In this document: positions 1 through 64,000 of the stretch, piece after piece | Layout: the number at the start of each line of letters is the position of its first letter | Position numbering within the stretch: the first letter of the stretch is position 1 | Source of the DNA: Escherichia phage vB_EcoM_Goslar | Reading direction: 5' to 3' (one strand) | Length of the DNA: 64,000 nucleotides | Sequence record: NC_048170.1 | Made by a program: the position numbers and the translations under genes | Notes under the pieces: generated by a model | What the model saw: only the letters and a program-made list of their open reading frames with translations | Told to the model about the DNA's origin: nothing | Databases searched by the model: none

Positions 1-30
1 CCTTCCCTGATGGGTTGGAGGAGGGTTATG
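1..30 (+). terminator. partial conserved stem-loop (plus-sense copy, truncated by the window edge) with UUAUG
   Basis: ccttccc-tgat-ggg-ttggaggaggg then ttatg; 5' arm lies outside the window. Confidence 0.4.
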
Positions 31-39
31 CCGTCAAGC

Positions 40-56
40 AAAAAAAAAAAAAAAAA
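40..56. repeat. A17 homopolymer tract
   Basis: 17 consecutive A residues, 10 nt after the UUAUG that follows the partial hairpin. Confidence 0.9.
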
Positions 57-101
57 TGATAGTCACAGGCTCTCCAATGAAGGAGAGCCGTGACCGTCAG
101 T

Positions 102-803
102 TTAGGATGCGGATAATCTCGTGTACTTCTGGCGAATATGATTCTTACGGCGAACTTCGTCATCCTCGTCACGCCATTCGAGATAAGCAACGAATCGACG
201 TAACTGCGCTGCAGTCATCGCTGACGAGCGATCTTCTACATCTAGAACAACGTAACGAACGTCACCAACGCCATCGCAATCGACGTAACTGAATACCAAA
301 AGGCCATCGCCGTATTCAACGATGGTAACTTCGAATCGTTTATCGAACAAATAAAACAGTTCCGATTCAATGATCATCGGAATGACGCACATATCAGGAC
401 GATTGAGGATTTCCATCATCACCCGTAACGCGCGAGGAGTATGGCGAGCGAACTGGTCGTTAAAACGTTGTTTCATCGCTTGTTCCACACCATCTGTTTT
501 TGTTCCAAACCACGGACGTACTACAGATTTCGGTGGTGTAAGACGAAAGCGATATGCTTGTATAAACAACAGAATATCAGCGACGTTGGGAAATTCTTCC
601 TGGTCTTCGTATATCTTGCGGATAATATCCGGAATCGTAACCATCAAGTATTTCTTATCGCCTCCTACTTTCTCGAGATTAGCAATATGCCCTTCTACCA
701 CCGGCAGGTAAACGAAATTATACCAATGACGGTATCTTTCGGTACGTTGGTAGTTTGGGATAAAATTAAGAATACTACTCACTGCGCGTTTTAATGGGTT
801 CAT
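102..803 (-). CDS. hypothetical protein
   Basis: 233-aa ORF, ATG start at 801-803, no recognisable motif; follows the partial hairpin and A17 tract at the window start. Confidence 0.5.
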   Translation of the reverse strand: MNPLKRAVSSILNFIPNYQRTERYRHWYNFVYLPVVEGHIANLEKVGGDKKYLMVTIPDIIRKIYEDQEEFPNVADILLFIQAYRFRLTPPKSVVRPWFGTKTDGVEQAMKQRFNDQFARHTPRALRVMMEILNRPDMCVIPMIIESELFYLFDKRFEVTIVEYGDGLLVFSYVDCDGVGDVRYVVLDVEDRSSAMTAAQLRRFVAYLEWRDEDDEVRRKNHIRQKYTRLSAS

Positions 804-817
804 CGGAAGGATCCTTC

Positions 818-1231
818 TTATGTTTTAATATGCGCATCGTCAATCCCCTCGGTAATCCAGCCGATGGGAAGGACAATCGTTGTTATCCTGTTATGGGTGT
901 AGTGGTTGAGAAAATGGAAATAGTAATTTTTGTTAGACTGTTCGATCCGCAGGTCGAGATGCGCGTCTTCAGGTAACCGCAACCAAGCGCCGTACAGTTC
1001 ATTAAACTTACGCTGAATTTTACCGGGGTTCATTGGAACCCCACGACCGTGGTGGTGTAGCTGACGCAATGATTCAATCAAACACTCAGAGATACCCGTT
1101 GTCGTTCCGTTATCGCTTGTATCAATAACGATGAACTCTCGTGACCCACGACCGAGATAAAAACCGGCGACAAAAGCTGCAGCAACAAAAATTATCGTAC
1201 CGATACCAATATACCAATAGTAAGTATCCAT
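818..1231 (-). CDS. hypothetical membrane protein (single N-terminal TM helix)
   Basis: Track ORF 818..1252 starts at TTG; first ATG at 1229-1231 has SD GTGAGGT; hydrophobic stretch YWYIGIGTIIFVAAAFVAGFYLG. Confidence 0.45.
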   Translation of the reverse strand: MDTYYWYIGIGTIIFVAAAFVAGFYLGRGSREFIVIDTSDNGTTTGISECLIESLRQLHHHGRGVPMNPGKIQRKFNELYGAWLRLPEDAHLDLRIEQSNKNYYFHFLNHYTHNRITTIVLPIGWITEGIDDAHIKT

Positions 1232-1242
1232 AACGACCTCAC

Positions 1243-1770
1243 TTATACCCAATAGTCGGCAAGCGGTTTTACCTTATTAATGGGCAACTGTACTTTACCG
1301 ATGTTCTCTACATCCGCATCAGCGTAGAGAACAATTTTATCGTCGTCTCTTTCCCAACGAATAGTAAATCGGCCAGGAAGAAGATTACCCTGTTCAAGAG
1401 ACGCAGTAACCTGTTGTGTTAATACAGACAGCCAAGCAGGCATCAGTGTTGCAACATCTAAGTCATTTGACCACTCAGCGCGTTGCTCCACTGGGCGTAA
1501 CATACGTTCGACGGTGCGTTGAACTGTTGCGGTGATATAGCCTTTATCTTCGTCACTGATTGGATCAGGGCGAGACACAAAACGTTCAGCAGGCTTGTGG
1601 GTAATATATTCATGCAAATCGATGAGTGGTGTTGTCATAGTACTCGCTCCATCAGAATGTAATTGGGTAACCCGTAGGGTTGTCTGCATGCTATTCAGAA
1701 GCGCAAAAGCGCCATAAACAACAATGATGCTAAGTACGACCAAAACAGAAATCATTAATGTGTATTGCAT
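1243..1770 (-). CDS. hypothetical membrane protein (N-terminal TM helix)
   Basis: ORF 1243..1776; start moved to the second ATG (SD AGGAG 7 nt upstream); N-terminal hydrophobic segment LMISVLVVLSIIVVYGAFALL. Confidence 0.45.
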   Translation of the reverse strand: MQYTLMISVLVVLSIIVVYGAFALLNSMQTTLRVTQLHSDGASTMTTPLIDLHEYITHKPAERFVSRPDPISDEDKGYITATVQRTVERMLRPVEQRAEWSNDLDVATLMPAWLSVLTQQVTASLEQGNLLPGRFTIRWERDDDKIVLYADADVENIGKVQLPINKVKPLADYWV

Positions 1771-1871
1771 TGTCATCTCCTACTCACACGTATCTTGAAG
1801 ATTAGTTAAAATCAACAAAAGAAAAAACGATATAAAGCAAGGTCCTCTGATATCAGAGGACCTTGGATCAA

Positions 1872-2528
1872 TTAGCTTGCAGCTTCTTCATTTGTATCAG
1901 GTTTGCTTCCCCCTAACAAACCGTCAAACAGACCCGTATGTTTCAGGTAGAAGAGAGCGATAGCGCCCATCGCTGCTGCGCTCGTCGCCGTTAACGCAAC
2001 CCCAGCACGATACTGCCATTTACGGTCAGGCTTTTGATCAAGCGCCATACGACGCATGTATTCAGCCTCTGCCTCATTCCGATGAATTTCGGATTCGGCC
2101 AGACGGGCTAAGGTATCGCGGTCAAGGTTATCATAACGTACGTTCATGGTGGTTTCCTCTTGTTTGGAAGTTGATTGCTTAGTGGATTCTTGGTCAACAG
2201 TCGTTTCAGTTGGTTCAAACGGCTGGTTGTTCATTTTCTGATCTTTATTGGTCATGATAGACTCCTTCGATTTTTGAGATGAAATTGATTTAAACCATCG
2301 TGGATGGCGGTATTCGGTTTTACAGGTACAGTTAAGTTTCTCGTGCAGGAAAGCGTAAAAACGTTTTGCGCCTACACGTAAGGCTTTCAGCATTACCCAT
2401 CCACGAGCACTCAAACGGTGTAGCTGTTGCGGTATGTCTAGTTTCCTAGCCAAGCGAAAGTATCTTTCAATCACTTCGATAGGAAACCATTGTTGTTCCA
2501 CATCGGTGAGACTGAAAGTCTTATCCAT
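1872..2528 (-). CDS. hypothetical protein with C-terminal hydrophobic segment
   Basis: 218-aa ORF, ATG at 2526-2528; promoter-like motif D lies 25-50 nt upstream. Confidence 0.5.
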   Translation of the reverse strand: MDKTFSLTDVEQQWFPIEVIERYFRLARKLDIPQQLHRLSARGWVMLKALRVGAKRFYAFLHEKLNCTCKTEYRHPRWFKSISSQKSKESIMTNKDQKMNNQPFEPTETTVDQESTKQSTSKQEETTMNVRYDNLDRDTLARLAESEIHRNEAEAEYMRRMALDQKPDRKWQYRAGVALTATSAAAMGAIALFYLKHTGLFDGLLGGSKPDTNEEAAS

Positions 2529-2551
2529 GAATGAAATCTCGCTGGCTTACT

Positions 2552-2576
2552 TCACTTAAGTAATATAGCCGTGAAA
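2552..2576 (-). promoter_or_regulatory. conserved promoter-like motif, copy D
   Basis: Minus-sense TTTCACGGCTATATTACTTAAGTGA, 25-50 nt upstream of the 2528 start. Confidence 0.4.
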
Positions 2577-2678
2577 AATGTTGGATTAAGTTAAATACCG
2601 CAACCGCAGCTAATTTTATAGGCTTTTAGCCTAAACCAATCATCTTCGGAATCATCATCTTTGAAACAGGAATCTATC

Positions 2679-3500
2679 ATGGAAAAAGTATTTGTTTGTA
2701 AGTTGTTTACCAACGGCAATAGCCAACCAATGTATCTGACCGATCCAGTTCTGGGTAATCGGAACAGTACCGTATTCAAAGAAGCTTTCGAATACGCTAA
2801 AAATAAAGCCGTGAGAACGCTGACGTCTGATGACTGTATCAACGGTATCACGTGGGCAGAGTTATTCGGTGATGCTGTTAGACACTTCGTTCAGAACGCA
2901 AGAAAACAGGAAATCAGTCTCACGACTATCGTTGTGCGCGAAAACGCAGAAATTTTATCAAACGTTTTAGTTGATTTTAATGACGTTTGCGTGTTTAATC
3001 CAGAGAACACGTTTGAACAATATCTTACTGCCCTGAACAACCAGCTCGGTAAAGATATTCATCCCGAATTCGCCAAGTTAACATATCAGTTACTTTTTGA
3101 TGACATCGATCCAAATACGAAGATCAATACCAGCTCGTCACACCTGGTAAAGAAATACGGATCGGTTCTTGCTACGGCAACACCCACCACCGATGGCGGT
3201 TATGATATCGAATTGGATGGTCCATTAAAAGAACAAGAGCCTACTGGGGTTAGGGCGGTACATCACAACCTCGTCGTTAAATCTGATGGATGCGATGAAC
3301 ATTACGCTATGATAAACGATGAAAACAATTACCGTTTAAGTCAAGCGATTGGTGTTCTACGCTATACCGAACCCACTGTTGTAGACGATTATACATCGAC
3401 AACAACGCACACCACGTGTTTCATTTTCATTTATCCCAATGAAAGTGTGTACATTACTGACTGCTACGGCAACACTGTAGATAGCCTACGTCGTTACTAA
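2679..3500 (+). CDS. hypothetical protein
   Basis: Track ORF begins at TTG 2661; first ATG at 2679 has AGGA 9 nt upstream; followed by a hairpin plus T-tract terminator. Confidence 0.5.
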   Translation: MEKVFVCKLFTNGNSQPMYLTDPVLGNRNSTVFKEAFEYAKNKAVRTLTSDDCINGITWAELFGDAVRHFVQNARKQEISLTTIVVRENAEILSNVLVDFNDVCVFNPENTFEQYLTALNNQLGKDIHPEFAKLTYQLLFDDIDPNTKINTSSSHLVKKYGSVLATATPTTDGGYDIELDGPLKEQEPTGVRAVHHNLVVKSDGCDEHYAMINDENNYRLSQAIGVLRYTEPTVVDDYTSTTTHTTCFIFIYPNESVYITDCYGNTVDSLRRY

Positions 3501-3506
3501 TCGTCG

Positions 3507-3533
3507 AGCCTGTCCTTCGGGGCAGGCTTTTTA
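3507..3533 (+). terminator. rho-independent terminator (GC hairpin with TTCG loop, then TTTTT)
   Basis: agcctgtcc-ttcg-gggcaggct followed by tttttat immediately after the stop of the 2679..3500 gene. Confidence 0.6.
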
Positions 3534-3603
3534 TGCTGTTAAATATCCGGAATAAGAATTAACAAAATAGGAAAATGGTGTGAATATAACACAAAGGAGG
3601 GAG

Positions 3604-3726
3604 ATGATTATGTTACTCATTCTAATGGAGAGAGCATTGCTGGCGGGTATCTGCGCATTCTCTGTTAAACACGCTGTTGCTATCATGGCTGAAGAAAGGC
3701 GTAATACGCATAATGTATTACGCTGA
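3604..3726 (+). CDS. possible small hydrophobic peptide (40 aa), not in the ORF track
   Basis: ATG at 3604 preceded by AAGGAGG with 4-nt spacing; translation MIMLLILMERALLAGICAFSVKHAVAIMAEERRNTHNVLR; below the track's length cut-off. Confidence 0.3.
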   Translation: MIMLLILMERALLAGICAFSVKHAVAIMAEERRNTHNVLR

Positions 3727-3835
3727 AAACACTGTGTGCATTAGTGTATGACGAGAAATCGTCGAGGCCCCCGTCTTCACGAGGGCCAACACCTATGCAT
3801 GATTATCCATCGTCTGTTAAACAAAGGTTATAAAC

Positions 3836-4144
3836 ATGAGCAATTTGAACGTTGAGTTTACTTCAACAACGCCTGTCATGAATGGTGTTGGCACTGAAAC
3901 CAAAATCGTATTAGAACCCATTCCAGGGTTACGTGATCTCGGTGATTTTTATCAACTGATGCCGCGTATACGGAAGGCCTTAAACAGTATCGATCTTGAT
4001 TCTAATAAAGATTTCCAACACGATACAGAAAATACCGATCATGTGTTGCTGCCATCGGGGATCGCAAAATTCACCTACACGCAAACATTGAAAGCCTCCG
4101 ATGGTGAAATCCGTCGTTTTATCGTTGAAGTAGAAAGCGCATAA
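3836..4144 (+). CDS. hypothetical protein
   Basis: 102-aa ORF, ATG at 3836; ends at the conserved hairpin 4149-4180. Confidence 0.45.
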   Translation: MSNLNVEFTSTTPVMNGVGTETKIVLEPIPGLRDLGDFYQLMPRIRKALNSIDLDSNKDFQHDTENTDHVLLPSGIAKFTYTQTLKASDGEIRRFIVEVESA

Positions 4145-4148
4145 AAAC

Positions 4149-4180
4149 CATCCTCCCAACCCGTAAGGGAAGGGAGGATG
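4149..4180 (-). terminator. conserved intergenic stem-loop terminator
   Basis: catcctccc-aa-ccc-gtaa-ggg-aa-gggaggatg between convergent genes; minus-sense followed by UGGUUUUUAUGC. Confidence 0.55.
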
Positions 4181-4197
4181 AAATATGCCGTTAAACG

Positions 4198-4827
4198 TTA
4201 TTCAACAAACCCTGCGTTCAACAGATTGTCGTAAACACGATTAGCGACATCAACAGGAGAATGTGTGTTACTGGTGTCTATACACAACGTTTTCGCGTCG
4301 CCGAGATAGTCCATAAAATCCATGTAACGATAACGTCGTTTATTGAATGTCGCTTCATCGATGTTATCAAACATCTGATGTTTAGCGTGACGAACACGGA
4401 ACCGTCTTAAATACGTAGGATAGTCGATATCCAGATAAACATAGTAAGACGGCATGATAATCGACGGTAGGTTCGGCAACAATGCGTCAAACAACTTAAC
4501 GTTGGCATCATTAACCTGATAAACATACGTCGAAGCAATCGAACGATCGCTAAGCACAGTCTTCCCTTCGTTAAGGGCTGGATGAATCACCTTGTTGAAG
4601 AGATGATTGCGTTGCGACATCATCGCCAATAGCTCAGTTTCTGGATCGAATCTGTTCGTTGGCGTCTGATCTTCCAGGATAAGTTTACGAATGGCTTCTC
4701 CGTAGAGCGTACCACCAGGTTCGCGTACGACACAGACATTGTTTAAACGACTATGTAAAGACGAGATAACCGAACTCTTTCCTGAATAATCCAGGCCTTC
4801 AATAACGATATATTTATTACGAGACAT
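4198..4827 (-). CDS. tmk: thymidylate (dNMP) kinase-like protein
   Basis: P-loop IVIEGLDYSGKSS near the N-terminus, size about 210 aa; track start is TTG, first ATG at 4825-4827 has GGAG 9 nt upstream. Confidence 0.7.
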   Translation of the reverse strand: MSRNKYIVIEGLDYSGKSSVISSLHSRLNNVCVVREPGGTLYGEAIRKLILEDQTPTNRFDPETELLAMMSQRNHLFNKVIHPALNEGKTVLSDRSIASTYVYQVNDANVKLFDALLPNLPSIIMPSYYVYLDIDYPTYLRRFRVRHAKHQMFDNIDEATFNKRRYRYMDFMDYLGDAKTLCIDTSNTHSPVDVANRVYDNLLNAGFVE

Positions 4828-4843
4828 TCCCCGCTCCAATTAA

Positions 4844-6019
4844 CTACTTCGTTTTCGCCATTATCGGCTGCGATACTGTAATCTCGACCCGATCGACATC
4901 GGTACGTTTAACGATGATAAGGCTGCGTTCATCACCGAATGGTTCTGAGATCTTACAAGCCTCTTTAAGATTTTCGAGAATCTTGCCATGGGGTTCAAAC
5001 ACCGCAAAACCGGAACTAGCGTCGATTCTTATTAGACTTACACGCGTGCCGTTTACGGTAATAACATCTTCCGTCTTGAATTCACAACAGGAGGGTAGAC
5101 GGAACTGGCCGGGAATACCGGCTACGTATGCCTCACCACCGAACATTTCTATTAACGTCACTGGTTTGAATGTTTTCTCTGGGAAAGCATTATTAAGGAT
5201 ATCGTTTCCATTCACAAACCAGATCGTTACTTTATCTTCGGAATACGCTAGTCGGTACGGTTGGGTTGCGGACGCTTGCGCTTTATGTTGGTTAAACAAC
5301 TTTGATTTTGTCGCAATCACAGCACGACCTTGGGCGTCAAAGTACAGAACTTCATACCCAACACATCCGATAAACACGCGACGGTTATTAAGTTCCGGAA
5401 TTCTGACTACTAACGCATTACCGTCTTCCGTCGGTGTAATGCCGCGTAGGACGATCGATTCGTTATTCAATACTGAGTTGTCCACAACGATGCTTCGCAT
5501 TACCGCTGGGGTTACTGTTTTATCTGCGGTAGGTTCAGGTTGCTCAGCAATGCGGTCAAAAGGTTCGATGGATACCATGGGAACGAAGTATTCAACTATA
5601 TGCTTGTTTGCAGCACCAACGTCCATGACGGTGATCTGCAAACGCGTAGCATCCGAATTCAATGCTTGTTTCACACGTTCTGCATTAGGAGTATCACGGT
5701 CAATACGAATCAAGGCTTTTACCACACCGTCGTCTTCCAACCATCCCGTTAAAACGCGACCGACGATATCGTTCACGTCACGAATCGGGAAGCACAGTTC
5801 AGCGCCATCGAGCACCGCTTCGATTTTACTGCTAATGACGGGCACCTTACCATCGTTAAGATGCGCCAGCAGACCGGTTAATGCACCTTCACTAACCGGA
5901 TGTTTTGTCGTCGTACTGACCAACGGTACGATAAAACGATCTTCGCTGTATTTCTCTGCACCACAGATAACCGGGACTTGAGGGCATCGATCAACCAGAC
6001 CCCATTCAACGGTATTCAT
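4844..6019 (-). CDS. hypothetical protein
   Basis: Long ORF 4844..6097 (TTG start); internal ATG at 6017-6019 has the strong SD AAGAAGGA and avoids overlap with the upstream RuvC-like gene; 5' end uncertain. Confidence 0.45.
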   Translation of the reverse strand: MNTVEWGLVDRCPQVPVICGAEKYSEDRFIVPLVSTTTKHPVSEGALTGLLAHLNDGKVPVISSKIEAVLDGAELCFPIRDVNDIVGRVLTGWLEDDGVVKALIRIDRDTPNAERVKQALNSDATRLQITVMDVGAANKHIVEYFVPMVSIEPFDRIAEQPEPTADKTVTPAVMRSIVVDNSVLNNESIVLRGITPTEDGNALVVRIPELNNRRVFIGCVGYEVLYFDAQGRAVIATKSKLFNQHKAQASATQPYRLAYSEDKVTIWFVNGNDILNNAFPEKTFKPVTLIEMFGGEAYVAGIPGQFRLPSCCEFKTEDVITVNGTRVSLIRIDASSGFAVFEPHGKILENLKEACKISEPFGDERSLIIVKRTDVDRVEITVSQPIMAKTK

Positions 6020-6053
6020 AACGTTTTTTCCTTCTTGGGTTTTGTACATGTTG

Positions 6054-6668
6054 CTAACGGCGTTTTGTACCGACCTTCCCATTTCGATGGTCATCAAGAA
6101 TACGCCATTCTTCGAACAGGAGTTCGGCTGCGAAATAACCTACAGCGATGCTGTCTATCGCATGCTCATCAAGATTCGCTAACACAACACCGTTTCTGGG
6201 TGTGATGTTCATGAGGTTCAACACTTTCTGGCGAACATCGTCCTTACCAACACGGGACGTCATGATCCCAACAGCACGTTTCGCGCTTCGGTTATCAACC
6301 CCTAAGAAAGACACCGTAGGATCAAAATCGATAACCGTTGTCTGAATCGCTGAAAACAGCTCGCTGAGCGCCATCCCGCTTTGCTTGAAACGACCGATGA
6401 ACGGTGTCTCACAAGCAACCGCTTGCGGCTGGTACTCTTGCAATAACGTTGTCAGCGAACGACGGTGTTCTTGGATACGTGCGGCACGATTACCGTATCC
6501 AAGCGCAATATCGCCATCAGGATCATATCGACGTGAAGCGTGCCATGTCCCCGCATACAGCAGTTCAATATCTTCGACACGCACGTCCAAACGTAGTAAC
6601 GACGCACCGAGTGTATCGGTGCCAGGGTCGATTGCCAGAATATCGTAAGCGTATTCTGGTGGGATCAT
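6054..6668 (-). CDS. ruvC: RuvC-like Holliday junction resolvase
   Basis: N-terminal ILAIDPGTDTLG (RuvC IDPG acidic motif), ACETPF, C-terminal DEHAIDSIAVG; ATG at 6666-6668 overlaps the upstream stop as ATGA. Confidence 0.6.
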   Translation of the reverse strand: MIPPEYAYDILAIDPGTDTLGASLLRLDVRVEDIELLYAGTWHASRRYDPDGDIALGYGNRAARIQEHRRSLTTLLQEYQPQAVACETPFIGRFKQSGMALSELFSAIQTTVIDFDPTVSFLGVDNRSAKRAVGIMTSRVGKDDVRQKVLNLMNITPRNGVVLANLDEHAIDSIAVGYFAAELLFEEWRILDDHRNGKVGTKRR

Positions 6669-7477
6669 GGTGTTACAACAGCCTCTACTGACCATGGGAA
6701 GGTTTTCGCAACAACACCTTCCAGGAAGCGTTCAACTTCCGATTGCTCATACACCGAAAGCTTTTCGAACGGCGTTTGGTCTTCGGTTAAACCTACCGCA
6801 TGAATAGGACCCAGGTCTTTAACCAGGGTAACTTCGCCTTTAACGCCTTCGCGCTTAACGATGATCGCATGATCGTTAACCTTGGGATCGTACAGCACGC
6901 GCATCATGGTTACCGCGTCATCCGGTTCATAACCGAAATCGATAGCAACACGAGCATTCGTCCCTTCATCGTCCAGAAGCTTGCTTAGCGCTTTACAACG
7001 GTCTTCAATCCAATCCAACGCCACCACGGTTTCTTGGCGTAGCTGAACCTCAACCTCTTTTCCTTGTTCGTCGATACGTTTCACGGTAACAAAATCGTGC
7101 AATAAACGGTCAGGAAGGAGAGAAGCAATAAGCTCAACGTCGGGTTCAGGTTTTTCGTTTTCCAGAATGATGGTCGCTTGTGCGTCCAGATGTTCTTTAA
7201 AACGGATGTAGCGCGTTAATCGCAGAACCTCGTCTTGGGATTTTGCGTTTTCGGGAATAATCTCCGTCATGACGTTATAAATCTTTTCAGCGAACGTCGG
7301 AATTACGGTGATTGTAATTCGTGCTGGCGTACCACGCTCCTGGTACTCATCGGCTAACTTCTTCGCCATCCCGTTAAAGTAGGTCTGGAGAAACGGTTGC
7401 TGCGTTAAAAACATTTTCTCCAGATCGGAATAGCGATGCTTGCGTGCATGGCCCAGCTTCTTCATCGGCTTTTTCAT
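6665..7477 (-). CDS. hypothetical protein
   Basis: About 270-aa ORF directly downstream of the SbcC-like gene; start chosen at the second ATG (AAGGA spacing 9). Confidence 0.45.
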   Translation of the reverse strand: MKKPMKKLGHARKHRYSDLEKMFLTQQPFLQTYFNGMAKKLADEYQERGTPARITITVIPTFAEKIYNVMTEIIPENAKSQDEVLRLTRYIRFKEHLDAQATIILENEKPEPDVELIASLLPDRLLHDFVTVKRIDEQGKEVEVQLRQETVVALDWIEDRCKALSKLLDDEGTNARVAIDFGYEPDDAVTMMRVLYDPKVNDHAIIVKREGVKGEVTLVKDLGPIHAVGLTEDQTPFEKLSVYEQSEVERFLEGVVAKTFPWSVEAVVTP

Positions 7478-7498
7478 CAACATAAATCCTTATTTATC

Positions 7499-10018
7499 TT
7501 AAATAATCGTGACGTGTTCGTTATATGTTTCAGGGAGAATGATGTTCGTTTTATCAAGAACCATACACTCTGCTTTACGGAACGACGCATGGTTGATAAC
7601 ATAGTGGCTGATGAACCACACCTGACTTACACGGTGACCATCAACCAAACGACGAACAAAATCCATGGCATTAGATTGGTGTTGTGGATCAAATGTTGAT
7701 GCGAATTCATCTAACATCAACGGATAATCCGTAAACCCTTTGTAATGCATCATCGCGATGATAAACGCGATATTGATAATTTCCTTTTGCCCCTTACTCC
7801 CATAAACAATATCTTTTCGCGGTGTCGGATACTTCTCAGTTAAAAGCGGAAAACGATAGTTCAATCCTTGCGCATCGATAGCACATGGGAGTATCTGAAG
7901 TTGGTATTCCCAAATACTCGCAATGATACCATTCATGTATTCGACGAACGCGTTGATTGGACCCGCGATTGTTTCGGCAATCAGTCCGTTAGATGGACTT
8001 AACTCATCCAGAACCAGTTGTGCGTAACTGAGCTGTTCTTCCACCTCTTTTTGTGTCGTTTCCAACTGAGCCAAAAGCTGCTGGTCGGTTTTAGCTTCCT
8101 GTAGTTGTTGTTCGACATGACTTATTCGGCGAACCGTATCAGACATCGCAGCACGTAACGATTTCGTGTAGAGGTGTTGCAGATACTCTAGCCACAGTTG
8201 CGTTAACGCTTTATCGCTGTTATCAGAACGCACCTGATCTTCCATAATCGTCGTAATGGTTTCCAGCCTACCTTCCGTAGCTGTGATGGCTTGTGTTAAC
8301 CGTTCAACGGTAGTCAGCAACTCTGTCCTGTTCTTATAAAGCAATTCTCGACGTTGCTGTAACGGTTCAACATCAACCGCTTGTACACGTTCGAGCATGC
8401 CTTGAAGATGTTTACGTTCCTGTTCGGCTTGTGTGTAACGCGCAAGTTTCTCAAACGCAAGCAACCAATCGTTAATGATGCCAATGCTGCGGAATCCTAA
8501 ACCGTTTTTACGGCCTTCTTCCAGCAGATTGTCCCACATGGGTTTAATGGCGTAATAATCTTTCGTCCAACGTGTTAACTGACGATGCTGTTCCATCCAG
8601 AGCGTATAACGCTGCACCTTCTCATTAAGTTCGGCTAACGATTTCTCTTGTTCTTCAACCCAAGCACGACCCTTCTGAATACGTTGTTCAATACTCGCTT
8701 TGCTGGTCTTTTCTGTTTCACCAACATGAAAGCGATAATTGCATTTTGGACAGCTGGTCTGGGGTTGATGATTCAGGTGGTCAAGATGCGCTTCCAAATC
8801 GGCTAACGCATGTTTCGCGTTACGCAAACGCATTCTTGCCGCCTCTTCCTCCTTGATGTAAGCTTCAGCATCGTAAACATGATAGGTGTTGTCGGTATCA
8901 ATCCATTCTTGGAGTAATTCTGTTAACGGAGCCTGAACTTGCGTGAGCTGCTGTAAACAAACCGCGGCGTCCAGATTCATTGTTAAAAGCTCACCTGGAT
9001 GATCTTGCTGAAGTTGTTCGTCCAAACGTGCGAGACGGGCTTTAATCTGATCGATATCGCCTTCTCCAGACTGTTTCAACTGGTCAAGGATATTATCGAT
9101 ACCCAACAGCTCGTCAACCTGACTTTCGAGTTTCGCATTCGCATTCGCGAGTTGCTCTCTTAGTTCAGCCAGATTCCGCTGTTCTTGTTGCGATGTTCCT
9201 CCTTGGTAACGAACAACCGCATGAAGAAGCTCGCGATTAAAATGATGAGCACGTTGTGCGGATTCCAGAAGCTGTCGTTGATCAACATCACTATCGAATA
9301 ACGGCAATCCCATCATCGCTTCGAGCGCTGAGCGTTGCTGCTTTAACTCTGCTTCCAATCCCTGGTGGTCGGTTCCGGTGTATTTCGCTTCAATGCGCTG
9401 TGATGTTTCAACCAACTTATTCAGTGTATGCTCATTCACCGCTTTCAGTGAACGTACTTGTTGCTTAACAACCTGAAACAACTCAAGCGCATAATCGACG
9501 TTAACCGGACATATCTGCGTTAATCGTTCGCGACGTTTCATTGGCCCCATTTCAGTGAACTGGTAAGCTGTTTCGTAACCTAACAACAAACGAATGGTAT
9601 CGTCATTAAGTTCGAAATGTTCTTCGATCAGTTTCCACTGGGCCGGTTGTGTGCCACCACCATTCAGGTTCTCGCTATCGTTAACGTAGAACTCATGCTT
9701 AAACCCTTTTTCTAAACGACTGATAAGACGGTATTGCTTATTACGGTGTTCGCAGCGGTACTCGTAATACCCGTCTTTATCAAAATCGGCACGCTCAGGA
9801 ACGGTCGGATACAGCAAAGGCAATAGACTACTCTTACCCGAACCATTACTACCTAAAATGAGTTGTACGGGATTATCTGGCCGGATGACCAGCTCCCGAA
9901 TCATCCCGGTATCAAAACGATTGAATCCACGTAAGTGGAGATAGGTGCATCGCATGCTATGATAATCCTTCTTCGATACCTTCTGAACCCGTGGTTCAGA
10001 ATGCGAAGCTGAAGCCAT
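7499..10018 (-). CDS. SbcC/Rad50-like recombination ATPase
   Basis: Walker A LILGSNGSGKSSLL, long heptad-rich central region, CPKC zinc-hook-like motif in the middle, C-terminal LMLDEFAST Walker B/D-loop. Confidence 0.6.
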   Translation of the reverse strand: MASASHSEPRVQKVSKKDYHSMRCTYLHLRGFNRFDTGMIRELVIRPDNPVQLILGSNGSGKSSLLPLLYPTVPERADFDKDGYYEYRCEHRNKQYRLISRLEKGFKHEFYVNDSENLNGGGTQPAQWKLIEEHFELNDDTIRLLLGYETAYQFTEMGPMKRRERLTQICPVNVDYALELFQVVKQQVRSLKAVNEHTLNKLVETSQRIEAKYTGTDHQGLEAELKQQRSALEAMMGLPLFDSDVDQRQLLESAQRAHHFNRELLHAVVRYQGGTSQQEQRNLAELREQLANANAKLESQVDELLGIDNILDQLKQSGEGDIDQIKARLARLDEQLQQDHPGELLTMNLDAAVCLQQLTQVQAPLTELLQEWIDTDNTYHVYDAEAYIKEEEAARMRLRNAKHALADLEAHLDHLNHQPQTSCPKCNYRFHVGETEKTSKASIEQRIQKGRAWVEEQEKSLAELNEKVQRYTLWMEQHRQLTRWTKDYYAIKPMWDNLLEEGRKNGLGFRSIGIINDWLLAFEKLARYTQAEQERKHLQGMLERVQAVDVEPLQQRRELLYKNRTELLTTVERLTQAITATEGRLETITTIMEDQVRSDNSDKALTQLWLEYLQHLYTKSLRAAMSDTVRRISHVEQQLQEAKTDQQLLAQLETTQKEVEEQLSYAQLVLDELSPSNGLIAETIAGPINAFVEYMNGIIASIWEYQLQILPCAIDAQGLNYRFPLLTEKYPTPRKDIVYGSKGQKEIINIAFIIAMMHYKGFTDYPLMLDEFASTFDPQHQSNAMDFVRRLVDGHRVSQVWFISHYVINHASFRKAECMVLDKTNIILPETYNEHVTII

Positions 10019-10069
10019 ACTTCAGCGTTATTTTCTATATCGTTATTTAAATCAGTAGGAGATTACAGC

Positions 10070-11158
10070 ATGAGCGATCTGGCAACAGACAATCGCACAA
10101 AAGGGAGTCAGCTAGCTCCAGACAACAACGTAAGCGTTTTCCGTATCTATGCCTTGGGTACTGTTGCTGCCGACTTTTCCAATAAAAGTCTGGAGGAAGA
10201 TCCTAACCAGACGCTGGAGGTCTTTCTTGATGAGATGATGTCAGGCGCTGATGGGAAAGTTGAAGCGGCGGGAAGCGTTAAAGAAGTCAGTGCAACAGAC
10301 GCTCAAGGGAACAGTTATACGGCGAAAGCGGCAACAACAACCAGCGTACAGTGTTATTGGTTACCTTTCGGCAGTAACCGGATGACAGCACCTAACTTGA
10401 GGAAAGGTCAGCGTGTGGTGGTCTGGCGTACCGCCGATGAAGAACAACTCTACTGGCAACCCAAAGGAGGGGATAGTGAGTTGATGACCATGGAATCGGT
10501 TATCCTCACCGTCAGCGCACGTCCTAGCGCTAAGAAGGACCGTAAATCGATTTCAACGGAAGACTGCTATTACCTAATGGTTGATACCTTCCTCAAGAAA
10601 GCGGTTATCGGCACCAGCGCACAGCTTGGTGAAGTTACCCAAGTTTACATGGAACTTAATCTGGACGAGGGTTACCTACAGGTTGCGGACAGCGTCCATC
10701 AAAATCTGCTGTTACTCCATTTCGTTGAACATATGCTACGTTATCAAAACCAGGACGACAGCATCATCGACGTGACAAAAAAGAACATCACATTCCAGTG
10801 CGAGGATACGCTCAAAGCAATCGCTAAGAACGATATCCGAATGAAAGCAAAAAACATTTATACCGAATGTGAGAACTTCGAACGTACCAGCAAAACAGAA
10901 AGCGTTACGAGCCAGAATGTTTCTTTGAAGTGTGATCGTTACACGGCGCAAGTATCAGGACAGACCACGTTTAAATGTCCGAATACGGTATTCACTGGAG
11001 CTGTAAGCTTCACAGGTGAAGACGGAAACACGATGACGTTGAATGGGAACTTCATACACGTCGCAGGCTCTTGGCGTTCACCAACCGGAACAAACGTATA
11101 CACCCACGATCACGGTGGTGTAGATCGTGGTAGTGGTCGTACAGACCCGTTCCAATAA
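10070..11158 (+). CDS. possible baseplate central spike protein (gpV/gp5-like OB-fold)
   Basis: YWLPF...GQRVVVW...YWQPKGG resembles the gpV/VgrG OB-fold signature; C-terminal THDHGG could be a metal-binding HxH tip; AGGAG SD; low certainty. Confidence 0.3.
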   Translation: MSDLATDNRTKGSQLAPDNNVSVFRIYALGTVAADFSNKSLEEDPNQTLEVFLDEMMSGADGKVEAAGSVKEVSATDAQGNSYTAKAATTTSVQCYWLPFGSNRMTAPNLRKGQRVVVWRTADEEQLYWQPKGGDSELMTMESVILTVSARPSAKKDRKSISTEDCYYLMVDTFLKKAVIGTSAQLGEVTQVYMELNLDEGYLQVADSVHQNLLLLHFVEHMLRYQNQDDSIIDVTKKNITFQCEDTLKAIAKNDIRMKAKNIYTECENFERTSKTESVTSQNVSLKCDRYTAQVSGQTTFKCPNTVFTGAVSFTGEDGNTMTLNGNFIHVAGSWRSPTGTNVYTHDHGGVDRGSGRTDPFQ

Positions 11159-11185
11159 ACAGAAGAAAAAAGAAATGCTATACAA

Positions 11186-11220
11186 CCTCCTTCCCTAGCC
11201 GTCAAGGCCGGGGAAGGAGG
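11186..11220. terminator. conserved intergenic stem-loop (variant loop), between convergent genes
   Basis: cctccttccc-tagccgtcaaggccg-gggaaggagg; 10-bp outer stem, U-rich flanks on both strands. Confidence 0.5.
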
Positions 11221-11235
11221 ATTATAGTTTATTTA

Positions 11236-11625
11236 TTAACGCGTTGCATTCTGGATGATTTCTTTTCCGATCTTAACCAAAGCGGGTATCTGTACAGCGG
11301 TTGCGCCTCGATGACGAAACGCGGTCGTTAACGCAGTATCGATACTCACCGCACGTCCATGAAGACGATCGAAATAGACTTGAGTGATTGCGGTAGCGTA
11401 ATCCTTTCGCTGTTTCTTGGTTTGGCTCAACAGCGCCGCACTATGACTAACGATGAAGTAAGCGATTAAGAAGAACGCCGCTGAACGCGAACCGGGTAGA
11501 AAACCTTGTCGCTTAGGGAGCATCTCACAATCGCGAACACTATTATCGTTCGCCAGCTCTTCCATATCAACACAGCATAATTTTGCATAGGTGTGGAGAT
11601 AGTGGGTAAAAGTTGAATTTAACAT
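11236..11625 (-). CDS. hypothetical protein
   Basis: 129-aa ORF, ATG with GAGGAAAG SD; last gene of a minus-strand block of 8 small genes. Confidence 0.45.
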   Translation of the reverse strand: MLNSTFTHYLHTYAKLCCVDMEELANDNSVRDCEMLPKRQGFLPGSRSAAFFLIAYFIVSHSAALLSQTKKQRKDYATAITQVYFDRLHGRAVSIDTALTTAFRHRGATAVQIPALVKIGKEIIQNATR

Positions 11626-11730
11626 TTTCTTTCCTCGATTACAATGAGTTCAATGTATAGCTTAAACGTCACAGAACGACGTATAACAGTTTGTTTTAAT
11701 TTCTAAGGGGTTTCCTTATCTAAGATTGAA

Positions 11731-12093
11731 TTAAAGCGCTCTGAAGAGTTCTGTAGCGTTCTCGTCACGTAAACAGGCTTCGTTCAACAATTCAGCTAAC
11801 AGCTTCGACCGAACTTCAACAAATGTCCTGAGGCGATGCTCCCATTCTAAACGGATAGTGTACGTATTATCCAGGTTTTTGTAATCAACGACAGATGTAG
11901 AACAACGGGCTTCGCGTTTGTTCACAGCACTCCAAACATCACGGATAACCATCACGCCTTTCTTGGTACACGTAAACGTTAAAATAAAGCGATTATTCGC
12001 TGCTTCTTCACGGACATGACTAAATTCACTTCGTAACGATGAGACTTTGATAAGTCGGTCAATAGCTAACGATAAACCGATACGTTGTTGCAT
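11731..12093 (-). CDS. hypothetical protein
   Basis: 120-aa ORF, SD AAGAGGGG; start lies 1 nt from the stop of the upstream gene. Confidence 0.45.
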   Translation of the reverse strand: MQQRIGLSLAIDRLIKVSSLRSEFSHVREEAANNRFILTFTCTKKGVMVIRDVWSAVNKREARCSTSVVDYKNLDNTYTIRLEWEHRLRTFVEVRSKLLAELLNEACLRDENATELFRAL

Positions 12094-12094
12094 A

Positions 12095-12520
12095 TCAAAT
12101 CCCCTCTTTCAGAATCTCATTAAGACCGTCAGTAATCCAGTCGAACTTCGTCTTAATCATGGCTGGGTTCAATCCATATACTTCCCACACAAGCTGGGGT
12201 TTATGTGTTCCATCGTCCAAACAAAGCACATCGATTGAGAGTACCATACCACCCGTCAATTTCATGTTCTCGCAACTACGAAGATATGCGGATTCTAGCA
12301 ATACTTTCCCTAACGCAGTGCAAGCAAATGTTAACCGGGAAGAGTACAGGTACGATGACGTTTTACAGTAGGTTGCTGATATCGGTTGAATATGTTTGCG
12401 GAGTTTGGCGTCTTCACGTAAAAGCAATAACGTGTGATGTAACCGCGTATGCTCGGTAACCGATGAGCTATACTCACCGATGCACTCTTCGGCGACTGAT
12501 TTAGGCCATTTAATTTTCAT
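12095..12520 (-). CDS. hypothetical protein
   Basis: 141-aa ORF, SD GAGGAA 7 nt upstream of the ATG. Confidence 0.45.
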   Translation of the reverse strand: MKIKWPKSVAEECIGEYSSSVTEHTRLHHTLLLLREDAKLRKHIQPISATYCKTSSYLYSSRLTFACTALGKVLLESAYLRSCENMKLTGGMVLSIDVLCLDDGTHKPQLVWEVYGLNPAMIKTKFDWITDGLNEILKEGI

Positions 12521-12535
12521 GTTCGATTCCTCGTA

Positions 12536-12979
12536 TTAACACTGTGTTCCATTCGATAAGCGGGTGGTATCAAAACGATCCAGTTGGTGTACAATGCTAT
12601 CAGCAACACGATGCAAATAGTGTATTTTGTCCATTCGTGAAATCGCAGAAATCGTCCAGCAAGCCTCTGACGTCCAATAGGTGCCGTCTTCACTAAGGCT
12701 AACGTTATAAACTAACTTCGTCATCACATTTCTCGCCTTATGCTCAGCAGACCAGAATATGTTTTCTAACACATCCTTCCCCGTTTGTGAAAACACGAAC
12801 CCAAGCTTCACGTCGAAGTCGGATGCTTCAAGATTAACGCAGTGAAGATGATTCTCTAACGGCGCAAAAGAGGCTAAACGTTCCAGCGCATGTTGCAGTG
12901 TGGGATGATCGAGCTTTTCGAGATCATCCGCAGGTTGTTCAGGTACAATCGCGATCGATTTACAGAATTTAATTTCCAT
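12536..12979 (-). CDS. hypothetical protein
   Basis: Track ORF 12536..13057; internal ATG at 12977-12979 has SD AAGAGGA; a GC hairpin sits just upstream. Confidence 0.4.
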   Translation of the reverse strand: MEIKFCKSIAIVPEQPADDLEKLDHPTLQHALERLASFAPLENHLHCVNLEASDFDVKLGFVFSQTGKDVLENIFWSAEHKARNVMTKLVYNVSLSEDGTYWTSEACWTISAISRMDKIHYLHRVADSIVHQLDRFDTTRLSNGTQC

Positions 12980-13091
12980 GGCAGGTTCCTCTTGATAGTG
13001 GTTGATGATAGTAACGGGGACGGCGATGTCCCCTTGGTTTCTTATTGCCCCGCCCAAACCCGATGGGGTACAGGCGGGTGATGTTGATGCG

Positions 13092-13499
13092 TTATAGCGG
13101 CATCAGACGTTCTTTAAGTTGGGTTAACTTATTTGCAACGATGGTCTCAACATCGATGATCTTGTTCATGTTGTCGAGGGTATCCTGCCAGATGAAAATA
13201 TCCACGGAACCGGTTCCGACTAACGCGTTCTCAGGACGATGGTCACGGGTCACGTAGCGTGGTCCCTGCGGGCAGGTTTGTAACTCGATCCAAAGCGCAT
13301 CTAACGGACCACGGTCCGTGACACCTAAGGCGAAGAATTCACCTCGTACGACCAGAACATCATCAGCCGTCCTGACACGGGTTGATCCTTCGTACACCAA
13401 TTCCATCTTTGCTCGACAGGCTGGGTTCTCGTTCCACGCCTGGACGGCATCGGCAAGGGCTATTGACGTTGCGGTGGTGTTCGTTTGATCATGTTGCAT
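13092..13499 (-). CDS. hypothetical protein
   Basis: 135-aa ORF, SD CAGGAG. Confidence 0.45.
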   Translation of the reverse strand: MQHDQTNTTATSIALADAVQAWNENPACRAKMELVYEGSTRVRTADDVLVVRGEFFALGVTDRGPLDALWIELQTCPQGPRYVTRDHRPENALVGTGSVDIFIWQDTLDNMNKIIDVETIVANKLTQLKERLMPL

Positions 13500-13576
13500 T
13501 CTAAGCTCCTGTAACGCTCTCTAAGCGTCGTTTTAAGTTAAGGTATAGTTTCCCTTCTTTGGATTCGTTTATTGCG

Positions 13577-13852
13577 TTATACGGCTTTTCTGTGCGCGTA
13601 GAACGCCTTCGTTCCGTTGTTGATTGCTTCAACCACATCCCGGGTTAACACAACGGCGTTATCGCTTCGAGACGACGGTGCGTAATACCCTTCACCGTTC
13701 TCGGTAATCAGGCGATAACGGACTAAGCCTATGCTCGGTTCAACACGTAGCACCTTCTCAAGTTTGTATTTGATGATCTTCGTCAGGCTGACTGTGTCTG
13801 ACGCGTAGATTGCTTTATAAACCTTGTTCTTTGCTGTCGGTTTCATCAACAT
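13577..13852 (-). CDS. hypothetical protein
   Basis: 91-aa ORF, weak SD. Confidence 0.35.
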   Translation of the reverse strand: MLMKPTAKNKVYKAIYASDTVSLTKIIKYKLEKVLRVEPSIGLVRYRLITENGEGYYAPSSRSDNAVVLTRDVVEAINNGTKAFYAHRKAV

Positions 13853-13892
13853 GATTTCTGTTGTACTTTCCTTTTCGCTTGTTGGTGTTGGA

Positions 13893-14192
13893 TTAAGGTT
13901 TAGGTTCCGTTTTGTGTTGTGCGAGTAGTGTGTTGATCTGCTCCCGTTGTTCTTTTAAGCATGCGGGAAGCTGGTCTTCCCGTACCGTTCCGATTTCCAA
14001 CGTGATGTACCAGCGTTGTTCGGAAGCCTGCCATTGAAAACTGCTCTGTAGCCGTAGGATGCTAGGATCACGTACCTTGCTTGCGCTGTAGCGATCGAAC
14101 CAATCCAGGTAAGCGGCTTTCCCTTCCTCGTCGGCAACGTAACGCTGCACGCTGTTCTTCCCTTTGTTCTCGTATCCCGTTGCACGTATCAT
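13893..14192 (-). CDS. hypothetical protein
   Basis: Track ORF 13893..14246; ATG at 14190-14192 gives an ATGA overlap with the upstream stop (pattern recurs in this window). Confidence 0.4.
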   Translation of the reverse strand: MIRATGYENKGKNSVQRYVADEEGKAAYLDWFDRYSASKVRDPSILRLQSSFQWQASEQRWYITLEIGTVREDQLPACLKEQREQINTLLAQHKTEPKP

Positions 14193-14971
14193 GCGAGCGT
14201 TGCTCCTGCATCGTGTTGCGGATAGCGTAGCATGGTAGCATCCCATTGTACGATCCGGCTCCGGCTTACCCGCATCATGATGGATTCATCGTCAAGACCC
14301 GGCTGCGCAACCGGCAACCAACGTTCGTTAAGCACCTTCGCTTCAACGCGTTTCTTGCGGGGATTGTAACGCACCTCGCTAACCCAAGCGAATCCAAGCG
14401 GATGCACAACCCGCGGATAATACATGCGAAGCAATTGATGCATCCGATCTGTTACCTCCAAGCTCGCCTCCGCCATGTAAGGTTTCACCATGGTAAGCTT
14501 TTTGGTGTAATACGTTCCAACGGTATGGTTCGCCCACCCAGGAAGCGCGTGATGGAATCCTACCTGTAATTGTGTATTACCGTTCACCTTCAGCCATCCG
14601 TATTGTCCCGCTGCACGTCCCTCGTCGGTATCGATCCATGTAAGTATATCGATGAATGCATGATCGGTGATCTCGATGCGTTCCACCCGTTCATCCAACG
14701 CACCACGTACCACGAATCCGCTCGTGCTCATCCGTGCAGGATGCTGGCTGCGATGTGCGTACCAATTCTTGTTGCTGGTAAGCAGGTAAGGATACAAGTG
14801 TGCGCCACGCCAAACAACCTTTCCGTTCGTCCCGTCAACGCAGCGTACGCGCATCCCAGCCTGACCGCTGCTGTAGCATGCTACCTTCACGCATTCCGCT
14901 TGCACCGTTGTCGGTAACGCCAGGTATTCATCTTCGGTAAACATCGTATCAAAAATCAATGCTTCTTTCAT
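14189..14971 (-). CDS. hypothetical protein
   Basis: 260-aa ORF, SD AGAGGAA 9 nt upstream; first gene after the AT-rich non-coding island and promoter-like motif A. Confidence 0.5.
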   Translation of the reverse strand: MKEALIFDTMFTEDEYLALPTTVQAECVKVACYSSGQAGMRVRCVDGTNGKVVWRGAHLYPYLLTSNKNWYAHRSQHPARMSTSGFVVRGALDERVERIEITDHAFIDILTWIDTDEGRAAGQYGWLKVNGNTQLQVGFHHALPGWANHTVGTYYTKKLTMVKPYMAEASLEVTDRMHQLLRMYYPRVVHPLGFAWVSEVRYNPRKKRVEAKVLNERWLPVAQPGLDDESIMMRVSRSRIVQWDATMLRYPQHDAGATLA

Positions 14972-15052
14972 TTAAAAAGTTCCTCTGTTTCACGTTAATT
15001 AAACAACGTATTGATTTCTATTTGACAGAATACGAACAGTGTACGTATCTAT

Positions 15053-15076
15053 CATGAAGGTAATGTAGTCGTGAAA
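15053..15076 (-). promoter_or_regulatory. conserved promoter-like motif, copy A
   Basis: Minus-sense TTCACGACTACATTACCTTCATGA; one of four near-identical copies, about 80 nt upstream of the 14971 start. Confidence 0.45.
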
Positions 15077-15638
15077 GGATTTGTGTTACAGAAAGGGTTT
15101 TGTTTGTTTTAAGAAGGGATGGATTTAGAAGAGGTGTTTCAAGGAAGGTAAACGAGGATAGGTATTTTGATTTAAGTAAGCAAGTAAGATGTTATCTGTA
15201 TTTGTTAAAAGTGTATTGTCTATGTTATCTTGTTTATCTTAGGTTATGTCTTATTGTTCAATCGTTTTATCTTGGTATGTTTACGTTGTTTTTATTTATC
15301 TTAAATTAATTTAAAAGTAGATCAATAAGCTTATCTTCAAAACAATGGATAACATGTGTTTACTACCTTAACGGTAACACATGTCATCTGTGCATTACAC
15401 TACGTTACATGCTAGTTAAATCGGATAACTCAAAAAACCATTTGTGATACTCTTCTTCACGTTGTTCATCAGAGTATCTCGTCTATACTCATTGCATTCG
15501 TATACGACATAACCGTTATACGCTAACGCTACGCTTATAGCTTGATAACTCTAAGGATAAAAACATAAACTCGCTTCGCTCGTTTAGTTTTTCTTTTTCT
15601 TAGAGTTATCCTGTTGCTCGTCTCTAAAGGACTTCGCT

Positions 15639-15666
15639 CCTCCCCCGTCCCCCGAAGGGGCCGAGG
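15639..15666 (-). terminator. degenerate member of the stem-loop family (CCCC-CGAA-GGGG core)
   Basis: cctcccccgtcccccgaaggggccgagg inside the non-coding island. Confidence 0.3.
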
Positions 15667-15777
15667 TCGTGGAAATTTTACTTTCCAAATACATTTACAA
15701 CATCTGTAAACTTTTACTCCAGGTACTTAATCTTATCGTTAGAAATTATAAAAGAGAAGAATAAACACAAACATAAA

Positions 15778-15810
15778 CCTTCCTCCAACCCAACAGGGAA
15801 GGAGGAAGGG
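15778..15810 (-). terminator. conserved intergenic stem-loop terminator
   Basis: ccttcctcc-aa-ccc-aaca-ggg-aa-ggaggaagg directly after the stop of 15826..16719; minus-sense hairpin followed by UUUAUGUUUG. Confidence 0.6.
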
Positions 15811-15825
15811 AGAGCTTGATTTTAA

Positions 15826-16719
15826 TTAATCAGCAGTGTTATAACCGAATACTGCTTTACCGTAGGTGTGGGTACCGTTAGCTAATGACAGCACCAACAC
15901 ATGGTTGTACGTAGCGTTAACACCATTGTCGGTAGAACTGGTGGTAGCACCGTTATAGACAAAGGTAGCTGTTTGCAGATTGGCTTTCAGCTCGGTGATG
16001 ATCTCATCACTTACACCGGTCTGCTCTTTGATCAGCGTGGTCAGGTTACCTGCCAGGCTTTCATTGATCTTGGTTTCGTTATTGGTAATCCCCTGTAAAC
16101 CTGCAGTGTAGGTGCTGAAGTCTAACGGATAGGTTAACAGACGTGCTGACGTTTTGGTACCATCGCCTTCATCAACGTAGGTTAAGTTACCCAGGTTGGT
16201 AACCTTGATGATGTTAGCCAGATCCAGCGTAGTGTTATAAACTTTAACTTGAACAGAGCCATACCACGCCAACGAATCTTCTTTGGCTTCCAGGGTGATC
16301 GTCTGGATACCATGCTCGTTGAAGGTAACCGGATTAGATAACGTATCGGCTTTGATGTCTTTATCTTTATCCAGGAACTTCTCACCGGTCGGCGTGATCA
16401 TACCGTAGCGTTGAGCTACAAGGTCAACCACATCACCGATGGTGGTGTCAGCAGTAACGTTAACACGTACAGCGATTTTCTGGAACCACTTAGCCAGATC
16501 CAGACGATGGTAGGTAACATCGCGGTTATTGAAGTAAGGGGTACCTTCACCAGGGCTAAGCGTTAAAGTTGCGTCTGGAGCAGAATCACTTTTGGATTTA
16601 AGGACGTATTTAAGGTCGGTATATTTGAAGTTGGCACCAGTGTCAGTGTTGAGTTTGTTAATCTCATCAACGATAAGTTGCCAAGGTGTTTTTAAAGTAA
16701 GCGATACTTGAGTTGCCAT
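15826..16719 (-). CDS. virion-type protein, paralog family A (YxRxD and LAWxGSV motifs)
   Basis: Contains TYHRLDLAKWF and LAWYGSVQVKV shared with four other ORFs; optimal-codon-rich; SD GAGGT. Confidence 0.55.
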   Translation of the reverse strand: MATQVSLTLKTPWQLIVDEINKLNTDTGANFKYTDLKYVLKSKSDSAPDATLTLSPGEGTPYFNNRDVTYHRLDLAKWFQKIAVRVNVTADTTIGDVVDLVAQRYGMITPTGEKFLDKDKDIKADTLSNPVTFNEHGIQTITLEAKEDSLAWYGSVQVKVYNTTLDLANIIKVTNLGNLTYVDEGDGTKTSARLLTYPLDFSTYTAGLQGITNNETKINESLAGNLTTLIKEQTGVSDEIITELKANLQTATFVYNGATTSSTDNGVNATYNHVLVLSLANGTHTYGKAVFGYNTAD

Positions 16720-16861
16720 TTTCTACCTCTATGGTTGTTACATCACTCTCAAAAGATGTAAGTGTTTACAGAAATCAGTATATTTTATATTAATGTAAAT
16801 ATTATGGAGAACGACTCCGATTCTCCTTTTCGACCATCAAAAAATCAGAGGATACACAATC

Positions 16862-17404
16862 ATGGCCTTAGACTTTAACAAAGCAGCAAAATCCCTTCTG
16901 CTTGATCTTATCAACACCAAAGCAACCCGTTCACTGGCCGAACAAGAACTGCAGTTCGGTACTCCGGCGGCATCTTTCGAACATTCTAAGAACACCGTTA
17001 TTCAGCTGGACGCTGCGCCTGAAGCAGAAAACCTGCAGGGTACTCAGCAGTTCTACTACGATCGTCTGGCTCTGTCTGACGTTTTCGCTGATGTAACCGG
17101 CGATGTTACTTTCGAACTGCCGCACGGTACCGACAGCATTCAGGCTTCTGAACTGGTGAACAAACTGGTCACCAAATTCGGCCTGGCTTCACTGAACGGT
17201 GAAATCAAAGAAGAAACCTTCCAGCTGTCTGGAGGTACTGTTGGTCAGGTAACTCTGAATGCGATCGAGAACGGCCTGGTATATACCGGCACTCTGCAGG
17301 TTGCTCTGACCTATGCAGCAGCACCGAAAGACCAACTGGCAACCGTTCTGGCGGATAACGTAGCTGATGGCTTCGTGAAACCGACCGTTAGCGTTGTTGG
17401 CTAA
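16862..17404 (+). CDS. short paralog of family A, predicted highly expressed
   Basis: QFYYDRLALSDVF and LVYTGTLQVAL motifs; strongly optimised codons (CTG, CGT, ACC, GGT, GAA); SD GAGGA 9 nt upstream. Confidence 0.6.
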   Translation: MALDFNKAAKSLLLDLINTKATRSLAEQELQFGTPAASFEHSKNTVIQLDAAPEAENLQGTQQFYYDRLALSDVFADVTGDVTFELPHGTDSIQASELVNKLVTKFGLASLNGEIKEETFQLSGGTVGQVTLNAIENGLVYTGTLQVALTYAAAPKDQLATVLADNVADGFVKPTVSVVG

Positions 17405-17603
17405 TAAGCACATAGAGCAATAGTATGGGTTTTGTACAGCTCGGCTATTGCTCTTCTACAATTTGGTTGTAACAATCTGCGTGGTTGCACGCTTATCTTT
17501 CTCATTGAGCGCTTCGTATGAAGCGTGGTGTTGAAAGGGTTGTGGATCTCCTCAAGCGGCCAGGGACCCAGACCAACCTGAATAAACACAAACAAACCTT
17601 AAG

Positions 17604-17637
17604 CCCCTCCTCAGCCCTTATCGGGTTGGGGAGGGGT
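17604..17637 (+). terminator. conserved stem-loop terminator (plus-sense copy)
   Basis: cccctcc-tcagccc-ttat-cgggttg-gggagggg followed by cttatacgtctttatg; downstream of the 16862..17404 gene. Confidence 0.55.
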
Positions 17638-17699
17638 CTTATACGTCTTTATGCGTTTCGTTCGTTCTGGAGCGTTTTAGGGCGGTTTACGACAGGGTT

Positions 17700-18335
17700 T
17701 TATTCAACACTGAAACCATTCAAACAGATAGCTTCATAACGCTTACGTTCACGACGTTTACGCGCCTGCCAGCCGTAAATAAACTTCTCGTCTTTCTCAC
17801 GACGTTCAGCTAATTCGATGTAATAGGTGCTCTGCATATCCAGCATCGCATCGATGAGATAATCCTTACCGGTTGCGCCACGCTTAGCGATATAAGCATC
17901 AAGAGCCGCCAGTGTTTTGGGGCCCATTGCGCCATCAGCGTCGATATCTTTCCAGTAAGTTTGACGGTTGTTCATGACGTTCAGGTAACGCTGGAGGTTC
18001 TTAACCGCAACCGTTTTACCTGCATTGATACCCAGGTCAAAGAGACGGTCAGCTAAAAACACAGAACGTTTCATGACGTCATCAAGTTTCATTTTATCCC
18101 AGAAATGGGTCTTGTAGATAAAGAACGCCATTTCCGTGGTAAGGTTACGCATGTTACCGTTCCAGCCGAATTTCGTTTTCAGCGTGGTTTTGTATTGATC
18201 AGCAAGCGCTTGCGTAATGCCGTGGTTTGTACATTTTCCGCTGTCGTCTGGGTCATCAACATACCCGCCTTCAACATCGGTTTTGTCGCGAATGATGAAT
18301 TCGCAGGTAAAATCTTTTTCAGTAATCTTAGCCAT
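17700..18335 (-). CDS. endolysin, GH108-type lysozyme with peptidoglycan-binding domain
   Basis: N-terminal EFIIRDKTDVEGGYVDDPDDSGKCTNHGIT matches the GH108 catalytic region; C-terminal half consistent with a PG-binding domain; SD GAGGAG. Confidence 0.7.
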   Translation of the reverse strand: MAKITEKDFTCEFIIRDKTDVEGGYVDDPDDSGKCTNHGITQALADQYKTTLKTKFGWNGNMRNLTTEMAFFIYKTHFWDKMKLDDVMKRSVFLADRLFDLGINAGKTVAVKNLQRYLNVMNNRQTYWKDIDADGAMGPKTLAALDAYIAKRGATGKDYLIDAMLDMQSTYYIELAERREKDEKFIYGWQARKRRERKRYEAICLNGFSVE

Positions 18336-18461
18336 TAGAACTCCTCGTTGGAATAACGATTTAGAGGAACAGGAAGGGTCTAGAACGCGATAAACGATTT
18401 AATCCAGGCAAACCCCAGGTTAAACTTTTCGAAGCGTTACAACGCGTTCTAGAACGTTGAA

Positions 18462-20510
18462 TTAAATACCCTTGGTTCCTTTCACGTGATGTGCGATTTC
18501 TTCAACCATTGCACGCAGAGCACGAAGCTGTTGGTCGTGTTCGTACCAACCACCTAACAGAACCCCGCTATACACCATGGTGTCAAGACTTAACAGTCCT
18601 TTATCTGATACGTTGATCATTTCAGGGAACTGTTCTTGAACACGCTGTGCGATAACACCGATCTTCTCGACATCAGGATCGTAGTTGTGACGGAAACGGG
18701 CAAGCCCACTGCGCGCCATTTCACGTAAACGTTCACTGAGAGATTCCGGATGATCTTTCAGATAACGAATGTCGTGTTTACTACGTTCATCCGAGCGAAT
18801 GTAAGCGTTAGGAACATCGATATTGCTGTTGAAGTACAGCGCACTACCACCGCCTGCAGAGTTCCCCCAATAGAAGCGTGTGATCTCACCGCCGCCATTT
18901 TCCGTGATGATAACATGTTTACCTAAACGCGTACCACCATTACCATCAACGAAGACCAGTTTGTTTCCGCTGTAAGAACCCCAGAACAAGCGTGTATCGA
19001 TGATGTGTGTTGCAGCGAGACGGGCGTTACGTGGTGTAGAATACACGGTGTTAACATCTTGCTGCGCATGTGCATCGGAAGCGATACCATAGTTCTGTAC
19101 GTTACCCAATCCCACCTGCGCTTTCGTAACAGCGTGAGGGTTATCCCGACGGTTAGCGTGAGCGTTAACCAGATCACCCGCTAATTTCTGAATTGCCCAG
19201 TTGGTAGACTGTGGTGTCATGTAACGGTTCGTTGCAGAACCACCTTGCGCTTCAGCTTGGTTAGCGGTTGGGTAGTTCTCAACACTTCCTAACCCTACTT
19301 GTGCTTTAGACACTTGGTGTGGGTTATTCTTGTCAGCGATATGCGCATTAAGCGGAACTAACGCAAAGGTCTCAATGGACGCTTTGGTTGTGTTCGGTGC
19401 CATTAATCGGTTAGCTGCAACACCGGCACGCGCTTCTTCTTCAGAAGCCATTGGGTAGTCTTGCACATTCCCCAACCCAACCTGCGCTTTGGTTACCCTG
19501 TGTGGGTTGTTGTAATCGGCTTTATGCGCATTAAGTGGGATCAATGCGAACTGTTCAATCGATGCAGCGGTGCGTAGCGGCGTCATGAAACGGTTGTTCG
19601 CTGTTCCGGCTTTCGCCTCTTCATCCGAAGCGGTCGGGAAGTTATCAACGTTCCCAAGGTTAACCTGTGCTTTGGTGACGCTATGTGGGTTATCCCGACG
19701 GTTAGCATGCGCGTCGACCAGATCACCCGCCAGTTTAGCAATCGCCCAGCCAACCGTCTGTGCGGTCATGTAGCGGTCAGGTGCAGTACCGGCTTCTGCC
19801 TCCGCCTTGTTTGCGGTAGGATAGTTCTGTACGTTACCTAGTCCGACTTGGGCTTTTGTTACTTCGTGTGGGTTATCGGTACGGTTAGCATGCGCGTAAT
19901 GCAGATCGGTCAGATCTTTATCCGCCGCTTGCATGTCTTTGCGTAGCTGATCGATTGCCGCCCAGAGACGGTTATCGGACGCAGCATCACCGATAAGTAT
20001 TGCGGCTTTTAACGAATAGATCGCTAAGCAAAGATGTTCGGTACCGTAAATAGCACTAACGTGGTGGATGTGTGGCTCAGGCGGATAAAGTTCCGGTTTG
20101 TTCTTGATGTCATCCCAGTTGATCGGACGATCGTCAAGTTTGAGTTCTTCGATAGCCTGATATAACGCGTCAATAAGACTTACGTAAACACCACCGATGA
20201 TACGATAGTCGTTAACTAACGTCCCCTCGATATCATCGTTGATAATGGCGATGGCTGCACAGATTTCTTTACCCGCGTAAAGCGTTGCATCCTGGTACAA
20301 GAAAATGGGTTTATAATCCACGCCTCGTACCAGTGTCTTACCGGTAAGCTTTTCAGTGATGACCAGACTTTCGGTGAAGAACGGTCCGCCATCAAGGGCG
20401 TAACATTTATTCTCGGTTCGTGGAACGGTATGCTCTTCACCAACGATGTGGTTGCTGGCGAGTGTACCGGTCCAGTCCTCGGGGTACTTCAGGGTAATTG
20501 GTGTCGACAT
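18462..20510 (-). CDS. tail fibre protein with repeat array and C-terminal peptidase-S74 chaperone domain
   Basis: At least six repeats of NPHxVTKAQVGLGNVxNY (about 40-aa period); C-terminal ~110 aa contain S-D-E-R-S-K fitting the S-D-x-x-x-K self-cleavage site of S74 domains. Confidence 0.7.
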   Translation of the reverse strand: MSTPITLKYPEDWTGTLASNHIVGEEHTVPRTENKCYALDGGPFFTESLVITEKLTGKTLVRGVDYKPIFLYQDATLYAGKEICAAIAIINDDIEGTLVNDYRIIGGVYVSLIDALYQAIEELKLDDRPINWDDIKNKPELYPPEPHIHHVSAIYGTEHLCLAIYSLKAAILIGDAASDNRLWAAIDQLRKDMQAADKDLTDLHYAHANRTDNPHEVTKAQVGLGNVQNYPTANKAEAEAGTAPDRYMTAQTVGWAIAKLAGDLVDAHANRRDNPHSVTKAQVNLGNVDNFPTASDEEAKAGTANNRFMTPLRTAASIEQFALIPLNAHKADYNNPHRVTKAQVGLGNVQDYPMASEEEARAGVAANRLMAPNTTKASIETFALVPLNAHIADKNNPHQVSKAQVGLGSVENYPTANQAEAQGGSATNRYMTPQSTNWAIQKLAGDLVNAHANRRDNPHAVTKAQVGLGNVQNYGIASDAHAQQDVNTVYSTPRNARLAATHIIDTRLFWGSYSGNKLVFVDGNGGTRLGKHVIITENGGGEITRFYWGNSAGGGSALYFNSNIDVPNAYIRSDERSKHDIRYLKDHPESLSERLREMARSGLARFRHNYDPDVEKIGVIAQRVQEQFPEMINVSDKGLLSLDTMVYSGVLLGGWYEHDQQLRALRAMVEEIAHHVKGTKGI
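18465..18800 (-). other. predicted S74 self-cleaving chaperone domain (C-terminus of the fibre)
   Basis: YIRS|DERSKHDIRYL with Ser and Lys spaced as in the endosialidase/T5 pb1-type chaperone domain. Confidence 0.55.
19040..19880 (-). repeat. in-frame coding repeat array (about 120-nt units) in the fibre gene
   Basis: Six to seven consecutive copies of the NPHxVTKAQVGLGNV unit with flanking Ala/Gly-rich linkers. Confidence 0.6.
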
Positions 20511-20523
20511 AACCTGGAGGTCC

Positions 20524-23127
20524 TTATAACGTGACTGTACCTAATTTGGTTGTCTTATTGAGATTAATGACAGAGATCTGGGTATCGCTGGTCGTAATCG
20601 TTCCGATATTAACGCGCTGTCCTTTATCATCTTCTTGCTTGTAGATGGTTAACTCCAGCTCTAACTGATTACCATTAGGAACAACGGAAACGTACCATGT
20701 TTTATTACCTGGTGAACTATTATAGTCTTTTAGGTTATAATGGCCTTTAGGTAAGGTCATGACCTTACCGGCAAACAAGCAAGTGATGTCTTCGTTGATG
20801 TAGATATCGTAACCGGAAGCAGCAACGACCGTAGAAACCATGTAACGGTTTTTAACAGCGAGAGCTTTATATTCCGCAACGGAATTACCGACAGCGTTAA
20901 AGACCTGCCCGCCATTACCCATCACCGTAGAGACTGCGGTATCAACATAACCGATTCCCCACACCGGATGCACGTTCCAGCGATAGCCGCTTGTCTGTAG
21001 GTAAGCATACATACCTTCAAATGCGATGGTTGTCCAGTTCCCATCGTTTTGTCGTCCAGCTCGGAACTGATAGGTGTTCTGGTTCCCTGCAGACTGACGG
21101 GAGTACGGAACATGTCCCGCAACAAGCCATCCATCACTAACCTTCTTGTAAGCTAATACACCCCAGGCAGCATCCTGACTACCGATATTTGTTGAATCGG
21201 GTTCTTCGACATAACCCAGCAATTTGGTTACGCCCGTCACCGTAATAGCGCCTTTACGCGCGGATACGGTAACCTCTGCAGCGATTCGTCCATGTACGCG
21301 TGTGCTGGTATTACAGCCAGCAACAAACAGGATACAGGGTGCGTTTGTACCATCTGGAGGCACTGCTAACGCATGTCGCCACTGACTTACCCCTGATAAC
21401 TTAGATCCTGTATATGCGTTCCACACAAGCTGACCGCCTGCCTGCAGATTCGCTGCGGTTATGCTGATGGCTTCACCGGATGGTGCAAGTTTGGTTGCAT
21501 CGTAACCGATTTTGCTTGTTAGGACCGCATCGGTTAAATAAGACCCGCTAACCACCGTATTGTCATCGCTTAAATGCACGGTTAGGAAAGGTAACGACAT
21601 TTGACCCGTTCTAACCACCACGTTGTTGGAAGGCGGAAAACCGTAAACATTAATACCCTCGCCCTGATAATGGTAATTGAGGTTCCAGTCATAGGTCACT
21701 AGACGAGCCTCAAAATTACCCTGTCCGCCAGCCGTACGCGAGTTAACAAAAACCTTGTTCTTAGAAAAGAAACCCAGGTAACCATGGGACGCGAGTGCAC
21801 CAACGACGCGATCCCCGACGCTTTTCCAGTTTGAATCGTACTGTCTTCCACCGGTCGGGCCGAGTTTGGCGAGTTCGTCGAACACGTTTCCAGAGAAACC
21901 ATTGATGGTGTACGATCTCGCTTGGGGGGCGGATAAGTTGTCGTTTTGGATAAGGGCTACCTGACCACGTTCGTTGATTTCGATATTCCCGGTACCGTTA
22001 CCCGAACCCCATTGCCAGAAACCATCGTTATATGCACTTGTCCCCTCCGTTGTGTTGGAAGGTCCTATCCAGTCAATACCGCTGCTGGTTGACGTGTAAG
22101 TCGATTGTCCAGCGCCTGGGTTCATGCTGTAACTGTTGTTGGCGGTTTCGAAATCCAGATAAAACTGATGCAGCCCATTTTTATTCTTGTTATTGCGGTT
22201 GTTCGTCCACCACGCCGAAGCAATCAGAATGCGTGCTTTAGTGCCTTTGGTTGCTGCAAGCAGACGAATCTGGGCACGCCAGACGATTTGACCGATCCCG
22301 TCAGAAGGGAAATCGTTCGCAGTTATGCGGTTGCAGACAATCATCTCGGCGCTGTTGCTTATTGCCGTTCCTTCTATCGTTCTACCGCTAATATTCGTAA
22401 GCTGTGTAGCTGCTACGCTGCCACCGCTGGGACCGATGGAAGATTTAGTTACGGTATAAACATTTAAGTAGAGTTTATAACTGTTAGTGCCAGCAATAGC
22501 GATGTAGATTTTACCGTTAATTTCCCAACAGCAGACATTCGGTGACGTATCAACAAAGTTGGCAAGACTACCATCGAGATACATGGCGACGTGTTTGGAT
22601 GCATCAAACGTTCCGTCTGTCAATGCGATAAACATTTTAGGGCTGCTACCGTCTTCAAAAGCAGCTTGACCTAACATGATACCGTTCTGGTGACAGTATA
22701 TCGCCGTAGGAATACGGTCGAGCGTCGCGGGTTCATAACGACGACTGGTTGGGATAACTTCGGTGATTTGCCCGTTTTGATCTGTTTTACAGATAACGTA
22801 GTAAACCCCTTTCTTTACGCTGTTTGTTGCTGAACGCAATAACACGATGGTACCGTCCGATTCACGACATACGCCGTAACGACGGTATCTGTCGTTTAGG
22901 GAGATAGCACCATCAGCGGAGCCTTCAATTGCCAGAGGAAAATAACTTTGGTCCCCAACCTGTTCGATATCGGTTACGCCAATATCGATGTATTTTTCCA
23001 TCTCGGCGTTGAACTCAGCGGTACTGTAGGCCCCAAGATCACTCGCTTTTAGTCCCGTTGGGTTGTCGCGACTGGCGATACGCGTAGTAACGCTACTCAC
23101 CAGTTCGCTGAACTTTTTCATTGCCAT
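20524..23127 (-). CDS. tail fibre or tail spike protein (receptor-binding candidate)
   Basis: 867-aa ORF inside the fibre module, Gly/Ser/Thr/Asn-rich beta-type composition; SD GAGGTG. Confidence 0.45.
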   Translation of the reverse strand: MAMKKFSELVSSVTTRIASRDNPTGLKASDLGAYSTAEFNAEMEKYIDIGVTDIEQVGDQSYFPLAIEGSADGAISLNDRYRRYGVCRESDGTIVLLRSATNSVKKGVYYVICKTDQNGQITEVIPTSRRYEPATLDRIPTAIYCHQNGIMLGQAAFEDGSSPKMFIALTDGTFDASKHVAMYLDGSLANFVDTSPNVCCWEINGKIYIAIAGTNSYKLYLNVYTVTKSSIGPSGGSVAATQLTNISGRTIEGTAISNSAEMIVCNRITANDFPSDGIGQIVWRAQIRLLAATKGTKARILIASAWWTNNRNNKNKNGLHQFYLDFETANNSYSMNPGAGQSTYTSTSSGIDWIGPSNTTEGTSAYNDGFWQWGSGNGTGNIEINERGQVALIQNDNLSAPQARSYTINGFSGNVFDELAKLGPTGGRQYDSNWKSVGDRVVGALASHGYLGFFSKNKVFVNSRTAGGQGNFEARLVTYDWNLNYHYQGEGINVYGFPPSNNVVVRTGQMSLPFLTVHLSDDNTVVSGSYLTDAVLTSKIGYDATKLAPSGEAISITAANLQAGGQLVWNAYTGSKLSGVSQWRHALAVPPDGTNAPCILFVAGCNTSTRVHGRIAAEVTVSARKGAITVTGVTKLLGYVEEPDSTNIGSQDAAWGVLAYKKVSDGWLVAGHVPYSRQSAGNQNTYQFRAGRQNDGNWTTIAFEGMYAYLQTSGYRWNVHPVWGIGYVDTAVSTVMGNGGQVFNAVGNSVAEYKALAVKNRYMVSTVVAASGYDIYINEDITCLFAGKVMTLPKGHYNLKDYNSSPGNKTWYVSVVPNGNQLELELTIYKQEDDKGQRVNIGTITTSDTQISVINLNKTTKLGTVTL

Positions 23128-23139
23128 TATTCACCTCGA

Positions 23140-23625
23140 TTAAATAGGCGAGTCGGGTAGCTGACCATCATCGATCTCGATGGTGGCCACCTTACGTGTT
23201 GCAGCAAGATGTGATGTACCCTGGATTTTGTTCCAGGTGCCGATACGCATGGCGTTTTTGTAGCTACTATCGCTATCGTTCAGCGTGTAAACAAAACCGC
23301 TATCGGTTACGGCAAGATAGATCCAGCCCACAGACTCACTGATACCAGACACATCCAAAGTCGTTGCTGGTACTGTCCCTACCACCGTGTTGTATTCCGC
23401 TGTACCTTGACCAATGCTGATCCGCCCGTTGCTGTAACTGGCTGCCGGAAGCGTTTTATTTCGACTGAAGAAAAGAAACGGAAGGTAACGCTGGGTAACA
23501 AGCGGTGCAAGTTTAGGAGCCACTTCGGTCTTAACGTAGACATCTGTTTGTTCTGGCGTTACCTCGTGAGGGTTCTTTTGGGTAAGATACGTCCCCCATT
23601 CAGAAAGCAGTGTTGATAGCTTCAT
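23140..23625 (-). CDS. small fibre-associated protein (single fibre-repeat unit)
   Basis: N-terminus LTQKNPHEVTPEQTDVYVK resembles one unit of the fibre repeat. Confidence 0.45.
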   Translation of the reverse strand: MKLSTLLSEWGTYLTQKNPHEVTPEQTDVYVKTEVAPKLAPLVTQRYLPFLFFSRNKTLPAASYSNGRISIGQGTAEYNTVVGTVPATTLDVSGISESVGWIYLAVTDSGFVYTLNDSDSSYKNAMRIGTWNKIQGTSHLAATRKVATIEIDDGQLPDSPI

Positions 23626-23629
23626 GCGG

Positions 23630-24139
23630 TTACCCCATGTAACGTTTTTGGCCGAGGATGAAGACTTTGTTGAATACCACCGAAGTGATTCCTGTTGCGT
23701 TACAGCTCACCTGCCCGACGCGAATTGCTGTTGACGTATCGACCCCAGCACTACTCTGCCAGATCCAATCGATCGATCCGTCTTTCTGACGAATGAAAAG
23801 ATAACCGGTTTTGTTCGCCCAGTCGGAAGTAAGTTTTTTGATGTCTAGCGTTCCTTTCGCCAGAATATAGTCGGTACCGGCGATCATGACGGGTATTTCA
23901 GGATACGAGATTACCGTACCGCTGGCAGTAACGTTGCTGATGCGTTCGCTACGAATATCGGTACAGTCACCGAAATACGCTACGGGGAGTATCCCCTTAG
24001 GGAGCTTTTTGCCGATTCTCGTATCGATCGTGTTTTTATCGGGTGCGCCGATTTGTGCTGCGGTGACTTGGTTAGGGTTATCCTTCCTTGTGTACCAAGT
24101 CGTCATGCGAGCACCTAATTCACTCATTTTTGTGCCCAT
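23630..24139 (-). CDS. small fibre-associated protein (single fibre-repeat unit)
   Basis: N-terminus RKDNPNQVTAAQIGAPDKN; track start is GTG, ATG at 24137-24139 has SD TAGGA. Confidence 0.45.
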   Translation of the reverse strand: MGTKMSELGARMTTWYTRKDNPNQVTAAQIGAPDKNTIDTRIGKKLPKGILPVAYFGDCTDIRSERISNVTASGTVISYPEIPVMIAGTDYILAKGTLDIKKLTSDWANKTGYLFIRQKDGSIDWIWQSSAGVDTSTAIRVGQVSCNATGITSVVFNKVFILGQKRYMG

Positions 24140-24196
24140 TTTCACGTCCTATCGAAAAATAAAAAGAAGGAAAGGTGGGTAGAACCCACCCATCCG

Positions 24197-26350
24197 TTAT
24201 AACGTTTCGAAGTCGGTTGCTTTGATAACCGCGTTGAAGTTGGCAAGGAATTCCTTAAGCAGTGCTTGGAAGACATCACGAAACGCTGTGTTCGTCTGCA
24301 AGCTGGTTAAATAATCGTTCTTAAGGTAATCGCTCAGCTTACCGATCTTCTGCATCTTCTCGCCGTCTTGGTTCTCTCCAGGTTCTTGGCTGTTGATGTT
24401 AACCCATTTGATCCCTTCGAGATCGCCATCGGCAAGGAAGTTGGCGGGTGTCTCATCGTCGTTCAGGATTTTAATCGTATCACTGGATTCAATGCCACCG
24501 TAAGCTTCCAGAAGCTGGTTGACTGTTAGCTTATTGGTGTTGATTGAACCATTGACACCATCGATACCGATGCCTGCACCTGTGATGGATGTCGCCGAAA
24601 GATCGATCGGTCCGGTTAACTTACCACCGTTGATCGGTAACGCACCAACTTGCTCAGCGGTGTGTGTATGGTCAGCTAACGCCGCAAACGCCACGATAGA
24701 CTTATATGTCGAATACGGCGTCATATACGCTGATTGGTTGGTGTTGTCAGCCGCTTCAGTATCGGTAGCGATATTAAAGTTCTGCACGTTGCTGAGACCG
24801 ACCTGCACCTTCGTTACTTCATGCGGGTTGTTCTTATTGACAACGTGTGCTGCAAAACCATCACCAGCTAAAGCAGTGATTGCCGCTTTTGTCGCAGCCG
24901 GTGTCATATAGCGGTTGGTTGCTTCACCCGTTTGCGCCTCTTCGTCGGAAGCAACAGGATAGTTCTCAACGCTTCCCAAACCGACCTGAGATTTTGTTAC
25001 TTGGTGTGGGTTTTCGGTATTCGCAATATGACTACTGAACCCTTGACCCGCCAGTTGCTCGATTGCGTAACGAACAAGTATTGGTGTCATGTACTTGTTG
25101 TTAACTTGACCATCGATAGCTTCTTGGGTGGTGGCAACCCCGAAGTTTTGCACGCTCCCCAACCCAACTTGCGCTTTCGTAACAGCGTGGGGGTTATTGG
25201 TGTTACCGATGTGATCGGTAACCGTTGGGGTGATTAATCCTGCGATAGCGGCTGCCGTGGTCGCAGGGGTCATGTATTTATCGTTAGCAACACCCGCAGC
25301 AGCTTCTACGTTAGATGCTACACCGTAGTTCAATACATTTCCTAACCCAACCTGCGCCTTGGTTACCCCGTGGGGGTTGTTCTTGTCTCCGGTATGGGTT
25401 GTCAACGTAGCGTTAACGTTATCGATACGCGTGCTTAAGCTATCAGTGATTGCTTTGATTGCGGCTCGTACACCCGCTGGTGTTGTGTACAGATCTGTGG
25501 CCGTACCGGTAATGGTTGTATTACTATCGGCTACACCGTAGTTCTCAACGTTTCCGAGTCCCACCTGGGCTTTCGTTACCTTGTGTGGGTTGTTGTAGTT
25601 GCTGATGTGCGCAGCAGCACTATCACCACTCAGGTTAGCGATCATCTTACGCGTCATCGCCAACGTCATGTACAGATTTTCACCGATGGTTTCCAGATCG
25701 CTCTCGGTCGCCGTTGTGAAGTTCTGAACATTTCCTAACCCAACCTGCGCCTTGGTTACCCCGTGGGGGTTATCGCGACGATTCTCGTGCTGCAGCAATG
25801 CAGTCATTGCTTTATTGAACCCTTCTTCAAGCGGTTCTTTCAATGATTCGATTGCAGCCACCACATCGTCCCACGTCATTGTGTCGGTTTCGACATTATG
25901 TTGGTGGTTGATTGGCGGGAATACGGAAGGAACGTCAGCAACCTTTTCCCAGAACGTAACGCGAGGGTCGTAAAGGTTGTTGGCTAAAACGTTAAGAATT
26001 TGTTGTTGATCAAGTGTAAACTCACCCCCCAGTGAATAGTAGTTCAGTTGCAACTGTCCACTGAATGCGGTGTCCAACAGCATGATGGAACCGTATAATT
26101 CCAGGCCGGTCAGCGCAGCCATGGCACGGAAGGGGTGAGTGCATAAAAAGTCAACGCCTTCTTCCAGATACGCGTTTGTTTCAGGGTTGTAGATCTTTAA
26201 CCCATTGCGAAAATATGGCGCGTATTTAGGAACGAGAAAGTTAAATCCGGTCCCCGTGGAAGGACGGACAGTGACGAGTTCTTCTGGAACCCATGCGCCA
26301 TCCAAATTCCCCTGCGGGTTATACGGAAGGCGTTTAATTTCATCTGTCAT
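24197..26350 (-). CDS. tail fibre protein with repeat array
   Basis: At least eight repeats of NPHxVTKAQVGLGNVxN between residues ~190 and 540; C-terminal domain differs from the S74-containing fibre. Confidence 0.65.
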   Translation of the reverse strand: MTDEIKRLPYNPQGNLDGAWVPEELVTVRPSTGTGFNFLVPKYAPYFRNGLKIYNPETNAYLEEGVDFLCTHPFRAMAALTGLELYGSIMLLDTAFSGQLQLNYYSLGGEFTLDQQQILNVLANNLYDPRVTFWEKVADVPSVFPPINHQHNVETDTMTWDDVVAAIESLKEPLEEGFNKAMTALLQHENRRDNPHGVTKAQVGLGNVQNFTTATESDLETIGENLYMTLAMTRKMIANLSGDSAAAHISNYNNPHKVTKAQVGLGNVENYGVADSNTTITGTATDLYTTPAGVRAAIKAITDSLSTRIDNVNATLTTHTGDKNNPHGVTKAQVGLGNVLNYGVASNVEAAAGVANDKYMTPATTAAAIAGLITPTVTDHIGNTNNPHAVTKAQVGLGSVQNFGVATTQEAIDGQVNNKYMTPILVRYAIEQLAGQGFSSHIANTENPHQVTKSQVGLGSVENYPVASDEEAQTGEATNRYMTPAATKAAITALAGDGFAAHVVNKNNPHEVTKVQVGLSNVQNFNIATDTEAADNTNQSAYMTPYSTYKSIVAFAALADHTHTAEQVGALPINGGKLTGPIDLSATSITGAGIGIDGVNGSINTNKLTVNQLLEAYGGIESSDTIKILNDDETPANFLADGDLEGIKWVNINSQEPGENQDGEKMQKIGKLSDYLKNDYLTSLQTNTAFRDVFQALLKEFLANFNAVIKATDFETL
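24730..25780 (-). repeat. in-frame coding repeat array in the second fibre gene
   Basis: Same repeat family as 19040..19880. Confidence 0.6.
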
Positions 26351-26381
26351 GATGCGCCCTTTACAAGTTGTTAGTAAGTAT

Positions 26382-26400
26382 GGGATACCCTGGGGTATCC
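26382..26400. promoter_or_regulatory. palindromic operator-like site in a divergent intergenic region
   Basis: GGATACC-ctgg-GGTATCC between the divergent starts at 26350 and 26455. Confidence 0.3.
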
Positions 26401-26454
26401 TGTGTTAACAGCGGTAAAATATTACTGTAACTATAAAATAAGGGGGCCTCTCCC

Positions 26455-27735
26455 ATGTATACATTGGTAAAAACTTACGGGTTACCCGTAGGTTCTGGCA
26501 CGGCCTGGACAGCGCTTGAGGCGGGTGAAAGTGTCCTGAGTACGTTGTTCTCAACGTATCAAAAACTCAAGATCCAGGTCCACGAAAGCTATGCTGACCA
26601 GCAACAAGTTATTGATCTGTACACATTTCAATCCGAGCTTCAAAACAGCAGCGATACGCTCAATGCGTGGTTGAAAGCGAAATCGGATGCGCATACCAAC
26701 CTTCGAGGACAGCCTGGCGAGCTGTCGATTAAAACCCACAAGCTTTATTGTCACGACGCTATTACTGTAGGCTTTCTCCCTAAAGTCGGTAATAGTGGCT
26801 ATCATCCGAGCAACGCGATCCCTGAGTCGGAACGCACTGATATCCTGTTGACGAAAGCGAATACGAATTACGAAAATATCGGCAAACACTGCTTGTTCAC
26901 CGTAGGCGGTTATGTTCATCCTCACGTCTACGGTAAAGACGTCGGTGTCTATATCCAGGGTGGGTTCAAGACGGCACAGCGCAGCCAAGAAAACGATATC
27001 GGCATGATTGATTTTAGCCGTATCGGGAGTTTGGAAATCCATGCTATCACAGAAGAGATGATTGCTGATTCCACGAAGCTCTTGCCGTATAAGGACGAGA
27101 TGTACTTGCGGTTACCGCGCAAGGTCGCCGAAGATGAAACCGTCGCGCTGGTGTTCGGGGGATATTTACATCTTCTTGACGATTGTTACACGATCGTTAG
27201 CGACACGACAGCGAAAATAAACTGCATTAACATGTTTCTCTATGAACGGTACTTCCGTTCCCGTAAATACCTTGATCTAACATCTCTTGGTATTCTGTTG
27301 AACGAAGAAGACCCACAGTCCGACATTGTTGCCAATCGTTTATTGTCCGATAAAGCATTAAAAGCGTGGGTGACGCATCCTTGCAGTTTCTGGGTGTATA
27401 TCAAAGCAACATCAATTCAGGTTACGCAAGAACCTTTACCACGAAGCGGTGTACCGGGACAGTATTTCTTAGGTAAGAAACCGGAAGGATTGATTCGGGC
27501 CGATCTCGGTGAGTTACCCGCTTACGTGCAGACCTATGAAAAACCGTTATGGGTACTTCACTCGCGCTGGGGACTTCGTAAGAACATGTTGTTTGAAAAT
27601 ACGTTGTACAAACATACGCGCGTTAAGCGACTTAACGATACGCCTTATCTTCACCAGGTCTGGTTGGAAACGCATGCGACGTTGCAGACAGTACACAAGC
27701 TCGAATTGATCGATTCCAGTCAGAAAAACAAATAA
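26455..27735 (+). CDS. hypothetical protein (divergent from the fibre gene)
   Basis: 426-aa ORF, ATG with AAGGGGG SD; upstream TATAAAATA-containing AT-rich stretch. Confidence 0.5.
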   Translation: MYTLVKTYGLPVGSGTAWTALEAGESVLSTLFSTYQKLKIQVHESYADQQQVIDLYTFQSELQNSSDTLNAWLKAKSDAHTNLRGQPGELSIKTHKLYCHDAITVGFLPKVGNSGYHPSNAIPESERTDILLTKANTNYENIGKHCLFTVGGYVHPHVYGKDVGVYIQGGFKTAQRSQENDIGMIDFSRIGSLEIHAITEEMIADSTKLLPYKDEMYLRLPRKVAEDETVALVFGGYLHLLDDCYTIVSDTTAKINCINMFLYERYFRSRKYLDLTSLGILLNEEDPQSDIVANRLLSDKALKAWVTHPCSFWVYIKATSIQVTQEPLPRSGVPGQYFLGKKPEGLIRADLGELPAYVQTYEKPLWVLHSRWGLRKNMLFENTLYKHTRVKRLNDTPYLHQVWLETHATLQTVHKLELIDSSQKNK

Positions 27736-27745
27736 CCAAACATAA

Positions 27746-27777
27746 CCCTCCTCCAACCCGTAAGGGAAGGAGGAGGG
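27746..27777 (-). terminator. conserved intergenic stem-loop terminator
   Basis: ccctcctcc-aa-ccc-gtaa-ggg-aa-ggaggaggg; minus-sense hairpin followed by UUAUGUUUGG; sits between convergent genes. Confidence 0.6.
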
Positions 27778-27786
27778 AATATGCTG

Positions 27787-28692
27787 TTATGCTACATATA
27801 ACGTCAGATAACCGTCGATGAGCGTATTCATCACACTGAGCTGAAGTACGACAGCTTTACTAACATCTGTACGTACACCGAACGGTAGTGTTTTGAATTG
27901 CTCTGGATCGGCTATTACTTGCGCATTCTGCAAGTTGAGCGGTCCAGGCATTGCTGATAATACCCAGCGATCGTTGACCATAAGGCCGTCGATCTCTTCA
28001 GAGAGACCCAATTGCAGTGCGTTCATTTCTGCGATTAGTGCCTCCGATTGCGTATCGCCTGAGGTTAGCGTATACCCATCGGTAAGCGATGCCAGAACAC
28101 CAGCAGATACGAACCAGTTGTACGAAACAATAGCGCCTGGGAGTTTACTGCTATCTCGATCGATGATATAATTCAACCCAGCCAACATATTGTTGCGAAC
28201 GAGGTTGTTGAGGTCGTTATGTCCTGAGGTTAACTCAACAAGTAACTGACCAACCCATACTTGGTTACCGGGTTTAGGTGTTATCACAACCTGTATCGGT
28301 GACTTGGATTTATCCAGATCCGCGTCGACAATCTCGGTTTTGTTGAGAAGGATACCGTACGTCGATGCTAAGACAGGTAGGATCTCAGAGACCTTGGTTA
28401 GTGCATCTAAGGTTTCGATCTCGATAGGCCAGCGGTGCTGTCCGCCAGACCAAGTACCTAGTTTACCAAGATCGATGCGGTTATAATAGATGTCGACAGA
28501 GTTCACCAGCCCTGAACCCGGTTGGGGATGCACGGTTAACTTGCTGTTACGCTTGTACCCGGTGCTTTCAGAAGCCTCACCGATAACCAGTTTATCCAGC
28601 GTTACGCCTCGAGCATCGAAATCGCTATGCTTTCGAATCAGCCGAAAGAGGATTTCTTTCGATTCTAACCCTAGGATTTCACTGTACTCCAT
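27787..28692 (-). CDS. virion-type protein, paralog family A
   Basis: IYYNRIDLGKLGTW motif and overall similarity to 29609 and 30471 ORFs; SD AAGGGG. Confidence 0.5.
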   Translation of the reverse strand: MEYSEILGLESKEILFRLIRKHSDFDARGVTLDKLVIGEASESTGYKRNSKLTVHPQPGSGLVNSVDIYYNRIDLGKLGTWSGGQHRWPIEIETLDALTKVSEILPVLASTYGILLNKTEIVDADLDKSKSPIQVVITPKPGNQVWVGQLLVELTSGHNDLNNLVRNNMLAGLNYIIDRDSSKLPGAIVSYNWFVSAGVLASLTDGYTLTSGDTQSEALIAEMNALQLGLSEEIDGLMVNDRWVLSAMPGPLNLQNAQVIADPEQFKTLPFGVRTDVSKAVVLQLSVMNTLIDGYLTLYVA

Positions 28693-28707
28693 TTAACACC
28701 CCTTAGG

Positions 28708-29592
28708 TTACGGTAGGATTTCTGCGCCCGTCGGGCCTGCCTTACGAGCTTCCAACGCACCAAGGTCGTATTTCAGTGTCAGCGTATCGTTGGTAGTATA
28801 AAGGTTGTGGTAAGTCGAAATCAGATCGGTAACCTGCGCGCCGACGATTTCGTTCATGTCGAAGGCCGAACCTTGACCATCATCAGCACGAACGATTTTA
28901 TCGCCAGCAGAGACCATCCCGATTTCAGAAATAACCGCGTACTCTTCACCACCTTCGGTGAGTTTAGCCACATTGAGATATTCGTTAATATCCCACGGCG
29001 TCCAAACCAAAGAGACTTTACAGCTGTAGTCGTAGTACTCTCCGGTCGCTACCAGAATTCCGGTTGTTGGGATATCCGGTCGGGTGGGGTTGAGGTTCTT
29101 GTCGGTTGGGTGCCATTCGATGGTCTGAGCGACGCCGTCGACGTATTTGGTATAACGCATGGAGCGGACAACGTTATCGAAATCGATGCGACGACCGTAA
29201 TAACAGATATACTTTTTACCGCTTTCCAGTGTCTCAATACGACGTAACCCAAATTTAGCGCGTTCGTCTGTGGTCAAATCGTTACCAACTTCACGCATCA
29301 CGAACGGCTTGATTTTCCACGGTGAAAGATCGCTTGCTTCGTGAGCGATCGGCATCGAGGAAGGGATACCGTTAGCGTTGCGGATGAATTCATGACCTTG
29401 GTTGCCGATACAGAAGTAACGTACAGCAGGATTACCCTCGGGGTAAACCTTTGATTGAATCTGAAGCTTTTCATTCAAGGTGCTGTGTTCTTCCCATGCA
29501 TGAGGAAGACCGAGCGTAAGGTTAGTTTGTACTTGACCGCCGATAATCGTACGGACGATACGATCGGTAGCACGGATTTGTGTAGAAGCCAT
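28708..29592 (-). CDS. hypothetical structural-type protein
   Basis: 294-aa ORF embedded between family A paralogs; SD AGGAAAAG. Confidence 0.45.
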   Translation of the reverse strand: MASTQIRATDRIVRTIIGGQVQTNLTLGLPHAWEEHSTLNEKLQIQSKVYPEGNPAVRYFCIGNQGHEFIRNANGIPSSMPIAHEASDLSPWKIKPFVMREVGNDLTTDERAKFGLRRIETLESGKKYICYYGRRIDFDNVVRSMRYTKYVDGVAQTIEWHPTDKNLNPTRPDIPTTGILVATGEYYDYSCKVSLVWTPWDINEYLNVAKLTEGGEEYAVISEIGMVSAGDKIVRADDGQGSAFDMNEIVGAQVTDLISTYHNLYTTNDTLTLKYDLGALEARKAGPTGAEILP

Positions 29593-29608
29593 GTCTTTTC
29601 CTATTTAA

Positions 29609-30460
29609 TCAGTTATATTGCATCAACAGGATACCGCCGTAGTTCGTGCAGTAATCTTGGCTAAGCGTAACGATAACAGCGTTAGCGAACGCAGGGTTAA
29701 CAGGATAACCCTGTGCGATAAGTTCTGTTGTTTTACCGGTTGCAAGCACGGTGGCTCCGTAAAGGTTGTTTTCGTCTTCACGGCCGTTATAAACCCATGG
29801 GGTTGGCGCAACGTTGTTGAATAAGCTAACCAATGCGCTTAAGTTGCCACCAACTTTTAACCCGGCGAGATCGGAACGGATAGCTGTACAGTCTATAGCG
29901 TAACTGTAGACCAATGCCTGGATACGATTTGCGGTGTAGTACGGGAAATTGAGACCGGTCATCACCGTGGACTTCATCATCCCCGCAATATCGCGTGCGC
30001 TATCGAGGAGGTAGAACGTGACACTTCCCGTCCAAGCCAATCCGGTTGTTTTCAACTCTACGGTGTGAGGGAACGGATATTCATCACCTCGTACAATCGG
30101 AGAATCGACGCAGCTATCCTGATCGATAACGATTCCGTACGTTGATTGAATCAGAGGGATAAGATCGTGCGTTGTTCTAACCCCGGCATCGATAGCAAGC
30201 TTCGGTTCCATTCCCAAGAAGAAGTCTTGAATAGGGATACGATCGTACCATACGTAGCTGCTTTCACGGTATTGTGCCGGTGTTACTGTTGCCGAAGGGG
30301 ATACCTTAGCGCGAGTGTTTCGGCTATACGCGTGGTTTCCGTTTTCAGCAACATCCGTGATATCAAGTGCATCGAAGTTAAAGTCGAAGTCAGGATTGGC
30401 TGCCTGAATAAGTTCAGCGACCAGTACTTTAGGACTTTTGTTTAACAATTTCTGACTCAT
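29609..30460 (-). CDS. virion-type protein, paralog family A
   Basis: YVWYDRIPIQDFFLG, LAWTGSVTFYLLDS, C-terminal DYCTNYGGILLMQYN; SD AAGGAA. Confidence 0.5.
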   Translation of the reverse strand: MSQKLLNKSPKVLVAELIQAANPDFDFNFDALDITDVAENGNHAYSRNTRAKVSPSATVTPAQYRESSYVWYDRIPIQDFFLGMEPKLAIDAGVRTTHDLIPLIQSTYGIVIDQDSCVDSPIVRGDEYPFPHTVELKTTGLAWTGSVTFYLLDSARDIAGMMKSTVMTGLNFPYYTANRIQALVYSYAIDCTAIRSDLAGLKVGGNLSALVSLFNNVAPTPWVYNGREDENNLYGATVLATGKTTELIAQGYPVNPAFANAVIVTLSQDYCTNYGGILLMQYN

Positions 30461-30470
30461 TGTTTATTCC

Positions 30471-31406
30471 TTAGCCTTGTTCTTCTGGAGAACGACCCTG
30501 GAGGCTTGCGGTATGTCCGTCGACGTTGTAATAGAAAATCAATGGACCGCCGACGGCAGTACAGTAGTTTTCATCCAGACCGATCTCGATACCGTATTGG
30601 TAACCCGCTCGTGCTGGAATACGTCCGCCTAACTCGCCGTTGAAAGCCACTTTAGCGTTATACAGGTTATACGGTGCTGCGTTGTCGTCTAATACCCAAC
30701 GATCGGCGGTCATTTCAGCCAGAAGATCGGCGACCACCACATCGCTAATGACGGTACCTGTTACCAGCGAAGCTAGCAACTCACCGTAATCAGAAGTATC
30801 GCGACTGTAACTGTAGATCTCACCGCTAGCGCGTACGCCCTGTCCGAAGAACTTAAGACCATCAAGCTCTTTGATCGCGATAATATCATCAAGATTCGGT
30901 ACACGCGATTTCATCAAGATACGAACACTTCCCGTCCAAGCCAGGCAGCTAGATACGACACGGAGCAATTGTCCGTTAACGGTATCCCAGTTAAGTTCGT
31001 CGTTGACAATTTCTTCCGCGGTAAGGCCAAGACCGAAACGTTCTTTGATGATAGGCCAGATATCACGCATCTTGGTGGCGTCTGGCGCATCGATAAGAAT
31101 AGGCGCTACGTTACGCAGATACGCACCGATATTGATACGATCGTAATACAGCGTCGTCGAACCTTCATAATCGTCTAACTCGGTAAGCTTAGCGGTTGCT
31201 GTCGCCGTAATCTGGGTGTCGCGCTCGTAGGCGCTTTGGTTGGTGGTTGGTGTTCCTAAAACCAATAATTCAGGGGTTAGAACATGCTCTCCGTTCTGAG
31301 GTGGGTTATCGTGGTTGATAAGACCATACACGAGATCGGATGAGGGTAAAGAGACGTCGACCGGGTAAAGTTCGGTGTCGTCAATAGTTGTTACCGTATC
31401 ACTCAC
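30471..31406 (-). CDS. virion-type protein, paralog family A
   Basis: TLYYDRINIGAYL, LAWTGSVRILMKS, C-terminal ENYCTAVGGPLIFYYN; track start is GTG without SD, second GTG at 31404-31406 has GGAGG 6 nt upstream. Confidence 0.5.
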   Translation of the reverse strand: MSDTVTTIDDTELYPVDVSLPSSDLVYGLINHDNPPQNGEHVLTPELLVLGTPTTNQSAYERDTQITATATAKLTELDDYEGSTTLYYDRINIGAYLRNVAPILIDAPDATKMRDIWPIIKERFGLGLTAEEIVNDELNWDTVNGQLLRVVSSCLAWTGSVRILMKSRVPNLDDIIAIKELDGLKFFGQGVRASGEIYSYSRDTSDYGELLASLVTGTVISDVVVADLLAEMTADRWVLDDNAAPYNLYNAKVAFNGELGGRIPARAGYQYGIEIGLDENYCTAVGGPLIFYYNVDGHTASLQGRSPEEQG

Positions 31407-31465
31407 GGTGACCTCCACGCCAGGAATTAATTAAAAAAGACTTTACGATTTGCAGCGCTATCACG

Positions 31466-33877
31466 TTAAGCGTCCTCGATAGGCAAAGGTTTAACAATCA
31501 AACGATTGAGCGGATTCGATAGACGCATACTGATAGGCTTATACGCAACATGATTCGTCTCACTTAGAGCCACTGATCTGAAACGACCGTTCAACTGTTT
31601 GTAAATCGGCTCTATCCAGAGACCTTGAAGATCGCGTTTACGGAAACGTTGTTCGAACGGTTTGATCGGGGTTACGGTCAACCCACGCAACGACTCTGAT
31701 GGCAGACGTTCACGAAGGTCGCGCGGTGCCCGACCTGGGAACGGCGCAAGCCACAACCCGTCAAGCGGATTTTTACGGAAACGTAACGAGATAGGATCAC
31801 TGATGACTTGTGCCCAATATTGCGTACTGAATCGAACGGTTTGGGTGTTCTCGTAACCACTACAATCACACCAGGTTGGTTTCGGAGGCGCTTCCAAACT
31901 TTCAACCGCTGATTCACGCCAGTTCGTCATCGGGTTGTTATCATGCACGAATTTGATAACTTCCGTAGCCTGGTTATCCGTATCATGAACGTTTGCCTGT
32001 GCCCAGTCTTCCCACAGTTCTTCACTACCACTTACTAAACTCGAACCAAGACGGACGGCAATTTTGTTTAGTGGTTTGATTGGATCACTGTTGATTGTCT
32101 GGATAAAATGGATGGTGTAACTGCTCAATGTCTTAAGCAGCTGCAGCATTCCGTATTGAATATCCTTAAGACTGGTGACATCTTCCAAATCTTGACCGGT
32201 GGCCTTTGTGAAGATATCGAGAGCCAGAATTCCCGCCTCTTCTTGACTGATTGCGTCAAGCTCCCAATCCATCGCTAAGAACCATTCCTTGTAAAGCTGC
32301 CCAATACCGAAGTCGACACCAACATCCATGTAAAAGTTTTCAACGATGGCTTCAGCCATACCTCGAGCTTGATAATGCTCTTGGAGCTGGTACATGAACT
32401 GATGACGACGCCAGCCCTGGTAGATCTCGGTAACGGCGGTCAGAAACTCTTCAGTACTGACGACAGCACGCAGCGTCACTTGTTTATCCAAACACCACCA
32501 GATCAGTTTATCGGGAATGATAGCAGGATCGGTAATGCTACGGAGATGGTCGAATGTCGGTAGCGTTAACACCCTGACATGGTTAGCATGGATCTTAGGT
32601 ACTTCAATCAGCGTCATGCCCATCGAATAGTTCAGCAAATACAAGAACAGCTTGTATGCATCTTTCATCGACATCGTCATGGTATCACCCGTCACCGGGT
32701 TGGTTGTCGTTAACCGTGACTGATACATGCCTATTGCGCTAAGATGAATCCATTCATTCAGCAGGAAATCATACTTAGGATACAATTCACTGTCTGTAAG
32801 GTCTTCGGCTTCACTTTCCAACACCTTGGTCGTTAAGGTATTGTTGTCGTGCATCGACATCTTCTCTATCGTGCGGTTAAGCTCGGTATAATACTCCGCT
32901 TCGTTATCCCGCGCTAAAGGGAACTGTTGCTGCATCACGGTGGTGACCTTACGTCTTACCGTGCCATTACCGACGATCTCTTGAAGGTTAAGCGGTTTAC
33001 GCTCCATGTAAACTGCGGGTTTTAACGTTTGGGGTATCTCGGAAGCGTCTTGTTTGATCGAGAACGCACCGATTGGAATCCCACGATCGGTTAATACCTT
33101 TTGAATGAGCTTATCGTAGTTTTCCGTCCTACCCATGTTTCGTTCAACGTAAGCGATGTTACGATAGAACCAGAGCATTTGGGATTCGGTCATGTATCGC
33201 TTGAATCGATCGAGACCTTGATGGCTTGCCAGATAACTCCAGATATGGAAGCTATGGGCATAATGGGTATGACAGTTTTCCCAACGAATACCTTTTATCA
33301 TCTCAGGTATTTGTGTGAATAGAATGGCGTATAGCGCAGGCCAATGAAGCATATCGACGCTCTCATATGCCGGATGTTCCCAGCGTCTGAAGTAATCGTC
33401 GATTTCTTGCTGTAAACGTGGAATAAGATTGGCCTCGCGTGACTCAACCTCTTGTGTATCGTACCAGAGAATCTCGTGATTGCGGGCTGCAATTGCTTTC
33501 TCGATATCGATGGGGTTAAGGATACCCAAGATCAACATACGTTGTTCCGGGTACCGCGCAATTAAACGATTGAAATAATCTCCACCATACGCGTATTCCC
33601 TTGCCGTCATGCGATGCCGTAACATGTTTTCCTTGGTGAACTCGATCTCTTCGAGCGTATCCAGGGAATTTACGGTCATCATTGTCTGACAAGGATGATA
33701 CTCGCCAGCGAGATTCATGTAGTATAACCACGTGCGTGGGTCGTCCCCGACGGCCATCTGGTAGACTTCGGAAACCTTGAGGTTTAACCGTTCTGCCGTG
33801 ATGTCGCTTTTAATAATCAGGGTGTCCGTTAGACGCTGCACGCTTTCCGAATAAAGCTGATAGTCAGTGTTGGACAC
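31466..33877 (-). CDS. large hypothetical protein with C-terminal triple repeat
   Basis: Track ORF starts at TTG 33946; GTG at 33875-33877 has GGAGGA 7 nt upstream; C-terminus has three copies of RFRK(N/R)xLxGLW(L/I)xP. Confidence 0.45.
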   Translation of the reverse strand: MSNTDYQLYSESVQRLTDTLIIKSDITAERLNLKVSEVYQMAVGDDPRTWLYYMNLAGEYHPCQTMMTVNSLDTLEEIEFTKENMLRHRMTAREYAYGGDYFNRLIARYPEQRMLILGILNPIDIEKAIAARNHEILWYDTQEVESREANLIPRLQQEIDDYFRRWEHPAYESVDMLHWPALYAILFTQIPEMIKGIRWENCHTHYAHSFHIWSYLASHQGLDRFKRYMTESQMLWFYRNIAYVERNMGRTENYDKLIQKVLTDRGIPIGAFSIKQDASEIPQTLKPAVYMERKPLNLQEIVGNGTVRRKVTTVMQQQFPLARDNEAEYYTELNRTIEKMSMHDNNTLTTKVLESEAEDLTDSELYPKYDFLLNEWIHLSAIGMYQSRLTTTNPVTGDTMTMSMKDAYKLFLYLLNYSMGMTLIEVPKIHANHVRVLTLPTFDHLRSITDPAIIPDKLIWWCLDKQVTLRAVVSTEEFLTAVTEIYQGWRRHQFMYQLQEHYQARGMAEAIVENFYMDVGVDFGIGQLYKEWFLAMDWELDAISQEEAGILALDIFTKATGQDLEDVTSLKDIQYGMLQLLKTLSSYTIHFIQTINSDPIKPLNKIAVRLGSSLVSGSEELWEDWAQANVHDTDNQATEVIKFVHDNNPMTNWRESAVESLEAPPKPTWCDCSGYENTQTVRFSTQYWAQVISDPISLRFRKNPLDGLWLAPFPGRAPRDLRERLPSESLRGLTVTPIKPFEQRFRKRDLQGLWIEPIYKQLNGRFRSVALSETNHVAYKPISMRLSNPLNRLIVKPLPIEDA

Positions 33878-33904
33878 GATCGGTCCTCCAAGGAGCCAGT
33901 GTAA

Positions 33905-36814
33905 ATGAACGATATAAATAAAGGGCGCGTCGCCCTCGAACGTCAAATGAGCAATAATGACGTTGCGAAGGCACTCATGAACAAATTTGTCGCTCCTGCT
34001 CCGCAGTCACGTCTTTATAACACACGTGATGCGGAAGGAGCGAACGGTCGTTTCGGGTTAGTTGTTCCCGACCAAATGACGATGAACACGGTTACGCGTG
34101 CGACCGCGACAAACATCGAGGATAATAAAAACATCCTCGAGTTGTTCCCTGAACTTAAACGCGTGATGCAGATCTATGTTGCCGCGTTGACGAACCCTAA
34201 CGATCTTAAGACGGTCGAGATGTTTATCGACAGCGAAGATTTCCCCGGCAGAGTCGCAGAAATCGTTCAGCCGATGATCGATACCATCGACACGCATTTT
34301 AAGAATATCTATAAAATAAAGACGCTTATCCCTCGTATCATCGAAGACGTCTTCTTTATCAAGGGCAGTTATAACTTCGTTGTTCTGCCAGAAAGCACGC
34401 TCGACCGCGCCATTAATGGTAACGGTCAACTGAAACTTGAAGAATACGGTTTTAAAGACAACCATTTTGCAAGCTGGGGACTTTTAGGTAACGACAGTCG
34501 CAAACGCCACGAAAATCAATTACCTGCGACGGTTTCGATGGAAGATTATTTCTCAGGCGTTAATGAAACCATACCGTACGATCCTGTTGTTCGCATAGAC
34601 AGCATTAAATTTACCAATACCCTGCTTCGTGATAAGGACGGTAAATTCATTGAAGCGAAGATCGATATTCCGGATATGGTTACGGTTGTCGATAACCCGG
34701 ATATCCTCCGCATGCCTATTCTGCATCAACGTCGAGCAGCGACAGCAGTGCAGCGTGCGTTACGTGCAAACACGTTAGGAGGTAGTGGTTTGGTAACGCT
34801 GTCAGGTGATCCGACCCTAACCGCTAACCGACGTGAGCTGACGCAAGAGCAGGTTAACGAGATCTGGAATAAACTCAACATCCAGCGTCACACCAAGGTA
34901 TCTCCCGTTTACGCGTTGGCAACCCCAGATACACTCGATCGTCAAAGCGTCGGTCATCCTGGTGTGATGCACGTACCACCTGAGGCATTAGAACCTGTAC
35001 ATGCGCCGGGTGATCCGGAGAACCATATCGGATATTTGGTTCAGTTGGATGAGTTTGGTTATCCGGTGCGTTTGGTTGAAGATGCTGCGTATTACAAGCA
35101 GTTGGAAGGTCGGTTGTCGAAGATCACTGCAGATATCGCGGGCACGTCAAGCAACGGCATGGCGAGCGAGATGATTGGTGCAGCCAAGAACATGATCCAA
35201 GGTACGTCATGTAATCAGGTAGACATGTCGGCCTTCGTATCGTCGTACGAATCGCTGATGCAACGTTACATTGTCGAACGTATCGTTAACGGTTATCTTG
35301 GCAGTGCGGTGGAGATCGGTGCGACATCATCGTTTTATCTGTCGATGCTTGCCCGTAGCCTCGCTCACAAGCAGACCCGTGTTTTGTTTATTCCTCGAGA
35401 GATGGTGACTTACATCGCCTATGAATACAACAAATACGGTATCGGTCGTTCGCTGCTTGAAAGTACGAAGATGATCTCGTCGCAACGAGCCATGCTCATG
35501 GTTCAAGAACTGATGGCAAAAATCAAAAGTTCGTTGAACTATACGACGCTAAGCGTAATGCTTGAAGACACCGACAGAAACCCGGTCGATACCGTCGAAC
35601 AAGCACTGCATAGTTTCGCTCGTGTCTACCAGTCTGGTTTCCCGTTGGGTGAAACTAACCCGATGGATATCATCAACGCGTATGAACGAAGCTCGATTCG
35701 ATTGAAGGTTGAGGGGAATAACCCACGCTTCCCGAAATTGAATACAGACGTCAGTGTTGAGCAGCGTAACTATCAGTCTCCTGATAATGAGCTGATGGAT
35801 CGTTACCGTCGTGACCATTTCATGGGCTTGGGTGTGTCTCCGGAGATTATCGATACTTCCTACCAATCTGAATTCGCAGCTTCTGTGATTACAGCTAACG
35901 CGATGCAAGAGAAACAGTTCACGGTTTGTCGTGAGGTGATCACGAATGGATTATCGGACCACATCAAGAAATATACGGCATACAGTCCCGTGTTGTTGAC
36001 GTCGTTACGAAACACGGTTCGTGCGAACATGTCTAAGCTTTCCCAGGCACAATTGAAGCAGCTTTTTGGTAGCGATTTCGAAAACGGTGTTATCCGTAAC
36101 GTTAACGCCTATCAGGAGATTGACGACCAATCAGCAACAATGGATCTGGATTACACTAAACCAGAAGTCCAGGAAGTTATTGCCGATGCTTATGTGTCCA
36201 TGTTCTTAAACAGCCTGCGTGTGCGTTTACCGGATAGCAATGCTCGTCGCCTTGAAGATCAGGTACGTGAATATAATCAGTACAAGGAAGCGATTACTGC
36301 GCAACTTGATGATTATTTAACGCCTGATTACGTCATGGGTCTGGGTGGGGTTGATGAAACAACGCTGCAGATGATCCGCGCATGCATTATTGGTACCGCG
36401 ATGCGTACGTGGGCAAAAGAGAACAACTTCAATCAGGAGCTGGCTGATCTCTTCAGTCTTGACGATAAGAAGAATGCCGTGCAAGATTGGAAACGTATGT
36501 CCATGGAACATATTGAAGTCATGGGTAAATGCATGGGTGATTTTGCATTGTATATTCAGAATCTGACGAAGAAGATTGAAGAGAAGATGGGAGCTCAAGC
36601 ACAGGACGGTAGCGTTTCATCTGATGGTTCGTGGTCATCCGATTCAAGTAGCGATACCGGTTCTTCTGATGACTTCGGTGGCGGTGACGATTTCGGAGAT
36701 ACCGATTTCGATACCGAAACGATGGAGGAAACCTCAACAGAAGAAACAACCACATCTGAGGAAACGACTACCGACACAACGTCAGAAGACGACACTTCAG
36801 GTGGCGTTGTCTAA
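33905..36814 (+). CDS. large hypothetical virion-type protein with acidic S/T/D/E-rich C-terminal tail (portal is one guess)
   Basis: 969-aa ORF, ATG with AAGGAG SD; C-terminal ~70 aa low-complexity acidic (SSDSSSDTGSSDDFGGGDDFGDTDFDTE...). Confidence 0.45.
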   Translation: MNDINKGRVALERQMSNNDVAKALMNKFVAPAPQSRLYNTRDAEGANGRFGLVVPDQMTMNTVTRATATNIEDNKNILELFPELKRVMQIYVAALTNPNDLKTVEMFIDSEDFPGRVAEIVQPMIDTIDTHFKNIYKIKTLIPRIIEDVFFIKGSYNFVVLPESTLDRAINGNGQLKLEEYGFKDNHFASWGLLGNDSRKRHENQLPATVSMEDYFSGVNETIPYDPVVRIDSIKFTNTLLRDKDGKFIEAKIDIPDMVTVVDNPDILRMPILHQRRAATAVQRALRANTLGGSGLVTLSGDPTLTANRRELTQEQVNEIWNKLNIQRHTKVSPVYALATPDTLDRQSVGHPGVMHVPPEALEPVHAPGDPENHIGYLVQLDEFGYPVRLVEDAAYYKQLEGRLSKITADIAGTSSNGMASEMIGAAKNMIQGTSCNQVDMSAFVSSYESLMQRYIVERIVNGYLGSAVEIGATSSFYLSMLARSLAHKQTRVLFIPREMVTYIAYEYNKYGIGRSLLESTKMISSQRAMLMVQELMAKIKSSLNYTTLSVMLEDTDRNPVDTVEQALHSFARVYQSGFPLGETNPMDIINAYERSSIRLKVEGNNPRFPKLNTDVSVEQRNYQSPDNELMDRYRRDHFMGLGVSPEIIDTSYQSEFAASVITANAMQEKQFTVCREVITNGLSDHIKKYTAYSPVLLTSLRNTVRANMSKLSQAQLKQLFGSDFENGVIRNVNAYQEIDDQSATMDLDYTKPEVQEVIADAYVSMFLNSLRVRLPDSNARRLEDQVREYNQYKEAITAQLDDYLTPDYVMGLGGVDETTLQMIRACIIGTAMRTWAKENNFNQELADLFSLDDKKNAVQDWKRMSMEHIEVMGKCMGDFALYIQNLTKKIEEKMGAQAQDGSVSSDGSWSSDSSSDTGSSDDFGGGDDFGDTDFDTETMEETSTEETTTSEETTTDTTSEDDTSGGVV

Positions 36815-36845
36815 ACGGATATAAAAAAAAATAACACATAGTTAA

Positions 36846-36880
36846 CCTTCTCCCCAACCCGATGAGGGAAGGGGAGAAGG
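36846..36880 (-). terminator. conserved intergenic stem-loop terminator (variant loop GATGA)
   Basis: ccttctcccc-aa-ccc-gatga-ggg-aa-ggggagaagg between convergent genes; stem changes are compensatory. Confidence 0.55.
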
Positions 36881-36897
36881 GCTATGCGCTATTTAAT

Positions 36898-37173
36898 TTA
36901 TTTCGAGGTTAACCACGATTCAATTGTGGTGAGTTTGCTTCTCAGTACGCGCCAACTAGGGTGTGGTGGGATCACAGCGCCATTGTCGATTACGGTTAGC
37001 TGAACCTGGTACTTCTGTTGCATACGTGCTACCGTGTCGCTTATCGAGAGGAAAAGCTGGTAACGTTCATATGCCGTCAGTTCACTGTCCTGTTGAACTG
37101 CGTTGGCTGCTAACGTAATTTCGCGTAAGTCCTTTGCATCCACAGAGACGGTAATGAGTTTATATTGACTCAT
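36898..37173 (-). CDS. hypothetical small protein
   Basis: 91-aa ORF, SD AAGGAAA. Confidence 0.45.
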   Translation of the reverse strand: MSQYKLITVSVDAKDLREITLAANAVQQDSELTAYERYQLFLSISDTVARMQQKYQVQLTVIDNGAVIPPHPSWRVLRSKLTTIESWLTSK

Positions 37174-37234
37174 ACGGTTTCCTTATCAACTGGGGTATTG
37201 CAAATACAATACCCGTCGTCGGACGATAAGTTAA

Positions 37235-39793
37235 TTACTGCTCTTCACGTTCCAGCAGATACTCGGAAGCGGTAATACCGTTTACCGTACGTACTGCTTT
37301 CAGACGAGTATCATCACTCAGAATCACGGTAACAGATTGCAGACCTTTTACTTTGGTTTCGAAGGTCTTGAACACCTGATCCAGCATACGAGCAATGCTT
37401 GGGTTGGTTGCAGCCGATGCGTGGGTGTAACCGCTTTGGTTCAGCTTCAGAATCTTGGCGTTGGTCGGTACGCGAACAACAACATGCGGACGCATCGCGA
37501 ATACGCTGTGATTGAACCAGTAAGCGTCGTTACTATCTTCGTCGGTAACGATGTCTGGATTAACACGCATATCCTCGACAGCCGCATCCGCCAAACGACG
37601 TTCGATTTCATCGGCGTCCAGAGAGCCATCTTTCTCCAGTTCTGCACGATACTCACTCATGGCAACCAGATGACGTTCACGATTCGCTGCGGATTTTTCG
37701 TGAGCGGCTTTCAGGTAGTCATGCATGTTGTACAGTTCTGCCATGGAAAGACGAATGTTCCACTGACCTTCGCCATCGCGATTGCAGTAGAGACACTTCA
37801 GCATGTTGACCCAGGTATAGTAGCAATTGGCGAATTCATCTTCAATGAACTTCTGGTCCATTTTAAGATCGTGAATCAGCCAACCGGACAGTTCTCCGAT
37901 ATCATCAACGAAGCTAGAGATGGTGGTTTCAGAGAAGTTCTTCGGTACGATACGTTTGATCAGCTTATTGACGTCTTTGGTCATGCTATCGTTCAGGAAA
38001 TGCCAGATACGCAGAGGAATGACATCTCGATACTGTTGCATGATCTGACGATAAGCTTTGATATCGTCGCTACGACCTTTATCAATAGACAACGCATCCA
38101 GGAATTCATGGATTGCATCCAGCTCTTTGTCGGTATAGGTTCCCAGATAGGAATTGACGGTGGCCAGGAATGCTAATGCGTCGTTTTGGTTGACGTCGGT
38201 GTTGGTCTGCTGAATGATCGCCACTGCAGCTTTAGTTTCAGCATCCTCAACGCTTGACGCTGCGATCGCGTCGGTGACGGTAAACAGTTTCATTTCGCGC
38301 TGCTCACCGACAACGATTGGCTCACGCTGAACCGGCTTGTTAAGACTAACGCGAACAACTTCTGCTTGCGCGATACGATCCAGTTTTGCCATTTCCTGCT
38401 CTGCCATACGACGAGCGGTTGGATCTGATTCAAGTTCGATGTATTCCACTTCTTCCTCCGTGAGGGATGTAATGTCAACAATGGTTTCATGAAGAATTCC
38501 GTTTTCGTCGATACGTGCTCGACGAGCGAAGTGCCTGAAGTCATACAACGTCGGCCAACGACTATTAGGTGCAAAGTCTTTGGCTTTCAGACGCATCTGC
38601 ATAAATTCTTCATGTTGAACAACACGACCGTAACGCTTAGCATCTTCGGTCGCATCAATTGGATTAACGGTCTTTGTTGCCGTAGCGGAACGAGCCGTAC
38701 GAACCGGTTCCGGTTTCACCTGCGCCGGTTCAGGTTGAACGGGTTTCTGCTGTCCAGCCTTAACATGCCATTCTGGCTCTTCGTACTGTTCAGCAAATTG
38801 CTCAGCCGCTGCAAAGATATCGTTGATACCACCAATATCTCCTTCAGGATTTGTCGAGTAAATCCGTGGTTGCGGTGCCTCGTAACGCGGCGCTGTAGCA
38901 GCAGGTGCCTCATCAACGATAGGATCATCATCACCGACATCATACAAACGGTTGAACGCACAATCCTTCGAATCAATGTACGATGGTGTTTGTGGTTGGA
39001 CAACCGTAGGCCGAGGTTGTGTGCCGTATCCTGGTGTTGTTGGAGCCATACCACGCATAACTGCTGGGTTAGGTTGGTATTGTGGTTGTGGGTAGGTTCC
39101 ACCATACATGGCGTACGCAGGCTGTTGTGGTTGACCATACCCGTTGCTAACCATCGCACTTGCTTGCGGCCCACGATAAGTCATCCCCATCTGCATCACC
39201 TGCTGCTTCAAACCACGTGACTTCTGCGCGATTTGCGCTAGGCTTCCGCTTTTATTCAGCTGCGTGTACTTATTCGCGGCTTCCGGGTTAATGCGTGATA
39301 ATTCAATCGCGCGATAATATTCCGGGTACTGATTCGGTTCAAAGAGCCACGTTACAAGATGATACAGCGCAACTGTACTCACGGCAGCAGAGACGATCTG
39401 GTCGTCGGACGCGTTCTGTGGCATCGGGTTGATGTAAGAGAACACGTTCCAACAACAGTCTTCAACAAGCGATTCCATCATCATATCGTTATTGGTATAA
39501 CGTGCGACGAACTCGGTTTGTATTTTGTCTTGCTGAGCGAAGTCTTTCAGGACATTAAAGATGGCTTGACGGATTTTGACGATCGTCGCTTCTTGGGTGA
39601 TGAAGTTATAGTTCTGCTGATATGAGGGTTGTTGGTATTGTGGTGGTTGATAGGCGTTATTCGGGTATGCGCCGTACGGCGATTGCTGATACTGTTGCTG
39701 ACGAACCTGTTCAGCCGCATAATTAATCGTGCTCGTATAAGGGTTTTCGCTATAGCCCATTTGTTGATACATGTTGTTACTGCCATTATACAT
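37235..39793 (-). CDS. large hypothetical protein with Q/Y/P/G-rich low-complexity segments
   Basis: 852-aa ORF, SD AAAGGA; N-terminal YQQSPYGAYPNNAYQPPQYQQPSYQQNY and internal GYGQPQQPAYAMYGGTYPQPQYQPNP. Confidence 0.5.
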   Translation of the reverse strand: MYNGSNNMYQQMGYSENPYTSTINYAAEQVRQQQYQQSPYGAYPNNAYQPPQYQQPSYQQNYNFITQEATIVKIRQAIFNVLKDFAQQDKIQTEFVARYTNNDMMMESLVEDCCWNVFSYINPMPQNASDDQIVSAAVSTVALYHLVTWLFEPNQYPEYYRAIELSRINPEAANKYTQLNKSGSLAQIAQKSRGLKQQVMQMGMTYRGPQASAMVSNGYGQPQQPAYAMYGGTYPQPQYQPNPAVMRGMAPTTPGYGTQPRPTVVQPQTPSYIDSKDCAFNRLYDVGDDDPIVDEAPAATAPRYEAPQPRIYSTNPEGDIGGINDIFAAAEQFAEQYEEPEWHVKAGQQKPVQPEPAQVKPEPVRTARSATATKTVNPIDATEDAKRYGRVVQHEEFMQMRLKAKDFAPNSRWPTLYDFRHFARRARIDENGILHETIVDITSLTEEEVEYIELESDPTARRMAEQEMAKLDRIAQAEVVRVSLNKPVQREPIVVGEQREMKLFTVTDAIAASSVEDAETKAAVAIIQQTNTDVNQNDALAFLATVNSYLGTYTDKELDAIHEFLDALSIDKGRSDDIKAYRQIMQQYRDVIPLRIWHFLNDSMTKDVNKLIKRIVPKNFSETTISSFVDDIGELSGWLIHDLKMDQKFIEDEFANCYYTWVNMLKCLYCNRDGEGQWNIRLSMAELYNMHDYLKAAHEKSAANRERHLVAMSEYRAELEKDGSLDADEIERRLADAAVEDMRVNPDIVTDEDSNDAYWFNHSVFAMRPHVVVRVPTNAKILKLNQSGYTHASAATNPSIARMLDQVFKTFETKVKGLQSVTVILSDDTRLKAVRTVNGITASEYLLEREEQ

Positions 39794-39827
39794 TTCTTAC
39801 GATCCTTTTTATTTATTCGGTTATGTG

Positions 39828-41624
39828 TCAATCGATTATGTCGCGATCGTTAATTTCTACAATTTCTTCATCGAATCGACCGACGTCTTTCTTCAAGCCT
39901 GCATTGGTTGCTGCAACGTCATTTGCAATTTGTGGGGTAATGATTAACCGACCGCGCTCATCGATAGGTGCGTACATACTGAACTTCTGACGTCCGGTTG
40001 GTTCGGAGTGTGGAAGATTCAGATAGCTTGCACAGAACGGGATGGAACCACTAACCAAACGACTCTCGTCAGCCAATGCAGCACCGCCTGCGTTTTGGCT
40101 CTGGAGAACAACATGCGTGCTCACTTTGAACAGCATGCAATCACCAGGTGACTGAATCGATGTTGCCACTTTCTCACGTTTATCACGATTGCTCTGGATA
40201 TTGAGAATCGCTTCCGTTGCAACTTGATTTCGCAACGCCTTCTGTACATCGCGATTGGTCATCTCTTTACGGTTGTTCTGTCGTTTACCACGTTCTGTGG
40301 TTTTAAGATGGAACCCCAGTTTAAAGATGCTCTTACGCACATCCTCCATGACATATTCCAACACCATCAATTCCTTACCGAACATCGTCGTGGTATCAAC
40401 ACGACTCATTTCGATAGTGACATTGTCAATCAGATACGCCATAAATTCGTAGAAGTCGTCGCAAGGAATATTTTCCTGTTTGAACTTCTTCTGTTGAATC
40501 TCGTCAACGTAAAGATCGAGACTGTCGATGTGGTGGTTTACATCACGCAACAAACGCGCATCCGCATTGTTGTTATTAAAGATAATCAAACCGAGTAATG
40601 TACGCCAATGGTCTGGCGCATTCGCGAACTCCTCAACCGGATAGTCTTCCGGAAAACGATCGTAATAACGGTCGATGAGATACAAGAATGCACCGACAAG
40701 GCCAAGAACAATACGTTCCGTGCCTCCACGTCTTACAGCAATTTGAATATCAGGATGTTTGTAACGTACAGCGCTAGCGCTACGGCTTTTACCGCTTTTG
40801 CTGATACTAAAGCCTTTAGGAATAACCCCCATGGTGCGATAGATTACCCATTGGTCACGCGGAAAATCACGTTCAGCAAGGTTCCGTCCGGTTACGGCTT
40901 CGACACCTGCAAAACGTCGGAAACACTCACCCACCCCGTACTTCGCAAAGAGATAGTGACCCAGTGTGGTTACGCTGGTGTGGTTGATGTTGTCACCGTT
41001 CACTTTACTTTGTTTAGTAAGATGATAGATTTGCGACCAGGGTAATGACAGGTAATGACGATAATCGATACCGGTCGGTGTATCATTGCTCAGGAACTGA
41101 TACGGTGTACGTTTAACCGTGATTTTGTCACGCGGAAGCATGATGAACGCCATGTCTTTCGTGTAACTGATTACGGGGTCAGCGAGTACCGCACTGAGAA
41201 TGAAGTTCGCACCACGTAGACGCATTTTACCACCCTGACCTACCGCGGGCAATAGGAGAGGATGTCGGATAATGCAGTAGTCCTTTCCTGGTTCACGACG
41301 GTCACCTGATTCCATCGCGCCGTACCAGCGGAATTCCAGCATCACCATAAACACATCGGAAGGCGCAAGGTCGAAGGTCAGCTTACCGCTATCCTTCCCT
41401 TTGGTTTTCTTTCCTCCGCTTAAGTAGTGGAACTGTTCGCGGGCCATACAACGACGCAGGCCATGATACACCAGATCCTTAGGTAAACTATCTTTGCTGT
41501 TCCGCCAAAGACGATCAACATAGGACTCAACATCTTGCATCTTATCGACGACGATGTTGCGTGCTATCTTCTCGTTCATCTTCGGTGCAAGCTCAGCGAC
41601 AGCTTTGCAGAATCTAGGATCCAT
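39828..41624 (-). CDS. hypothetical protein
   Basis: About 598-aa ORF; track start is GTG, adjacent ATG at 41622-41624 has SD AAAGGAG. Confidence 0.5.
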   Translation of the reverse strand: MDPRFCKAVAELAPKMNEKIARNIVVDKMQDVESYVDRLWRNSKDSLPKDLVYHGLRRCMAREQFHYLSGGKKTKGKDSGKLTFDLAPSDVFMVMLEFRWYGAMESGDRREPGKDYCIIRHPLLLPAVGQGGKMRLRGANFILSAVLADPVISYTKDMAFIMLPRDKITVKRTPYQFLSNDTPTGIDYRHYLSLPWSQIYHLTKQSKVNGDNINHTSVTTLGHYLFAKYGVGECFRRFAGVEAVTGRNLAERDFPRDQWVIYRTMGVIPKGFSISKSGKSRSASAVRYKHPDIQIAVRRGGTERIVLGLVGAFLYLIDRYYDRFPEDYPVEEFANAPDHWRTLLGLIIFNNNNADARLLRDVNHHIDSLDLYVDEIQQKKFKQENIPCDDFYEFMAYLIDNVTIEMSRVDTTTMFGKELMVLEYVMEDVRKSIFKLGFHLKTTERGKRQNNRKEMTNRDVQKALRNQVATEAILNIQSNRDKREKVATSIQSPGDCMLFKVSTHVVLQSQNAGGAALADESRLVSGSIPFCASYLNLPHSEPTGRQKFSMYAPIDERGRLIITPQIANDVAATNAGLKKDVGRFDEEIVEINDRDIID

Positions 41625-41663
41625 CACACACTCCTTTCAGAAAGTTGCTTAAGCAGATTAAAG

Positions 41664-43100
41664 TTACTTTTTCGATGACGCCTTCTCAAGAATCTTGAAA
41701 AAGGTCATACCTATACCGACAACAGCCGCGGTTATACTCGCAGCGGCTTTCCAAACATCGACGTTACGTTGACGTCGCGCTTCTTCCGCTTCACGTTGTC
41801 TTTTTGCCTCTTCATCACGTCGACGTATCTCAGCCGCAAACTCGTCATGCTTACGTTTGGCTTCTTCGTCTCGACGACGAAGTTCAGCGACGAATTCTTC
41901 ATGTTTGCGTTTAGCCTCGTCGTCACGACGTTTTAAATCAGCTTGATAATCTTCGTGTATTTGTCTACGTAGATCATCTTGACGTTTCATTTCGGCTTGG
42001 TGTTGTTCCATCCTACGTTTTTGTTCGTCTTTAAGCTGATCGAGTTCGGCTTTATGTTGTTCATCACGCAGCTTTGCGTCGGCGCGATGCGCCTCATGCA
42101 TCTGTGCGATAACTGCCTTGTGTTCATCCGCCATACGTCGCATTTCAGCCATCACCCCTTTAAGGGTTTCTTCTGATGCCTTACGTTCGTAGCTACGTTG
42201 GTCGAAATCATTTTTGTAGGCTTCTTTTTGGATGGGGTCGCGCCAATGCAATGCCGATTCACGCGTCGGAAAAACATTGTACTTCCACATCTCTTTTTCC
42301 AAATCTTCGACCGGTACGAAGACGGAGTCATTATTCCCGAAGGTAACCAACATACCTGGCGCGCCTGCTCCATTCGTTGGTTTTATTTCGAACGCTTTCC
42401 CCAACACGTTAACCCATAAGCTATACGGATTATGAAAGTCGGGCGGCGTCCAATGGATAGTGAGTTGCGTTCCGAGAATCCGGAAACCCTCTGTTTTTCC
42501 CGTCAAGCTCCGCGCGCACGTTGCGATGTAGGGGTGATCAATCCCTTTCGTAACGTGGTCTGCGCTTTTGTATTCTCCTTTAACTTTTACGATTGCCACG
42601 TTGATTTGCGCGACATAAGCGGGTTGATTAAAGTTCAACGTGTTGAGGTCAATTTGACATATTTCATCCAGCGTATCGTACCAGTCTTGCTGGTCTAATA
42701 GACGCGGCATTTTCTCTGTGTTAACAATACGACGGATATGCGGTTTCCTTATCGCGTAACCTGTGCCGTTTTTAACACGGAGTATATCCCGACGTCTACC
42801 CGCGTAGACGAAGTTTCTGAATGCACCATTCGCATTAGATACGTCATGGCTGTCAACTATTACAGGACTACGAAATTTTGAACGTCGTACGATCCTGAAT
42901 GTATTGCCGTCCTCAACCCTACCAGGAATGTACTGGAACATATTGTCGGAGGTGATAACCAACACGGTATGGCCAGATTCATTAATACATGCCCATCCTA
43001 ATTCCAGGTCATATAACGGTTCAGCATAACCGTCAATGCGATATGCGTGCGTACCATCCCACGGTTCGAACGCAGTATCACATATTGGCATGGAGGGCAT
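41664..43100 (-). CDS. hypothetical tail-anchored membrane protein with tandem coiled-coil repeats
   Basis: ATG at 43098-43100 (SD GGAGG); three tandem 18-aa repeats RRDEEAKRKH(E/D)EF(V/A)AE(L/I), then C-terminal TM helix ASITAAVVGIGMTFF. Confidence 0.5.
   Translation of the reverse strand: MPSMPICDTAFEPWDGTHAYRIDGYAEPLYDLELGWACINESGHTVLVITSDNMFQYIPGRVEDGNTFRIVRRSKFRSPVIVDSHDVSNANGAFRNFVYAGRRRDILRVKNGTGYAIRKPHIRRIVNTEKMPRLLDQQDWYDTLDEICQIDLNTLNFNQPAYVAQINVAIVKVKGEYKSADHVTKGIDHPYIATCARSLTGKTEGFRILGTQLTIHWTPPDFHNPYSLWVNVLGKAFEIKPTNGAGAPGMLVTFGNNDSVFVPVEDLEKEMWKYNVFPTRESALHWRDPIQKEAYKNDFDQRSYERKASEETLKGVMAEMRRMADEHKAVIAQMHEAHRADAKLRDEQHKAELDQLKDEQKRRMEQHQAEMKRQDDLRRQIHEDYQADLKRRDDEAKRKHEEFVAELRRRDEEAKRKHDEFAAEIRRRDEEAKRQREAEEARRQRNVDVWKAAASITAAVVGIGMTFFKILEKASSKK
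41765..41945 (-). repeat. tandem 54-nt in-frame repeats (3 units)
   Basis: Repeated ttcttcgtctcgacgacgaagttcagcgacgaattc-type units encoding the RRDEEAKRKHxEF repeats. Confidence 0.5.
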
Positions 43101-43250
43101 CGTCAACCTCCATCAGATTGAAAACTATCACGCATAATACATTTCCCTTTTTCTTGTTCTTATCAAGCCGACAGCCGACGGTTTCAGCATCGTTCCTAGC
43201 GCGAGAACGACCTTACGTGTTGTCTATGCCTTATTCATCGCAGGCGTCTG

Positions 43251-43274
43251 TCACCTAGGTAATGTAAGCGTCAA
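43251..43274 (-). promoter_or_regulatory. conserved promoter-like motif, copy C
   Basis: Minus-sense TTGACGCTTACATTACCTAGGTGA, about 35 nt downstream (minus sense) of hairpin 43310-43339 and ~150 nt upstream of the 43100 start. Confidence 0.45.
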
Positions 43275-43309
43275 ATTTTTTCTATTCGCAACGATAAACG
43301 GCATAGAAA

Positions 43310-43339
43310 CCTCCCCCAACCCTTACGGGCTGAGGGAGG
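43310..43339 (-). terminator. conserved intergenic stem-loop terminator (variant)
   Basis: cctccc-ccaa-ccc-ttac-ggg-ctga-gggagg; minus-sense followed by UUUCUAUGCCG; downstream of the candidate capsid gene. Confidence 0.5.
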
Positions 43340-43438
43340 CTGACTTATGTATCACGGTGCCGGATGAATGTCCGGTGCAATGAAACCATCTGCAACGTTG
43401 TCATCAAGAATATCATCCAACGAAGCAGCTACGGTAGT

Positions 43439-45661
43439 TCAGTTAGTCTGAACCGGCAGCTTGATGTTTTCAGTGTAGACCTTACGCAGGTTCACAACGT
43501 TAATCAGACCCAGCAGCGGGCAGTTGTTAACGAAGCGGCAGCGCGGCTGAACCATGGTTTCTTTAGAAACCTGACCGTTACGGGTAACCTGAGCAACAGA
43601 TACCAGTTCCGGTACATACAGGAACATACCGAAGGTCAGCGGATCCGGAGAACCCTGGATACCACGAGACAGGGTCACGAAGATCTTATCGCGCAGCATG
43701 ACGTTCGGGTTATCTACAACCACGAAGTTGAAGCTTACACCAACGGTACGGAAATCGCCATCGGTCTGCAGGAACTGCGGGATGTAGTTGTCAGTTGCTA
43801 CTACGCAACGCGGTTTCTCATCAGCGTTGGAAGACAGCAGCTGCAGAGCTGGCTGATAACCAGACTCGGAGTACATGCGGTATGCCATCTCACGAATCAC
43901 GTTCATGATCGCAGCAGACACTTCAGCACGACGTTCTGCAGTGGTGGTACCCTGAACAGATTTCTCCAGGTCCAGATTGATTTCTTCGAACCACGGACGG
44001 ATCAGGTAACGACCGAAACCTTCGATCTGGATGTCACCGAACTGACGGAAGCGAGAGGTCGCAACCGCTTTCAGTGCGTCTTTGTAGCTGAACAGTTTCT
44101 CAACCATCAGGTTGTCGAAACGTGCGTTAGCAGCTTGGATCAGAACGTCCAGGTCAGCAGCGTTTTCTTCCCAATCCAGCGGACGAGGAATGGAGAACGG
44201 AGCCAGCAGGCCGATTGCGTAACGTTCTTGCTTCATGTTGAAGTCAAGGTGCTTACCGCGCTCACGACGGTTGCTGTTGTTACGACGGATACGCAGTTCG
44301 TAACCAACCAGTTTGAAGCTCAGGTCTTCAGCCAGTTGTTTGAACTCTTCGCTCTTACGCGGTTGTTCGATGTTGTCCTGATCAACCAGGCGATACAGTT
44401 CAGCGTTAGCGCCGTTAACACGCAGACCCGCTTTCTCTACGTTGGAAGAACCGTAAACTTCGATCGCCAGCTGAGCAGCGGATTTCGCATCGATGATGTC
44501 CTGCAGCGCTTCGGCTTTCGCACCTTTAACGTCTTTGGTGTTCTCATCAACGAAGATGGAGTGGGTGTCGAACGCCAGGGTCATTTTGCGGAAGTCGCCT
44601 TCCAGGGATTTCTGGAAACCGTTGGTGATCAGACCAGATACGTCGAACGGTACGTAAGAGGTTTTGCTGTGCTTGGTAGATTTGATTTCCACCAGGATTT
44701 TGGTCAGCGTGATCTGAGCATCCAGCGCGTCGGTGTTGTCGCTGTAACCGTTAGCCAGAATGCTGTCGTCTTCAGCGATACCGATCATGTCGATCAGTTT
44801 ATCAACAGCCAGGTAAGACGTTTTATAAGTTACGCCTTTAATTTCGATGTCGCGCGGAGCAACGATAGCTTTGTCAACGAAGTACTGCGCGTTAGCATCG
44901 TCAGCACGATAGATCGGATGCAGATCGGTCACGTCGTTGGACAGAACGTCGTTATACATGAACGCATCCAGCAGCGGACGACGTACCCAATCAGCCGGAG
45001 TACCGTCAGCGTTACGACGCAGGTGGTTGAACACCAGCGGACGACGGAAAGATACGTCGTAACCGATCTGGTTCGGAGCCAGAACGATGGTGTTGTACAG
45101 TTCGTTACCCATGCGGCTCAGACGAGAAGCCTTCACGTTGAACACGACGGAGTACGGCATCATGTCACGCAGTTCTTTCTGGTCGTAGGACAGCTGAACC
45201 AGTTCTTCAGATTCGCAACCGCAGGAATCAGCAGCCATCATGACGAAGTTAGAGCTGTCAACTTCACGACCTGACGGAGTGGTGCTGATGTTCATGGAAC
45301 GTGCTTGTTTAGCATATTCTACCGGGTTGCCATGAGCCAGCATGATCAGTGCTGCTGCACGAGCCTGCTGTGCGTTCATGGTGAACAGCTGTTCTTCAAT
45401 ACGCTGCTTCTCTTCCGGAGTGGTGGTTTCGAAGCCCAGCAAGGTCAGAACCGGTTCTTCGGCTTTACGGATGTCGCTGCTGAAGCTCTTAACATCCATT
45501 TCGTTAACCAGTTTGTCCATGGATTTGAAATCAACCTTAGAAGCAGATTCCATAGACAGGAAGGTGTTCTCCAGACCTTTGTCTGCTGGTTTGCTACCAT
45601 TAGCGGTCAGGAACTGGCGAGTGGCCGCGACCTGTTGGCTAAGAAGGGTTTTATCATTCAT
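43439..45661 (-). CDS. putative major capsid protein (jumbo-phage-like size); tail sheath not excluded
   Basis: 740 aa; strongest optimal-codon bias in the window; SD AAGGA 9 nt upstream; own promoter-like and terminator elements; N-terminal ~160 aa contain S/A/G-x-E motifs (SME, GFE) of the kind cleaved by prohead proteases. Confidence 0.35.
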   Translation of the reverse strand: MNDKTLLSQQVAATRQFLTANGSKPADKGLENTFLSMESASKVDFKSMDKLVNEMDVKSFSSDIRKAEEPVLTLLGFETTTPEEKQRIEEQLFTMNAQQARAAALIMLAHGNPVEYAKQARSMNISTTPSGREVDSSNFVMMAADSCGCESEELVQLSYDQKELRDMMPYSVVFNVKASRLSRMGNELYNTIVLAPNQIGYDVSFRRPLVFNHLRRNADGTPADWVRRPLLDAFMYNDVLSNDVTDLHPIYRADDANAQYFVDKAIVAPRDIEIKGVTYKTSYLAVDKLIDMIGIAEDDSILANGYSDNTDALDAQITLTKILVEIKSTKHSKTSYVPFDVSGLITNGFQKSLEGDFRKMTLAFDTHSIFVDENTKDVKGAKAEALQDIIDAKSAAQLAIEVYGSSNVEKAGLRVNGANAELYRLVDQDNIEQPRKSEEFKQLAEDLSFKLVGYELRIRRNNSNRRERGKHLDFNMKQERYAIGLLAPFSIPRPLDWEENAADLDVLIQAANARFDNLMVEKLFSYKDALKAVATSRFRQFGDIQIEGFGRYLIRPWFEEINLDLEKSVQGTTTAERRAEVSAAIMNVIREMAYRMYSESGYQPALQLLSSNADEKPRCVVATDNYIPQFLQTDGDFRTVGVSFNFVVVDNPNVMLRDKIFVTLSRGIQGSPDPLTFGMFLYVPELVSVAQVTRNGQVSKETMVQPRCRFVNNCPLLGLINVVNLRKVYTENIKLPVQTN

Positions 45662-45810
45662 TGAAAGTATCCTTTACAGAATTAACTTATATAAGTCGGT
45701 CGATAGACCATAGCGTACACGCGTGCATGCGCCACTATAGTATCAGTAAACACTTACCGTTATTGAGGTCGTGATACAACACTAAAAATGCCGCATAACT
45801 TTTCCCTACG

Positions 45811-46431
45811 TCATAAACGACGCAGGCGATAATGGATGGAACGATTGGTGCAATATGAACGGAACAGCGGCAATTGCGCAACTTCCGCAAGACTCATATT
45901 AATTCGCAGGTGTTCAATAACGGCGCTGTAGTTATCAGCAATACGATCGCTCAATAACTCTTCTGCCAATAAAGGAAGACAATCGACAACAATCGCGATC
46001 ACATCCTCATTAACATAACGCACCCGAACACTCAACGGACGTTTGTCTGGGCTGTAAGTTGGATCCGCCAAACGACGTTCAATATCACGCGGATAGCTCG
46101 TCAGTAAATGGTAATAACCATTGTCATAACGATTGATGTACTCGCACAGCACATCAACATTCTTCTCTGGCGGCAAACCTGTTTCGTCATAGTGATACGC
46201 AAACATACCACCAAGCAGGTTGTTAAGATGAACTGCAGGGTTCGCTTGTTCGTGTTCTTTCGTGATGAAGAAAGGCACGTTTTGAGCCGCGAAATAAAAA
46301 CCTACATCATTGGGCGATAGTATGCCGAAAAGACTTTTAGGATCTAATAACACCTGTAAGTCATCACGCGCATTTCGAATGATCGCGTGTTCTACCCAAT
46401 TCGGAACGACGAGATATCGGAGTTCCTTCAT
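45811..46431 (-). CDS. hypothetical protein
   Basis: 206-aa ORF, SD AAGAGG. Confidence 0.45.
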   Translation of the reverse strand: MKELRYLVVPNWVEHAIIRNARDDLQVLLDPKSLFGILSPNDVGFYFAAQNVPFFITKEHEQANPAVHLNNLLGGMFAYHYDETGLPPEKNVDVLCEYINRYDNGYYHLLTSYPRDIERRLADPTYSPDKRPLSVRVRYVNEDVIAIVVDCLPLLAEELLSDRIADNYSAVIEHLRINMSLAEVAQLPLFRSYCTNRSIHYRLRRL

Positions 46432-46470
46432 TATGATTACCTCTTTGCAAGTATCGAAAGGATTGAGTCG

Positions 46471-48081
46471 ATGGACCCAAAACAGATAGCCATTAAGATT
46501 ATTACGTTACTGTTTCGTAATGCACAATTGAACCATCCCGATCCCAGTACGATCGAACATGTTAAATCCGTCTTAGATAAAGTCGAACCCCCGAAAAACC
46601 ATCTCGCTACAGACGTAGATAGAGAGGTTTTCAGCAACCTGATGAACACCATTCATTGGATGCTGGAACAACCGTTATCGGAACCTTTCGATAAACAACA
46701 GTTGTTACAAAGGATACGTTTAGATTGCCTTGAACAAAGCAATCTTTACGAGATTCTTGCCGACGGACTGTACGATATCGAAGACGACGCTCATATCAGT
46801 AAGGTCTGTTCGCTCTATTACAATGAATTACGTAATCTGATTACCCGTCGTCGTGTTTTCGAAACCTTTAAAAACACGTACATGGATATCAGTAACGGGC
46901 GACTTGGGGATAAAGAATTTTTCGATGCGATGGCGAATTTGAAATTATCGCTAGACAGTATCGAAATGGATACCGAAAATCCCGAAGAGATGTCGTGTAT
47001 GATTGACGGCTTTATCGCTGACAGCGAAGACGATATCGAGAAAGTTGAACGTATGTTCGTCAAAGCGATGGAACGTAACAGTCCTGAAGGTGGATTTGTA
47101 ACCGGCTGGCAAGGCTTTAATAAAATGTTGGGGTCGGTCGGTGTTTTACGTCGCGGTACCTTAGGACTGATTGGTGCAATGCAGCACCGAAACAAGTCAG
47201 GTGTGTTGTTAAAACTGTTCACGCATCTGGCACTGTACAATAAACCCCATTTCTTTTTTCCGGAGCGAGCAAAGAAAGCACTACTGATTCACTTGTCAAC
47301 AGAAAACGAAGTAGAAGAAAACACGCTTCAGATATACAAGAACATGCGAGAACAGGAAACAGGCGAATATGTCGATATTCGTAAGATTGACCCTCGCGAG
47401 GCATCACGTTATGTGTTGAAGGTGTTCAACGATGCGGGTTTCTCTGTTTGTATGCGTCGTGTTGATGGGATGAGTTATAAACAACTCGCTAATCTCATCG
47501 ACCATTTCGAACGCATGGGTTATGAAGTCATGGCGTTGTTCATTGACTATCTGAAAATGTTCTCATCGGAAGGGTTGGATAGAAATGGACCGACCGGCGC
47601 ATGGTTACAAGAACTCTTCAACAAAGTACGTAACCTCTGCAGCGTTAAACGTATTTTAGGTATGACCGTACACCAGCTGTCATCCGACGCGAAGATGCGC
47701 GCACGTGACGGTAACGATGAAGAGTTCGTTGACCAAGTCGCGGGTTTAAGTTACTGGGATGGTTGTAAAGGGATTGACCGTGAGATTGACCTCGAAGTGA
47801 TTGTTGATATCGTTAAGGAACCGGGTAAACGTCAAAGCTGGCAAGTCTTTGCGTTAGGGAAAGACCGTCAACCGGATAACGGTTCAACGAAACCTGAAGA
47901 CAAACATTTCGCGATGCCATTCCAAACCATCGGGATGCTTCCTGATGATTACGGTAAGAAAGCAGTATATTGCCGCAAGGTTGGCGGACAACCTGTCTCC
48001 GAGGGAGGTAAAGGTCCGTGGAACAAGTTCGATGAAAACGCAGCACCGAGTAATGAATTACAATTTGATTTAGAATTTTAA
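46471..48081 (+). CDS. DnaB-like helicase-family ATPase (divergent Walker A)
   Basis: Start moved to ATG 46471 (SD AAAGGA); motifs in DnaB order: LIGAMQHRNKSG (H1-like, atypical), FIDYLKMF (H2/Walker B), VHQLSSD (H3-like), VKEPGKRQS (H4-like); only plus-strand gene in this block. Confidence 0.4.
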   Translation: MDPKQIAIKIITLLFRNAQLNHPDPSTIEHVKSVLDKVEPPKNHLATDVDREVFSNLMNTIHWMLEQPLSEPFDKQQLLQRIRLDCLEQSNLYEILADGLYDIEDDAHISKVCSLYYNELRNLITRRRVFETFKNTYMDISNGRLGDKEFFDAMANLKLSLDSIEMDTENPEEMSCMIDGFIADSEDDIEKVERMFVKAMERNSPEGGFVTGWQGFNKMLGSVGVLRRGTLGLIGAMQHRNKSGVLLKLFTHLALYNKPHFFFPERAKKALLIHLSTENEVEENTLQIYKNMREQETGEYVDIRKIDPREASRYVLKVFNDAGFSVCMRRVDGMSYKQLANLIDHFERMGYEVMALFIDYLKMFSSEGLDRNGPTGAWLQELFNKVRNLCSVKRILGMTVHQLSSDAKMRARDGNDEEFVDQVAGLSYWDGCKGIDREIDLEVIVDIVKEPGKRQSWQVFALGKDRQPDNGSTKPEDKHFAMPFQTIGMLPDDYGKKAVYCRKVGGQPVSEGGKGPWNKFDENAAPSNELQFDLEF

Positions 48082-48106
48082 ACGCAAAAAAAAAGATTGT
48101 GCGGTT

Positions 48107-48138
48107 CCCTCCTCCAACCCGTAAGGGAAGGAGGAGGG
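48107..48138 (-). terminator. conserved intergenic stem-loop terminator
   Basis: ccctcctcc-aa-ccc-gtaa-ggg-aa-ggaggaggg; on the minus strand followed within ~10 nt by a U9 tract; between convergent genes. Confidence 0.6.
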
Positions 48139-48154
48139 GTTATGACCGCTTTGA

Positions 48155-48481
48155 TTAACTTATTGTCATGAATTCATTAGGTGAAAATTTCCAGCCGTTC
48201 TCAGTGAGAAGCGTGTTGAGTTTCGCTGCAACGATAAGCCATGCATGCATGGCCGTTACATCGTATTGGCGATTCACTCGACGTTGGTTTTCGATATTGA
48301 TTTGCTCCTGTTCAGTGATGTTTGGATAAAGTGCGATAGCGCTAGGTTTACCCAGCGCGCTAGTCATCACCGCAGTACATTCACTGATAATGTTGTTTAA
48401 GTGGTAGTTATACACCGTTCCACGCATGACGCGATGACGGCATTCGATAATAGCGTCGTAAATGATTTCTCGAGTAATCAT
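48155..48481 (-). CDS. hypothetical protein
   Basis: 108-aa ORF. Confidence 0.45.
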   Translation of the reverse strand: MITREIIYDAIIECRHRVMRGTVYNYHLNNIISECTAVMTSALGKPSAIALYPNITEQEQINIENQRRVNRQYDVTAMHAWLIVAAKLNTLLTENGWKFSPNEFMTIS

Positions 48482-48487
48482 GATAAT

Positions 48488-48889
48488 TTAAAACATACGG
48501 TCGTTTTTAGCACGGGCGTCCATTACCAGATCGTAGATGCCTGCGGTTCGTAAGCACTCTTCGTAGTAACGATGCGCGCCTTCATCAGCCATCCACGATA
48601 ACCCTCGGCTATCCGCAACGATAACCAGTTTGTTATTGTTGAACGCACACACCACACGGTAGGTCGCGTTGTTATTCGGATCGCGAGTGATAAGTTCGTA
48701 AACGCCGTTAACAGGTTTACTGAATTCACCGTTTAACGGGATGAGTTCGGTAGTACCTTCAGCAAACGTTACGTTGATCGGTGATGGGTCTTTAGCGATA
48801 ACAGTATATTCCACATTGTGTTCTTTACTGGTCATGATACCGAAGTAAGAACTCACAGGGGAACGCGGTACACTAAGAATATTAAACAT
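48488..48889 (-). CDS. hypothetical protein
   Basis: 133-aa ORF, SD AAGAGGA. Confidence 0.45.
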   Translation of the reverse strand: MFNILSVPRSPVSSYFGIMTSKEHNVEYTVIAKDPSPINVTFAEGTTELIPLNGEFSKPVNGVYELITRDPNNNATYRVVCAFNNNKLVIVADSRGLSWMADEGAHRYYEECLRTAGIYDLVMDARAKNDRMF

Positions 48890-48943
48890 GGATGTTGTCC
48901 TCTTAATTGGATTTAGATTGTTGGGTATGGATTGGGAAATGAA

Positions 48944-49513
48944 TTAGACGATGAGTGACCAGGTGGTAAGCACCCCGCTTGCGAATTCGAGCTTAAGACG
49001 TTTACCGATAAGTTGTTGTTGGATCATCTTCTCGGTGATGCGTCGATCTTGCTGAACCGCTTTATCAAACGCTTCTTTTGCTTCAGCTTGGTAGAAGTTC
49101 GTTTCTTCGTTGTCGTCGATCTCTTCGAGAGTATCGTCGTCGATGTCGGCAAGTTTCACTCGACCGTTTTCATCAGGTTGTTCTGCAGGTTCATTGTCAT
49201 ACGGCGTGTCTTTTGTTGGTGCGACACGATGTTGCAACTCGACCTGTGTTAACATGATCTCCATCTCACCATCGATAGGAATGATTTCATCGGCGCTGCC
49301 GTTTTCGGTTAGCTCTCGACTTTCCAGTAATGTCGTGGTAACAGAGAACACCTCTTCAACAGGAACCTCGTCATCGTCGATGGTGTTAACCGTGTTGCTG
49401 GTAACTTCGGCAACGACCATCAAATCAAATGCGTGAGGGTCACCTGGCATTTTGATTCCTGGAAGTTTGTTGAGGTACCAAGGATCAAGAATCATGATTT
49501 CTGGATTAAACAT
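48944..49513 (-). CDS. hypothetical acidic protein
   Basis: 189-aa ORF, Asp/Glu-rich; SD AAAGG. Confidence 0.45.
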   Translation of the reverse strand: MFNPEIMILDPWYLNKLPGIKMPGDPHAFDLMVVAEVTSNTVNTIDDDEVPVEEVFSVTTTLLESRELTENGSADEIIPIDGEMEIMLTQVELQHRVAPTKDTPYDNEPAEQPDENGRVKLADIDDDTLEEIDDNEETNFYQAEAKEAFDKAVQQDRRITEKMIQQQLIGKRLKLEFASGVLTTWSLIV

Positions 49514-49716
49514 CGTATTTTTACCTTTCTATGTTAGGTGGATTGCGGATAGAAGAATCAATGCATAGATTGATCGTTCTATGTTAGAAATTATTGCCGA
49601 ACTGGTTATGGTTATAACGCGTGTTTTCGTATTCTGACGGGTCGCGTATTAATAAGGTCATGACTGTATCCTCGATTATTAAGAGAAATTTACAACGATA
49701 ACAGTAACCGCTGTTA

Positions 49717-49740
49717 TCATCTAGGTAATGTAGTCGCGAA
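49717..49740 (-). promoter_or_regulatory. conserved promoter-like motif, copy B
   Basis: Minus-sense TTCGCGACTACATTACCTAGATGA, about 35 nt downstream (minus sense) of hairpin 49776-49807. Confidence 0.45.
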
Positions 49741-49775
49741 ATAAACTGGAGTAATGCGAAATAAGACAGCATAAG

Positions 49776-49807
49776 CCCTCTCCCAACCCGTAAGGGAAGG
49801 GAGAGGG
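49776..49807 (-). terminator. conserved intergenic stem-loop terminator
   Basis: ccctctccc-aa-ccc-gtaa-ggg-aa-gggagaggg; compensatory stem changes relative to other copies; followed by CUUAUGCUG. Confidence 0.6.
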
Positions 49808-49811
49808 AATA

Positions 49812-51179
49812 TTAAACGGTTGGACGAACGGTGTTGTCTTTTTCTGGTGCAAGCCATAACGTGACCGTACCATGGCATGTCCACTGTGGTTCACGTACAG
49901 AAGAACCTGCCATCGTAACAGCACAATCGGTACGCATGATAACCCCGTATGCTTCGCAGAGATTGTTATCCTGCATCCACACAACTTTAGCAGGCATGCC
50001 GGGATACAACAAATCCATGTTTGCGTATTCCCACACCAACTGCATTGTTCTACCGCGTAATCCAGCAGTATTGCTTAATTCACGCCATCGGTTATCGGTT
50101 ACGCGTCCCATCCCTTTCGCCACCTTCACGTTATCGCCACGTTCTTCAGTTACGTACTCGCTAACGTTTACAGTACGACTGATTATTGTATCGCCCCCTT
50201 TTGATAACGTCATTCCCTGGCTCATCTGACTTGCCGAAACAAAACGCCCACCCGCATTACCTAACAACGAAGCCGCGTTATTGATGTCGCTTACCGACGC
50301 CCCTCTCGTACATGCAATTTCCACGTATTTGTCACGATTGATCCAGGTCTTGTCCATGCCCGGAAACATATCGGCAGGATAGTTGTAAAAGATAGCCGTG
50401 CGCCGACCATCAGAAAAACGGGTTTCGTCATAGAGAGGATAAATATACAGATACGGAGATTGATAATAACAACCGACGTCCGCTGAATAAATACCGACCT
50501 GGTTCTGGATTTTGTCTACGAGATCCATTGCGTTGGTACCGTGCGGAAGAATAAGCAACTTGAACAGGTTGTCGTTATTCGGTGCAACAATATCCACACC
50601 CTGCATTTTGAATCCGGTGTCAGCTTCAACCGCAGAAAGTATCTTGCTGAATTCGAGCCGTAACACATCCAGCACTTTCGACCCGGTATAGTTCTCACCG
50701 GTTTCTGATTGCATGAAGCTTTCAAGAACAGGATCGAACAGTTGAAATTGAAGGTCGACCATTTGTTCGTAGTCTTTCTTCGAAGAATCGGTTGCGGTAC
50801 GTTCGTCGGTAGCAGACATACGACTGTCTACGGTTGTTAAACAAACCGCCCGGTAGACATAAGCCTGTGTGGCATCGTCTACGGTTTGGCGTTGTCCACG
50901 CATCAGGCTGTACGCCTGCACGATGATGCGCATTTTAAGTTGTTGTTGGTACGGTAGAATGTATTTTCCGTAACTGCCGGGCGGGAACTTTACAGAGATA
51001 TAAAGTTCATCTCCTGCGTTACGTTCATAGTCTCGATACGTGTGGACTTGAGTCACTAAAGGAACAGACACCGTCATTGACGGCGTGATTAATTCCGCGG
51101 TGACTTTATACGCAACAGCAACTGCTTCCTGCGCAAATGTACCGATATACCGTCCTAACGGCGTCTGTTTGTAATCCAT
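49812..51179 (-). CDS. hypothetical structural-type protein
   Basis: 455-aa ORF at the end of a long co-directional block. Confidence 0.5.
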   Translation of the reverse strand: MDYKQTPLGRYIGTFAQEAVAVAYKVTAELITPSMTVSVPLVTQVHTYRDYERNAGDELYISVKFPPGSYGKYILPYQQQLKMRIIVQAYSLMRGQRQTVDDATQAYVYRAVCLTTVDSRMSATDERTATDSSKKDYEQMVDLQFQLFDPVLESFMQSETGENYTGSKVLDVLRLEFSKILSAVEADTGFKMQGVDIVAPNNDNLFKLLILPHGTNAMDLVDKIQNQVGIYSADVGCYYQSPYLYIYPLYDETRFSDGRRTAIFYNYPADMFPGMDKTWINRDKYVEIACTRGASVSDINNAASLLGNAGGRFVSASQMSQGMTLSKGGDTIISRTVNVSEYVTEERGDNVKVAKGMGRVTDNRWRELSNTAGLRGRTMQLVWEYANMDLLYPGMPAKVVWMQDNNLCEAYGVIMRTDCAVTMAGSSVREPQWTCHGTVTLWLAPEKDNTVRPTV

Positions 51180-51181
51180 GT

Positions 51182-51787
51182 TTAACGACCCCGTTGCTGT
51201 TGTTGAATGATGAATTCTTCGATCTTCGTACCACGGAATTCGCTGTGACGAACTGCTTGCAGTTGCTCTTCAACGGTTGGGCCTGCATTGAGACCACCAC
51301 GACGTGCGCGGTTGATGCCGATTTTACGGCGCTGGCCGATTTCACGCAAACGTGAAGATAATCCGCTCATTTCGGTTGGGTCTTTAATACGACCGCGTGC
51401 AACGTTCCACAGACCGCCCATGAACTCTTCGAGAATACGGCTGGCTTCGAGAGACGGTACGCGCGCGTTGGGATCGTTTTCAAGATTGTATTTAACGTAT
51501 TCCGTGTGTTCCAGAAGAAGCATGAACATCTTCATGGCGTTCACGTCGGGATTTGCAATACGCATAGGAACACCACGAGAATGTTTTTCAGCGGCCTGCG
51601 GTACGGTAAGCTGTGCGGGCACCTCTTCGTTCATGGCCATATCGTCGATTTCTGCAACCCCTGAAGAGTAGACGCCGCTGACCTCATTGGTGTAGTTATC
51701 CACCATGAATTTACGGGGAATCCAGAATTCGAATTTACGTTCAAATAGACGTTTGGTTGGGGTATCTTTAACGTGTTGTAGACTCAT
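51182..51787 (-). CDS. hypothetical protein
   Basis: 201-aa ORF; ATGA start/stop overlap with the upstream gene. Confidence 0.5.
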   Translation of the reverse strand: MSLQHVKDTPTKRLFERKFEFWIPRKFMVDNYTNEVSGVYSSGVAEIDDMAMNEEVPAQLTVPQAAEKHSRGVPMRIANPDVNAMKMFMLLLEHTEYVKYNLENDPNARVPSLEASRILEEFMGGLWNVARGRIKDPTEMSGLSSRLREIGQRRKIGINRARRGGLNAGPTVEEQLQAVRHSEFRGTKIEEFIIQQQQRGR

Positions 51788-53100
51788 GGTTCAATAGCTC
51801 CTGCTCGTAACAGCATAATAACGAACGGTGTGAAATAATAACGATCTAGCGGAGAAAGCAACGGTATTGCGTCGACCATCTGTTTCAGTGCTGGATGACT
51901 GATTGCTTTCTCGTCGACCATATCACGTACCATACTCTCAATGATCGTCATTGGGGCTTGGTTGCGATAGAAAGCCTCTGTGAAAACATAGTACGGATCG
52001 TCCGCTACCGATGGAAACAACGGAACGCCGTCATACTCCATCGATGTAAGGTTGGTCACCAACGGATTTGTCGGTGGTGTGTTTTCAGGTACAGCCAACT
52101 CTTTACCGACGTCTTCACCGAGCGACGTGGTCGCAGGCCACATACAGAACCGCGCACCACTAAAACGAATCCCGCCTGCAGCCGGGTATTGATAGAAACG
52201 CTTTGTTGACAACAGTGTGAATTTCACCGTCAACCGCGCCTCGTCTTCCCGACGTCCATCCATGACCCATTCAAAGACAGAAATCGCATTCGCTTCCTGG
52301 TTATCGTCTACGTTAAGGCGTCCAAAGTTCCATGATGGCTTTCCTTCAAGCGACGACCATAATTTCGTAAACGCGTTAACGCACCAGGGATCGTAGGTTG
52401 CAGCATCTTGACCAGGAACAAGCAGTGTGTTGAGTTCACGGCTGTAGAATTCATGGTAATACGCGTGACAAAGCCCCAGCGCACGACGGAGATAATCATA
52501 CTTACGATTGTATTTCTCCGTTGCCATTACGGGATGTTTTCCGTGCTTTAACTGGTCTTGGTCGTACAGTGTATCCTCAACGATTTTCGCTTCCAGTTCG
52601 ATAAGCTGTTTTTCGTCAAGAATACGTTGGAAGGAAATATCACATTCGTAAGCCGGTGCTAAGCTGATGTTCTTCGGCGTGATTCGGGTGATTGTGTACA
52701 CCGCGATACGATGATCGAGACCGGAGATTAACAGCATGTTACCTAAAAGAGGAACCGATACCGCCGGAAGTATACACGTACCCTCTGATTGAAAACGCGC
52801 AGTACCGTTGTCGTACGATGGCGTCAATGACGACATTAACTTGATAGGGTAATGTCTGATGCGACGGTACTGCTGTTCAGCGATGTCACGGTTAGCTTGA
52901 AAACTGCTTTGTTCATCATCGCGACCGAGAATCTGTTCGTAATAATCGCATTCTACGGAATAACCGGATGCGTAATTCACTAACCCGATTTGACTATTGT
53001 ATTGCTCATCCACCACCGCAGAACGATAAACATCGTCGCGAGCCTTCGCGGGTTGTTGGGGGTTGATGTTGGGTTTCGCGGGCTTCTTAGCGAGCGCCAT
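51784..53100 (-). CDS. hypothetical protein
   Basis: 438-aa ORF, SD TAGGAG. Confidence 0.5.
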   Translation of the reverse strand: MALAKKPAKPNINPQQPAKARDDVYRSAVVDEQYNSQIGLVNYASGYSVECDYYEQILGRDDEQSSFQANRDIAEQQYRRIRHYPIKLMSSLTPSYDNGTARFQSEGTCILPAVSVPLLGNMLLISGLDHRIAVYTITRITPKNISLAPAYECDISFQRILDEKQLIELEAKIVEDTLYDQDQLKHGKHPVMATEKYNRKYDYLRRALGLCHAYYHEFYSRELNTLLVPGQDAATYDPWCVNAFTKLWSSLEGKPSWNFGRLNVDDNQEANAISVFEWVMDGRREDEARLTVKFTLLSTKRFYQYPAAGGIRFSGARFCMWPATTSLGEDVGKELAVPENTPPTNPLVTNLTSMEYDGVPLFPSVADDPYYVFTEAFYRNQAPMTIIESMVRDMVDEKAISHPALKQMVDAIPLLSPLDRYYFTPFVIMLLRAGAIEP

Positions 53101-54652
53101 AGCGTTTTACTCCTACGATGGTACCGACAAGAATTCTCGGTACGAATAAACTACGATGTTTGAACCATGAAGCTGTTGTTGGGATACGTTTGATGGCTTC
53201 GATAAGCCCGATTAGCGTATAGCACCCCCGACTGTTCTTCTTAGGCCAGTACTTTTTATCTAGACCTAATACTGCAAACAGTTCATCCACCAGATTGGGA
53301 TAACAACACAACGCTTCAAGTGTTTCAACCTGTAACTGACTTAAATCTAACAGTATCGCTAGACGAACGTGGTAATCACTCCGTAAGTCTAACGGATCTT
53401 TCGCTTCAAGATCGCCAACGTCGGTTAATGTCCACGCGTCTCTTGCGTAGCGGTATTTGCCCTTCCAAACCTCAAGGAAAAAAGGAGACTGGTAATGACA
53501 TTTTGACCATTCCGGGTACTCGCGGAACCATCGAACAAGATCGGGATGGAATTCACCTTCTTCGGCTAACGAGTCCAACGTCACCAATAGGTTAGGTTGT
53601 TCGGGATCGATAGCAAGCAGCGCGGTGAAAAGCGTGCTTGATGGAAGCTCGGTTTCCACGCTCGATGGAGGCAACCATTCATCCAAATCGGGATACCGAT
53701 ACGCTTGAATCGACGCACCCTGCTCGGGCAAGAACGAATCACGAAGAATGTCCTGATACTGCACCACCATACCACCACGACGCGCACGGGATTTATCGCG
53801 CACCGAGAGGCTCGGTTTGTATAGGTACTCTTCGGGGAGTATCTGTTGGTGTACTTGAACCGGATACCGTGCTACGATGTGTGTTGGTGTGTCGTACGTG
53901 TAACGGTAAGAGAAGGTTGCGTTGTATGAAGAACTGTTCTCATTCTTCTCGGGTTTCGGAGCGTCGGTGAAATCAAATTGACCAGAGATCTCTTCTTGCA
54001 TTTCCCTGATAACCAATTTAACGCTCTTACCGTCACCTGCAACCGTCGTCATGGTGGTTGCACGGTTGTCGAACCCGTCTCTAAGATACTCACTGAATTT
54101 ATCCCCATAACCCGCGACAGCCTCTCGGTGGGTGTGGATAACTTTTAACAACATGAGAAACTGTGTAGGGATCGCATAGCTGTATTCGGCACTGAGAAAC
54201 GCGGCAACATGCTGACTTGTGAGCAAGCGTTTCATGTCGTACCACCAACGTTCGGCGGTGACCTGATCCTCGAACCGTTTGGTGATCTGCATGGTCGCAA
54301 CCATCGTACTGTAAACAGGTACTAGCGATACGCCAAGGTTACGGTCTTCAAATACTGGAAGACTGTTTCGTTTGTAAACGGTATCGTACATGGACGCCTG
54401 TTCTTCAGGGACAATGTTAAGCTCAATTTGGATGAACCCGTCAGCAGGCCCTTTTACATCCTGATCAACAACTTGCGGCGGTTGCTCGTTCGCAGCGCTC
54501 ATTTTAGCGTGAAGCGCTTCCCCTCGAAAAAGAATGTTCTCCCGATTATAATCCCACCCGCAAAGCTCGCTGATCTGCCGTAACACCGCGATTGCAACCG
54601 GACGTGTTACCGTCGCGTATACGTCATTGATTTTTCGATCAAGTTTAGGCAT
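53087..54652 (-). CDS. hypothetical protein
   Basis: Track ORF starts at GTG 54679; ATG at 54650-54652 preferred (SD GAGGA). Confidence 0.45.
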   Translation of the reverse strand: MPKLDRKINDVYATVTRPVAIAVLRQISELCGWDYNRENILFRGEALHAKMSAANEQPPQVVDQDVKGPADGFIQIELNIVPEEQASMYDTVYKRNSLPVFEDRNLGVSLVPVYSTMVATMQITKRFEDQVTAERWWYDMKRLLTSQHVAAFLSAEYSYAIPTQFLMLLKVIHTHREAVAGYGDKFSEYLRDGFDNRATTMTTVAGDGKSVKLVIREMQEEISGQFDFTDAPKPEKNENSSSYNATFSYRYTYDTPTHIVARYPVQVHQQILPEEYLYKPSLSVRDKSRARRGGMVVQYQDILRDSFLPEQGASIQAYRYPDLDEWLPPSSVETELPSSTLFTALLAIDPEQPNLLVTLDSLAEEGEFHPDLVRWFREYPEWSKCHYQSPFFLEVWKGKYRYARDAWTLTDVGDLEAKDPLDLRSDYHVRLAILLDLSQLQVETLEALCCYPNLVDELFAVLGLDKKYWPKKNSRGCYTLIGLIEAIKRIPTTASWFKHRSLFVPRILVGTIVGVKRYGAR

Positions 54653-55028
54653 CGATGTCGTCCTCGCTAATTTCCTCACCTCCTTGTTGTCGATATCCGG
54701 TATAATGAATCAGACTGCTCTGTAGAAGCTCTTTAACGAGCCCTAGACGCGTTTTATCTGTTTCATTGGACGTTTCCATTAATGTTTCTATTTCGTTGTT
54801 TAAAACAGCGTATAGCGCTTCTAACGGCAATCCTTGGATGATTGGTTTGTTGGTACCTTCCGGTAGTGCCGCAACAGGAATCTGCACGACGGTTTCATGT
54901 GAGGTATGTGGGTTGATACGGCAAATATACATACCGGGTACTGAATGTCGCGGGCACGCCGCTACCAAGCATGTCTGTTGCTGCGCACCGTTAAGTGCGA
55001 GTGAAAGAAATTTTGCTTCACGTGTCAT
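54645..55028 (-). CDS. hypothetical protein
   Basis: 127-aa ORF. Confidence 0.45.
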   Translation of the reverse strand: MTREAKFLSLALNGAQQQTCLVAACPRHSVPGMYICRINPHTSHETVVQIPVAALPEGTNKPIIQGLPLEALYAVLNNEIETLMETSNETDKTRLGLVKELLQSSLIHYTGYRQQGGEEISEDDIDA

Positions 55029-55079
55029 CGCAGATTCCTGTTTGAAAGATAAGATATCACATGATGGTCGACAGCATAA

Positions 55080-55101
55080 AGCCCACCCCGAAGGGCGGGC
55101 T
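55080..55101 (-). terminator. variant hairpin terminator with the same downstream UUAUG
   Basis: agccc-acccc-gaag-ggcgggct, minus-sense followed by UUUAUGCUG; directly after the stop of the 1125-aa gene. Confidence 0.5.
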
Positions 55102-55116
55102 GTTTATGCGTACGGA

Positions 55117-58100
55117 TTACTTGTAGGCACCGCAATGTGCTTTGATGAGGAAAAGCACCGCTTGCATCGGTTTATTGAACTGTTGCCATAACGTCAATGC
55201 AGGATGGAACAACCAATCTTCCAGGCCAAGAACAATACCGTAGTTAACGACATTATTAACATCGTTCTCAACGTTGAGTTCGCTGTCCAGGAATTTATCG
55301 ATTGAACGCAGGGTCTGCATGGCGTTGTCAGCAATAAGCCAAGCTTCATGTGCTTCACGAGCCGCACGCAGCACTGCCTCCAGTTCGCTGATAGTAGCTA
55401 CCGGTAATTCCTCACTGGTGAGGTCGTCAGAAACCGTAAACTGGCGATTGATACCGGTGTAGATCCACTGCATCAGTTTCGCTGCTTCCTCGTTCGGGTT
55501 GTTGCGCGTTGTCGCATAAGTCGCGCTCACCTTCACGATGTGCGTTTCACCAAGATACGCTTTGGACCCAACACCTTTACGATCGCTGTCTTTCCACGGT
55601 TGTACGGTAGCGACCATGAGCTTATCCCATTTCTGAATAGGAATACGCTTCAGACCAACAACCGATCCGGCGGATGTTTCGGACTGGTTGCTCTTCCGCA
55701 CTTCGCTGAGCTCACGATCGATAGCAACGATTAATTCACGCGTCATGTTACCGAGCATTTTGATTTCACCCAACGCAGCGATGAGCTTCTTCACATCGGT
55801 AACAGGTTCACCACCGATGGTAAGATGACGGATGAAACGTTTCAGAATAATCCGTTCCGCTGCTGGATTACCGCGACGCGCTTTGGCCAGCGCTTGCTGT
55901 GTTTCGGCGAACAGCTTATCCCATGGAGCCGTAGCGGCGGTATAGTAACGGTGGTTGGTTTCAATCCAGTTACCGATACGGTTGACCGCGCTCTTAACGG
56001 TATCCATGAATCCTTCCATCGCAATTTCGGTAGCTTCCACGTTACCCTGGAAGTTATCAGGACCGATCTCGCGTGCCGCTACCAGAATACCTTCCACCGC
56101 ACTCACCGCATGACGACCGATAGCCAGATTTCGCTGCGCTTCTTCAGCACGCTCAACGAATTCCACTACCGCAGGATCGTCGACGATTTCCGCCTCGGCA
56201 ACAGCACGCGTACCCGCATCACCTTCCAGCGTTTCGATGGTGACAACCGGATCGTTTTCACCGGCAACATCCTGGTACTCTTCCTGTTTGAGATCGCCGT
56301 TATCAGCCGCTGCGACAGCGGTGAGTATACGGACGGTAACATCACCGAGTTCTTTTGCAGTGAATCCGTAGACGGTGCATGCTGTTGTCGCAAAGTTCAT
56401 CAGTGTGCGTGTGCGTTTAACGATGTAGCCAACATCATAATCGCTACCGCTCTTATCGATGTCACGGATTAACCGTTCAGCTGTCTCCTGAAGTTGTGTA
56501 GCTGCTTTCAGAAGGTCTTCGTCAAACAGTTTCGTTGACGCATCGATCAGCATATCAACGCTAACGTTAGACGGTACAGCATCATCCTGCTGTTTCATGG
56601 CGCTAAGTTCGTCACGGAACTTACGAATACCGTCTAAAGCGGCGTCAGCGGTATGTCCGAACGCAGCCACGCCTGACATTGTTGTTGCCGTCAGCATGTC
56701 TGAATCTGCGTTTGGACTTTCGCCTTCTTTAAGATTCTTCAACTGGTCGAAGAACTTACGAGATGCTTCAGCGATACGTTTACTGTCTTTGACCGCGTTT
56801 ACGATCTTATCGACAGATTTAGCGTCGTTCGCGAGCAGAGTATCCAGTTTATTCCACTCAACGTCAACCTTCTTGGTATCGCTTGGTGGTGGAAGCAGTT
56901 TCATCACTGGCGTTGTACGTTGTTCTTTGGTGAGCTTATCGGCCTTCTCATCGATTTTCTTTTTACTAACACCGAAGAGTTTTCTTAGGCGTGCCACGAT
57001 TGCTTTTAAGAACTTCGCGACCGCTTCGTAAACCGATTTCAGAATCTGTTTAAAGCGACCTGGCTGCTTTTCCCCGTCTTCCAGATTGAGATCGCTATTC
57101 AGTGCGACATCAAGCTGTTTGTACGATTCCATGATGTATTCGTCTTTGATTTCAGGACGAATCTCGAAGCTTTCCATCGGACCTTCAGCCGGACGGAATT
57201 CCATTTTCAGTTCGCCTTGCAGGGTAGGGTCGATAATAGCGATAGCTTCACCCTGACCATCAGCGTTAAAGCGTTCAGCGTAACGAGTACGGCGAACAAT
57301 AACACTCTTATCCCCATCAAGACGACGTACCACCATGGTGCCAGGAATGTACGGTTGTTCTGTTTCAATGACGGTTACATCTGCTTCACCTTCGCCGAGA
57401 ATAACCGATGCGCGCTGTTCAACAACAGGAACATCTAATACGCCACGGGCTTCCAGCTCTTGACGAATTTCGAACGACTCTTGTTTCAGATCTTCATCTT
57501 CTTCGTTTTCGTCGTCTTCATCATCGTCACCTTTGGTGTTTTCATTACCCTCGGTGGTTGTGGTGTTTGTAGCAGCAGCGTCGGCGTCTGTGTTGGTAGG
57601 TTCTTCGGACGCAGGTTCGGTGGTGCCGTCCTCGGCAGGCGTTTCGTCAGCGTTATCGACGTCAACATCACCTTGCAGCTCCGTTTCTTGAGCAACTGCT
57701 TCGGCTTTCTGCTCGCCGGTATTACCATCATTAGCGTCGACAACAGGTTGTTCGTCAGCGACGGTATCTTCAACCTTTTCTACTTTCTCCACGACACGTT
57801 TAATCACGGTGACTTTGATGGGTTCTTCCGTTGTTTTGGTTTCTGGCGTCACCTCGGCTGCCGCAGCCGCTGTTTCAGCAACAGGTTCTGCTTTTTCCGG
57901 TTCGACGACATTACCTTTAACACCTTCGGTGGTTTCTGCAGGTTGCGCTGCCTGTTCGATTTGCGCCGGATTGGTTGGATCGATGGCGTTAGCCGCATCC
58001 TGAATCTTGTTCTTCAGGTTGTCGCGGTCAGCGTTAACGGTCGGGTCGTTGGTCACTTTCGGTGCCGGTGTTTCGGTCGGCGCGTTTGCCGGATACGGGT

Positions 58101-58494
58101 TCTTCGGCTCCTCGCCAGGTGCGGTCGGTACCGCGATCAGAACGAACGGCTGAACGTCGTTACCGTCTTCCATGGTTACGCCGCCGTTGCTTGGCGTGAA
58201 ACGGATTCGCAAACTACCATCGATAGGACGGGTCACAATAACAGCACGTACGACATCCTCGCCGTTTTCATCTGTGCTACGAATCACGCGAACAGCGTCA
58301 TCAACGGTAGCCCCTTCCTCGAGCGTATCTGATTCGATCGTCGCTTCGATGCTGTCTGGCCGTGCCGCTGTAGGTAATGCGATCACTTGCTCTTCTTTAT
58401 CAGTAGAAAGCGTTGCTTTGACTTCGATAGGTGTATCGCCGCTTTCCAGGTTAAGATGCGACTTACGCATCAGATCAGCTAACGATTTTTTCAT
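55117..58494 (-). CDS. large hypothetical virion-type protein with acidic low-complexity region
   Basis: 1125 aa; central Thr/Glu/Asp/Ala-rich disordered segment including DDDEDDENEEDEDL; internally duplicated ~80-aa unit (ESFEIR motifs). Confidence 0.5.
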   Translation of the reverse strand: MKKSLADLMRKSHLNLESGDTPIEVKATLSTDKEEQVIALPTAARPDSIEATIESDTLEEGATVDDAVRVIRSTDENGEDVVRAVIVTRPIDGSLRIRFTPSNGGVTMEDGNDVQPFVLIAVPTAPGEEPKNPYPANAPTETPAPKVTNDPTVNADRDNLKNKIQDAANAIDPTNPAQIEQAAQPAETTEGVKGNVVEPEKAEPVAETAAAAAEVTPETKTTEEPIKVTVIKRVVEKVEKVEDTVADEQPVVDANDGNTGEQKAEAVAQETELQGDVDVDNADETPAEDGTTEPASEEPTNTDADAAATNTTTTEGNENTKGDDDEDDENEEDEDLKQESFEIRQELEARGVLDVPVVEQRASVILGEGEADVTVIETEQPYIPGTMVVRRLDGDKSVIVRRTRYAERFNADGQGEAIAIIDPTLQGELKMEFRPAEGPMESFEIRPEIKDEYIMESYKQLDVALNSDLNLEDGEKQPGRFKQILKSVYEAVAKFLKAIVARLRKLFGVSKKKIDEKADKLTKEQRTTPVMKLLPPPSDTKKVDVEWNKLDTLLANDAKSVDKIVNAVKDSKRIAEASRKFFDQLKNLKEGESPNADSDMLTATTMSGVAAFGHTADAALDGIRKFRDELSAMKQQDDAVPSNVSVDMLIDASTKLFDEDLLKAATQLQETAERLIRDIDKSGSDYDVGYIVKRTRTLMNFATTACTVYGFTAKELGDVTVRILTAVAAADNGDLKQEEYQDVAGENDPVVTIETLEGDAGTRAVAEAEIVDDPAVVEFVERAEEAQRNLAIGRHAVSAVEGILVAAREIGPDNFQGNVEATEIAMEGFMDTVKSAVNRIGNWIETNHRYYTAATAPWDKLFAETQQALAKARRGNPAAERIILKRFIRHLTIGGEPVTDVKKLIAALGEIKMLGNMTRELIVAIDRELSEVRKSNQSETSAGSVVGLKRIPIQKWDKLMVATVQPWKDSDRKGVGSKAYLGETHIVKVSATYATTRNNPNEEAAKLMQWIYTGINRQFTVSDDLTSEELPVATISELEAVLRAAREAHEAWLIADNAMQTLRSIDKFLDSELNVENDVNNVVNYGIVLGLEDWLFHPALTLWQQFNKPMQAVLFLIKAHCGAYK

Positions 58495-58509
58495 AAAGCG
58501 TTATTCCTC

Positions 58510-59616
58510 TTAAAAGTAATATTTCAGCGCCTCGCGAGAGACATCAAGCATAGCCGCTGTTGAATTCGTAAAGAACTCGGCATAGCCCACAAGCGGCACC
58601 TTGATCCACGCGGTATACGCTGTAAGGTATCGAGAAAGGGCTACCATAGCATCATCAGAAGCAGTAGTAACTGACAACTGACCTTGTTGACGATAAACGT
58701 CGTTAAGTTTTGCTTGTAGATTCCCTGCGATTTCGAGTAACTCGTTGGCGTACTTTTTACGATGGTAACTAACCAGCAAATCAACACCCGTATTTACAGA
58801 CTCGAGTAGAAGACCAACTTGTTCTAATGTTGGCATTGTAACCACCATATCCCGTTCAACGGATGGGACATCCTGGACTTCAAACCGTGCGGATTGAATG
58901 GCGAGGGACTGTTGAATTGATCCAGAACCTGAAGCGGTAACTTGATCGAGTCGTAGCATACGGTTGCCCAGTAACGTCACGTTGACGAGTTTCGATTCGT
59001 TCAGCGTACTGTAGACTTTATGCAATAACGTATACGCATCACGGTTAATCACATCGATTAATGCGGTATCCGTCTGTTTTAAGATAATGTCGAGTGCTCT
59101 ATCTAACGTATTAGCGAACTGCTTAAAATCATCACGGAACGACGAAGACAAGAGATATTCAGCGATCGCTAAATTCTGTTTGTATAACGTATTCCCGGTT
59201 GTGAAATCGAACCCAAAACTGTTCCCATACCGTAGGTGCGGAGCCAACGTCGACGAAGCTTCGAAGCTTTGCGCGATAGGTTTACGACCAACGGCTTTTG
59301 TGTAGTGACGGCGGATGTTGCTGAGTTCGAGCTGTAGTGCGCGACTACGATCGATAAACCGTGCGATAAACGCGGTAATGTTCCGCAACGTTGTCCAGAT
59401 TGCATCGATGATAGCTTTGATGATCTTCATCGCAAGTTGATCGTACGATTCCATTGTGAGGAGATCAGCACTTTCCGTGGTATAACTGGTTGATAGCATA
59501 CCACCCGCTTGCTGATAAATAAGCTGGTGAATTTGTCGTTGCGTTGCTGTCTCTGGCACAGGTAATGTTTTTAACAAGCTTAACGCTTGAATCTGTCCAT
59601 CATTGGTCTGCAGCAT
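58510..59616 (-). CDS. paralog family B protein (tandem array member)
   Basis: Track ORF 58510..59667; ATG at 59614-59616 has SD TGAGGAA; shares the helical core LTMESYDQLAMKIIKAIIDAIW with the three downstream ORFs. Confidence 0.45.
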   Translation of the reverse strand: MLQTNDGQIQALSLLKTLPVPETATQRQIHQLIYQQAGGMLSTSYTTESADLLTMESYDQLAMKIIKAIIDAIWTTLRNITAFIARFIDRSRALQLELSNIRRHYTKAVGRKPIAQSFEASSTLAPHLRYGNSFGFDFTTGNTLYKQNLAIAEYLLSSSFRDDFKQFANTLDRALDIILKQTDTALIDVINRDAYTLLHKVYSTLNESKLVNVTLLGNRMLRLDQVTASGSGSIQQSLAIQSARFEVQDVPSVERDMVVTMPTLEQVGLLLESVNTGVDLLVSYHRKKYANELLEIAGNLQAKLNDVYRQQGQLSVTTASDDAMVALSRYLTAYTAWIKVPLVGYAEFFTNSTAAMLDVSREALKYYF

Positions 59617-60901
59617 TGCTGGTTTCCTCAAGTTCGAGATGCGCGTCAAGATAATCATTAAGACCATCGATGACGTCGCAGACAGTTAACAGGAATCGGG
59701 CAAAAGCAACCGCCTGGAAGCCGACGACGTTACGCGCGATACCCACGCGTTGAACGATAGCGGATGCTGCGGTATCGTTATTGCCCATCTGTTGTAGCAA
59801 ACGTTCATACGGTTGAATCCATTCGTCCTGGTCGGCAAGGCTTGCTTCAAGACAACGTTTAAATTCCAACTGTCGTAGCGTAGACCATAACGTACTTAAT
59901 GCGTTGATGATCGCGTTGGTTCCGTCGATAACATCGTTTAACGGTAAGAAACGGAATCCGTCTTTTGCTGATTGGAAAGGTGCGGCTTCCCACACAACGC
60001 TGAACTGCGTTCCTGTTGCGTCTTCGATGTTGTGTAATTTAAGATAGGAAGCACCAACAGGAACGTCAACGACCAGATCGTCTGTTCCGGTAGGTGTTAA
60101 CGGCTTCTCGCATAACGCCTCGTTGATGGCCTCGAGAATATTCTCCCAACAGGCTTCGTTTTCCGCAGCGATACCTTCTTTGTTATCCGCTGATGGTGCT
60201 TTTAGTAGCTGCATTAATAACGGATCAAGTTGACGGTGCCATGCTGCGAGGATTCCTGTGTTCGTTACGATGTTTTCTGCGGTTTGTCGTAAATCAGCAA
60301 TACTGCTTACCGCACCGCCTTTCGGATGGAGATATCGCCAGTTGTAGGGAAAGTTCTCCCAGAATGCGTTATCTTCATCGACGTCGTATTCGGAAATAGT
60401 TTTCAACGCAGCCGCTTTCTTTAATAACGGCTTCACCTGACGAACGAATCGACGATAACAGCGATTGCAGATATCGATCGCATAGCGGTATAATTCGTTC
60501 ATGTAAAGCCATAATGCACGGGTTGCTTCTTTTGCTGTCTTGTCAAAACTTTCCATGTTCAGACTCATCCCGCTGGAAGTTTCCTCTTCCAGACCCTCGA
60601 TGATGTGGTTTGGATCCATCCCCATCCCGGCTGCTGCGGTCGATGCGATATGTTTGATGGTGTTGATATCGCGTTCCTCGACTTCAGCCATGTTTGGGAC
60701 AATATCCAGCCTGAGTTTATTTAATGTTTGAAGGTGTTGTTCACCTTCTTTCATCGCCGTGTTTGTTTCGTCGATTGAGTGAAACTGATTCTCAATATTA
60801 CTGGCATCGAGAATGTTGCCAGCGATACCGAACGATTCTACAGGTTCATCATCAATCCCTTGAAACAACGATGTCATGGGTTGTTGTAACACGTTTTCCA
60901 T
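59600..60901 (-). CDS. paralog family B protein
   Basis: Conserved IKHIASTAAAGMGMD and ALWLYMNELY blocks; SD TAGGAG. Confidence 0.5.
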   Translation of the reverse strand: MENVLQQPMTSLFQGIDDEPVESFGIAGNILDASNIENQFHSIDETNTAMKEGEQHLQTLNKLRLDIVPNMAEVEERDINTIKHIASTAAAGMGMDPNHIIEGLEEETSSGMSLNMESFDKTAKEATRALWLYMNELYRYAIDICNRCYRRFVRQVKPLLKKAAALKTISEYDVDEDNAFWENFPYNWRYLHPKGGAVSSIADLRQTAENIVTNTGILAAWHRQLDPLLMQLLKAPSADNKEGIAAENEACWENILEAINEALCEKPLTPTGTDDLVVDVPVGASYLKLHNIEDATGTQFSVVWEAAPFQSAKDGFRFLPLNDVIDGTNAIINALSTLWSTLRQLEFKRCLEASLADQDEWIQPYERLLQQMGNNDTAASAIVQRVGIARNVVGFQAVAFARFLLTVCDVIDGLNDYLDAHLELEETSNAADQ

Positions 60902-61008
60902 TTGGGACTCCTACGTAGGAAAATCTTGGCGGGTGATCATGTCCGCCATTTACCTTCTGAACCGTTGATTCAGAAGTCAAAAGATAACCGGATACCAACG
61001 CCATAAAA

Positions 61009-61041
61009 CCTTCCTCCAACCCGTAAGGGAAGGAGGAAGGG
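61009..61041 (-). terminator. conserved intergenic stem-loop terminator
   Basis: ccttcctcc-aa-ccc-gtaa-ggg-aa-ggaggaagg; minus-sense followed by UUUUAUGGCG. Confidence 0.6.
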
Positions 61042-61050
61042 ATATAGTGG

Positions 61051-62340
61051 TTATGCTTTTTCGGTTACAGCATCGAAGTATTTCGCTGCAGCAAATACGG
61101 CATCCGCATATTGACGGTTAGCAACACGGAGGATCTTAGCTGCTAATACCGCACTCAAGAGCGCCATTTCAGAAATGGCGCTTATATAAGGGCGAACGGT
61201 TTCACGATCTGCTTCCGGTAGATTGTCGAGCATACCGTCCCATTTGGTTTTAATTTTCATACCGTTCAGTTTAGCGGTACGTTCGACAGTACTCGTTAAA
61301 CTTTCCGTCTGGTTAAAATACGCAGGGTCAACAATACGAAACGCGTTAAGATACGAAGTCAGTGCGGCTTTCAATTCGTCGTCGTTATTGAAAATGTTCG
61401 CGTTTTCGATACTACCAGTCGCGGTTTCTTCCACTTCGATCTGAATATTCTTCACGAGCGCGCAGGCCTTAATGGTATCTTTCTCAGCCATAAGAGCGTC
61501 AAGACCTTTAACAACATATCGTTTCCCACCGCTTTCTGGTATTTTGAGTCCTTTTAACGCGGGCTTGATGGCGTAAATATAGTCGTCCAGAATATCGGCA
61601 AGTGTCGTCAAATCGGTTAGTTTATTAACTTTCTTGTTAATGTCGTCGGTTTGGAGTAGTAAAAAAGAGGATGCTTGTGTGGATGCCGCTAACTGCTCAA
61701 TATGTTTACGGACCTCCAACGCGTTAACTGTTTTTGCGTTAGGGAACATGCTAATCATATTCCCGGTCGGTTTATTTAGTTGTTTGATGTGACGCTCGCC
61801 TTTATTTACAGCGGTTGCAACATCGGTAATTTTTTTATACGCTACCGCAAGGTTTTTGAAAAGCAGCTGAATCAGTTTACATAACTGTTCAGCCATGTTC
61901 GCAATGATTACCCAAACTGCGTATAGCGCTTGTGCTGCGCGTTCTTTAAAGCCTTCCAGTACGATAGCCTGCCCTTCCACCAAACGATCGTCAGCTTGGA
62001 ACATGTCTTCATCAGACATCCCCAGGTTAGCTGCTGACGTCGAAGCAATCTGGCGGATAAGGGCGATGTCGCTCGCACGTGCTTCAGGGATCGTAGGTGC
62101 GATCATGTACGCGGTATCTTCCAGCGTTGCTGAGGTACGCACCGCAATTTCAGCCAGTTCGCTGGATTCGTCGATCGTCTCGTCGGTGCGTCGAATCACC
62201 AACTCAACTTCGTCCTCTTCAATTTCTGCGTTAGGATCGTTCTGCTCCGCTGGAATTGCCGCAAGAAGATCTTCGGCGCTGAGCAGTGCGAGTTCGAATG
62301 CGTTTTTATTGACGTTATCAAAAAGAGAAATGCGGGCCAT
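61051..62340 (-). CDS. paralog family B protein
   Basis: IRQIASTSAANLGM and LVEGQAIVLEGFKERAAQALYAVWVII blocks; acidic N-terminus; SD AAGGAA. Confidence 0.5.
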   Translation of the reverse strand: MARISLFDNVNKNAFELALLSAEDLLAAIPAEQNDPNAEIEEDEVELVIRRTDETIDESSELAEIAVRTSATLEDTAYMIAPTIPEARASDIALIRQIASTSAANLGMSDEDMFQADDRLVEGQAIVLEGFKERAAQALYAVWVIIANMAEQLCKLIQLLFKNLAVAYKKITDVATAVNKGERHIKQLNKPTGNMISMFPNAKTVNALEVRKHIEQLAASTQASSFLLLQTDDINKKVNKLTDLTTLADILDDYIYAIKPALKGLKIPESGGKRYVVKGLDALMAEKDTIKACALVKNIQIEVEETATGSIENANIFNNDDELKAALTSYLNAFRIVDPAYFNQTESLTSTVERTAKLNGMKIKTKWDGMLDNLPEADRETVRPYISAISEMALLSAVLAAKILRVANRQYADAVFAAAKYFDAVTEKA

Positions 62341-62349
62341 GTTAGTTCC

Positions 62350-63666
62350 TTAACCTTTGGTATAAGCGTTAACGAGAGTGTTGATAAATGAAGTCAGTGC
62401 GCGAAGATACTGGTAAGCGAATTGGTTTTCAATACGGTTCTCTTTACCGCAAAGCAGAATCGCACGCTTAACGAGTTTAGGATAGATCTCGACATACGGT
62501 TGGTAGCTTGCATCAAAATTCTGCTCGTTGAAGCGTTTCATGGTGATTTCCTGGATACGCTCCATGGTGCGAATTTTATTGCGAGAGAATATCTCAGAGA
62601 AAGCACGTCCGCGTTTTGTTACCATCAACAAATCTTTCGCGAACGTCAGTTGTCGAACGCTACGTAATTCGTCAGGTGTTGGCAGGACATACGTTTCTGG
62701 ATCGTTATCCCATTCAACATCTTCAACGATAATATCCAAGTCGAGGTAACGTTTAACAGCATCGATGATGTTGTCTTTTGACGCATCGAATTCTTTCAAG
62801 AAGACTGCGCCGTTGATGTAGCGGATGCGTTTCCCAGAAACTGTTGGGGTGATAACATCAGCACCTTCCACGGAACCGCGATTTTCCAGTGTCGATTTGA
62901 CAGCGTGCAAGAAAGACAGATAATCAACAGGAAGTTTTTCAACCTTATCTAAATGGAAGTCGATGATGTTTAATCCTAACCCATCAATAACTGAATAGCC
63001 GTCCGATTTAAGGAACATCTGATTGAAGGTATCGATGTTGCTTTTCAGCGTGTCTACGCCACCAACGCTGTTACGGTTAGGGAAAAGTGTCCGCCACTCC
63101 GCTTTAAACGCAACCTCTTTATTTTCCTCGTATTTGCCTTTAGGCATTTGTTCGAGGTCTGCAACGGCTTTCTGAAAATTGCGCGTCTCGTCGTAAACAA
63201 GACGGGTAAGCTTCTCGAAGGCTGCTGCCAAGGTCAGGGCAATATCAACAATGATATCCCAGATCTTTTTCATGGCTTTTACAACGGTGTCCTTAAACCC
63301 CTCAACAACCAAAGCTTCTCCAACCTCAACACGATCGGTTGGCGTCAGCAATGCTTCGGAGGGTAGACCCAGAGCAATCGACGCGGATTCTTGAACGTTA
63401 CGAACCAACGCAACATCACTGTAGTTAGCCGATTCGATAGTCGGAGCAACATCAAAACTGATTTCCCGTAATGCAGCAACAGCAGGGAAAGCACGATCAA
63501 GCGCATCTTCATGTTCGTCGATTGCCGCCAAACGTAATTCGACGCCATCGGCATCGATGACTTCAGCGGCAGGCTCCACAGCAAGCGCCTCAGCAACAAT
63601 AGGATCTTTTTCAAACGCCTCAAGGCTGATATCGCCTTGGGTCGCAAATAGCGGTATGTGTACCAT
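62350..63666 (-). CDS. paralog family B protein
   Basis: VRNVQESASIALGL and VEVGEALVVEGFKDTVVKAMKKIWDII blocks; track start is TTG, ATG at 63664-63666 has GGAG spacing 9. Confidence 0.5.
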   Translation of the reverse strand: MVHIPLFATQGDISLEAFEKDPIVAEALAVEPAAEVIDADGVELRLAAIDEHEDALDRAFPAVAALREISFDVAPTIESANYSDVALVRNVQESASIALGLPSEALLTPTDRVEVGEALVVEGFKDTVVKAMKKIWDIIVDIALTLAAAFEKLTRLVYDETRNFQKAVADLEQMPKGKYEENKEVAFKAEWRTLFPNRNSVGGVDTLKSNIDTFNQMFLKSDGYSVIDGLGLNIIDFHLDKVEKLPVDYLSFLHAVKSTLENRGSVEGADVITPTVSGKRIRYINGAVFLKEFDASKDNIIDAVKRYLDLDIIVEDVEWDNDPETYVLPTPDELRSVRQLTFAKDLLMVTKRGRAFSEIFSRNKIRTMERIQEITMKRFNEQNFDASYQPYVEIYPKLVKRAILLCGKENRIENQFAYQYLRALTSFINTLVNAYTKG

Positions 63667-63714
63667 GTGTTGTCTCCAGTAATGATTCAAAAGATAAACC
63701 TGAGCGGCATAGAA

Positions 63715-63746
63715 CCCTCTCCCAACCCGTGAGGGAAGGGAGAGGG
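63715..63746 (-). terminator. conserved intergenic stem-loop terminator (GTGA loop)
   Basis: ccctctccc-aa-ccc-gtga-ggg-aa-gggagaggg; minus-sense followed by UUCUAUGCCG. Confidence 0.6.
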
Positions 63747-63768
63747 AATATGTCAGTTTATTAACTGA

Positions 63769-63999
63769 TTACTGCTGTGCTGCGTCAGCCGGTTTCTCAG
63801 CCGCCTGGCCGCCGTACTCTTTCAGCATTTTAGCAACGCCATCCAGGACAGCGTTACCTGCCTGAACACCGTATTTCATCAGACCGGTCTGCGGGTTCAC
63901 GTAGCAGGAACGTGCGTCTTTCAGTGCAGACAGTACAGCTTGAACACGCTGTTTTTCCTGAGCGGAAACTTCGCCTTTCTTAGACAGATCGGCTTCCAT
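63769..63999 (-). CDS. small protein, predicted highly expressed; 5' end may lie beyond the window
   Basis: 76-aa ORF with strongly optimised codons; ATG at 63997-63999 touches the window edge. Confidence 0.4.
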   Translation of the reverse strand: MEADLSKKGEVSAQEKQRVQAVLSALKDARSCYVNPQTGLMKYGVQAGNAVLDGVAKMLKEYGGQAAEKPADAAQQ

Positions 64000-64000
64000 A

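Follow-up and report, generated by a model that had tools for sequence, protein, structure and literature searches.

Peripheral tail-fibre genes of the chimallivirus Goslar: anchored repeat shafts, a putative self-cleaving chaperone domain and separately encoded distal modules

Organisation of the locus

The stretch of DNA analysed here (the window) comprises 64,000 nucleotides of Escherichia phage vB_EcoM_Goslar (NC_048170.1), and nine of its ORFs, from 15826 to 27735, have masses that agree with those of Goslar gp22-gp30 in the published Goslar mass spectrometry (Table S4). Five of them, all on the minus strand, are gp25 to gp29, assigned by exact sequence or by mass; they are designated A (gp25), B (gp26), C (gp27), D (gp28) and E (gp29), A and C being identical to Goslar_00025 and Goslar_00027 by exact-sequence look-up. 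The genes and the one intergenic element discussed below are:

17700..18335, minus strand: gp24, a GH108 + PG_binding_3 lysin (Pfam match, mass match), directly downstream of A
18462..20510, minus strand: A (gp25), fibre protein of 682 aa (exact match to Goslar_00025 / YP_009820710.1; Pfam PF13884)
20524..23127, minus strand: B (gp26), 867 aa; conserved N-terminal helix and junction unit (residues 1-75), variable body, conserved C-terminal domain
23140..23625, minus strand: C (gp27), 161 aa (exact match to Goslar_00027); N-terminal helix and junction unit, then a C-terminal domain of a rare family
23630..24139, minus strand: D (gp28), 169 aa with its ATG at 24139; helix and junction unit at the N-terminus, then a small β domain
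24173..24191, minus strand: candidate terminator-like hairpin (consensus match) with an 8-bp stem and a T-rich tail behind it, located after the E stop codon and before the D start
24197..26350, minus strand: E (gp29), fibre protein of 717 aa (phiKZ gp131 homology; PHROG 2163 and 13857 matches)
26455..27735, plus strand: gp30, 426 aa, divergent; homologue of phiKZ gp130 (phrog_3337 match; mass match to HOV27_gp030)

Judged by homology, this cluster is the peripheral tail-fibre locus of Goslar, with gp30 divergent from the run gp29-gp28-gp27-gp26-gp25, and it corresponds to the phiKZ locus in which gp130 is followed by gp131-gp135; the gene order is identical. An earlier sequence-only reading of these ORFs as a tail-fibre module is supported. 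Residues 1-338 of gp30 match residues 1-339 of phiKZ gp130 (phmmer, E = 1.6e-28), and the two genes have the divergent position in common. In phiKZ, gp130 is an outer-baseplate protein beneath which the fibres dock (PMC13250141). The five fibre ORFs are real genes, since their dN/dS values lie between 0.04 and 0.15 and all five products were detected in purified virions. The neighbouring lysin gp24 is also found in virions, at an estimated ~76 copies (published Goslar mass spectrometry).

Anchor-bearing proteins and their repeat arrays

Sequence comparison establishes gp25 and gp29 as paralogues, each combining a gp131-like anchor with a shaft of 61-aa units. Residues 8-335 of E match residues 9-331 of phiKZ gp131 with E = 1.1e-46, and A matches phiKZ gp135, gp134, gp133 and gp131 at 1e-25 to 1e-37, the values for gp135, gp134 and gp133 lying between 1e-34 and 1e-25 (all phmmer). 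The first-pass annotation held that the two proteins differ at both ends; this is so for the C-terminal parts only, the N-terminal domains being homologous (25% identity, E = 6e-11). In E, the gp131-like N-terminal anchor domain is followed by a helix and six 61-aa units; a junction-like segment, HTHTAEQVGALP, then leads to the C-terminal domain, ~150 aa without a recognised fold. In A, a gp131-like N-terminal anchor leads into five 61-aa units, and the protein is completed by a short β tip and then the Peptidase_S74 intramolecular chaperone domain. The arrays, whose presence in both ORFs had been rightly noted, lie at:

18990..19904, minus strand: five-unit 61-aa array in A, residues 203-507, with NPH at 213, 274, 335, 396 and 457
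24677..25801, minus strand: six-unit 61-aa array in E, residues 184-558, with NPH at 194, 254, 325, 386, 447 and 508

The period is 61 aa (183 nt), not ~40 aa as first proposed, with one 60-aa and one 71-aa spacing as exceptions, and 61 aa is also the dominant spacing among 120 homologues. The motif NPHxVTKAQVGLGNVxN is present, but it had been called invariant, and the tandem units of A and E rather contain NPHxV(T/S)KxQVxL(G/S)(N/S)VxN, with only 11 positions fixed in all 11 units (H, N, P, H, V, K, Q, V, L, V and A). Every array unit scores E = 1e-27 to 1e-33 against the unit profile, which found no such arrays in other ORFs of the 64-kb window; the NPH half of the unit has no sequence match in Pfam, NCBIfam or PDB. 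Nucleotide identity between units is only 38-67%, and Tandem Repeats Finder detected no repeat in the arrays. Exact DNA common to units does not exceed 20 nt, except for one run of 44 nt identical in E units 1 and 3, which is found only in this lineage and suggests a short gene-conversion tract.

The S74 chaperone domain of gp25

The C-terminal part of A comprises two segments:

18465..18794, minus strand: Peptidase_S74 / intramolecular chaperone domain, residues 573-682, 12.7 kDa, predicted dyad Ser573/Lys578
18795..18989, minus strand: distal tip segment of A, residues 508-572, predicted to form the receptor-contacting end of the mature protein once cleavage has occurred

Assignment of the Peptidase_S74 domain to gp25 is supported by several sequence comparisons. 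With 26 to 28.5 bits, the PF13884 match exceeds the Pfam gathering threshold of 22, and A matches PHROG 1699, “long tail fiber distal subunit”, at 3.9e-14. The SDERSK motif from which the domain had originally been proposed occupies residues 573-578 (coordinates 18777-18794), and SDERSKHDI aligns with SDRRIKKDI of S16 gp37 (PDB 6f45), the tip segment of A aligning in turn with the region that precedes the chaperone domain of that protein. The Ser/Lys dyad is conserved: S573, D574, K578, G618 and A621 are invariant in 20/20 homologues. An AF2 model (pLDDT ~78-97 over residues 603-682) finds its best PDB matches in the MyRF ICA domain, with a probability of 0.97 and a weak Foldseek E-value of 0.06.

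S74 chaperones act on homotrimers, as in endosialidase and T5 pb1. From its family membership, the domain would drive trimer folding of A and then release itself by cleavage at the Arg572-Ser573 bond, with Ser573/Lys578 as the dyad. The predicted fragment of 110 aa, counted from SDERSK to the C-terminus, agrees with the ~110 aa expected earlier; its release would turn the 74.8-kDa full-length protein into a 62-kDa mature A with the short β tip exposed as the receptor-contacting end. In the portion of the Goslar peptide table considered here, 0/2 expected gp25 peptides from residues 573-682 were found vs 8/12 from the mature part; these counts fit loss of the domain and are only suggestive. The chaperone is dispensable for this shaft type, because the A-type protein of one relative, L011, is without it.

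Three proteins with a junction element

By sequence comparison, gp26, gp27 and gp28 are without anchor and shaft, and each opens with a helix followed by the unit in a distinct “junction” form, of which the two small ORFs carry 11-36 residues. The two small ORFs had been described as beginning with one degenerate repeat unit; a repeat element is indeed there, in the junction form rather than as a degenerate full unit. The 867-aa ORF at 20524..23127, absent from that description, opens with the junction element as well. C and D begin with NP(H/N)xVTxxQ, and with a junction profile built from phiKZ and PCH45 sequences only, hits in the window are confined to D (8.7e-10), C (2e-6), B (1.1e-4) and the arrays of A and E. 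Residues 16-45 of C match fibre repeat units, D matches the array-unit profile (E = 1.4e-5) and residues 3-49 of B match phiKZ gp132 (phmmer, 1.1e-4). Of 119 homologues, 24 have the junction form as their last unit, and only 2/721 internal units are of this form; in the phiKZ paralogues it links the shaft to the distal domain.

Beyond this element, the body of B is all-β and propeller-like (AF2 model, pLDDT 75; fold matches), and its C-terminal domain is homologous to the β domain of D, which also matches phrog_3573 (positions 888-971) and phrog_26864. The D start codon has an AGGA ribosome-binding site 7 nt upstream. C has representatives in only 3 clusters at E < 1e-10 among 1.84 billion proteins.

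Abundance in virions

The five fibre proteins fall into two abundance classes in purified Goslar virions (published mass spectrometry). Median copy estimates are 87 for gp25 and 75 for gp29, against 18 for gp30, 14.3 for gp28, 13.8 for gp27 and 12.8 for gp26, with such label-free values deviating 0.6- to 3.7-fold where the true copy number is known; gp26, gp27 and gp28 are thus nearly equal, each at ~0.75 of the gp30 value. The published virion table labels gp25 and gp29 “Tail fiber”, and the Goslar preprint states that fibre density could not be assigned.

Variation among relatives

The unit numbers (6 and 5) are the same in six relatives of ~93-100% nucleotide identity and in one at ~55-63% protein identity; the irregular 60/71-aa spacing of the gp29-type array is likewise kept in seven relatives, and no indels were found within either array among the relatives compared. 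What is exchanged are patches elsewhere, among them:

20839..22909, minus strand: central part of B, about residues 73-763, an exchangeable cassette

The cassette is 43-74% identical in nucleotides to relatives L009, L010 and L012, whereas its flanks (72 and 105 codons) and the neighbouring A are 84-100% identical. Among B homologues of 33-65% identity, residues 1-75 are conserved at 66-84% vs 31-50% for the body. In L001, the C-domains of C and D are replaced, and the first 42 residues of D (0 substitutions) and C (2) are nearly unchanged. The A tip, just before the S74 domain, holds most of a local substitution cluster: L009 and L012 carry 13 substitutions in residues 501-550 and 0-5 per 50 residues elsewhere, and dS is 0.67 for residues 500-572 vs 0.26 for residues 1-499. 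Another replaced stretch covers gp29 units 5-6 and the sequence after them. Exchange concerns the body of gp26, the C-domains of gp27 and gp28, the gp25 tip and this gp29 stretch, not array copy number. Host range would thereby change through recombinational replacement of heads and tip, with anchors, shafts and junction elements kept constant.

Assembly model and alternatives

In phiKZ, gp131x3 plus gp133, gp134 and gp135 form the fibres beneath gp130, which contain six N-domains and a bundle of six helices (PMC13250141). We consider it likely that Goslar builds a split, heteromeric fibre in which A and E form the anchored shafts, A cleaves itself and B, C and D are separately encoded heads. 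By analogy with phiKZ, the anchor domains would dock under gp30 at twelve sites, probably on a mixed E3 plus A3 base, so that the “two fibres” of the first-pass annotation, correct as two array proteins, may be different kinds of subunit within a single heteromeric fibre. Motif homology and the label-free copy estimates suggest that gp26, gp27 and gp28 join this fibre in trans through their N-terminal element as separate distal heads, perhaps at about one copy of each per site. The propeller-like body of B shows no detectable similarity to the seven-bladed C-terminal propeller of phiKZ gp131.

Phage fibres are usually homotrimers, and gp25 and gp29 might instead be independent homotrimeric fibres, with gp26-gp28 as further independent small fibres or spikes, each homotrimeric and fixed directly to the baseplate, whose NP element is a minimal one-unit shaft. 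Given the 0.6- to 3.7-fold error, ~13-14 copies are compatible with 18 (6 sites x 3) for each of the latter. We nevertheless find this arrangement unlikely: N-domains of different paralogues occupy one docking site in phiKZ, the gp131-like domain that mediates docking is missing from B, C and D, and the abundances of these three are near-equal at three quarters of gp30. That gp27 and gp28 are assembly chaperones of the lambda Tfa or Mu gpU type, whose genes theirs resemble in size and in lying directly downstream of a fibre gene, is extremely improbable. Neither matches Tfa families in Pfam, PHROG or NCBIfam, and both occur in virions at the gp26 level and have the junction element in common with B; the D C-domain, moreover, is homologous to its counterpart in B, a structural protein, and to domains lying inside long fused fibre proteins (phrog_3573, 7557, 7449).

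The arrays themselves had been put forward as the source of host-range variation, unequal or inter-gene recombination altering unit number and shuffling the ends. Unit counts do range from 1 to 13 across phages (3-7 in the PCH45 and RTH11 orthologues), the 44-nt tract points to gene conversion, and the A-type C-terminal domain of L011 differs after unit 5. Against this, unit number is constant in 7/7 relatives down to ~55% protein identity, array indels are absent and the odd gp29-type spacing is kept, the units have little exact DNA in common, and the breakpoints of the B and D/C replacements fall outside the arrays. We regard this mechanism as very improbable: the locus is a variation hotspot, as had been supposed, through patchwise replacement of other segments, and the arrays are rejected as a copy-number hotspot because their unit number is constant among the available relatives and their units hold so little exact DNA in common.

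Comparison with known systems

Like Goslar, phiKZ has a divergent gp130-type gene followed by a run of co-oriented paralogues, with a gp131-like N-terminal domain, the NPH unit and the junction form before the distal domain; its gp132, small and anchor-less, consists only of helix and NPH unit, the arrangement also seen where B, C and D begin. The two loci differ in the number of anchor-domain proteins (four in phiKZ, two in Goslar) and of units per paralogue (2-3 vs 5-6). The phiKZ fibre proteins lack an S74 domain, present in Goslar gp25, and each of their distal domains forms a single polypeptide with its shaft, whereas three distal modules of Goslar are separate genes.

A has in common with the S74 domains of K1F endosialidase, the T5 pb1 L-shaped fibre and S16 gp37 the Ser-x4-Lys dyad in SDxxxK, a downstream GxxAQ motif and a C-terminal site ~100-120 residues from the end. 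S16 gp37 aligns with A through the cleavage motif, and the eukaryotic MyRF ICA domain is the best fold match. In A the domain sits on a gp131-family chimallivirus shaft, not on a β-helical spike or a T-even fibre. In a 2021 survey (PMC7824862), S74 was listed for jumbo phages of “group 2” alone; the domain is, however, also carried by PCH45, RTH11 and about 20/120 homologues.

In its second half, (V/I)A(S/T)xxEAxxGxxxxxYMTP, the unit resembles the repeat IATQxExxAGTxxxxxxTPKK of T4 gp34, the proximal subunit of the long tail fibre (PDB 9x3r), a likeness that is not significant (E = 2.1); for the NPH half, no solved chain offers a counterpart. A Pfam search found no T4 gp10-like branching domain on gp25 or gp29. 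A parallel to B, C and D, offered as an analogy only, comes from what is described of the branched systems of Klebsiella phages KP32, K11 and KP34 (PMC13352976), in which a variable secondary protein, encoded beside the primary fibre, carries a conserved N-terminal docking peptide, and heads are exchanged while the adaptor is kept. Unlike the Klebsiella docking peptide as described there, the Goslar junction element is a derivative of the shaft repeat.

Identity and gene content of the fibre locus

The region is a chimallivirus fibre locus of the phiKZ gp131 family combined with an S74 chaperone domain. Five closely packed, co-oriented open reading frames, gp25 to gp29, make up the locus, which lies between a lysin gene and a divergent gene:

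17700-18335, minus strand: gp24, a lysin with GH108 and PG_binding_3 domains, directly downstream of the fibre genes
18462-20510, minus strand: gp25, 682 aa
20524-23127, minus strand: gp26, 867 aa
23140-23625, minus strand: gp27, 161 aa
23630-24139, minus strand: gp28, 169 aa counted from an ATG with an AGGA ribosome-binding site 7 nt upstream
24197-26350, minus strand: gp29, 717 aa
26455-27735, orientation opposite to the fibre genes: gp30, 426 aa, upstream of gp29

Exact-sequence look-up identified gp25 as Goslar_00025 (YP_009820710.1; UniProt name "Peptidase S74 domain-containing protein") and gp27 as Goslar_00027. The computed masses of all nine reading frames between 15826 and 27735 agree with gp22-gp30 in the virion mass-spectrometry table of a 2026 Goslar preprint, and the names gp25 to gp29 for the five fibre genes and gp30 for the divergent gene follow this mass-based assignment. 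The same preprint gives the label "Tail fiber" to gp25 and gp29; the fibres and the peripheral baseplate were not resolved by its cryo-EM. The proteins are already annotated, and databases already list both the S74 domain and the "tail fiber" labels.

Homology to the phiKZ fibre genes runs across the locus. In phmmer searches, gp30 matches phiKZ gp130 (E = 1.6e-28), residues 8-335 of gp29 match residues 9-331 of phiKZ gp131 (1.1e-46), and gp25 matches phiKZ gp135, gp134, gp133 and gp131 (1e-25 to 1e-37), its residues 10-284 aligning with residues 6-284 of gp135 at 1.4e-33. Residues 3-49 of gp26 match the 110-aa phiKZ gp132 (1.1e-4). The gp131-like N-terminal domain, which would serve as the anchor, is absent from gp26, gp27 and gp28. 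The first-pass annotation held that gp25 and gp29 differ in their N-terminal domains; this is wrong, as the two share a homologous though diverged domain (25% identity, E = 6e-11). It was right in recognising a tail-fibre module and, within it, an S74 chaperone. The identity and homology of the locus and the architecture of its five proteins are established by this analysis, as are the virion presence and natural variation of the five proteins.

All five proteins occur in purified virions and evolve under purifying selection (dN/dS 0.04-0.15), which rejects a reading as pseudogene fragments. A Tfa/gpU-type assembly chaperone role for gp27 and gp28 was likewise discarded, neither protein having a Tfa-family profile match in Pfam, PHROGs or NCBIfam. 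Within the otherwise operon-like run, a strong hairpin that resembles a terminator, GGGTGGGTTCTACCCACC, and has a T-rich tail behind it (24173-24191, minus strand) sits between the gp29 stop codon and the gp28 start. The divergent gp29/gp30 intergenic region carries a short, partly palindromic tandem element, TGGGATACCC (26381-26402; 2.2 copies).

A 61-residue repeat unit in gp25 and gp29

A regular-expression scan of all six frames found five NPH motifs in gp25, six in gp29 and one near the N-terminus of each of gp28, gp27 and gp26; there were none elsewhere in the 64-kb window. The period had been put at about 40 residues, but start-to-start spacings are always 61 aa in gp25 and 60, 71, 61, 61 and 61 aa in gp29, so the repeat is one of 61 aa. 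The first half of the unit has a conserved His ahead of an NPHxV(T/S)KxQVxLxxV core, and the second half follows AxxxEAxxG....YMTPxxTxxAI. A profile built from the units detects each of them at E = 1e-27 to 1e-33, and their pairwise identity is 28-66% at the protein level and 38-67% at the DNA level. The DNA divergence is too great for Tandem Repeats Finder, which reported no array in the window. Exact DNA runs common to units reach at most 20 nt, save for a 44-nt identical run on the minus strand between unit 1 (25728-25771) and unit 3 (25335-25378) of gp29. This run is missing from relatives, where the longest are 22-26 nt, which suggests a recent short gene-conversion tract within the gp29 array.

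The array belongs with the 61-aa NPH fibre repeat of PHROG 2163, 13857 and others, with five and six tandem units bearing the NPHxVTKxQVGLGNV core. The unit is common in phages: 1,874 matches at E <=1e-10 were found among 8,000 candidates scored, the best 120 homologues carry 1-13 units each, with spacings that are overwhelmingly of 61 aa (539 of those measured), and tblastn finds matches to the proteins with the repeat in over 540 phage records. The unit is matched by no model of Pfam or NCBIfam; searches of these two and of all PDB sequences found nothing for its NPH half, and the second half resembled, not significantly, the T4 gp34 repeats alone among PDB sequences. Nor did the motif string turn up in a literature search. 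The NPH unit is very common in phage fibres, yet has neither a Pfam family nor a solved structure.

The S74 chaperone domain of gp25

Sequence places gp25 in the S74 family. Residues 573-631 match PF13884 at 26.0 bits (E = 1.1e-5; gathering threshold 22) in the full protein, the C-terminal 212 aa alone score 28.5 bits, and residues 420-672 are hit by PHROG 1699 ("long tail fiber distal subunit"; E = 3.9e-14). The S74 profile match that the first-pass annotation had foreseen is present. In the S-D-x-x-x-K motif that it had read as a putative Ser/Lys cleavage site, S573, D574 and K578 are invariant, together with G618 and A621 of GxxAQ, across an alignment of 20 homologues that share 17-25% identity. 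Among PDB sequences, S16 gp37 (6f45) matches best, with SDERSKHDI aligned to SDRRIKKDI. From Ser573 to the C-terminus of gp25 there are 110 residues, the corresponding length being 98-123 residues in 21 homologues. The homologue set was obtained with the full-length protein as query; a word-indexed search with the C-terminal 212 aa gave two matches only, both near-identical. An AF2 monomer model of the S74 region, built from the 20-homologue alignment, has a pLDDT of ~78-97 over the last ~80 residues, and its top three PDB matches are chains of the MyRF ICA domain, which in eukaryotes is the homologue of the S74 chaperone (probability 0.84-0.97, but with weak E = 0.06-0.13 and TM = 0.36-0.50).

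Endosialidase and T5 pb1 are cut immediately before the catalytic Ser. By the same rule, gp25 would cleave itself, once its trimer has folded, between Arg572 and Ser573, with predicted products of 572 residues (62.1 kDa) for the mature protein and 110 residues (12.7 kDa) for the fragment. Peptides that lie within residues 573-682 are HNYDPDVEK, IGVIAQR, VQEQFPEMINVSDK, GLLSLDTMVYSGVLLGGWYEHDQQLR, AMVEEIAHHVK and DHPESLSER. The virion-peptide check covered the portion of the Goslar virion peptide list from AAA to ELK, a range that holds two diagnostic fragment peptides; 8 of the 12 peptides expected from the mature region were present there and 0 of the 2 from residues 573-682, counts that fit release of the fragment and, not being significant, give a weak hint of it.

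A junction element on gp26, gp27 and gp28

The first-pass annotation had the small genes gp27 and gp28 open with one degenerate repeat unit each. An NPH element is indeed present; it is, however, a partial, junction form and not a degenerate whole unit. A profile of 795 array units matches 26 positions of gp28 (1.4e-5), 11 positions of gp27 (0.015) and nothing in gp26, and because these matches are partial or absent the elements are not decayed whole units. In phiKZ gp131, gp133, gp134 and gp135, the last NPH element takes a distinct form, NPHxVTAxQ(V/L)xxY(T/S)Kxx, directly before the distal domain, and the N-termini of gp26, gp27 and gp28 align with this junction form, preceding helix included. 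A junction profile built from phiKZ and PCH45 sequences only detects gp28 (8.7e-10), gp27 (2e-6) and gp26 (1.1e-4), and in the rest of the window matches only the core common to the gp25 and gp29 units; a profile from the window's own units is too narrow, barely detecting gp27 and missing gp26. Of 119 homologues, 24 have the junction form as their last unit, whereas only 2 of the 721 internal units are of this form. On these profile and alignment results, gp26, gp27 and gp28 are modules of helix, junction and distal domain that carry neither anchor nor shaft. In other phages, the same distal domains are fused behind anchor and repeats (PHROG 3573, 7449 and 7557).

The AF2 model of gp26 is all-beta and propeller-like (mean pLDDT 75). 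Other jumbo phages have uncharacterised "virion structural proteins" that match it strongly (TM ~0.7), and Foldseek against the PDB gives generic propellers of GH43 and WD40 type (probability up to 1.0, TM <=0.39). An enzymatic assignment for gp26 is unjustified, because the PDB matches are generic with low TM. The C-terminal domain of gp28 is homologous to that of gp26, and gp27 is of a rare family, for which 1.84 billion proteins yield three representative clusters.

Natural variation of the locus

Of the related phages compared, two (L002 and L003) are identical to the window, six (L001, L004, L005, L009, L010 and L012) are ~93-95% identical to it in nucleotide sequence across most of the module, and the more distant L011 has ~50-63% protein identity. 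Protein lengths and unit numbers (six and five) are the same in all of them, the odd 60/71 spacing of the gp29-type array is kept, and array indels are absent. The earlier proposal that recombination between repeats makes the locus a copy-number hotspot is rejected for the relatives compared.

Variation lies elsewhere, the locus being mosaic in four places. The central body of gp26 (~20839-22909) is replaced in L009, L010 and L012 (43-74% nucleotide identity), with the first 72 and last 105 codons kept. In L001, the C-terminal domains of gp28 and gp27 are replaced, while within the first 42 residues gp28 is unchanged and gp27 has two differences. Residues 501-550 of gp25 carry 13 clustered substitutions in L009 and L012, just before the predicted cleavage site. 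Units 5-6 of gp29 plus the following sequence (~24611-25060) are 77-87% identical in L001, L004 and L005. In the mosaic patches dS is raised, which favours recombinational import over local positive selection. In L011, the gp25-type gene adjoins the gp29-type gene and has a different C-terminus that lacks S74.

At the edge of the module, L005, an IMG/VR relative, has a 1.16-kb insertion (12207-13316) between its gp25 and gp24 homologues (window ~18341-18352). It carries, on the opposite strand, a 369-aa Cys-rich reading frame with a C-terminal HNH-like motif, EAHHDNY...CRSCHRKVH, that looks like a mobile homing endonuclease.

Neighbouring genes and wider occurrence

The gp24 lysin is found in purified virions at ~76 copies, level with gp25 (87) and gp29 (75); it may be a virion-associated lysin bound to fibre or baseplate, instead of or besides a lysis enzyme. 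Paralogues of DUF7941 lie on both sides of the fibre genes, which are therefore part of a larger host-recognition gene block:

15826-16719, minus strand: DUF7941 paralogue, gp22
16862-17404, plus strand: DUF7941 paralogue, gp23
27787-28692, minus strand: DUF7941 paralogue
29609-30460, minus strand: DUF7941 paralogue

According to the 2026 preprint, gp22 (~577 copies) and gp23 (~2,144 copies) are very abundant "fibre cloud" proteins. The reading frame at 28708-29592 agrees in mass with the baseplate spoke protein gp32. Farther away, a 636-aa reading frame (43364-45274, plus strand) runs antisense to the gene for a 740-aa major head protein (phrog_3231; 43439-45661, minus strand) and is probably a chance shadow reading frame.

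Although the Goslar genome is published and the protein look-up gave exact matches, Megablast of the fibre module against collections of phages, plasmids and complete E. coli genomes gave no match, nor did 32 kb of the window (the module and a further 24 kb) against a 50,697-record phage collection. Hundreds of assemblies from isolates of E. coli, Salmonella and Shigella contain near-identical phage contigs of ~235-245 kb, with protein clusters of 405, 326 and 195 members, an occurrence notable for a lytic jumbo phage.

A possible split fibre and comparison with phiKZ

Median copies per virion are 87 for gp25, 75 for gp29, 18 for gp30, 14.3 for gp28, 13.8 for gp27 and 12.8 for gp26, estimates that are off by ~0.6- to 3.7-fold for proteins of known copy number. 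Were a virion to hold 12 copies of gp30, the phiKZ number, gp25 and gp29 would each come to ~4-5 per site and gp26, gp27 and gp28 to ~0.75 each. In the favoured reading, gp26, gp27 and gp28 would attach in trans via the junction element, and they may do so as one 1:1:1 heterotrimer at each site. The chief alternative has all five proteins, gp25 to gp29, forming independent homotrimers. A bolder arrangement, judged rather unlikely as a whole, is a split fibre: a constant shaft of gp29 and gp25 trimers anchored under gp30 would bear gp26, gp27 and gp28 as heads, one copy of each, joined as a heterotrimer through a helix-plus-junction plug that reuses a piece of the shaft repeat, and host range would be retargeted by cassette swaps behind the invariant plug. 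The hypothetical junction plug would be the sole part of real novelty; were the split fibre true, the plug could be used to engineer jumbo-phage host range.

The findings overturn no current understanding. What they provide is a domain-level parts list of the fibre locus mapped onto the phiKZ fibre genes, with constant segments (anchors, 61-aa shafts and junction plugs) and segments that natural variants exchange (the body of gp26, the C-domains of gp27 and gp28 and the tip of gp25, the predicted end of the mature protein before the S74 domain). Such a list serves multimer modelling, the fitting of unassigned density and host-range engineering.

In phiKZ, twelve fibres dock beneath gp130. The six gp131-like N-domains at the base of each, which also has a six-helix bundle, have been assigned to three copies of gp131 with gp133, gp134 and gp135 (PMC13250141). 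By analogy, a mixed gp29/gp25 base may sit under Goslar gp30, and the near-equal abundance of gp25 and gp29 is compatible with such a hetero-hexameric base. Gene order is identical in the two phages, the fibre run lying next to and divergent from gp130 or its homologue, an arrangement also kept in Serratia phage PCH45, Xanthomonas phage RTH11 and L011. The distal parts differ: phiKZ gp131 ends in a seven-bladed propeller that gp29 lacks, and phmmer finds no sequence match between gp26 and the phiKZ gp131 C-terminus. The phiKZ fibre paralogues also lack the S74 domain of Goslar gp25, a domain that is carried by fibre proteins of PCH45, RTH11 and ~20 of the best 120 homologues.

Follow-up and report, generated by a model that had tools for sequence, protein, structure and literature searches.

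Two long genes of the jumbo phage Goslar point away from each other with scarcely any DNA between them, which raises the question of what the two genes are, where they start and where their promoters could lie. Goslar infects E. coli and is a nucleus-forming member of the Chimalliviridae; the window that we analysed is a 64,000-nt stretch of its genome. A sequence-only reading had placed the starts at GTG 33877 on the minus strand and ATG 33905 on the plus strand, 27 nt apart, with the Shine-Dalgarno (SD) sequences GGAGGA and AAGGAG on opposite strands of one short stretch. Both statements hold: the protein sequences deposited in the PDB start at these codons, and the two SDs directly adjoin each other. 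The features of the junction are as follows.

33878-33904, no single strand: head-to-head junction between the start codons, exactly 27 nt
33884-33889, minus strand: SD GGAGGA of gp35 (TCCTCC on the plus strand), 6 nt before GTG 33877
33890-33895, plus strand: SD AAGGAG of gp36, 9 nt before ATG 33905-33907

The triplet CAC at 33875-33877 is the minus-strand GTG and is in frame with the open reading frame 31466..33946. The abutting SDs form a contiguous 12-mer, TCCTCCAAGGAG, which occurs only once in the window, and the 27 nt hold the two back-to-back ribosome-binding sites with their spacers and nothing else. A 4-nt SD core was found 4-18 nt upstream in 32 of the 58 listed starts, compared with 6.3% of random 15-nt windows, and SDs are present at starts more often than chance would give.

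Judged by their sequences, the plus-strand gene is the already annotated and structurally solved portal gene gp36, and the minus-strand gene is the baseplate-wedge gene gp35.

33905-36814, plus strand: gp36, portal protein of 969 aa, assigned from PDB, PHROG and homology; the sole plus-strand gene of its block
36674-36811, plus strand: acidic, Ser/Thr-rich C-terminal tail of the portal, residues 924-969, beyond the modelled crown domain (model end at 921-923)
31466-33877, minus strand: gp35, upper baseplate-wedge protein of 803 aa with a GTG start, assigned from PDB, PHROG and homology
31469-32092, minus strand: C-terminal tail of gp35, residues 596-803, with repeats at 699-797; not in the 36za_sR sequence, which ends at 595

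Residues 1-969 of gp36 are 100% identical to PDB 11ed_J, deposited as “Portal Protein gp36”, and residues 5-921 are likewise 100% identical to PDB 36za_o8, which is present in 12 chains. The protein also matched phrog_3004 (E 4.8e-161) and phiKZ gp129 (9xpe_M; E 2.1e-76). As the mark of a chimallivirus portal we took homology, over most of the length, to a portal that is structurally established, and gp36 shows such homology. A tblastn search gave matches in 287 phage records, some of which carry a portal annotation. The Goslar cryo-EM paper (bioRxiv 10.64898/2026.04.21.720040) identifies gp36 as the portal and models its residues 5-923; it describes the portal as a dodecamer with wing, stem, clip and crown domains that sits as a ring at the unique vertex of the capsid. 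The acidic tail in which the plus-strand protein had been said to end was readily recognised, with 20 D/E, no K/R and 26 S/T among the last 60 residues. A strongly acidic portal tail is present in 12 of the 13 chimalliviruses compared; the tail of SA002 is mixed (16 D/E, 14 K/R).

The evidence for gp35 is of the same kind. Residues 1-803 are 100% identical to PDB 11lx_Bh, and residues 1-595 are 100% identical to PDB 36za_sR (6 chains). The protein matched phrog_3222 (E 5.8e-211) and phiKZ gp128 (9xqs_C; E 4.2e-111, query residues 5-619), and its homology extends across the alpha-helical N- and C-terminal domains that define a wedge protein of the gp128 type. In the phiKZ atlas, gp128 is a wedge protein, the wedge being a heterotrimer of gp128 and two copies of gp87; the Goslar cryo-EM paper places gp35 in the upper wedge. 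Both genes agree with the deposited gp35 and gp36 (PDB 11ed, 11lx, 36za) in sequence and in start codon, without any difference in the proteins. The wedge gene is the first gene of the minus-strand run gp35-gp31, and the portal gene is a one-gene inversion within a block of structural genes on the opposite (minus) strand.

Several lines of evidence fix the two start codons. For the portal gene, the in-frame codon immediately before the ATG, at 33902-33904, is the stop TAA, so that no start further upstream is possible. The cryo-EM model of the portal runs from residue 5 on, which lends independent support to ATG 33905. For gp35, the sequence-only reading had itself named a contrary outcome, a start at the upstream TTG 33946, which would replace the 27-nt gap with a 42-nt gene overlap. 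The reading frame is open that far, and TTG is a permitted start codon. However, no SD precedes this TTG, and it is not present in L009 and L010, relatives with 61-63% identity, whose 23 open upstream codons contain no start of any kind. The tblastn alignments of homologues start at residues 1-3 of the GTG form, and phiKZ, DT01, Eowyn, FLC9, FBKp24 and LucasX all have a stop 1-9 codons before the aligned wedge start. In addition, the deposited gp35 sequence and the 36za chain begin with MSNT(DYQ), which corresponds to the GTG form. A gp35 start at TTG 33946 is extremely improbable.

The junction had also been read as a local curiosity, a view that did not survive comparison with relatives, since the layout joins two known structural genes and is family-wide. 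The portal and wedge genes stand head to head, with gaps of 27-66 nt, in 18 of 18 chimallivirus genomes or contigs, this count comprising those with usable start-codon calls. Xoo-sp14 was left out of the gap count because a small ORF annotated between the wedge and portal genes makes its junction ambiguous. The gap is exactly 27 nt in Goslar and in relatives whose wedge proteins are 97%, 63% and 61% identical; it measures 28-66 nt in AH06, DT01, LucasX, phiKZ, FLC9, Proteus phage 10, Eowyn, SA002, FLC1-1B and FBKp24, and in four metagenomic contigs. The remaining five divergent junctions within the window span 51-142 nt.

The SDs follow the same pattern. TCCTCC, the SD of gp35, is invariant in the alignment of the Goslar clade, which comprises four sequences from only two distinct lineages. 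The SD of gp36 reads GAGGAG in L009 and L010, AGGAGCC recurs in AH06, phiKZ and SA002, and most of the 14 junction sequences compared have an SD-like purine run on each strand. Nearer to Goslar, IMG/VR holds a 237.5-kb contig with an identical portal (100% protein identity); only contigs with an identical portal protein were found there, which leaves no divergence for analysis. A megablast search with the locus gave no match in the phage collection, from which Goslar and its close relatives are apparently absent.

The phiKZ pair gp128/gp129 resembles the Goslar pair closely. The proteins are orthologous and equally oriented, the portal gene stands alone amid structural genes of the opposite strand, and the 35-nt gap carries an SD-like sequence on both strands, as in Goslar. 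In contrast to phiKZ, the Goslar gap is 27 nt with directly abutting SDs, and gp35 extends into a C-terminal tail of 208 residues with LxGLW repeats, which gp128 lacks. Because the layout is common to every relative examined, the compact junction is real but ordinary. The tight head-to-head layout is ancestral and conserved in nucleus-forming jumbo phages and is not peculiar to the Goslar genome. With both genes known and the compaction conserved, there is little novelty here beyond what is already known; for the Goslar annotation, both start codons are confirmed, and the wider importance of this result beyond annotation is small.

The position of the promoters depends on what can enter the two genes from outside. 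Two hairpins flank the portal unit.

27746-27777, no single strand: terminator hairpin closing the nearest upstream plus-strand gene, 26455..27735 (z -4.92)
36846-36880, no single strand: terminator hairpin acting in both directions, where gp36 and the minus-strand gene 36898..37173 converge at their 3' ends (plus strand z -4.93, minus strand z -6.45)

Both are members of a conserved hairpin family with seven copies. We infer that they stop read-in from the closest same-strand genes and leave the portal as a one-gene unit. Since the 27-nt gap is filled by the SDs and the terminators would block read-in, the promoters would have to lie in DNA that codes on the opposite strand, yet not necessarily in the first codons of the partner. 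The claim that both promoters must sit inside the partner's coding sequence is in this sense reasonable but unproven. Taken as a whole, we consider the following reading likely: gp36 and gp35 lie head to head in an ancestral layout, and each would have its own promoter in opposite-strand coding DNA.

By analogy with phiKZ, gp35 and gp36 are presumably transcribed by a multisubunit non-virion RNA polymerase that the phage itself supplies. The late promoters of the phiKZ non-virion RNA polymerase consist of TATG at -3..+1, with no upstream element and no -35/-10 boxes (PMC4666361). Because such promoters are very small, a position within the neighbour's first codons is feasible. The tiny start-site motif of phiKZ is itself absent near the Goslar junction: no TATG lies within 500 nt upstream of the gp35 or gp36 start, and the phiKZ late motif is therefore not applicable here. 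A late promoter of the phiKZ type (TATG, +1 at G) was accordingly rejected for both genes. Across the window, the regions upstream of genes show no enrichment of TATG (13 of 302 sites, p 0.16). In phiKZ the motif is too frequent to be informative; there, gp129 has its closest upstream TATG at a distance of 107 nt. Our literature searches found neither 5'-end data for Goslar nor transcription start sites for PHIKZ128/129. The k-mers enriched upstream of genes reflected mainly general AT-richness and fragments of SDs. Three other genes are preceded by words of the ATATTAC type, which recall AAanTTACc, the middle motif of phiKZ; the portal/wedge junction has no such word.

Upstream of gp35, two adjacent sequences within the portal gene are candidates for a control element.

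33908-33916, minus strand: TATATCGTT in portal codons 2-4, 31 nt ahead of the gp35 start; either a candidate promoter element or the tail of a terminator
33921-33937, minus strand: hairpin GAGGGCG-ACG-CGCCCTT of 7 bp with a U-rich run after it, in portal codons 6-11, terminator-like in the consensus scan

Four exact copies of TATATCGTT occur in the window, and gp35 shares it with two other late structural genes, where it lies at similar distances from the starts. With the pattern TATAT(N1-3)GTT, four of eight sites lie 23-50 nt upstream of same-strand starts, against about 0.25 expected by chance in a test that was post hoc; these starts belong to the baseplate gene 10070, the major head protein 45661, gp35 and the gene at 1776. 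At each non-coding site TATATCGTT is preceded by a hairpin, and no gene starts after a related copy at 36814-36823, so that the element is possibly part of a terminator tail and not a promoter. The candidate upstream of gp35 could equally be such a tail. It is not exactly conserved, as L009 and L010 read TTTATCGCT. The hairpin has seven pairs, five of them G-C, and a 3-nt loop in the consensus scan, and it is present in the MFE and centroid folds. The region around it is no more structured than shuffles (z 0.05), and as read from the alignment L009 and L010 retain only part of the stem, with one compensatory change and one mismatch.

These sequences also bear on the possibility that the junction holds no promoter at all and is simply a pair of ribosome-binding sites, with the gp35-gp31 run and the portal transcribed from distant promoters through long antisense passages. 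The terminator-like hairpin and U-run at 33921-33937 would imply that antisense transcripts cross the portal gene, and a copy of TATATCCGTT just past the terminator at the portal 3' end points antisense into that gene. The absence of TATG near either start agrees with distant promoters, as does the outcome of our motif and k-mer scans, which found no candidate promoter element or recognisable shared motif upstream of gp36. However, the same terminator-like hairpin, placed directly upstream of gp35, would block the read-through that a distant promoter needs, and the similar placement of TATATCGTT upstream of two other late structural genes also speaks against distant promoters. Moreover, the tight junction recurs in all 18 genomes, for which a shared control region is the simplest explanation. 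Transcription of both units from distant promoters is thus an unlikely explanation.

The abutting SDs could alternatively constitute a regulatory device, in which SD-sequestering mini-hairpins or pairing of the mRNA 5' ends couple or limit the translation of portal and wedge. Each leader does hold the complement of the partner's SD beside its own SD, in the MFE and centroid folds the gp35 leader forms small UCCU-AGGA stems and the gp36 leader a comparable one, and the abutting SDs are kept across the Goslar clade. However, two SDs on opposite strands automatically produce an inverted repeat, and the folding energies cannot be told apart from those of shuffles (z 0.05 and -0.02). Elsewhere in the family, the SD spacers vary and the gaps measure 28-66 nt, indicating that no fixed structure is conserved. 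For these reasons we strongly doubt that the paired SDs act as such a device.

Under the preferred reading, gp35 and gp36 would each be transcribed from a promoter of their own in DNA that codes on the other strand, and if the Goslar polymerase is like that of phiKZ, these promoters could fit within the neighbour's first codons. The 5' leaders of the two mRNAs would be short and complementary to each other, and both mRNAs would be translated by host ribosomes from ordinary SD sequences. The most likely control element of gp35 would be the combination of the hairpin, the U-rich run and TATATCGTT in portal codons 2-11, which may stop antisense transcripts through the portal gene, start the gp35 transcript, or do both. 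A stronger proposal is that across the Chimalliviridae the junction, at 27-66 nt, is conserved as a late control region that works in both directions, with each promoter in dual-use DNA within the first 5-20 codons of the partner; this we regard as improbable. If it were true, the codons that serve twice would include, for example, those for the conserved DYxxY of the wedge protein and codons 2-11 of the portal. The mRNAs would have complementary 5' ends, the firing of one promoter would exclude the other, and the arrangement could help to set the portal:wedge ratio (12 and 6 copies in each virion) or to time head assembly relative to that of the baseplate.

Overlapping divergent promoter regions are familiar from phages and bacteria, for example lambda PR/PRM and Tn10 tetA/tetR. 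The Goslar locus would resemble them in that two divergent units would share one short control region, with elements that overlap the 5' end of the other unit. Those systems, however, use sigma-70 promoters and repressor operators in about 80 nt or more of intergenic DNA, whereas the intergenic region in Goslar is too short for any promoter, and we know of no regulator that acts on it. Enclosed between a 27-nt junction and a strong terminator, the portal unit is a clean and small test case for the promoter of the Goslar non-virion RNA polymerase, and the same locus is suited to asking whether a promoter can work from within coding sequence.

The C-terminal tail of gp35 had been described as ending in three RFRKxxLxGLWxxP repeats. 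Two clean copies are indeed present (residues 699-712 and 744-757); the third retains only RFRS (765-768). Further degenerate copies were found in the tail, LRGLTVTP at 730-737 and LNRLIVKP at 790-797. A Pfam search with the repeats returned no family, and in the accessible part of bioRxiv 10.64898/2026.04.21.720040 we found no discussion of the unmodelled gp35 tail, of the gene arrangement or of the promoters. The number of repeats in the tail does not follow that of the DUF7941 paralogues downstream: P0007 has no motifs but at least seven DUF7941 genes. Of 120 gp35 homologues, 40 carry related L[DN]GLxYP or LxGLWxxP motifs in the tail, and these short LxGLW/LDGLxYP repeats, whose copy number is variable, may provide docking sites for parts of the peripheral baseplate, which is still unresolved.

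Both proteins of the divergent pair are already known, annotated and structurally solved. Across 969 residues the plus-strand protein was 100% identical to PDB 11ed_J ('Portal Protein gp36'); it also matched 36za_o8 (12 chains) over residues 5-921 and aligned with gp129, the portal of phiKZ, at E 2.1e-76; an identical portal is encoded on a 237.5-kb IMG/VR contig. The minus-strand protein, taken from GTG 33877, showed 100% identity to 11lx_Bh across 803 residues, matched 36za_sR (6 chains) over residues 1-595 and aligned with phiKZ gp128 at E 4.2e-111. The PHROG families were consistent with portal and baseplate-wedge assignments, and phage Goslar is a member of Chimalliviridae. In the 2026 preprint on the Goslar cryo-EM structure, the portal is gp36, with a wing domain from residue 5, and gp35 lies in the upper baseplate wedge adjoining a gp32 dimer. 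In the phiKZ structural atlas, the wedge protein gp128 and two gp87 form a heterotrimer.

The sequence-only reading had placed the two genes 27 nt apart, with Shine-Dalgarno (SD) sequences on opposite strands of one short stretch, and the junction was as it had been read:

33875-33877, minus strand: GTG start of gp35 (CAC on the plus strand), in frame with the open reading frame 31466..33946
33884-33889, minus strand: gp35 SD, GGAGGA (TCCTCC on the plus strand), 6 nt before GTG
33890-33895, plus strand: gp36 SD, AAGGAG, 9 nt before ATG
33905-33907, plus strand: ATG start of gp36, read from the sequence

The spacer (33878-33904) measures 27 nt, and both SDs form one contiguous 12-mer that occurs a single time in the window. 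In the Goslar genome the SD cores carry real signal: they were found 4-18 nt upstream of 32 of 58 listed starts, versus 6.3% of random windows. For gp36, an in-frame TAA (33902-33904) directly precedes ATG 33905, so the gene has no possible start further upstream; no start codon other than ATG 33905 precedes residue 5, which is visible in the cryo-EM model. For gp35, the deposited sequence starts MSNTDYQ, in agreement with GTG 33877, and tblastn alignments to relatives start at residues 1-3. The GTG is kept in the related loci L009 (63% identical) and L010 (61% identical), where no other start codon was found among the 23 open codons upstream of it. The aligned wedge start is preceded by a stop codon at a distance of 1-9 codons in phiKZ, DT01, Eowyn, FLC9, FBKp24 and LucasX. 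Both start codons as first read are correct. A gp35 start at the upstream TTG 33946, named beforehand as the case against this arrangement, has no SD before it and was ruled out as far as the sequence and structure data allow.

The compact head-to-head layout is conserved in the family and can be seen in the annotated genomes examined. Goslar and the related loci L007, L009 and L010 all have a gap of exactly 27 nt. phiKZ carries the same pair (gp128/gp129) with a gap of 35 nt. The gap measures 28 nt in Proteus phage 10 and FLC1-1B, 31 nt in DT01 and SA002, 32 nt in AH06, 38 nt in Eowyn, 46 nt in LucasX, 64 nt in FBKp24, 66 nt in FLC9, and 48, 48, 28 and 48 nt in four metagenomic contigs. Of the 14 junction sequences compared, most have SD-like purine runs on both strands, and in every locus examined the portal is a single gene oriented opposite to its neighbours. 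Longer gaps separate the genes at other divergent junctions, with 51-142 nt in the Goslar window and ~97 nt in the phiKZ stretch. In Xanthomonas phage Xoo-sp14 (locus L012), GenBank shows a 102-aa hypothetical ORF (1025-1333) between the wedge and portal genes that overlaps the wedge start; because all other genomes examined have both genes directly head-to-head, its portal start was probably mis-called.

The spacer contains the two ribosome-binding sites and nothing else, and any promoter must therefore lie outside it. Read-in from same-strand neighbour genes is unlikely because of strong hairpins at 27746-27777 and 36846-36880, which belong to a conserved family of seven copies:

15778-15809: hairpin
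27746-27777: hairpin closing the nearest upstream plus-strand gene (26455..27735), z -4.9
36846-36880: hairpin at the convergent junction, portal 3' end, strong on both strands (z -4.9 and -6.5)
48107-48138: hairpin
49776-49807: hairpin
61009-61040: hairpin
63715-63746: hairpin

All seven window copies lie between genes and fold on both strands. They share a GC-rich consensus of ~32 nt, CC(C/T)TC(C/T)(C/T)CC-AACCCGTAAGGGAA-GG(A/G)G(A/G)A(G/A)GG, followed by U-rich tails that often start TTATG, and this family probably serves the phage as its standard bidirectional terminator. Near 43300, 3' of the gene for the major head protein, there is a related hairpin.

The filled spacer, together with the unlikely read-in, would place the promoters within the opposite-strand genes. 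The portal promoter would lie on the plus strand within the antisense gp31-gp35 block, and the gp35 promoter on the minus strand within the antisense portal gene. Such positions are compatible with present knowledge of the family; the late promoters of phiKZ have TATG at -3 to +1, without upstream boxes, and are used by the phage non-virion RNA polymerase (PMC4666361). No TATG was present within 500 nt upstream of gp35 or gp36, no shared motif was found upstream of the portal gene, and RNA folding of the two leaders was no better than that of shuffles. Elsewhere in the window, ATATTAC(T) words lie ~20-45 nt from three start codons:

26351-26454: word upstream of the plus-strand gene at 26455
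about 58495-58540: word upstream of the minus-strand gene at 58494
about 2529-2575: word upstream of the minus-strand gene at 2528

These words, which are similar to the middle-promoter motif of phiKZ (AAanTTACc), may represent a different promoter class in Goslar.

On the gp35 side, a candidate element was noted within the portal gene:

33908-33916, minus strand: TATATCGTT, portal codons 2-4, 31 nt upstream of GTG
33921-33937, minus strand: 7-bp hairpin and U-rich run preceding TATATCGTT, portal codons 6-11

The nonamer occurs in four exact copies within the window. Four of eight TATAT(N1-3)GTT sites are located 23-50 nt upstream of same-strand starts, including those of a baseplate gene (10070) and of the gene for the major head protein (45661). 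The element may act as a promoter, form the tail of a terminator or combine both in a terminator-promoter cassette; its reading is ambiguous because a hairpin precedes the motif in all five non-coding copies, no gene start follows the copy at 36814-36823 (minus strand), and L009 and L010 retain the motif only in part. That startless copy, TATATCCGTT, stands directly after the portal 3'-end terminator, antisense into the portal gene, and either belongs to the terminator tail or marks where an antisense transcript through the portal gene begins. A second tight divergent junction (10019-10069, 51 nt), between an SbcC-like gene (7499..10018, minus strand) and the baseplate gene (10070..11158, plus strand), has the layout of the gp35 side: a hairpin over the partner's start codon is followed by a U-rich run and then by TATATCGTT, which lies 26 nt before ATG.

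The acidic tail proposed for the plus-strand protein was borne out: its final 60 residues hold 20 D/E and no K/R. In Goslar the tail follows the modelled crown domain, and 12 of the 13 chimallivirus portals compared have such a C-terminal tail, that of SA002 being mixed in charge. Of the three RFRKxxLxGLWxxP repeats claimed for gp35, two are clean (residues 699-712 and 744-757) and the third is only an RFRS remnant; the tail also carries two degenerate LxxL...P copies. Residues 596-803 (31469-32092, minus strand) are absent from the 36za chain sequence. LxGLWxxP or L[DN]GLxYP motifs were found in the C-terminal tails of 40 of the 120 homologues, only in forms longer than ~780 aa, with up to seven copies and a strict 14-residue period in P0102 and P0103; these two, P0018 and P0049 were noted for their tail repeats. 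No Pfam family matched the gp35 repeats. That this tail serves for docking in the peripheral baseplate is a guess.

Downstream of gp35 on the minus strand, gp34-gp31 are DUF7941/DUF7208 proteins, and the number of repeats did not vary with how many DUF7941 genes lie downstream. Whereas Goslar has the DUF7941 family in these separate genes, the metagenomic wedge homologue P0017 (1310 aa) carries it as a C-terminal fusion (residues 813-938), which could be genuine or an assembly or frameshift artefact.

Follow-up and report, generated by a model that had tools for sequence, protein, structure and literature searches.

The 852-aa protein studied here, encoded in a 64,000-nt stretch of Escherichia phage vB_EcoM_Goslar (NC_048170.1; the whole stretch is called the window below), is an ortholog, strongly diverged, of JADA, the early protein family to which phiKZ gp124 belongs, and the DNA comes from a diverged phiKZ-like jumbo phage. 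We give this assignment a probability of about 0.9. The original prediction had noted two prion-like segments in the protein; synteny, hhalign and Foldseek place it in a known kind, so that it is no orphan.

Gene position, domain architecture and fold

The ORF begins with ATG and lies on the same strand as a phiKZ gp123-type gene, 34 nt downstream of it. The product of that upstream gene matched phiKZ gp123 over its full length (BLASTP, 2e-57) and, together with the PHROG match in Table 1, this identifies it as the gp123 ortholog, a beta-type non-virion RNA polymerase subunit and the defining context of JADA genes. The position of JADA after the gene for this subunit has been reported as invariant (PMC12931631). 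We recovered the same order (capsid, RNA polymerase subunit, JADA-type gene, small ORF and portal) in LucasX, AH06, RAY, phiKZ and the contig of a relative, P0005. The 91-aa ORF downstream takes the place that a small ORF occupies after JADA in LucasX, AH06, RAY and the P0005 locus. In addition to the RNA polymerase subunit, the window encodes a phiKZ-type major capsid protein and a portal protein. The 34-nt spacer contains an AAGGA ribosome-binding site (39807-39803) and no convincing promoter or terminator, and the JADA-like gene probably shares a transcript with the gene directly upstream, that of the RNA polymerase subunit.

Table 1. Coordinates of the JADA-like ORF, its parts and the adjacent features in the window.
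Feature	Residues	Position	Strand	Basis
Whole ORF, diverged JADA / phiKZ gp124 ortholog	1-852 + stop	37235..39793	-	
N-terminal low-complexity tail	1-62	39608..39793	-	composition, pLDDT
Helical N-terminal domain	63-205	39179..39607	-	helices in both AlphaFold models
Internal low-complexity segment	206-270	38984..39178	-	composition, pLDDT <50
Linker, second part (acidic, Pro/Ala-rich)	271-380	38654..38983	-	pLDDT <50 outside helix
C-terminal domain, JADA fold	381-852	37238..38653	-	hhalign, Foldseek, phrog_15010
Helical insertion in C-terminal domain	~668-760	37514..37792	-	alignment A3, AlphaFold
34-nt spacer, RNA polymerase subunit gene to JADA-like ORF		39794..39827	-	read from sequence
Upstream gene, phiKZ gp123 ortholog	599 aa	39828..41627	-	phrog_2943, E 7e-120
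Small downstream ORF	91 aa	36898..37173	-	synteny alone

BLAST, phmmer, tblastn and full-length PHROG scans did not detect the link to phiKZ gp124-type proteins, and in the phmmer search with the window protein Xoo-sp14 was the sole ortholog found directly. Close relatives showed 80-99% identity (one of them, near-identical, on a 238-kb contig), while others showed 38-39% over the C-terminal part. We then compared family profiles with hhalign after removal of all low-complexity parts. The C-terminal domain matched the phiKZ family with a probability of 97.9% (E 3.3e-13, 239 columns) and the LucasX family with 97.4%, and the full-length profile reached 98.5%. The best PHROG match of the C-terminal domain was phrog_15010, the gp124 family (E 0.002, collinear). 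Collinear motifs common to the C-terminal domains include EY(I/L)xxExDPxxRR and, at the C-terminus, xxDGxxL...G.

The structural search agreed with the profiles. The AlphaFold model of the protein had 9rp3_B as its sole significant match in the PDB (Foldseek E 1.8e-9, probability 1.00, TM of 0.51 on the target, 467 columns), and the next match had an E of 0.8. The model is moderately confident (mean pLDDT 56; 60-85 in the C-terminal domain), and its input alignment contained gp124-type sequences. In BFVD we obtained 14 significant matches, all of 640-980 aa, and the named ones were proteins of jumbo phages or of uncultured myoviruses.

The architecture also corresponds: a helical N-terminal domain (56-201 in the AlphaFold model), a disordered region (207-380) and a folded region (381-852) in the window protein, against 1-170, 170-270 and 270-721 in JADA. 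The two further share a low-charge, low-complexity linker at the equivalent place, though that of the window protein is Tyr/Gln/Pro-rich and that of phiKZ Gly/Met/Pro/Gln-rich. Identity is only 12-19%, and the window protein is 131 residues longer, with a 62-residue Tyr/Gln tail at its N-terminus and an insertion in the C-terminal domain, both absent from phiKZ JADA. This insertion is clade-specific and amounts to ~81 residues more than the phiKZ type; columns 355-470 of the corresponding alignment were filled solely by the window protein and P0005, and helices were predicted in it at residues 676-687, 691-721 and 727-744.

The N-terminal domain showed no detectable sequence likeness to the N-terminal domain of phiKZ-type JADA, and its hhalign probability was <=1% against every other family, while those families found one another at 93-96%. 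An AlphaFold model of this domain alone had a pLDDT of 72.5 and a pTM of 0.70. In BFVD it recovered JADA-like jumbo-phage proteins first, and they took nine of the 20 best places (Foldseek probability 0.5-0.99, TM 0.38-0.52), at non-significant E values of 0.06-1.4; homology of the two N-terminal domains is thus not established.

Composition, disorder and constraint of the low-complexity segments

Two charge-poor, Q/Y/P/G-rich segments are present in the protein, at residues 1-62 and 206-270. The original prediction had singled out the N-terminal sequence YQQSPYGAYPNNAYQPPQYQQPSYQQNY and the internal sequence GYGQPQQPAYAMYGGTYPQPQYQPNPAVMRGMAPTTPGYGTQP, which we located at residues 35-62 and 218-260, respectively. 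The tail contains 23% Q, 19% Y, 13% N and 10% P with 5% charged residues, and the internal segment 19% P, 15% Q, 13% G and 10% Y with 4% charged residues, against 24% charged residues across the whole protein. The predicted enrichment proved real and strongly non-random. In particular, the richest 40-residue window of the protein reached 78% Q/Y/P/G/N, and among the 50 ORFs of the window that are 120 aa or longer and do not overlap, the second-best reached 50% (mean 37%, sd 8.6%). None of 2000 shuffles of the protein attained 78% (shuffle maximum 62.5%). Relative to the window-wide frequency of 23%, these residues were in excess both at residues 9-62 (38 of 54; binomial P 3e-13) and at residues 203-270 (41 of 68; P 8e-11). 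No tandem repeat was found in the DNA, so the bias is one of composition and does not stem from a recent expansion of repeats.

Such segments had been called unusual in phage proteins; this is correct among the ORFs of the window, but nearly all JADA orthologs have a linker of this kind, and in the same phage group the chimallivirus protein ChmC has an N/G-rich tail. The prion-like label held in part. By composition the tail is near Sup35 N (r = 0.87), while the classical Q/N-rich threshold (at least 30 Q+N per 80 residues) was not reached, the maximum being 26. The segments are therefore Tyr/Gln/Pro-rich and prion-like by composition, and strictly not Q/N domains.

Disorder, which had been proposed for checking, was assessed with AlphaFold confidence as a proxy, and both segments are predicted to be disordered: pLDDT was <50 at residues 1-54 and 207-380, and 25-34 over residues 1-50 and 211-380. 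The internal segment is the first part of an inter-domain linker of ~175 residues. The second part contains a single short predicted helix (324-335), which lies inside a conserved peptide, DIGGINDIFAAAEQFAEQYEEPEW (residues 319-342), whose counterpart in P0005 is DTGMQDLYNLAERFAVEEEDPMW. The tyrosines of the tail were evenly spaced (gap sd 1.72 versus 3.84 in shuffles, P = 0.005), and those of the internal segment were not distinguishable from shuffles (5.42 versus 6.15, P = 0.41).

Comparison with a relative (L005) gave dN/dS values of 0.10 for the tail and 0.09 for the internal segment at a dS of 0.9-1.5, with 0.16 for the folded N-terminal domain and 0.15 for the second part of the linker. 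These ratios indicate purifying selection on both low-complexity segments. All five clade sequences agree at every tyrosine of both segments. Close relatives differ in the length of the tail, and two of them (P0003 and P0004) show a 14-column indel. A recombination breakpoint was seen within the gene.

Across the family, 24 of 27 orthologs had a 60-residue stretch with <=5% charge, mostly directly after the N-terminal domain, a level that no more than 2 of 300 shuffles attained. The composition of this stretch is lineage-specific: Tyr is frequent in the window protein, P0011 and LucasX, and Met/Gln/Gly prevail in most other lineages. The linker of the phiKZ group has a conserved peptide of its own, ETDLP(I/V)P. 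No peptide within the Q/Y/P/G-rich parts was conserved outside the immediate clade. In the PhiPA3 genome as deposited, the reading frame shifts within the JADA linker; if this change is real, the N- and C-terminal domains can work untethered.

Possible roles of the low-complexity arms

JADA is phiKZ gp124 or Pa36 gp316 (PDB 9RP3; PMC12931631). It is an early, abundant protein that nucleus-forming jumbo phages require for normal growth; phiKZ gp124 is early and non-virion, and at 10 min it is one of the most abundant proteins; knock-down of the JADA ortholog perturbs phage transcription at 30 min. JADA foci arise only during infection, at the early infection (EPI) vesicle, which is the precursor of the replication compartment, while a fusion expressed without infection is diffuse (PMC12931631). 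The C-terminal domain of Pa36 JADA is a closed ring-like homodimer by cryo-EM and mass photometry, and JADA triggers the Avs5 defence, which the C-terminal domain activates (PMC12931631). By analogy with these orthologs, the window protein would dimerise, be made early and abundantly, stay diffuse when expressed alone, form foci at the EPI vesicle on infection and be required for a normal programme of phage transcription. Its recognition by Avs5 is uncertain, given the insertion and the low identity described above.

From their composition, a cohesive or clustering role of the segments is plausible. The full mechanism that we favour, cohesive tethering, is a tentative proposal whose chances we judge somewhat short of even. 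Each dimer would carry four nearly uncharged, tyrosine-studded disordered arms, acting as weakly cohesive, multivalent tethers that do not aggregate spontaneously. Recruitment of the folded domains to the EPI vesicle or nascent nucleus would come first; contacts made by tyrosines, whether from arm to arm or from arm to partner, would then raise the local concentration and keep JADA and its cargo in the focus. Such a role would account for the purifying selection on the arms and for the low charge seen across the family. The even tyrosine spacing of the tail and, as a precedent, the condensates of ChmC also favour it. Since the JADA fusion is diffuse without infection, the arms by themselves do not suffice for assembly at the level of expression used. 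Proline richness and the lack of even tyrosine spacing in the internal segment speak against cohesion, and an inert spacer also fits. The lineage-specific composition and, if real, the frame change in PhiPA3 count against it as well.

The arms may instead be passive, a non-sticky spacer and tail that set the reach from the N-terminal domain to the ring while their composition drifts as long as disorder is kept. We regard this as possible, if on the doubtful side. The published account describes residues 170-270 of JADA as a lengthy stretch, disordered or flexible, between folded domains, and JADA alone is diffuse (PMC12931631). In addition, lineages differ wholly in composition yet agree in position and roughly in length, so that only disorder and length may be selected, and the internal segment, with its 19% Pro, lacks aromatic patterning. 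Inert spacers, however, are usually rich in charge and Ser, while here 24 of 27 orthologs have almost no charge in this region, and there is an enrichment of Tyr or Met. A dN/dS of ~0.1 at near-saturated synonymous divergence, with invariant tyrosines, points to sequence constraint beyond disorder, and a passive tail would not be expected to have evenly spaced tyrosines.

Constraint on the arms would also suit docking platforms, in which Tyr/Pro-rich peptides and the acidic helix (319-342) bind host or phage partners without self-association. The conservation of DIGGINDIFAAAEQFAEQYEEPEW in relatives with a 38%-identical C-terminal part and the separate conserved peptide of the phiKZ group favour such a role. 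phiKZ gp124 reportedly binds host DnaX and FtsZ (attributed to Van den Bossche et al. 2014), but these partners come second-hand, as affinity-purification matches from another phage. The lack of any peptide conserved past the immediate clade in the Q/Y/P/G-rich parts, and a family-wide absence of charge that a host-specific motif leaves unexplained, make docking unlikely.

Low-charge, aromatic-studded arms on a ring-shaped dimer also recall nucleoporins, and as a selective phase they could gate the passage of mRNA or protein at the EPI vesicle or nuclear shell; the localisation of orthologs to the EPI vesicle (PMC12931631) and the altered phage transcript levels after knock-down agree with this. 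We consider it very unlikely, as JADA has been placed in neither shell nor pore, PicA, the known import factor, is a different protein, as are ChmB and ChmC, which associate with the shell, the tyrosines stand in a Q/P context and not in Phe-Gly repeats, and composition is too variable among lineages for one common sieve chemistry.

The heads of phiKZ-like phages contain an inner body, and the gene lies between those for the portal and the major capsid protein, which would suit a protein of the internal body, a scaffold or an ejected protein, with assembly in the capsid driven by its low-complexity parts. This kind of role, for which the original prediction had named an internal body or a scaffold, is highly improbable: phiKZ gp124 is expressed early and abundantly and is non-virion, and the phiKZ record carries no structural note on it, unlike gp119, gp127-130 and other neighbours. 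JADA is, moreover, cytoplasmic, with foci at the EPI vesicle (PMC12931631). The foci of the orthologs do support the part of the original suggestion that concerned a replication compartment. An amyloid-forming prion domain that switches heritable or self-templating states is just as hard to credit, despite the Sup35-like composition of charge-poor, Q/N/Y-rich segments: the Q/N content is too low, the proline (10-19%) and evenly spaced tyrosines are features that disfavour amyloid, and a templated state has no obvious use for a lytic phage protein acting within minutes.

Orthologs, compositional analogues and meaning

The agricanvirus-type orthologs (RAY gp4 and AH06 gp3 of Erwinia phages, those of Salmonella SA002 and Proteus phage 10; phrog_11639) resemble the window protein in gene position, in length (827-892 aa) and in having a Gln-rich N-terminal low-complexity tail and an uncharged linker. 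RAY is drawn as a JADA locus in a published figure. Their arms differ in being Gln/Met/Pro-rich with few tyrosines, and their profile similarity to the window clade was weaker (96.6% at full length and 61% when only the C-terminal domain was compared). The orthologs of Xanthomonas phages (LucasX_288, RTH11 and Xoo-sp14_124) share the synteny of the window and a homologous C-terminal domain. The linkers in this group, made up of Gly/Arg/Tyr (RGG-like) or Gly/Asn/Arg/Trp, or rich in Arg/Asp at 53% charge, are the exception to the charge avoidance of the family.

Outside the family, the tail correlated with FUS at r = 0.61, the linker segment with Sup35 N at 0.58 and with FUS at 0.54, and the folded domains of the window protein with either at -0.21 to 0.36. 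The segments are like Sup35 N and FUS in their Q, Y, G, P and N, in a charge of 3-5% and, for the tail, in evenly spaced tyrosines; four pentapeptides (YGAYP, GYGTQ, QQPSY and YGQPQ) are common to FUS and the window protein, through composition and not ancestry. There is no homology, and the segments are shorter (62 and 65 residues versus 123 and 214) and richer in proline. A precedent is ChmC (PhiPA3 gp61 / phiKZ gp67), a nucleus-associated RNA-binding protein of chimalliviruses whose N/G-rich tail is required for condensates in vitro (NAR 2024, PMC11077065). Like the window protein, it comes from the same phage group and combines an oligomeric folded core (in the window protein a dimer, by analogy with orthologs) with a low-charge disordered region. 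It differs in its unrelated fold (a Whirly tetramer), in being a known RNA binder and in the layout of its low-complexity part, which is C-terminal, N/G-rich, ~40 residues long and followed by an acidic cluster.

Cohesive tethering could be taken further, although we think this rather unlikely: the arms, Tyr/Gln-rich here and Met/Gln/Gly-rich elsewhere, would form the cohesive element of a phage condensate at the EPI vesicle that concentrates new subunits of non-virion RNA polymerase, or early mRNAs or ribosomes, where the nucleus is seeded. If true, this would account for the abundance of JADA, for foci that depend on infection and for the defect that knock-down causes in transcription, and the rapid change in arm composition, with the breakpoint, would represent host-wise tuning apart from the immune-sensed C-terminal domain. 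If the arms are inert, the protein is a plain diverged ortholog with a floppy linker.

JADA is among the few proteins known to act at the earliest, vesicle stage of infection by nucleus-forming phages, and it matters both as a trigger of Avs5 and for normal growth. The present assignment widens its family to a clade beyond the reach of ordinary sequence searches, with an extra tail and an insertion. Almost all orthologs have a nearly uncharged low-complexity region beside the N-terminal domain, a property undiscussed in published work, and Tyr-rich, Met-rich, Gly-rich and Arg-rich arms occur as natural variants. The 'disordered linker' thereby becomes a testable hypothesis on how JADA foci form.

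Composition of the 852-aa protein

We examined an ORF on the minus strand that had been predicted to encode prion-like, low-complexity segments, and found its coordinates to be exact, with both of the peptides quoted in the original prediction present (residues 35–62 and 218–260). Sliding-window composition delimited two biased segments, referred to here as the arms (about residues 1–62 and 206–270), in which Q, Y, P, G and N accounted for 60–78% of the residues and charged residues for only 3–7%, against 24% protein-wide. The richest 40-residue window reached 78% Q/Y/P/G/N, while the runner-up among 50 non-overlapping long ORFs in the window reached 50% (mean 37%, sd 8.6%). None of 2000 shuffles exceeded 62.5%, and the two segments had binomial P values of 3e-13 and 8e-11, respectively. 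By all three measures the bias lies far outside chance, and the predicted feature is real and meaningful. The prion-like label held in part: the composition is Tyr/Gln/Pro-rich and prion-like, but the classical Q/N count falls short (26 Q+N in 80 residues versus 30 required). The composition of the tail correlated at r = 0.87 with the Sup35 N domain and 0.61 with the FUS low-complexity domain, that of the internal segment at 0.58 and 0.54, respectively, and that of the folded domains at -0.21 to 0.36.

Tandem Repeats Finder detected no tandem repeat in the ORF DNA, and recent slippage was thus rejected as the origin of the bias. Two opposite-strand ORFs inside the gene are shadows, since it is the minus-strand frame that has homologs, matches a structure and shows a dN/dS well below 1. 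Around the gene, scans for promoters and terminators yielded chance-level results.

Coordinates of the features discussed; positions are those of the window unless a locus handle precedes them
Feature	Coordinates	Strand	Remarks
Putative tail-fibre-like genes	18462-20510, 20524-23127, 24197-26350	minus	large, neighbouring
Portal	33905-36814	+	~28-30% identical to portals of Xanthomonas phage LucasX and Erwinia phages
Acidic portal tail	~36587-36811		~75 residues, C-terminus of portal
ORF	37235..39793	minus	ATG start, 852 aa
Ribosome-binding site AAGGA			9 nt upstream of ORF start codon
Shadow ORFs	37337-38176, 38489-39220	opposite to ORF	inside the ORF
Helical insertion, ~81 residues	37514-37792		residues ~668-760; also in relatives P0005 and P0008
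Conserved peptide DIGGINDIFAAAEQFAEQYEEPEW	38768-38839		residues 319-342; acidic linker, predicted helical
599-aa protein			PHROG 'polymerase' family; directly upstream of ORF
Major capsid protein	43439-45661
Relative used for dN/dS	L005:6001-8592		89% identical
Xanthomonas-phage JADA orthologs	L001:12318-14402, L018:11089-13152, L012:1562-3709
PhiPA3 JADA ortholog	L019:2180-4290		split in deposited genome HQ630627

Relationship to the JADA family

Searches with the single sequence recovered few relatives. A word-indexed protein search, in which low-complexity words probably crowded the candidate list, returned only four near-identical proteins (80–99% identity), one of them on a 238-kb contig, and an IMG/VR scan returned two near-identical loci. 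The relatives P0005 and P0008 were 38–39% identical over the C-terminal part, and P0005 was the sole additional relative from an exhaustive HMMER search with residues 270–852. No match was found for the full-length protein in PHROGs or by phmmer against PDB sequences (even at E 10). A tblastn search with the protein and a megablast search with 15 kb, both against 50,697 phage records, likewise gave no match. A sub-threshold Pfam match of the full protein to Cas9_C_2 (18.6 bits, cut-off 27) was judged spurious.

Single-sequence methods having failed, the gene neighbourhood gave the lead to the identity of the protein. Judged by its portal, major capsid protein and polymerase-family protein, the window comes from a diverged jumbo phage of the phiKZ type. 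The capsid gene is followed by an intervening ORF, the RNA polymerase subunit gene, a large ORF (in the window, the 852-aa one) and a small ORF in the window as well as in LucasX, Erwinia phages AH06 and RAY, phiKZ and the P0005 contig, and the portal directly followed the small ORF in all those loci except phiKZ, where three other genes lie between. The positional counterpart of the ORF in phiKZ is gp124, which is said to bind host DnaX and FtsZ. The gp123 ortholog lies on the same strand as the ORF with a gap of 34 nt, which is the gene context of JADA. No similarity was found between the 480-aa ORF and phiKZ gp122, and the correspondence of these two is therefore one of position alone. We also considered gp81, located beside the portal of Burkholderia phage FLC9, as an ortholog, and dropped it because it lacks both the architecture and a low-complexity region.

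Two further observations concern the neighbouring genes. The portal ends in an extremely acidic, Ser/Thr/Asp/Glu-rich tail (…SSDGSWSSDSSSDTGSSDDFGGGDDFGDTDFDTETMEETSTEETTTSEETTTDTTSEDD…), a second, adjoining low-complexity region quite unlike the arms. Three large genes have repeated domains in common. Matches to phrog_2163 and phrog_13857 (tail or virion structural) occur in 4–6 separate stretches of the first and third, and phrog_3573 connects all three, which look like a paralogous tail-fibre-like set.

phiKZ gp124 is an ortholog of JADA (Pa36 gp316), activator of the Avs5 defence system, whose C-terminal domain suffices for Avs5 activation, forms a ring-like homodimer by cryo-EM (PDB 9RP3) and has no structural relatives outside jumbo phages (Mol Cell 2026, PMC12931631). 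Pairwise BLASTP of the 852-aa protein against its positional orthologs was insignificant, so that profiles and structure were needed for the link. For profile comparison, the positional orthologs were aligned in four groups. Full-length profiles of our clade (the protein and its closest relatives) and the phiKZ group matched with 98.5% probability; with all low-complexity parts removed, the C-terminal domains still matched the phiKZ group at 97.9% (E 3.3e-13, 239 columns) and the LucasX group at 97.4%. The joint alignment contained the collinear motifs DGxVxE, EY(I/L)xxExDPxxRR, RxTxxxN, IxxFxxDxxxL and a C-terminal xxDGxxL...G, and the top PHROG match of the isolated C-terminal domain was phrog_15010, the gp124 family (E 0.002). 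The AlphaFold model (mean pLDDT 56; 60–85 in the C-terminal domain), built from an alignment of 16 sequences, had the architecture of JADA, with a helical domain at 56–201, pLDDT below 50 at 207–380 and a folded domain at 381–852. Its sole significant PDB match was 9rp3 (E 1.8e-9, probability 1.00, TM 0.51; next E 0.8). Among predicted viral structures it had 14 significant matches, all of 640–980 aa, and the named ones belonged to jumbo phages (Erwinia, Aeromonas, Vibrio, Klebsiella) or an uncultured myovirus. We are therefore highly confident that the protein is an ortholog of JADA and phiKZ gp124, that is, a very diverged, newly found member of a known family. A word-indexed search with the gp124 C-terminal domain returned few proteins, neither gp124 itself nor a near-identical one among them, and the 16-sequence alignment as query returned only four, also without gp124; as gp124 was missed by its own C-terminal query, family-size counts from this search are unreliable for JADA.

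Four features set the protein apart from the JADA proteins studied so far: its tyrosine-rich arms, its 62-residue tail, the insertion in its C-terminal domain, and an N-terminal domain that cannot be tied to the family by sequence. For that domain, hhalign against the other JADA families was not significant, merged profiles included, and a domain-only model (pLDDT 72.5) put the same JADA-like proteins at the top of its ranking, though at E 0.06–1.4. The orthologs of phiKZ and of the Erwinia and Xanthomonas phages lack the insertion, which, since Avs5 senses the C-terminal domain, could bear on immune recognition.

Variation and constraint in the arms

The first arm is a tail preceding the helical domain. 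The second occupies the opening third of the linker between the domains; the rest of this linker (271–380) is acidic and Pro/Ala-rich. The internal Q/Y/P/G segment corresponds to the disordered linker already described for the family; the terms low-complexity, phase separation, condensate and prion are absent from the JADA paper (PMC12931631). A low-complexity stretch followed the N-terminal domain in every ortholog examined, with a composition that varied by lineage: Q/Y/P/G in this clade, G/M/P/Q in phiKZ, G/A/V in Noxifer, S/N/Q/G in 201phi2-1, Q/M/A/P in Psa21 and D6, Q/M/P in Erwinia, Salmonella and Proteus phages, N/Q/G/Y in the metagenomic P0011, G/R/Y/S (an RGG/Tyr-type stretch) in LucasX, G/N/R/W in RTH11 and R/D/G (53% charged) in Xoo-sp14. 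Charge avoidance in the linker is family-wide: the least charged 60-residue window, usually starting near residue 165, had at most 5% charged residues in 24 out of 27 orthologs, a value that shuffled sequences reached no more than twice in 300 trials, and the three exceptions were the Xanthomonas-phage proteins (LucasX, RTH11, Xoo-sp14). Gln-rich N-terminal tails were also present in Psa21, D6, RAY, AH06, SA002, SNUABM_37 and Proteus phage 10.

In the acidic linker, DIGGINDIFAAAEQFAEQYEEPEW is conserved as far as relatives with 38% identity in the C-terminal part (in P0005 as DTGMQDLYNLAERFAVEEEDPMW) and may serve as a short binding motif; a different conserved linker peptide, ETDLP(I/V)P, occurs in the phiKZ group.

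We compared the gene with its relative at L005 and obtained a dN/dS of 0.10 for the N-terminal tail (1–62), 0.16 for the N-terminal domain (63–205), 0.09 for the internal low-complexity segment (206–270), 0.15 for the acidic linker (271–380) and 0.03 for the C-terminal domain (381–852). Synonymous divergence was 1.5 in the tail, 1.1 in the N-terminal domain, 0.89 and then 0.36 in the linker and 0.11 in the C-terminal domain; the values of 0.9–1.5 left ample room for change in residues 1–270. Every tyrosine of both segments was invariant among the five clade sequences. The tail tyrosines were more evenly spaced than in shuffles (sd of gaps 1.72 versus 3.84, P = 0.005), and those of the internal segment were not (P = 0.41). 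The arms of this protein are under constraint.

The gene is a mosaic: besides this fall in synonymous divergence along its length, its C-terminal domain was 100% identical at the protein level to that of the relative P0003 and its N-terminal domain 76%, a pattern that points to recombination with a breakpoint in the disordered linker.

Possible role of the arms

A JADA fluorescent fusion was diffuse before infection and formed foci at early infection (EPI) vesicles afterwards (PMC12931631), and depletion of phiKZ gp124 in an antisense screen gave fewer plaques and strongly altered phage transcription at 30 min (PMC12571901). By analogy with these orthologs, the 852-aa protein would form a dimeric ring, be abundant early, gather in infection-dependent foci at EPI vesicles and affect transcription. 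We propose, with a probability of roughly 0.4 for the statement as a whole, that the dimer presents four nearly uncharged, tyrosine-studded arms acting as weakly cohesive, multivalent tethers. The arms alone would be insufficient for assembly, since the ortholog is diffuse without infection, but they could reinforce clustering once the folded domains have been recruited to the vesicle. A precedent for a cohesive role is ChmC of the same phage group, whose N/G-rich tail is needed for condensates in vitro (PMC11077065).

The main rival, that the arms are an inert spacer, is somewhat less probable. It would agree with the proline content and with the complete turnover of linker composition between lineages, but not with the avoidance of charge or the low dN/dS. 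It is also favoured by a frame change within the linker in the deposited genome of Pseudomonas phage PhiPA3. There, frame 0 (annotated gp140) covers the N-terminal domain and some of the linker, frame +1 covers the remaining linker and the entire C-terminal domain, and 'gp141' is annotated over this DNA on the other strand. A sequencing error, a genuine split and a frameshift are all conceivable causes. The other readings rank below both tether and spacer. That the arms are docking motifs for partners is unlikely, and a nucleoporin-like selective phase is very improbable. We give hardly any credence to a true amyloid prion, and just as little to a virion scaffold or internal body, which conflicts with gp124 being an early, non-structural protein. 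What deserves to be carried forward is the selected, charge-poor character of the arms across the family, which may offer a testable explanation of how JADA forms foci.
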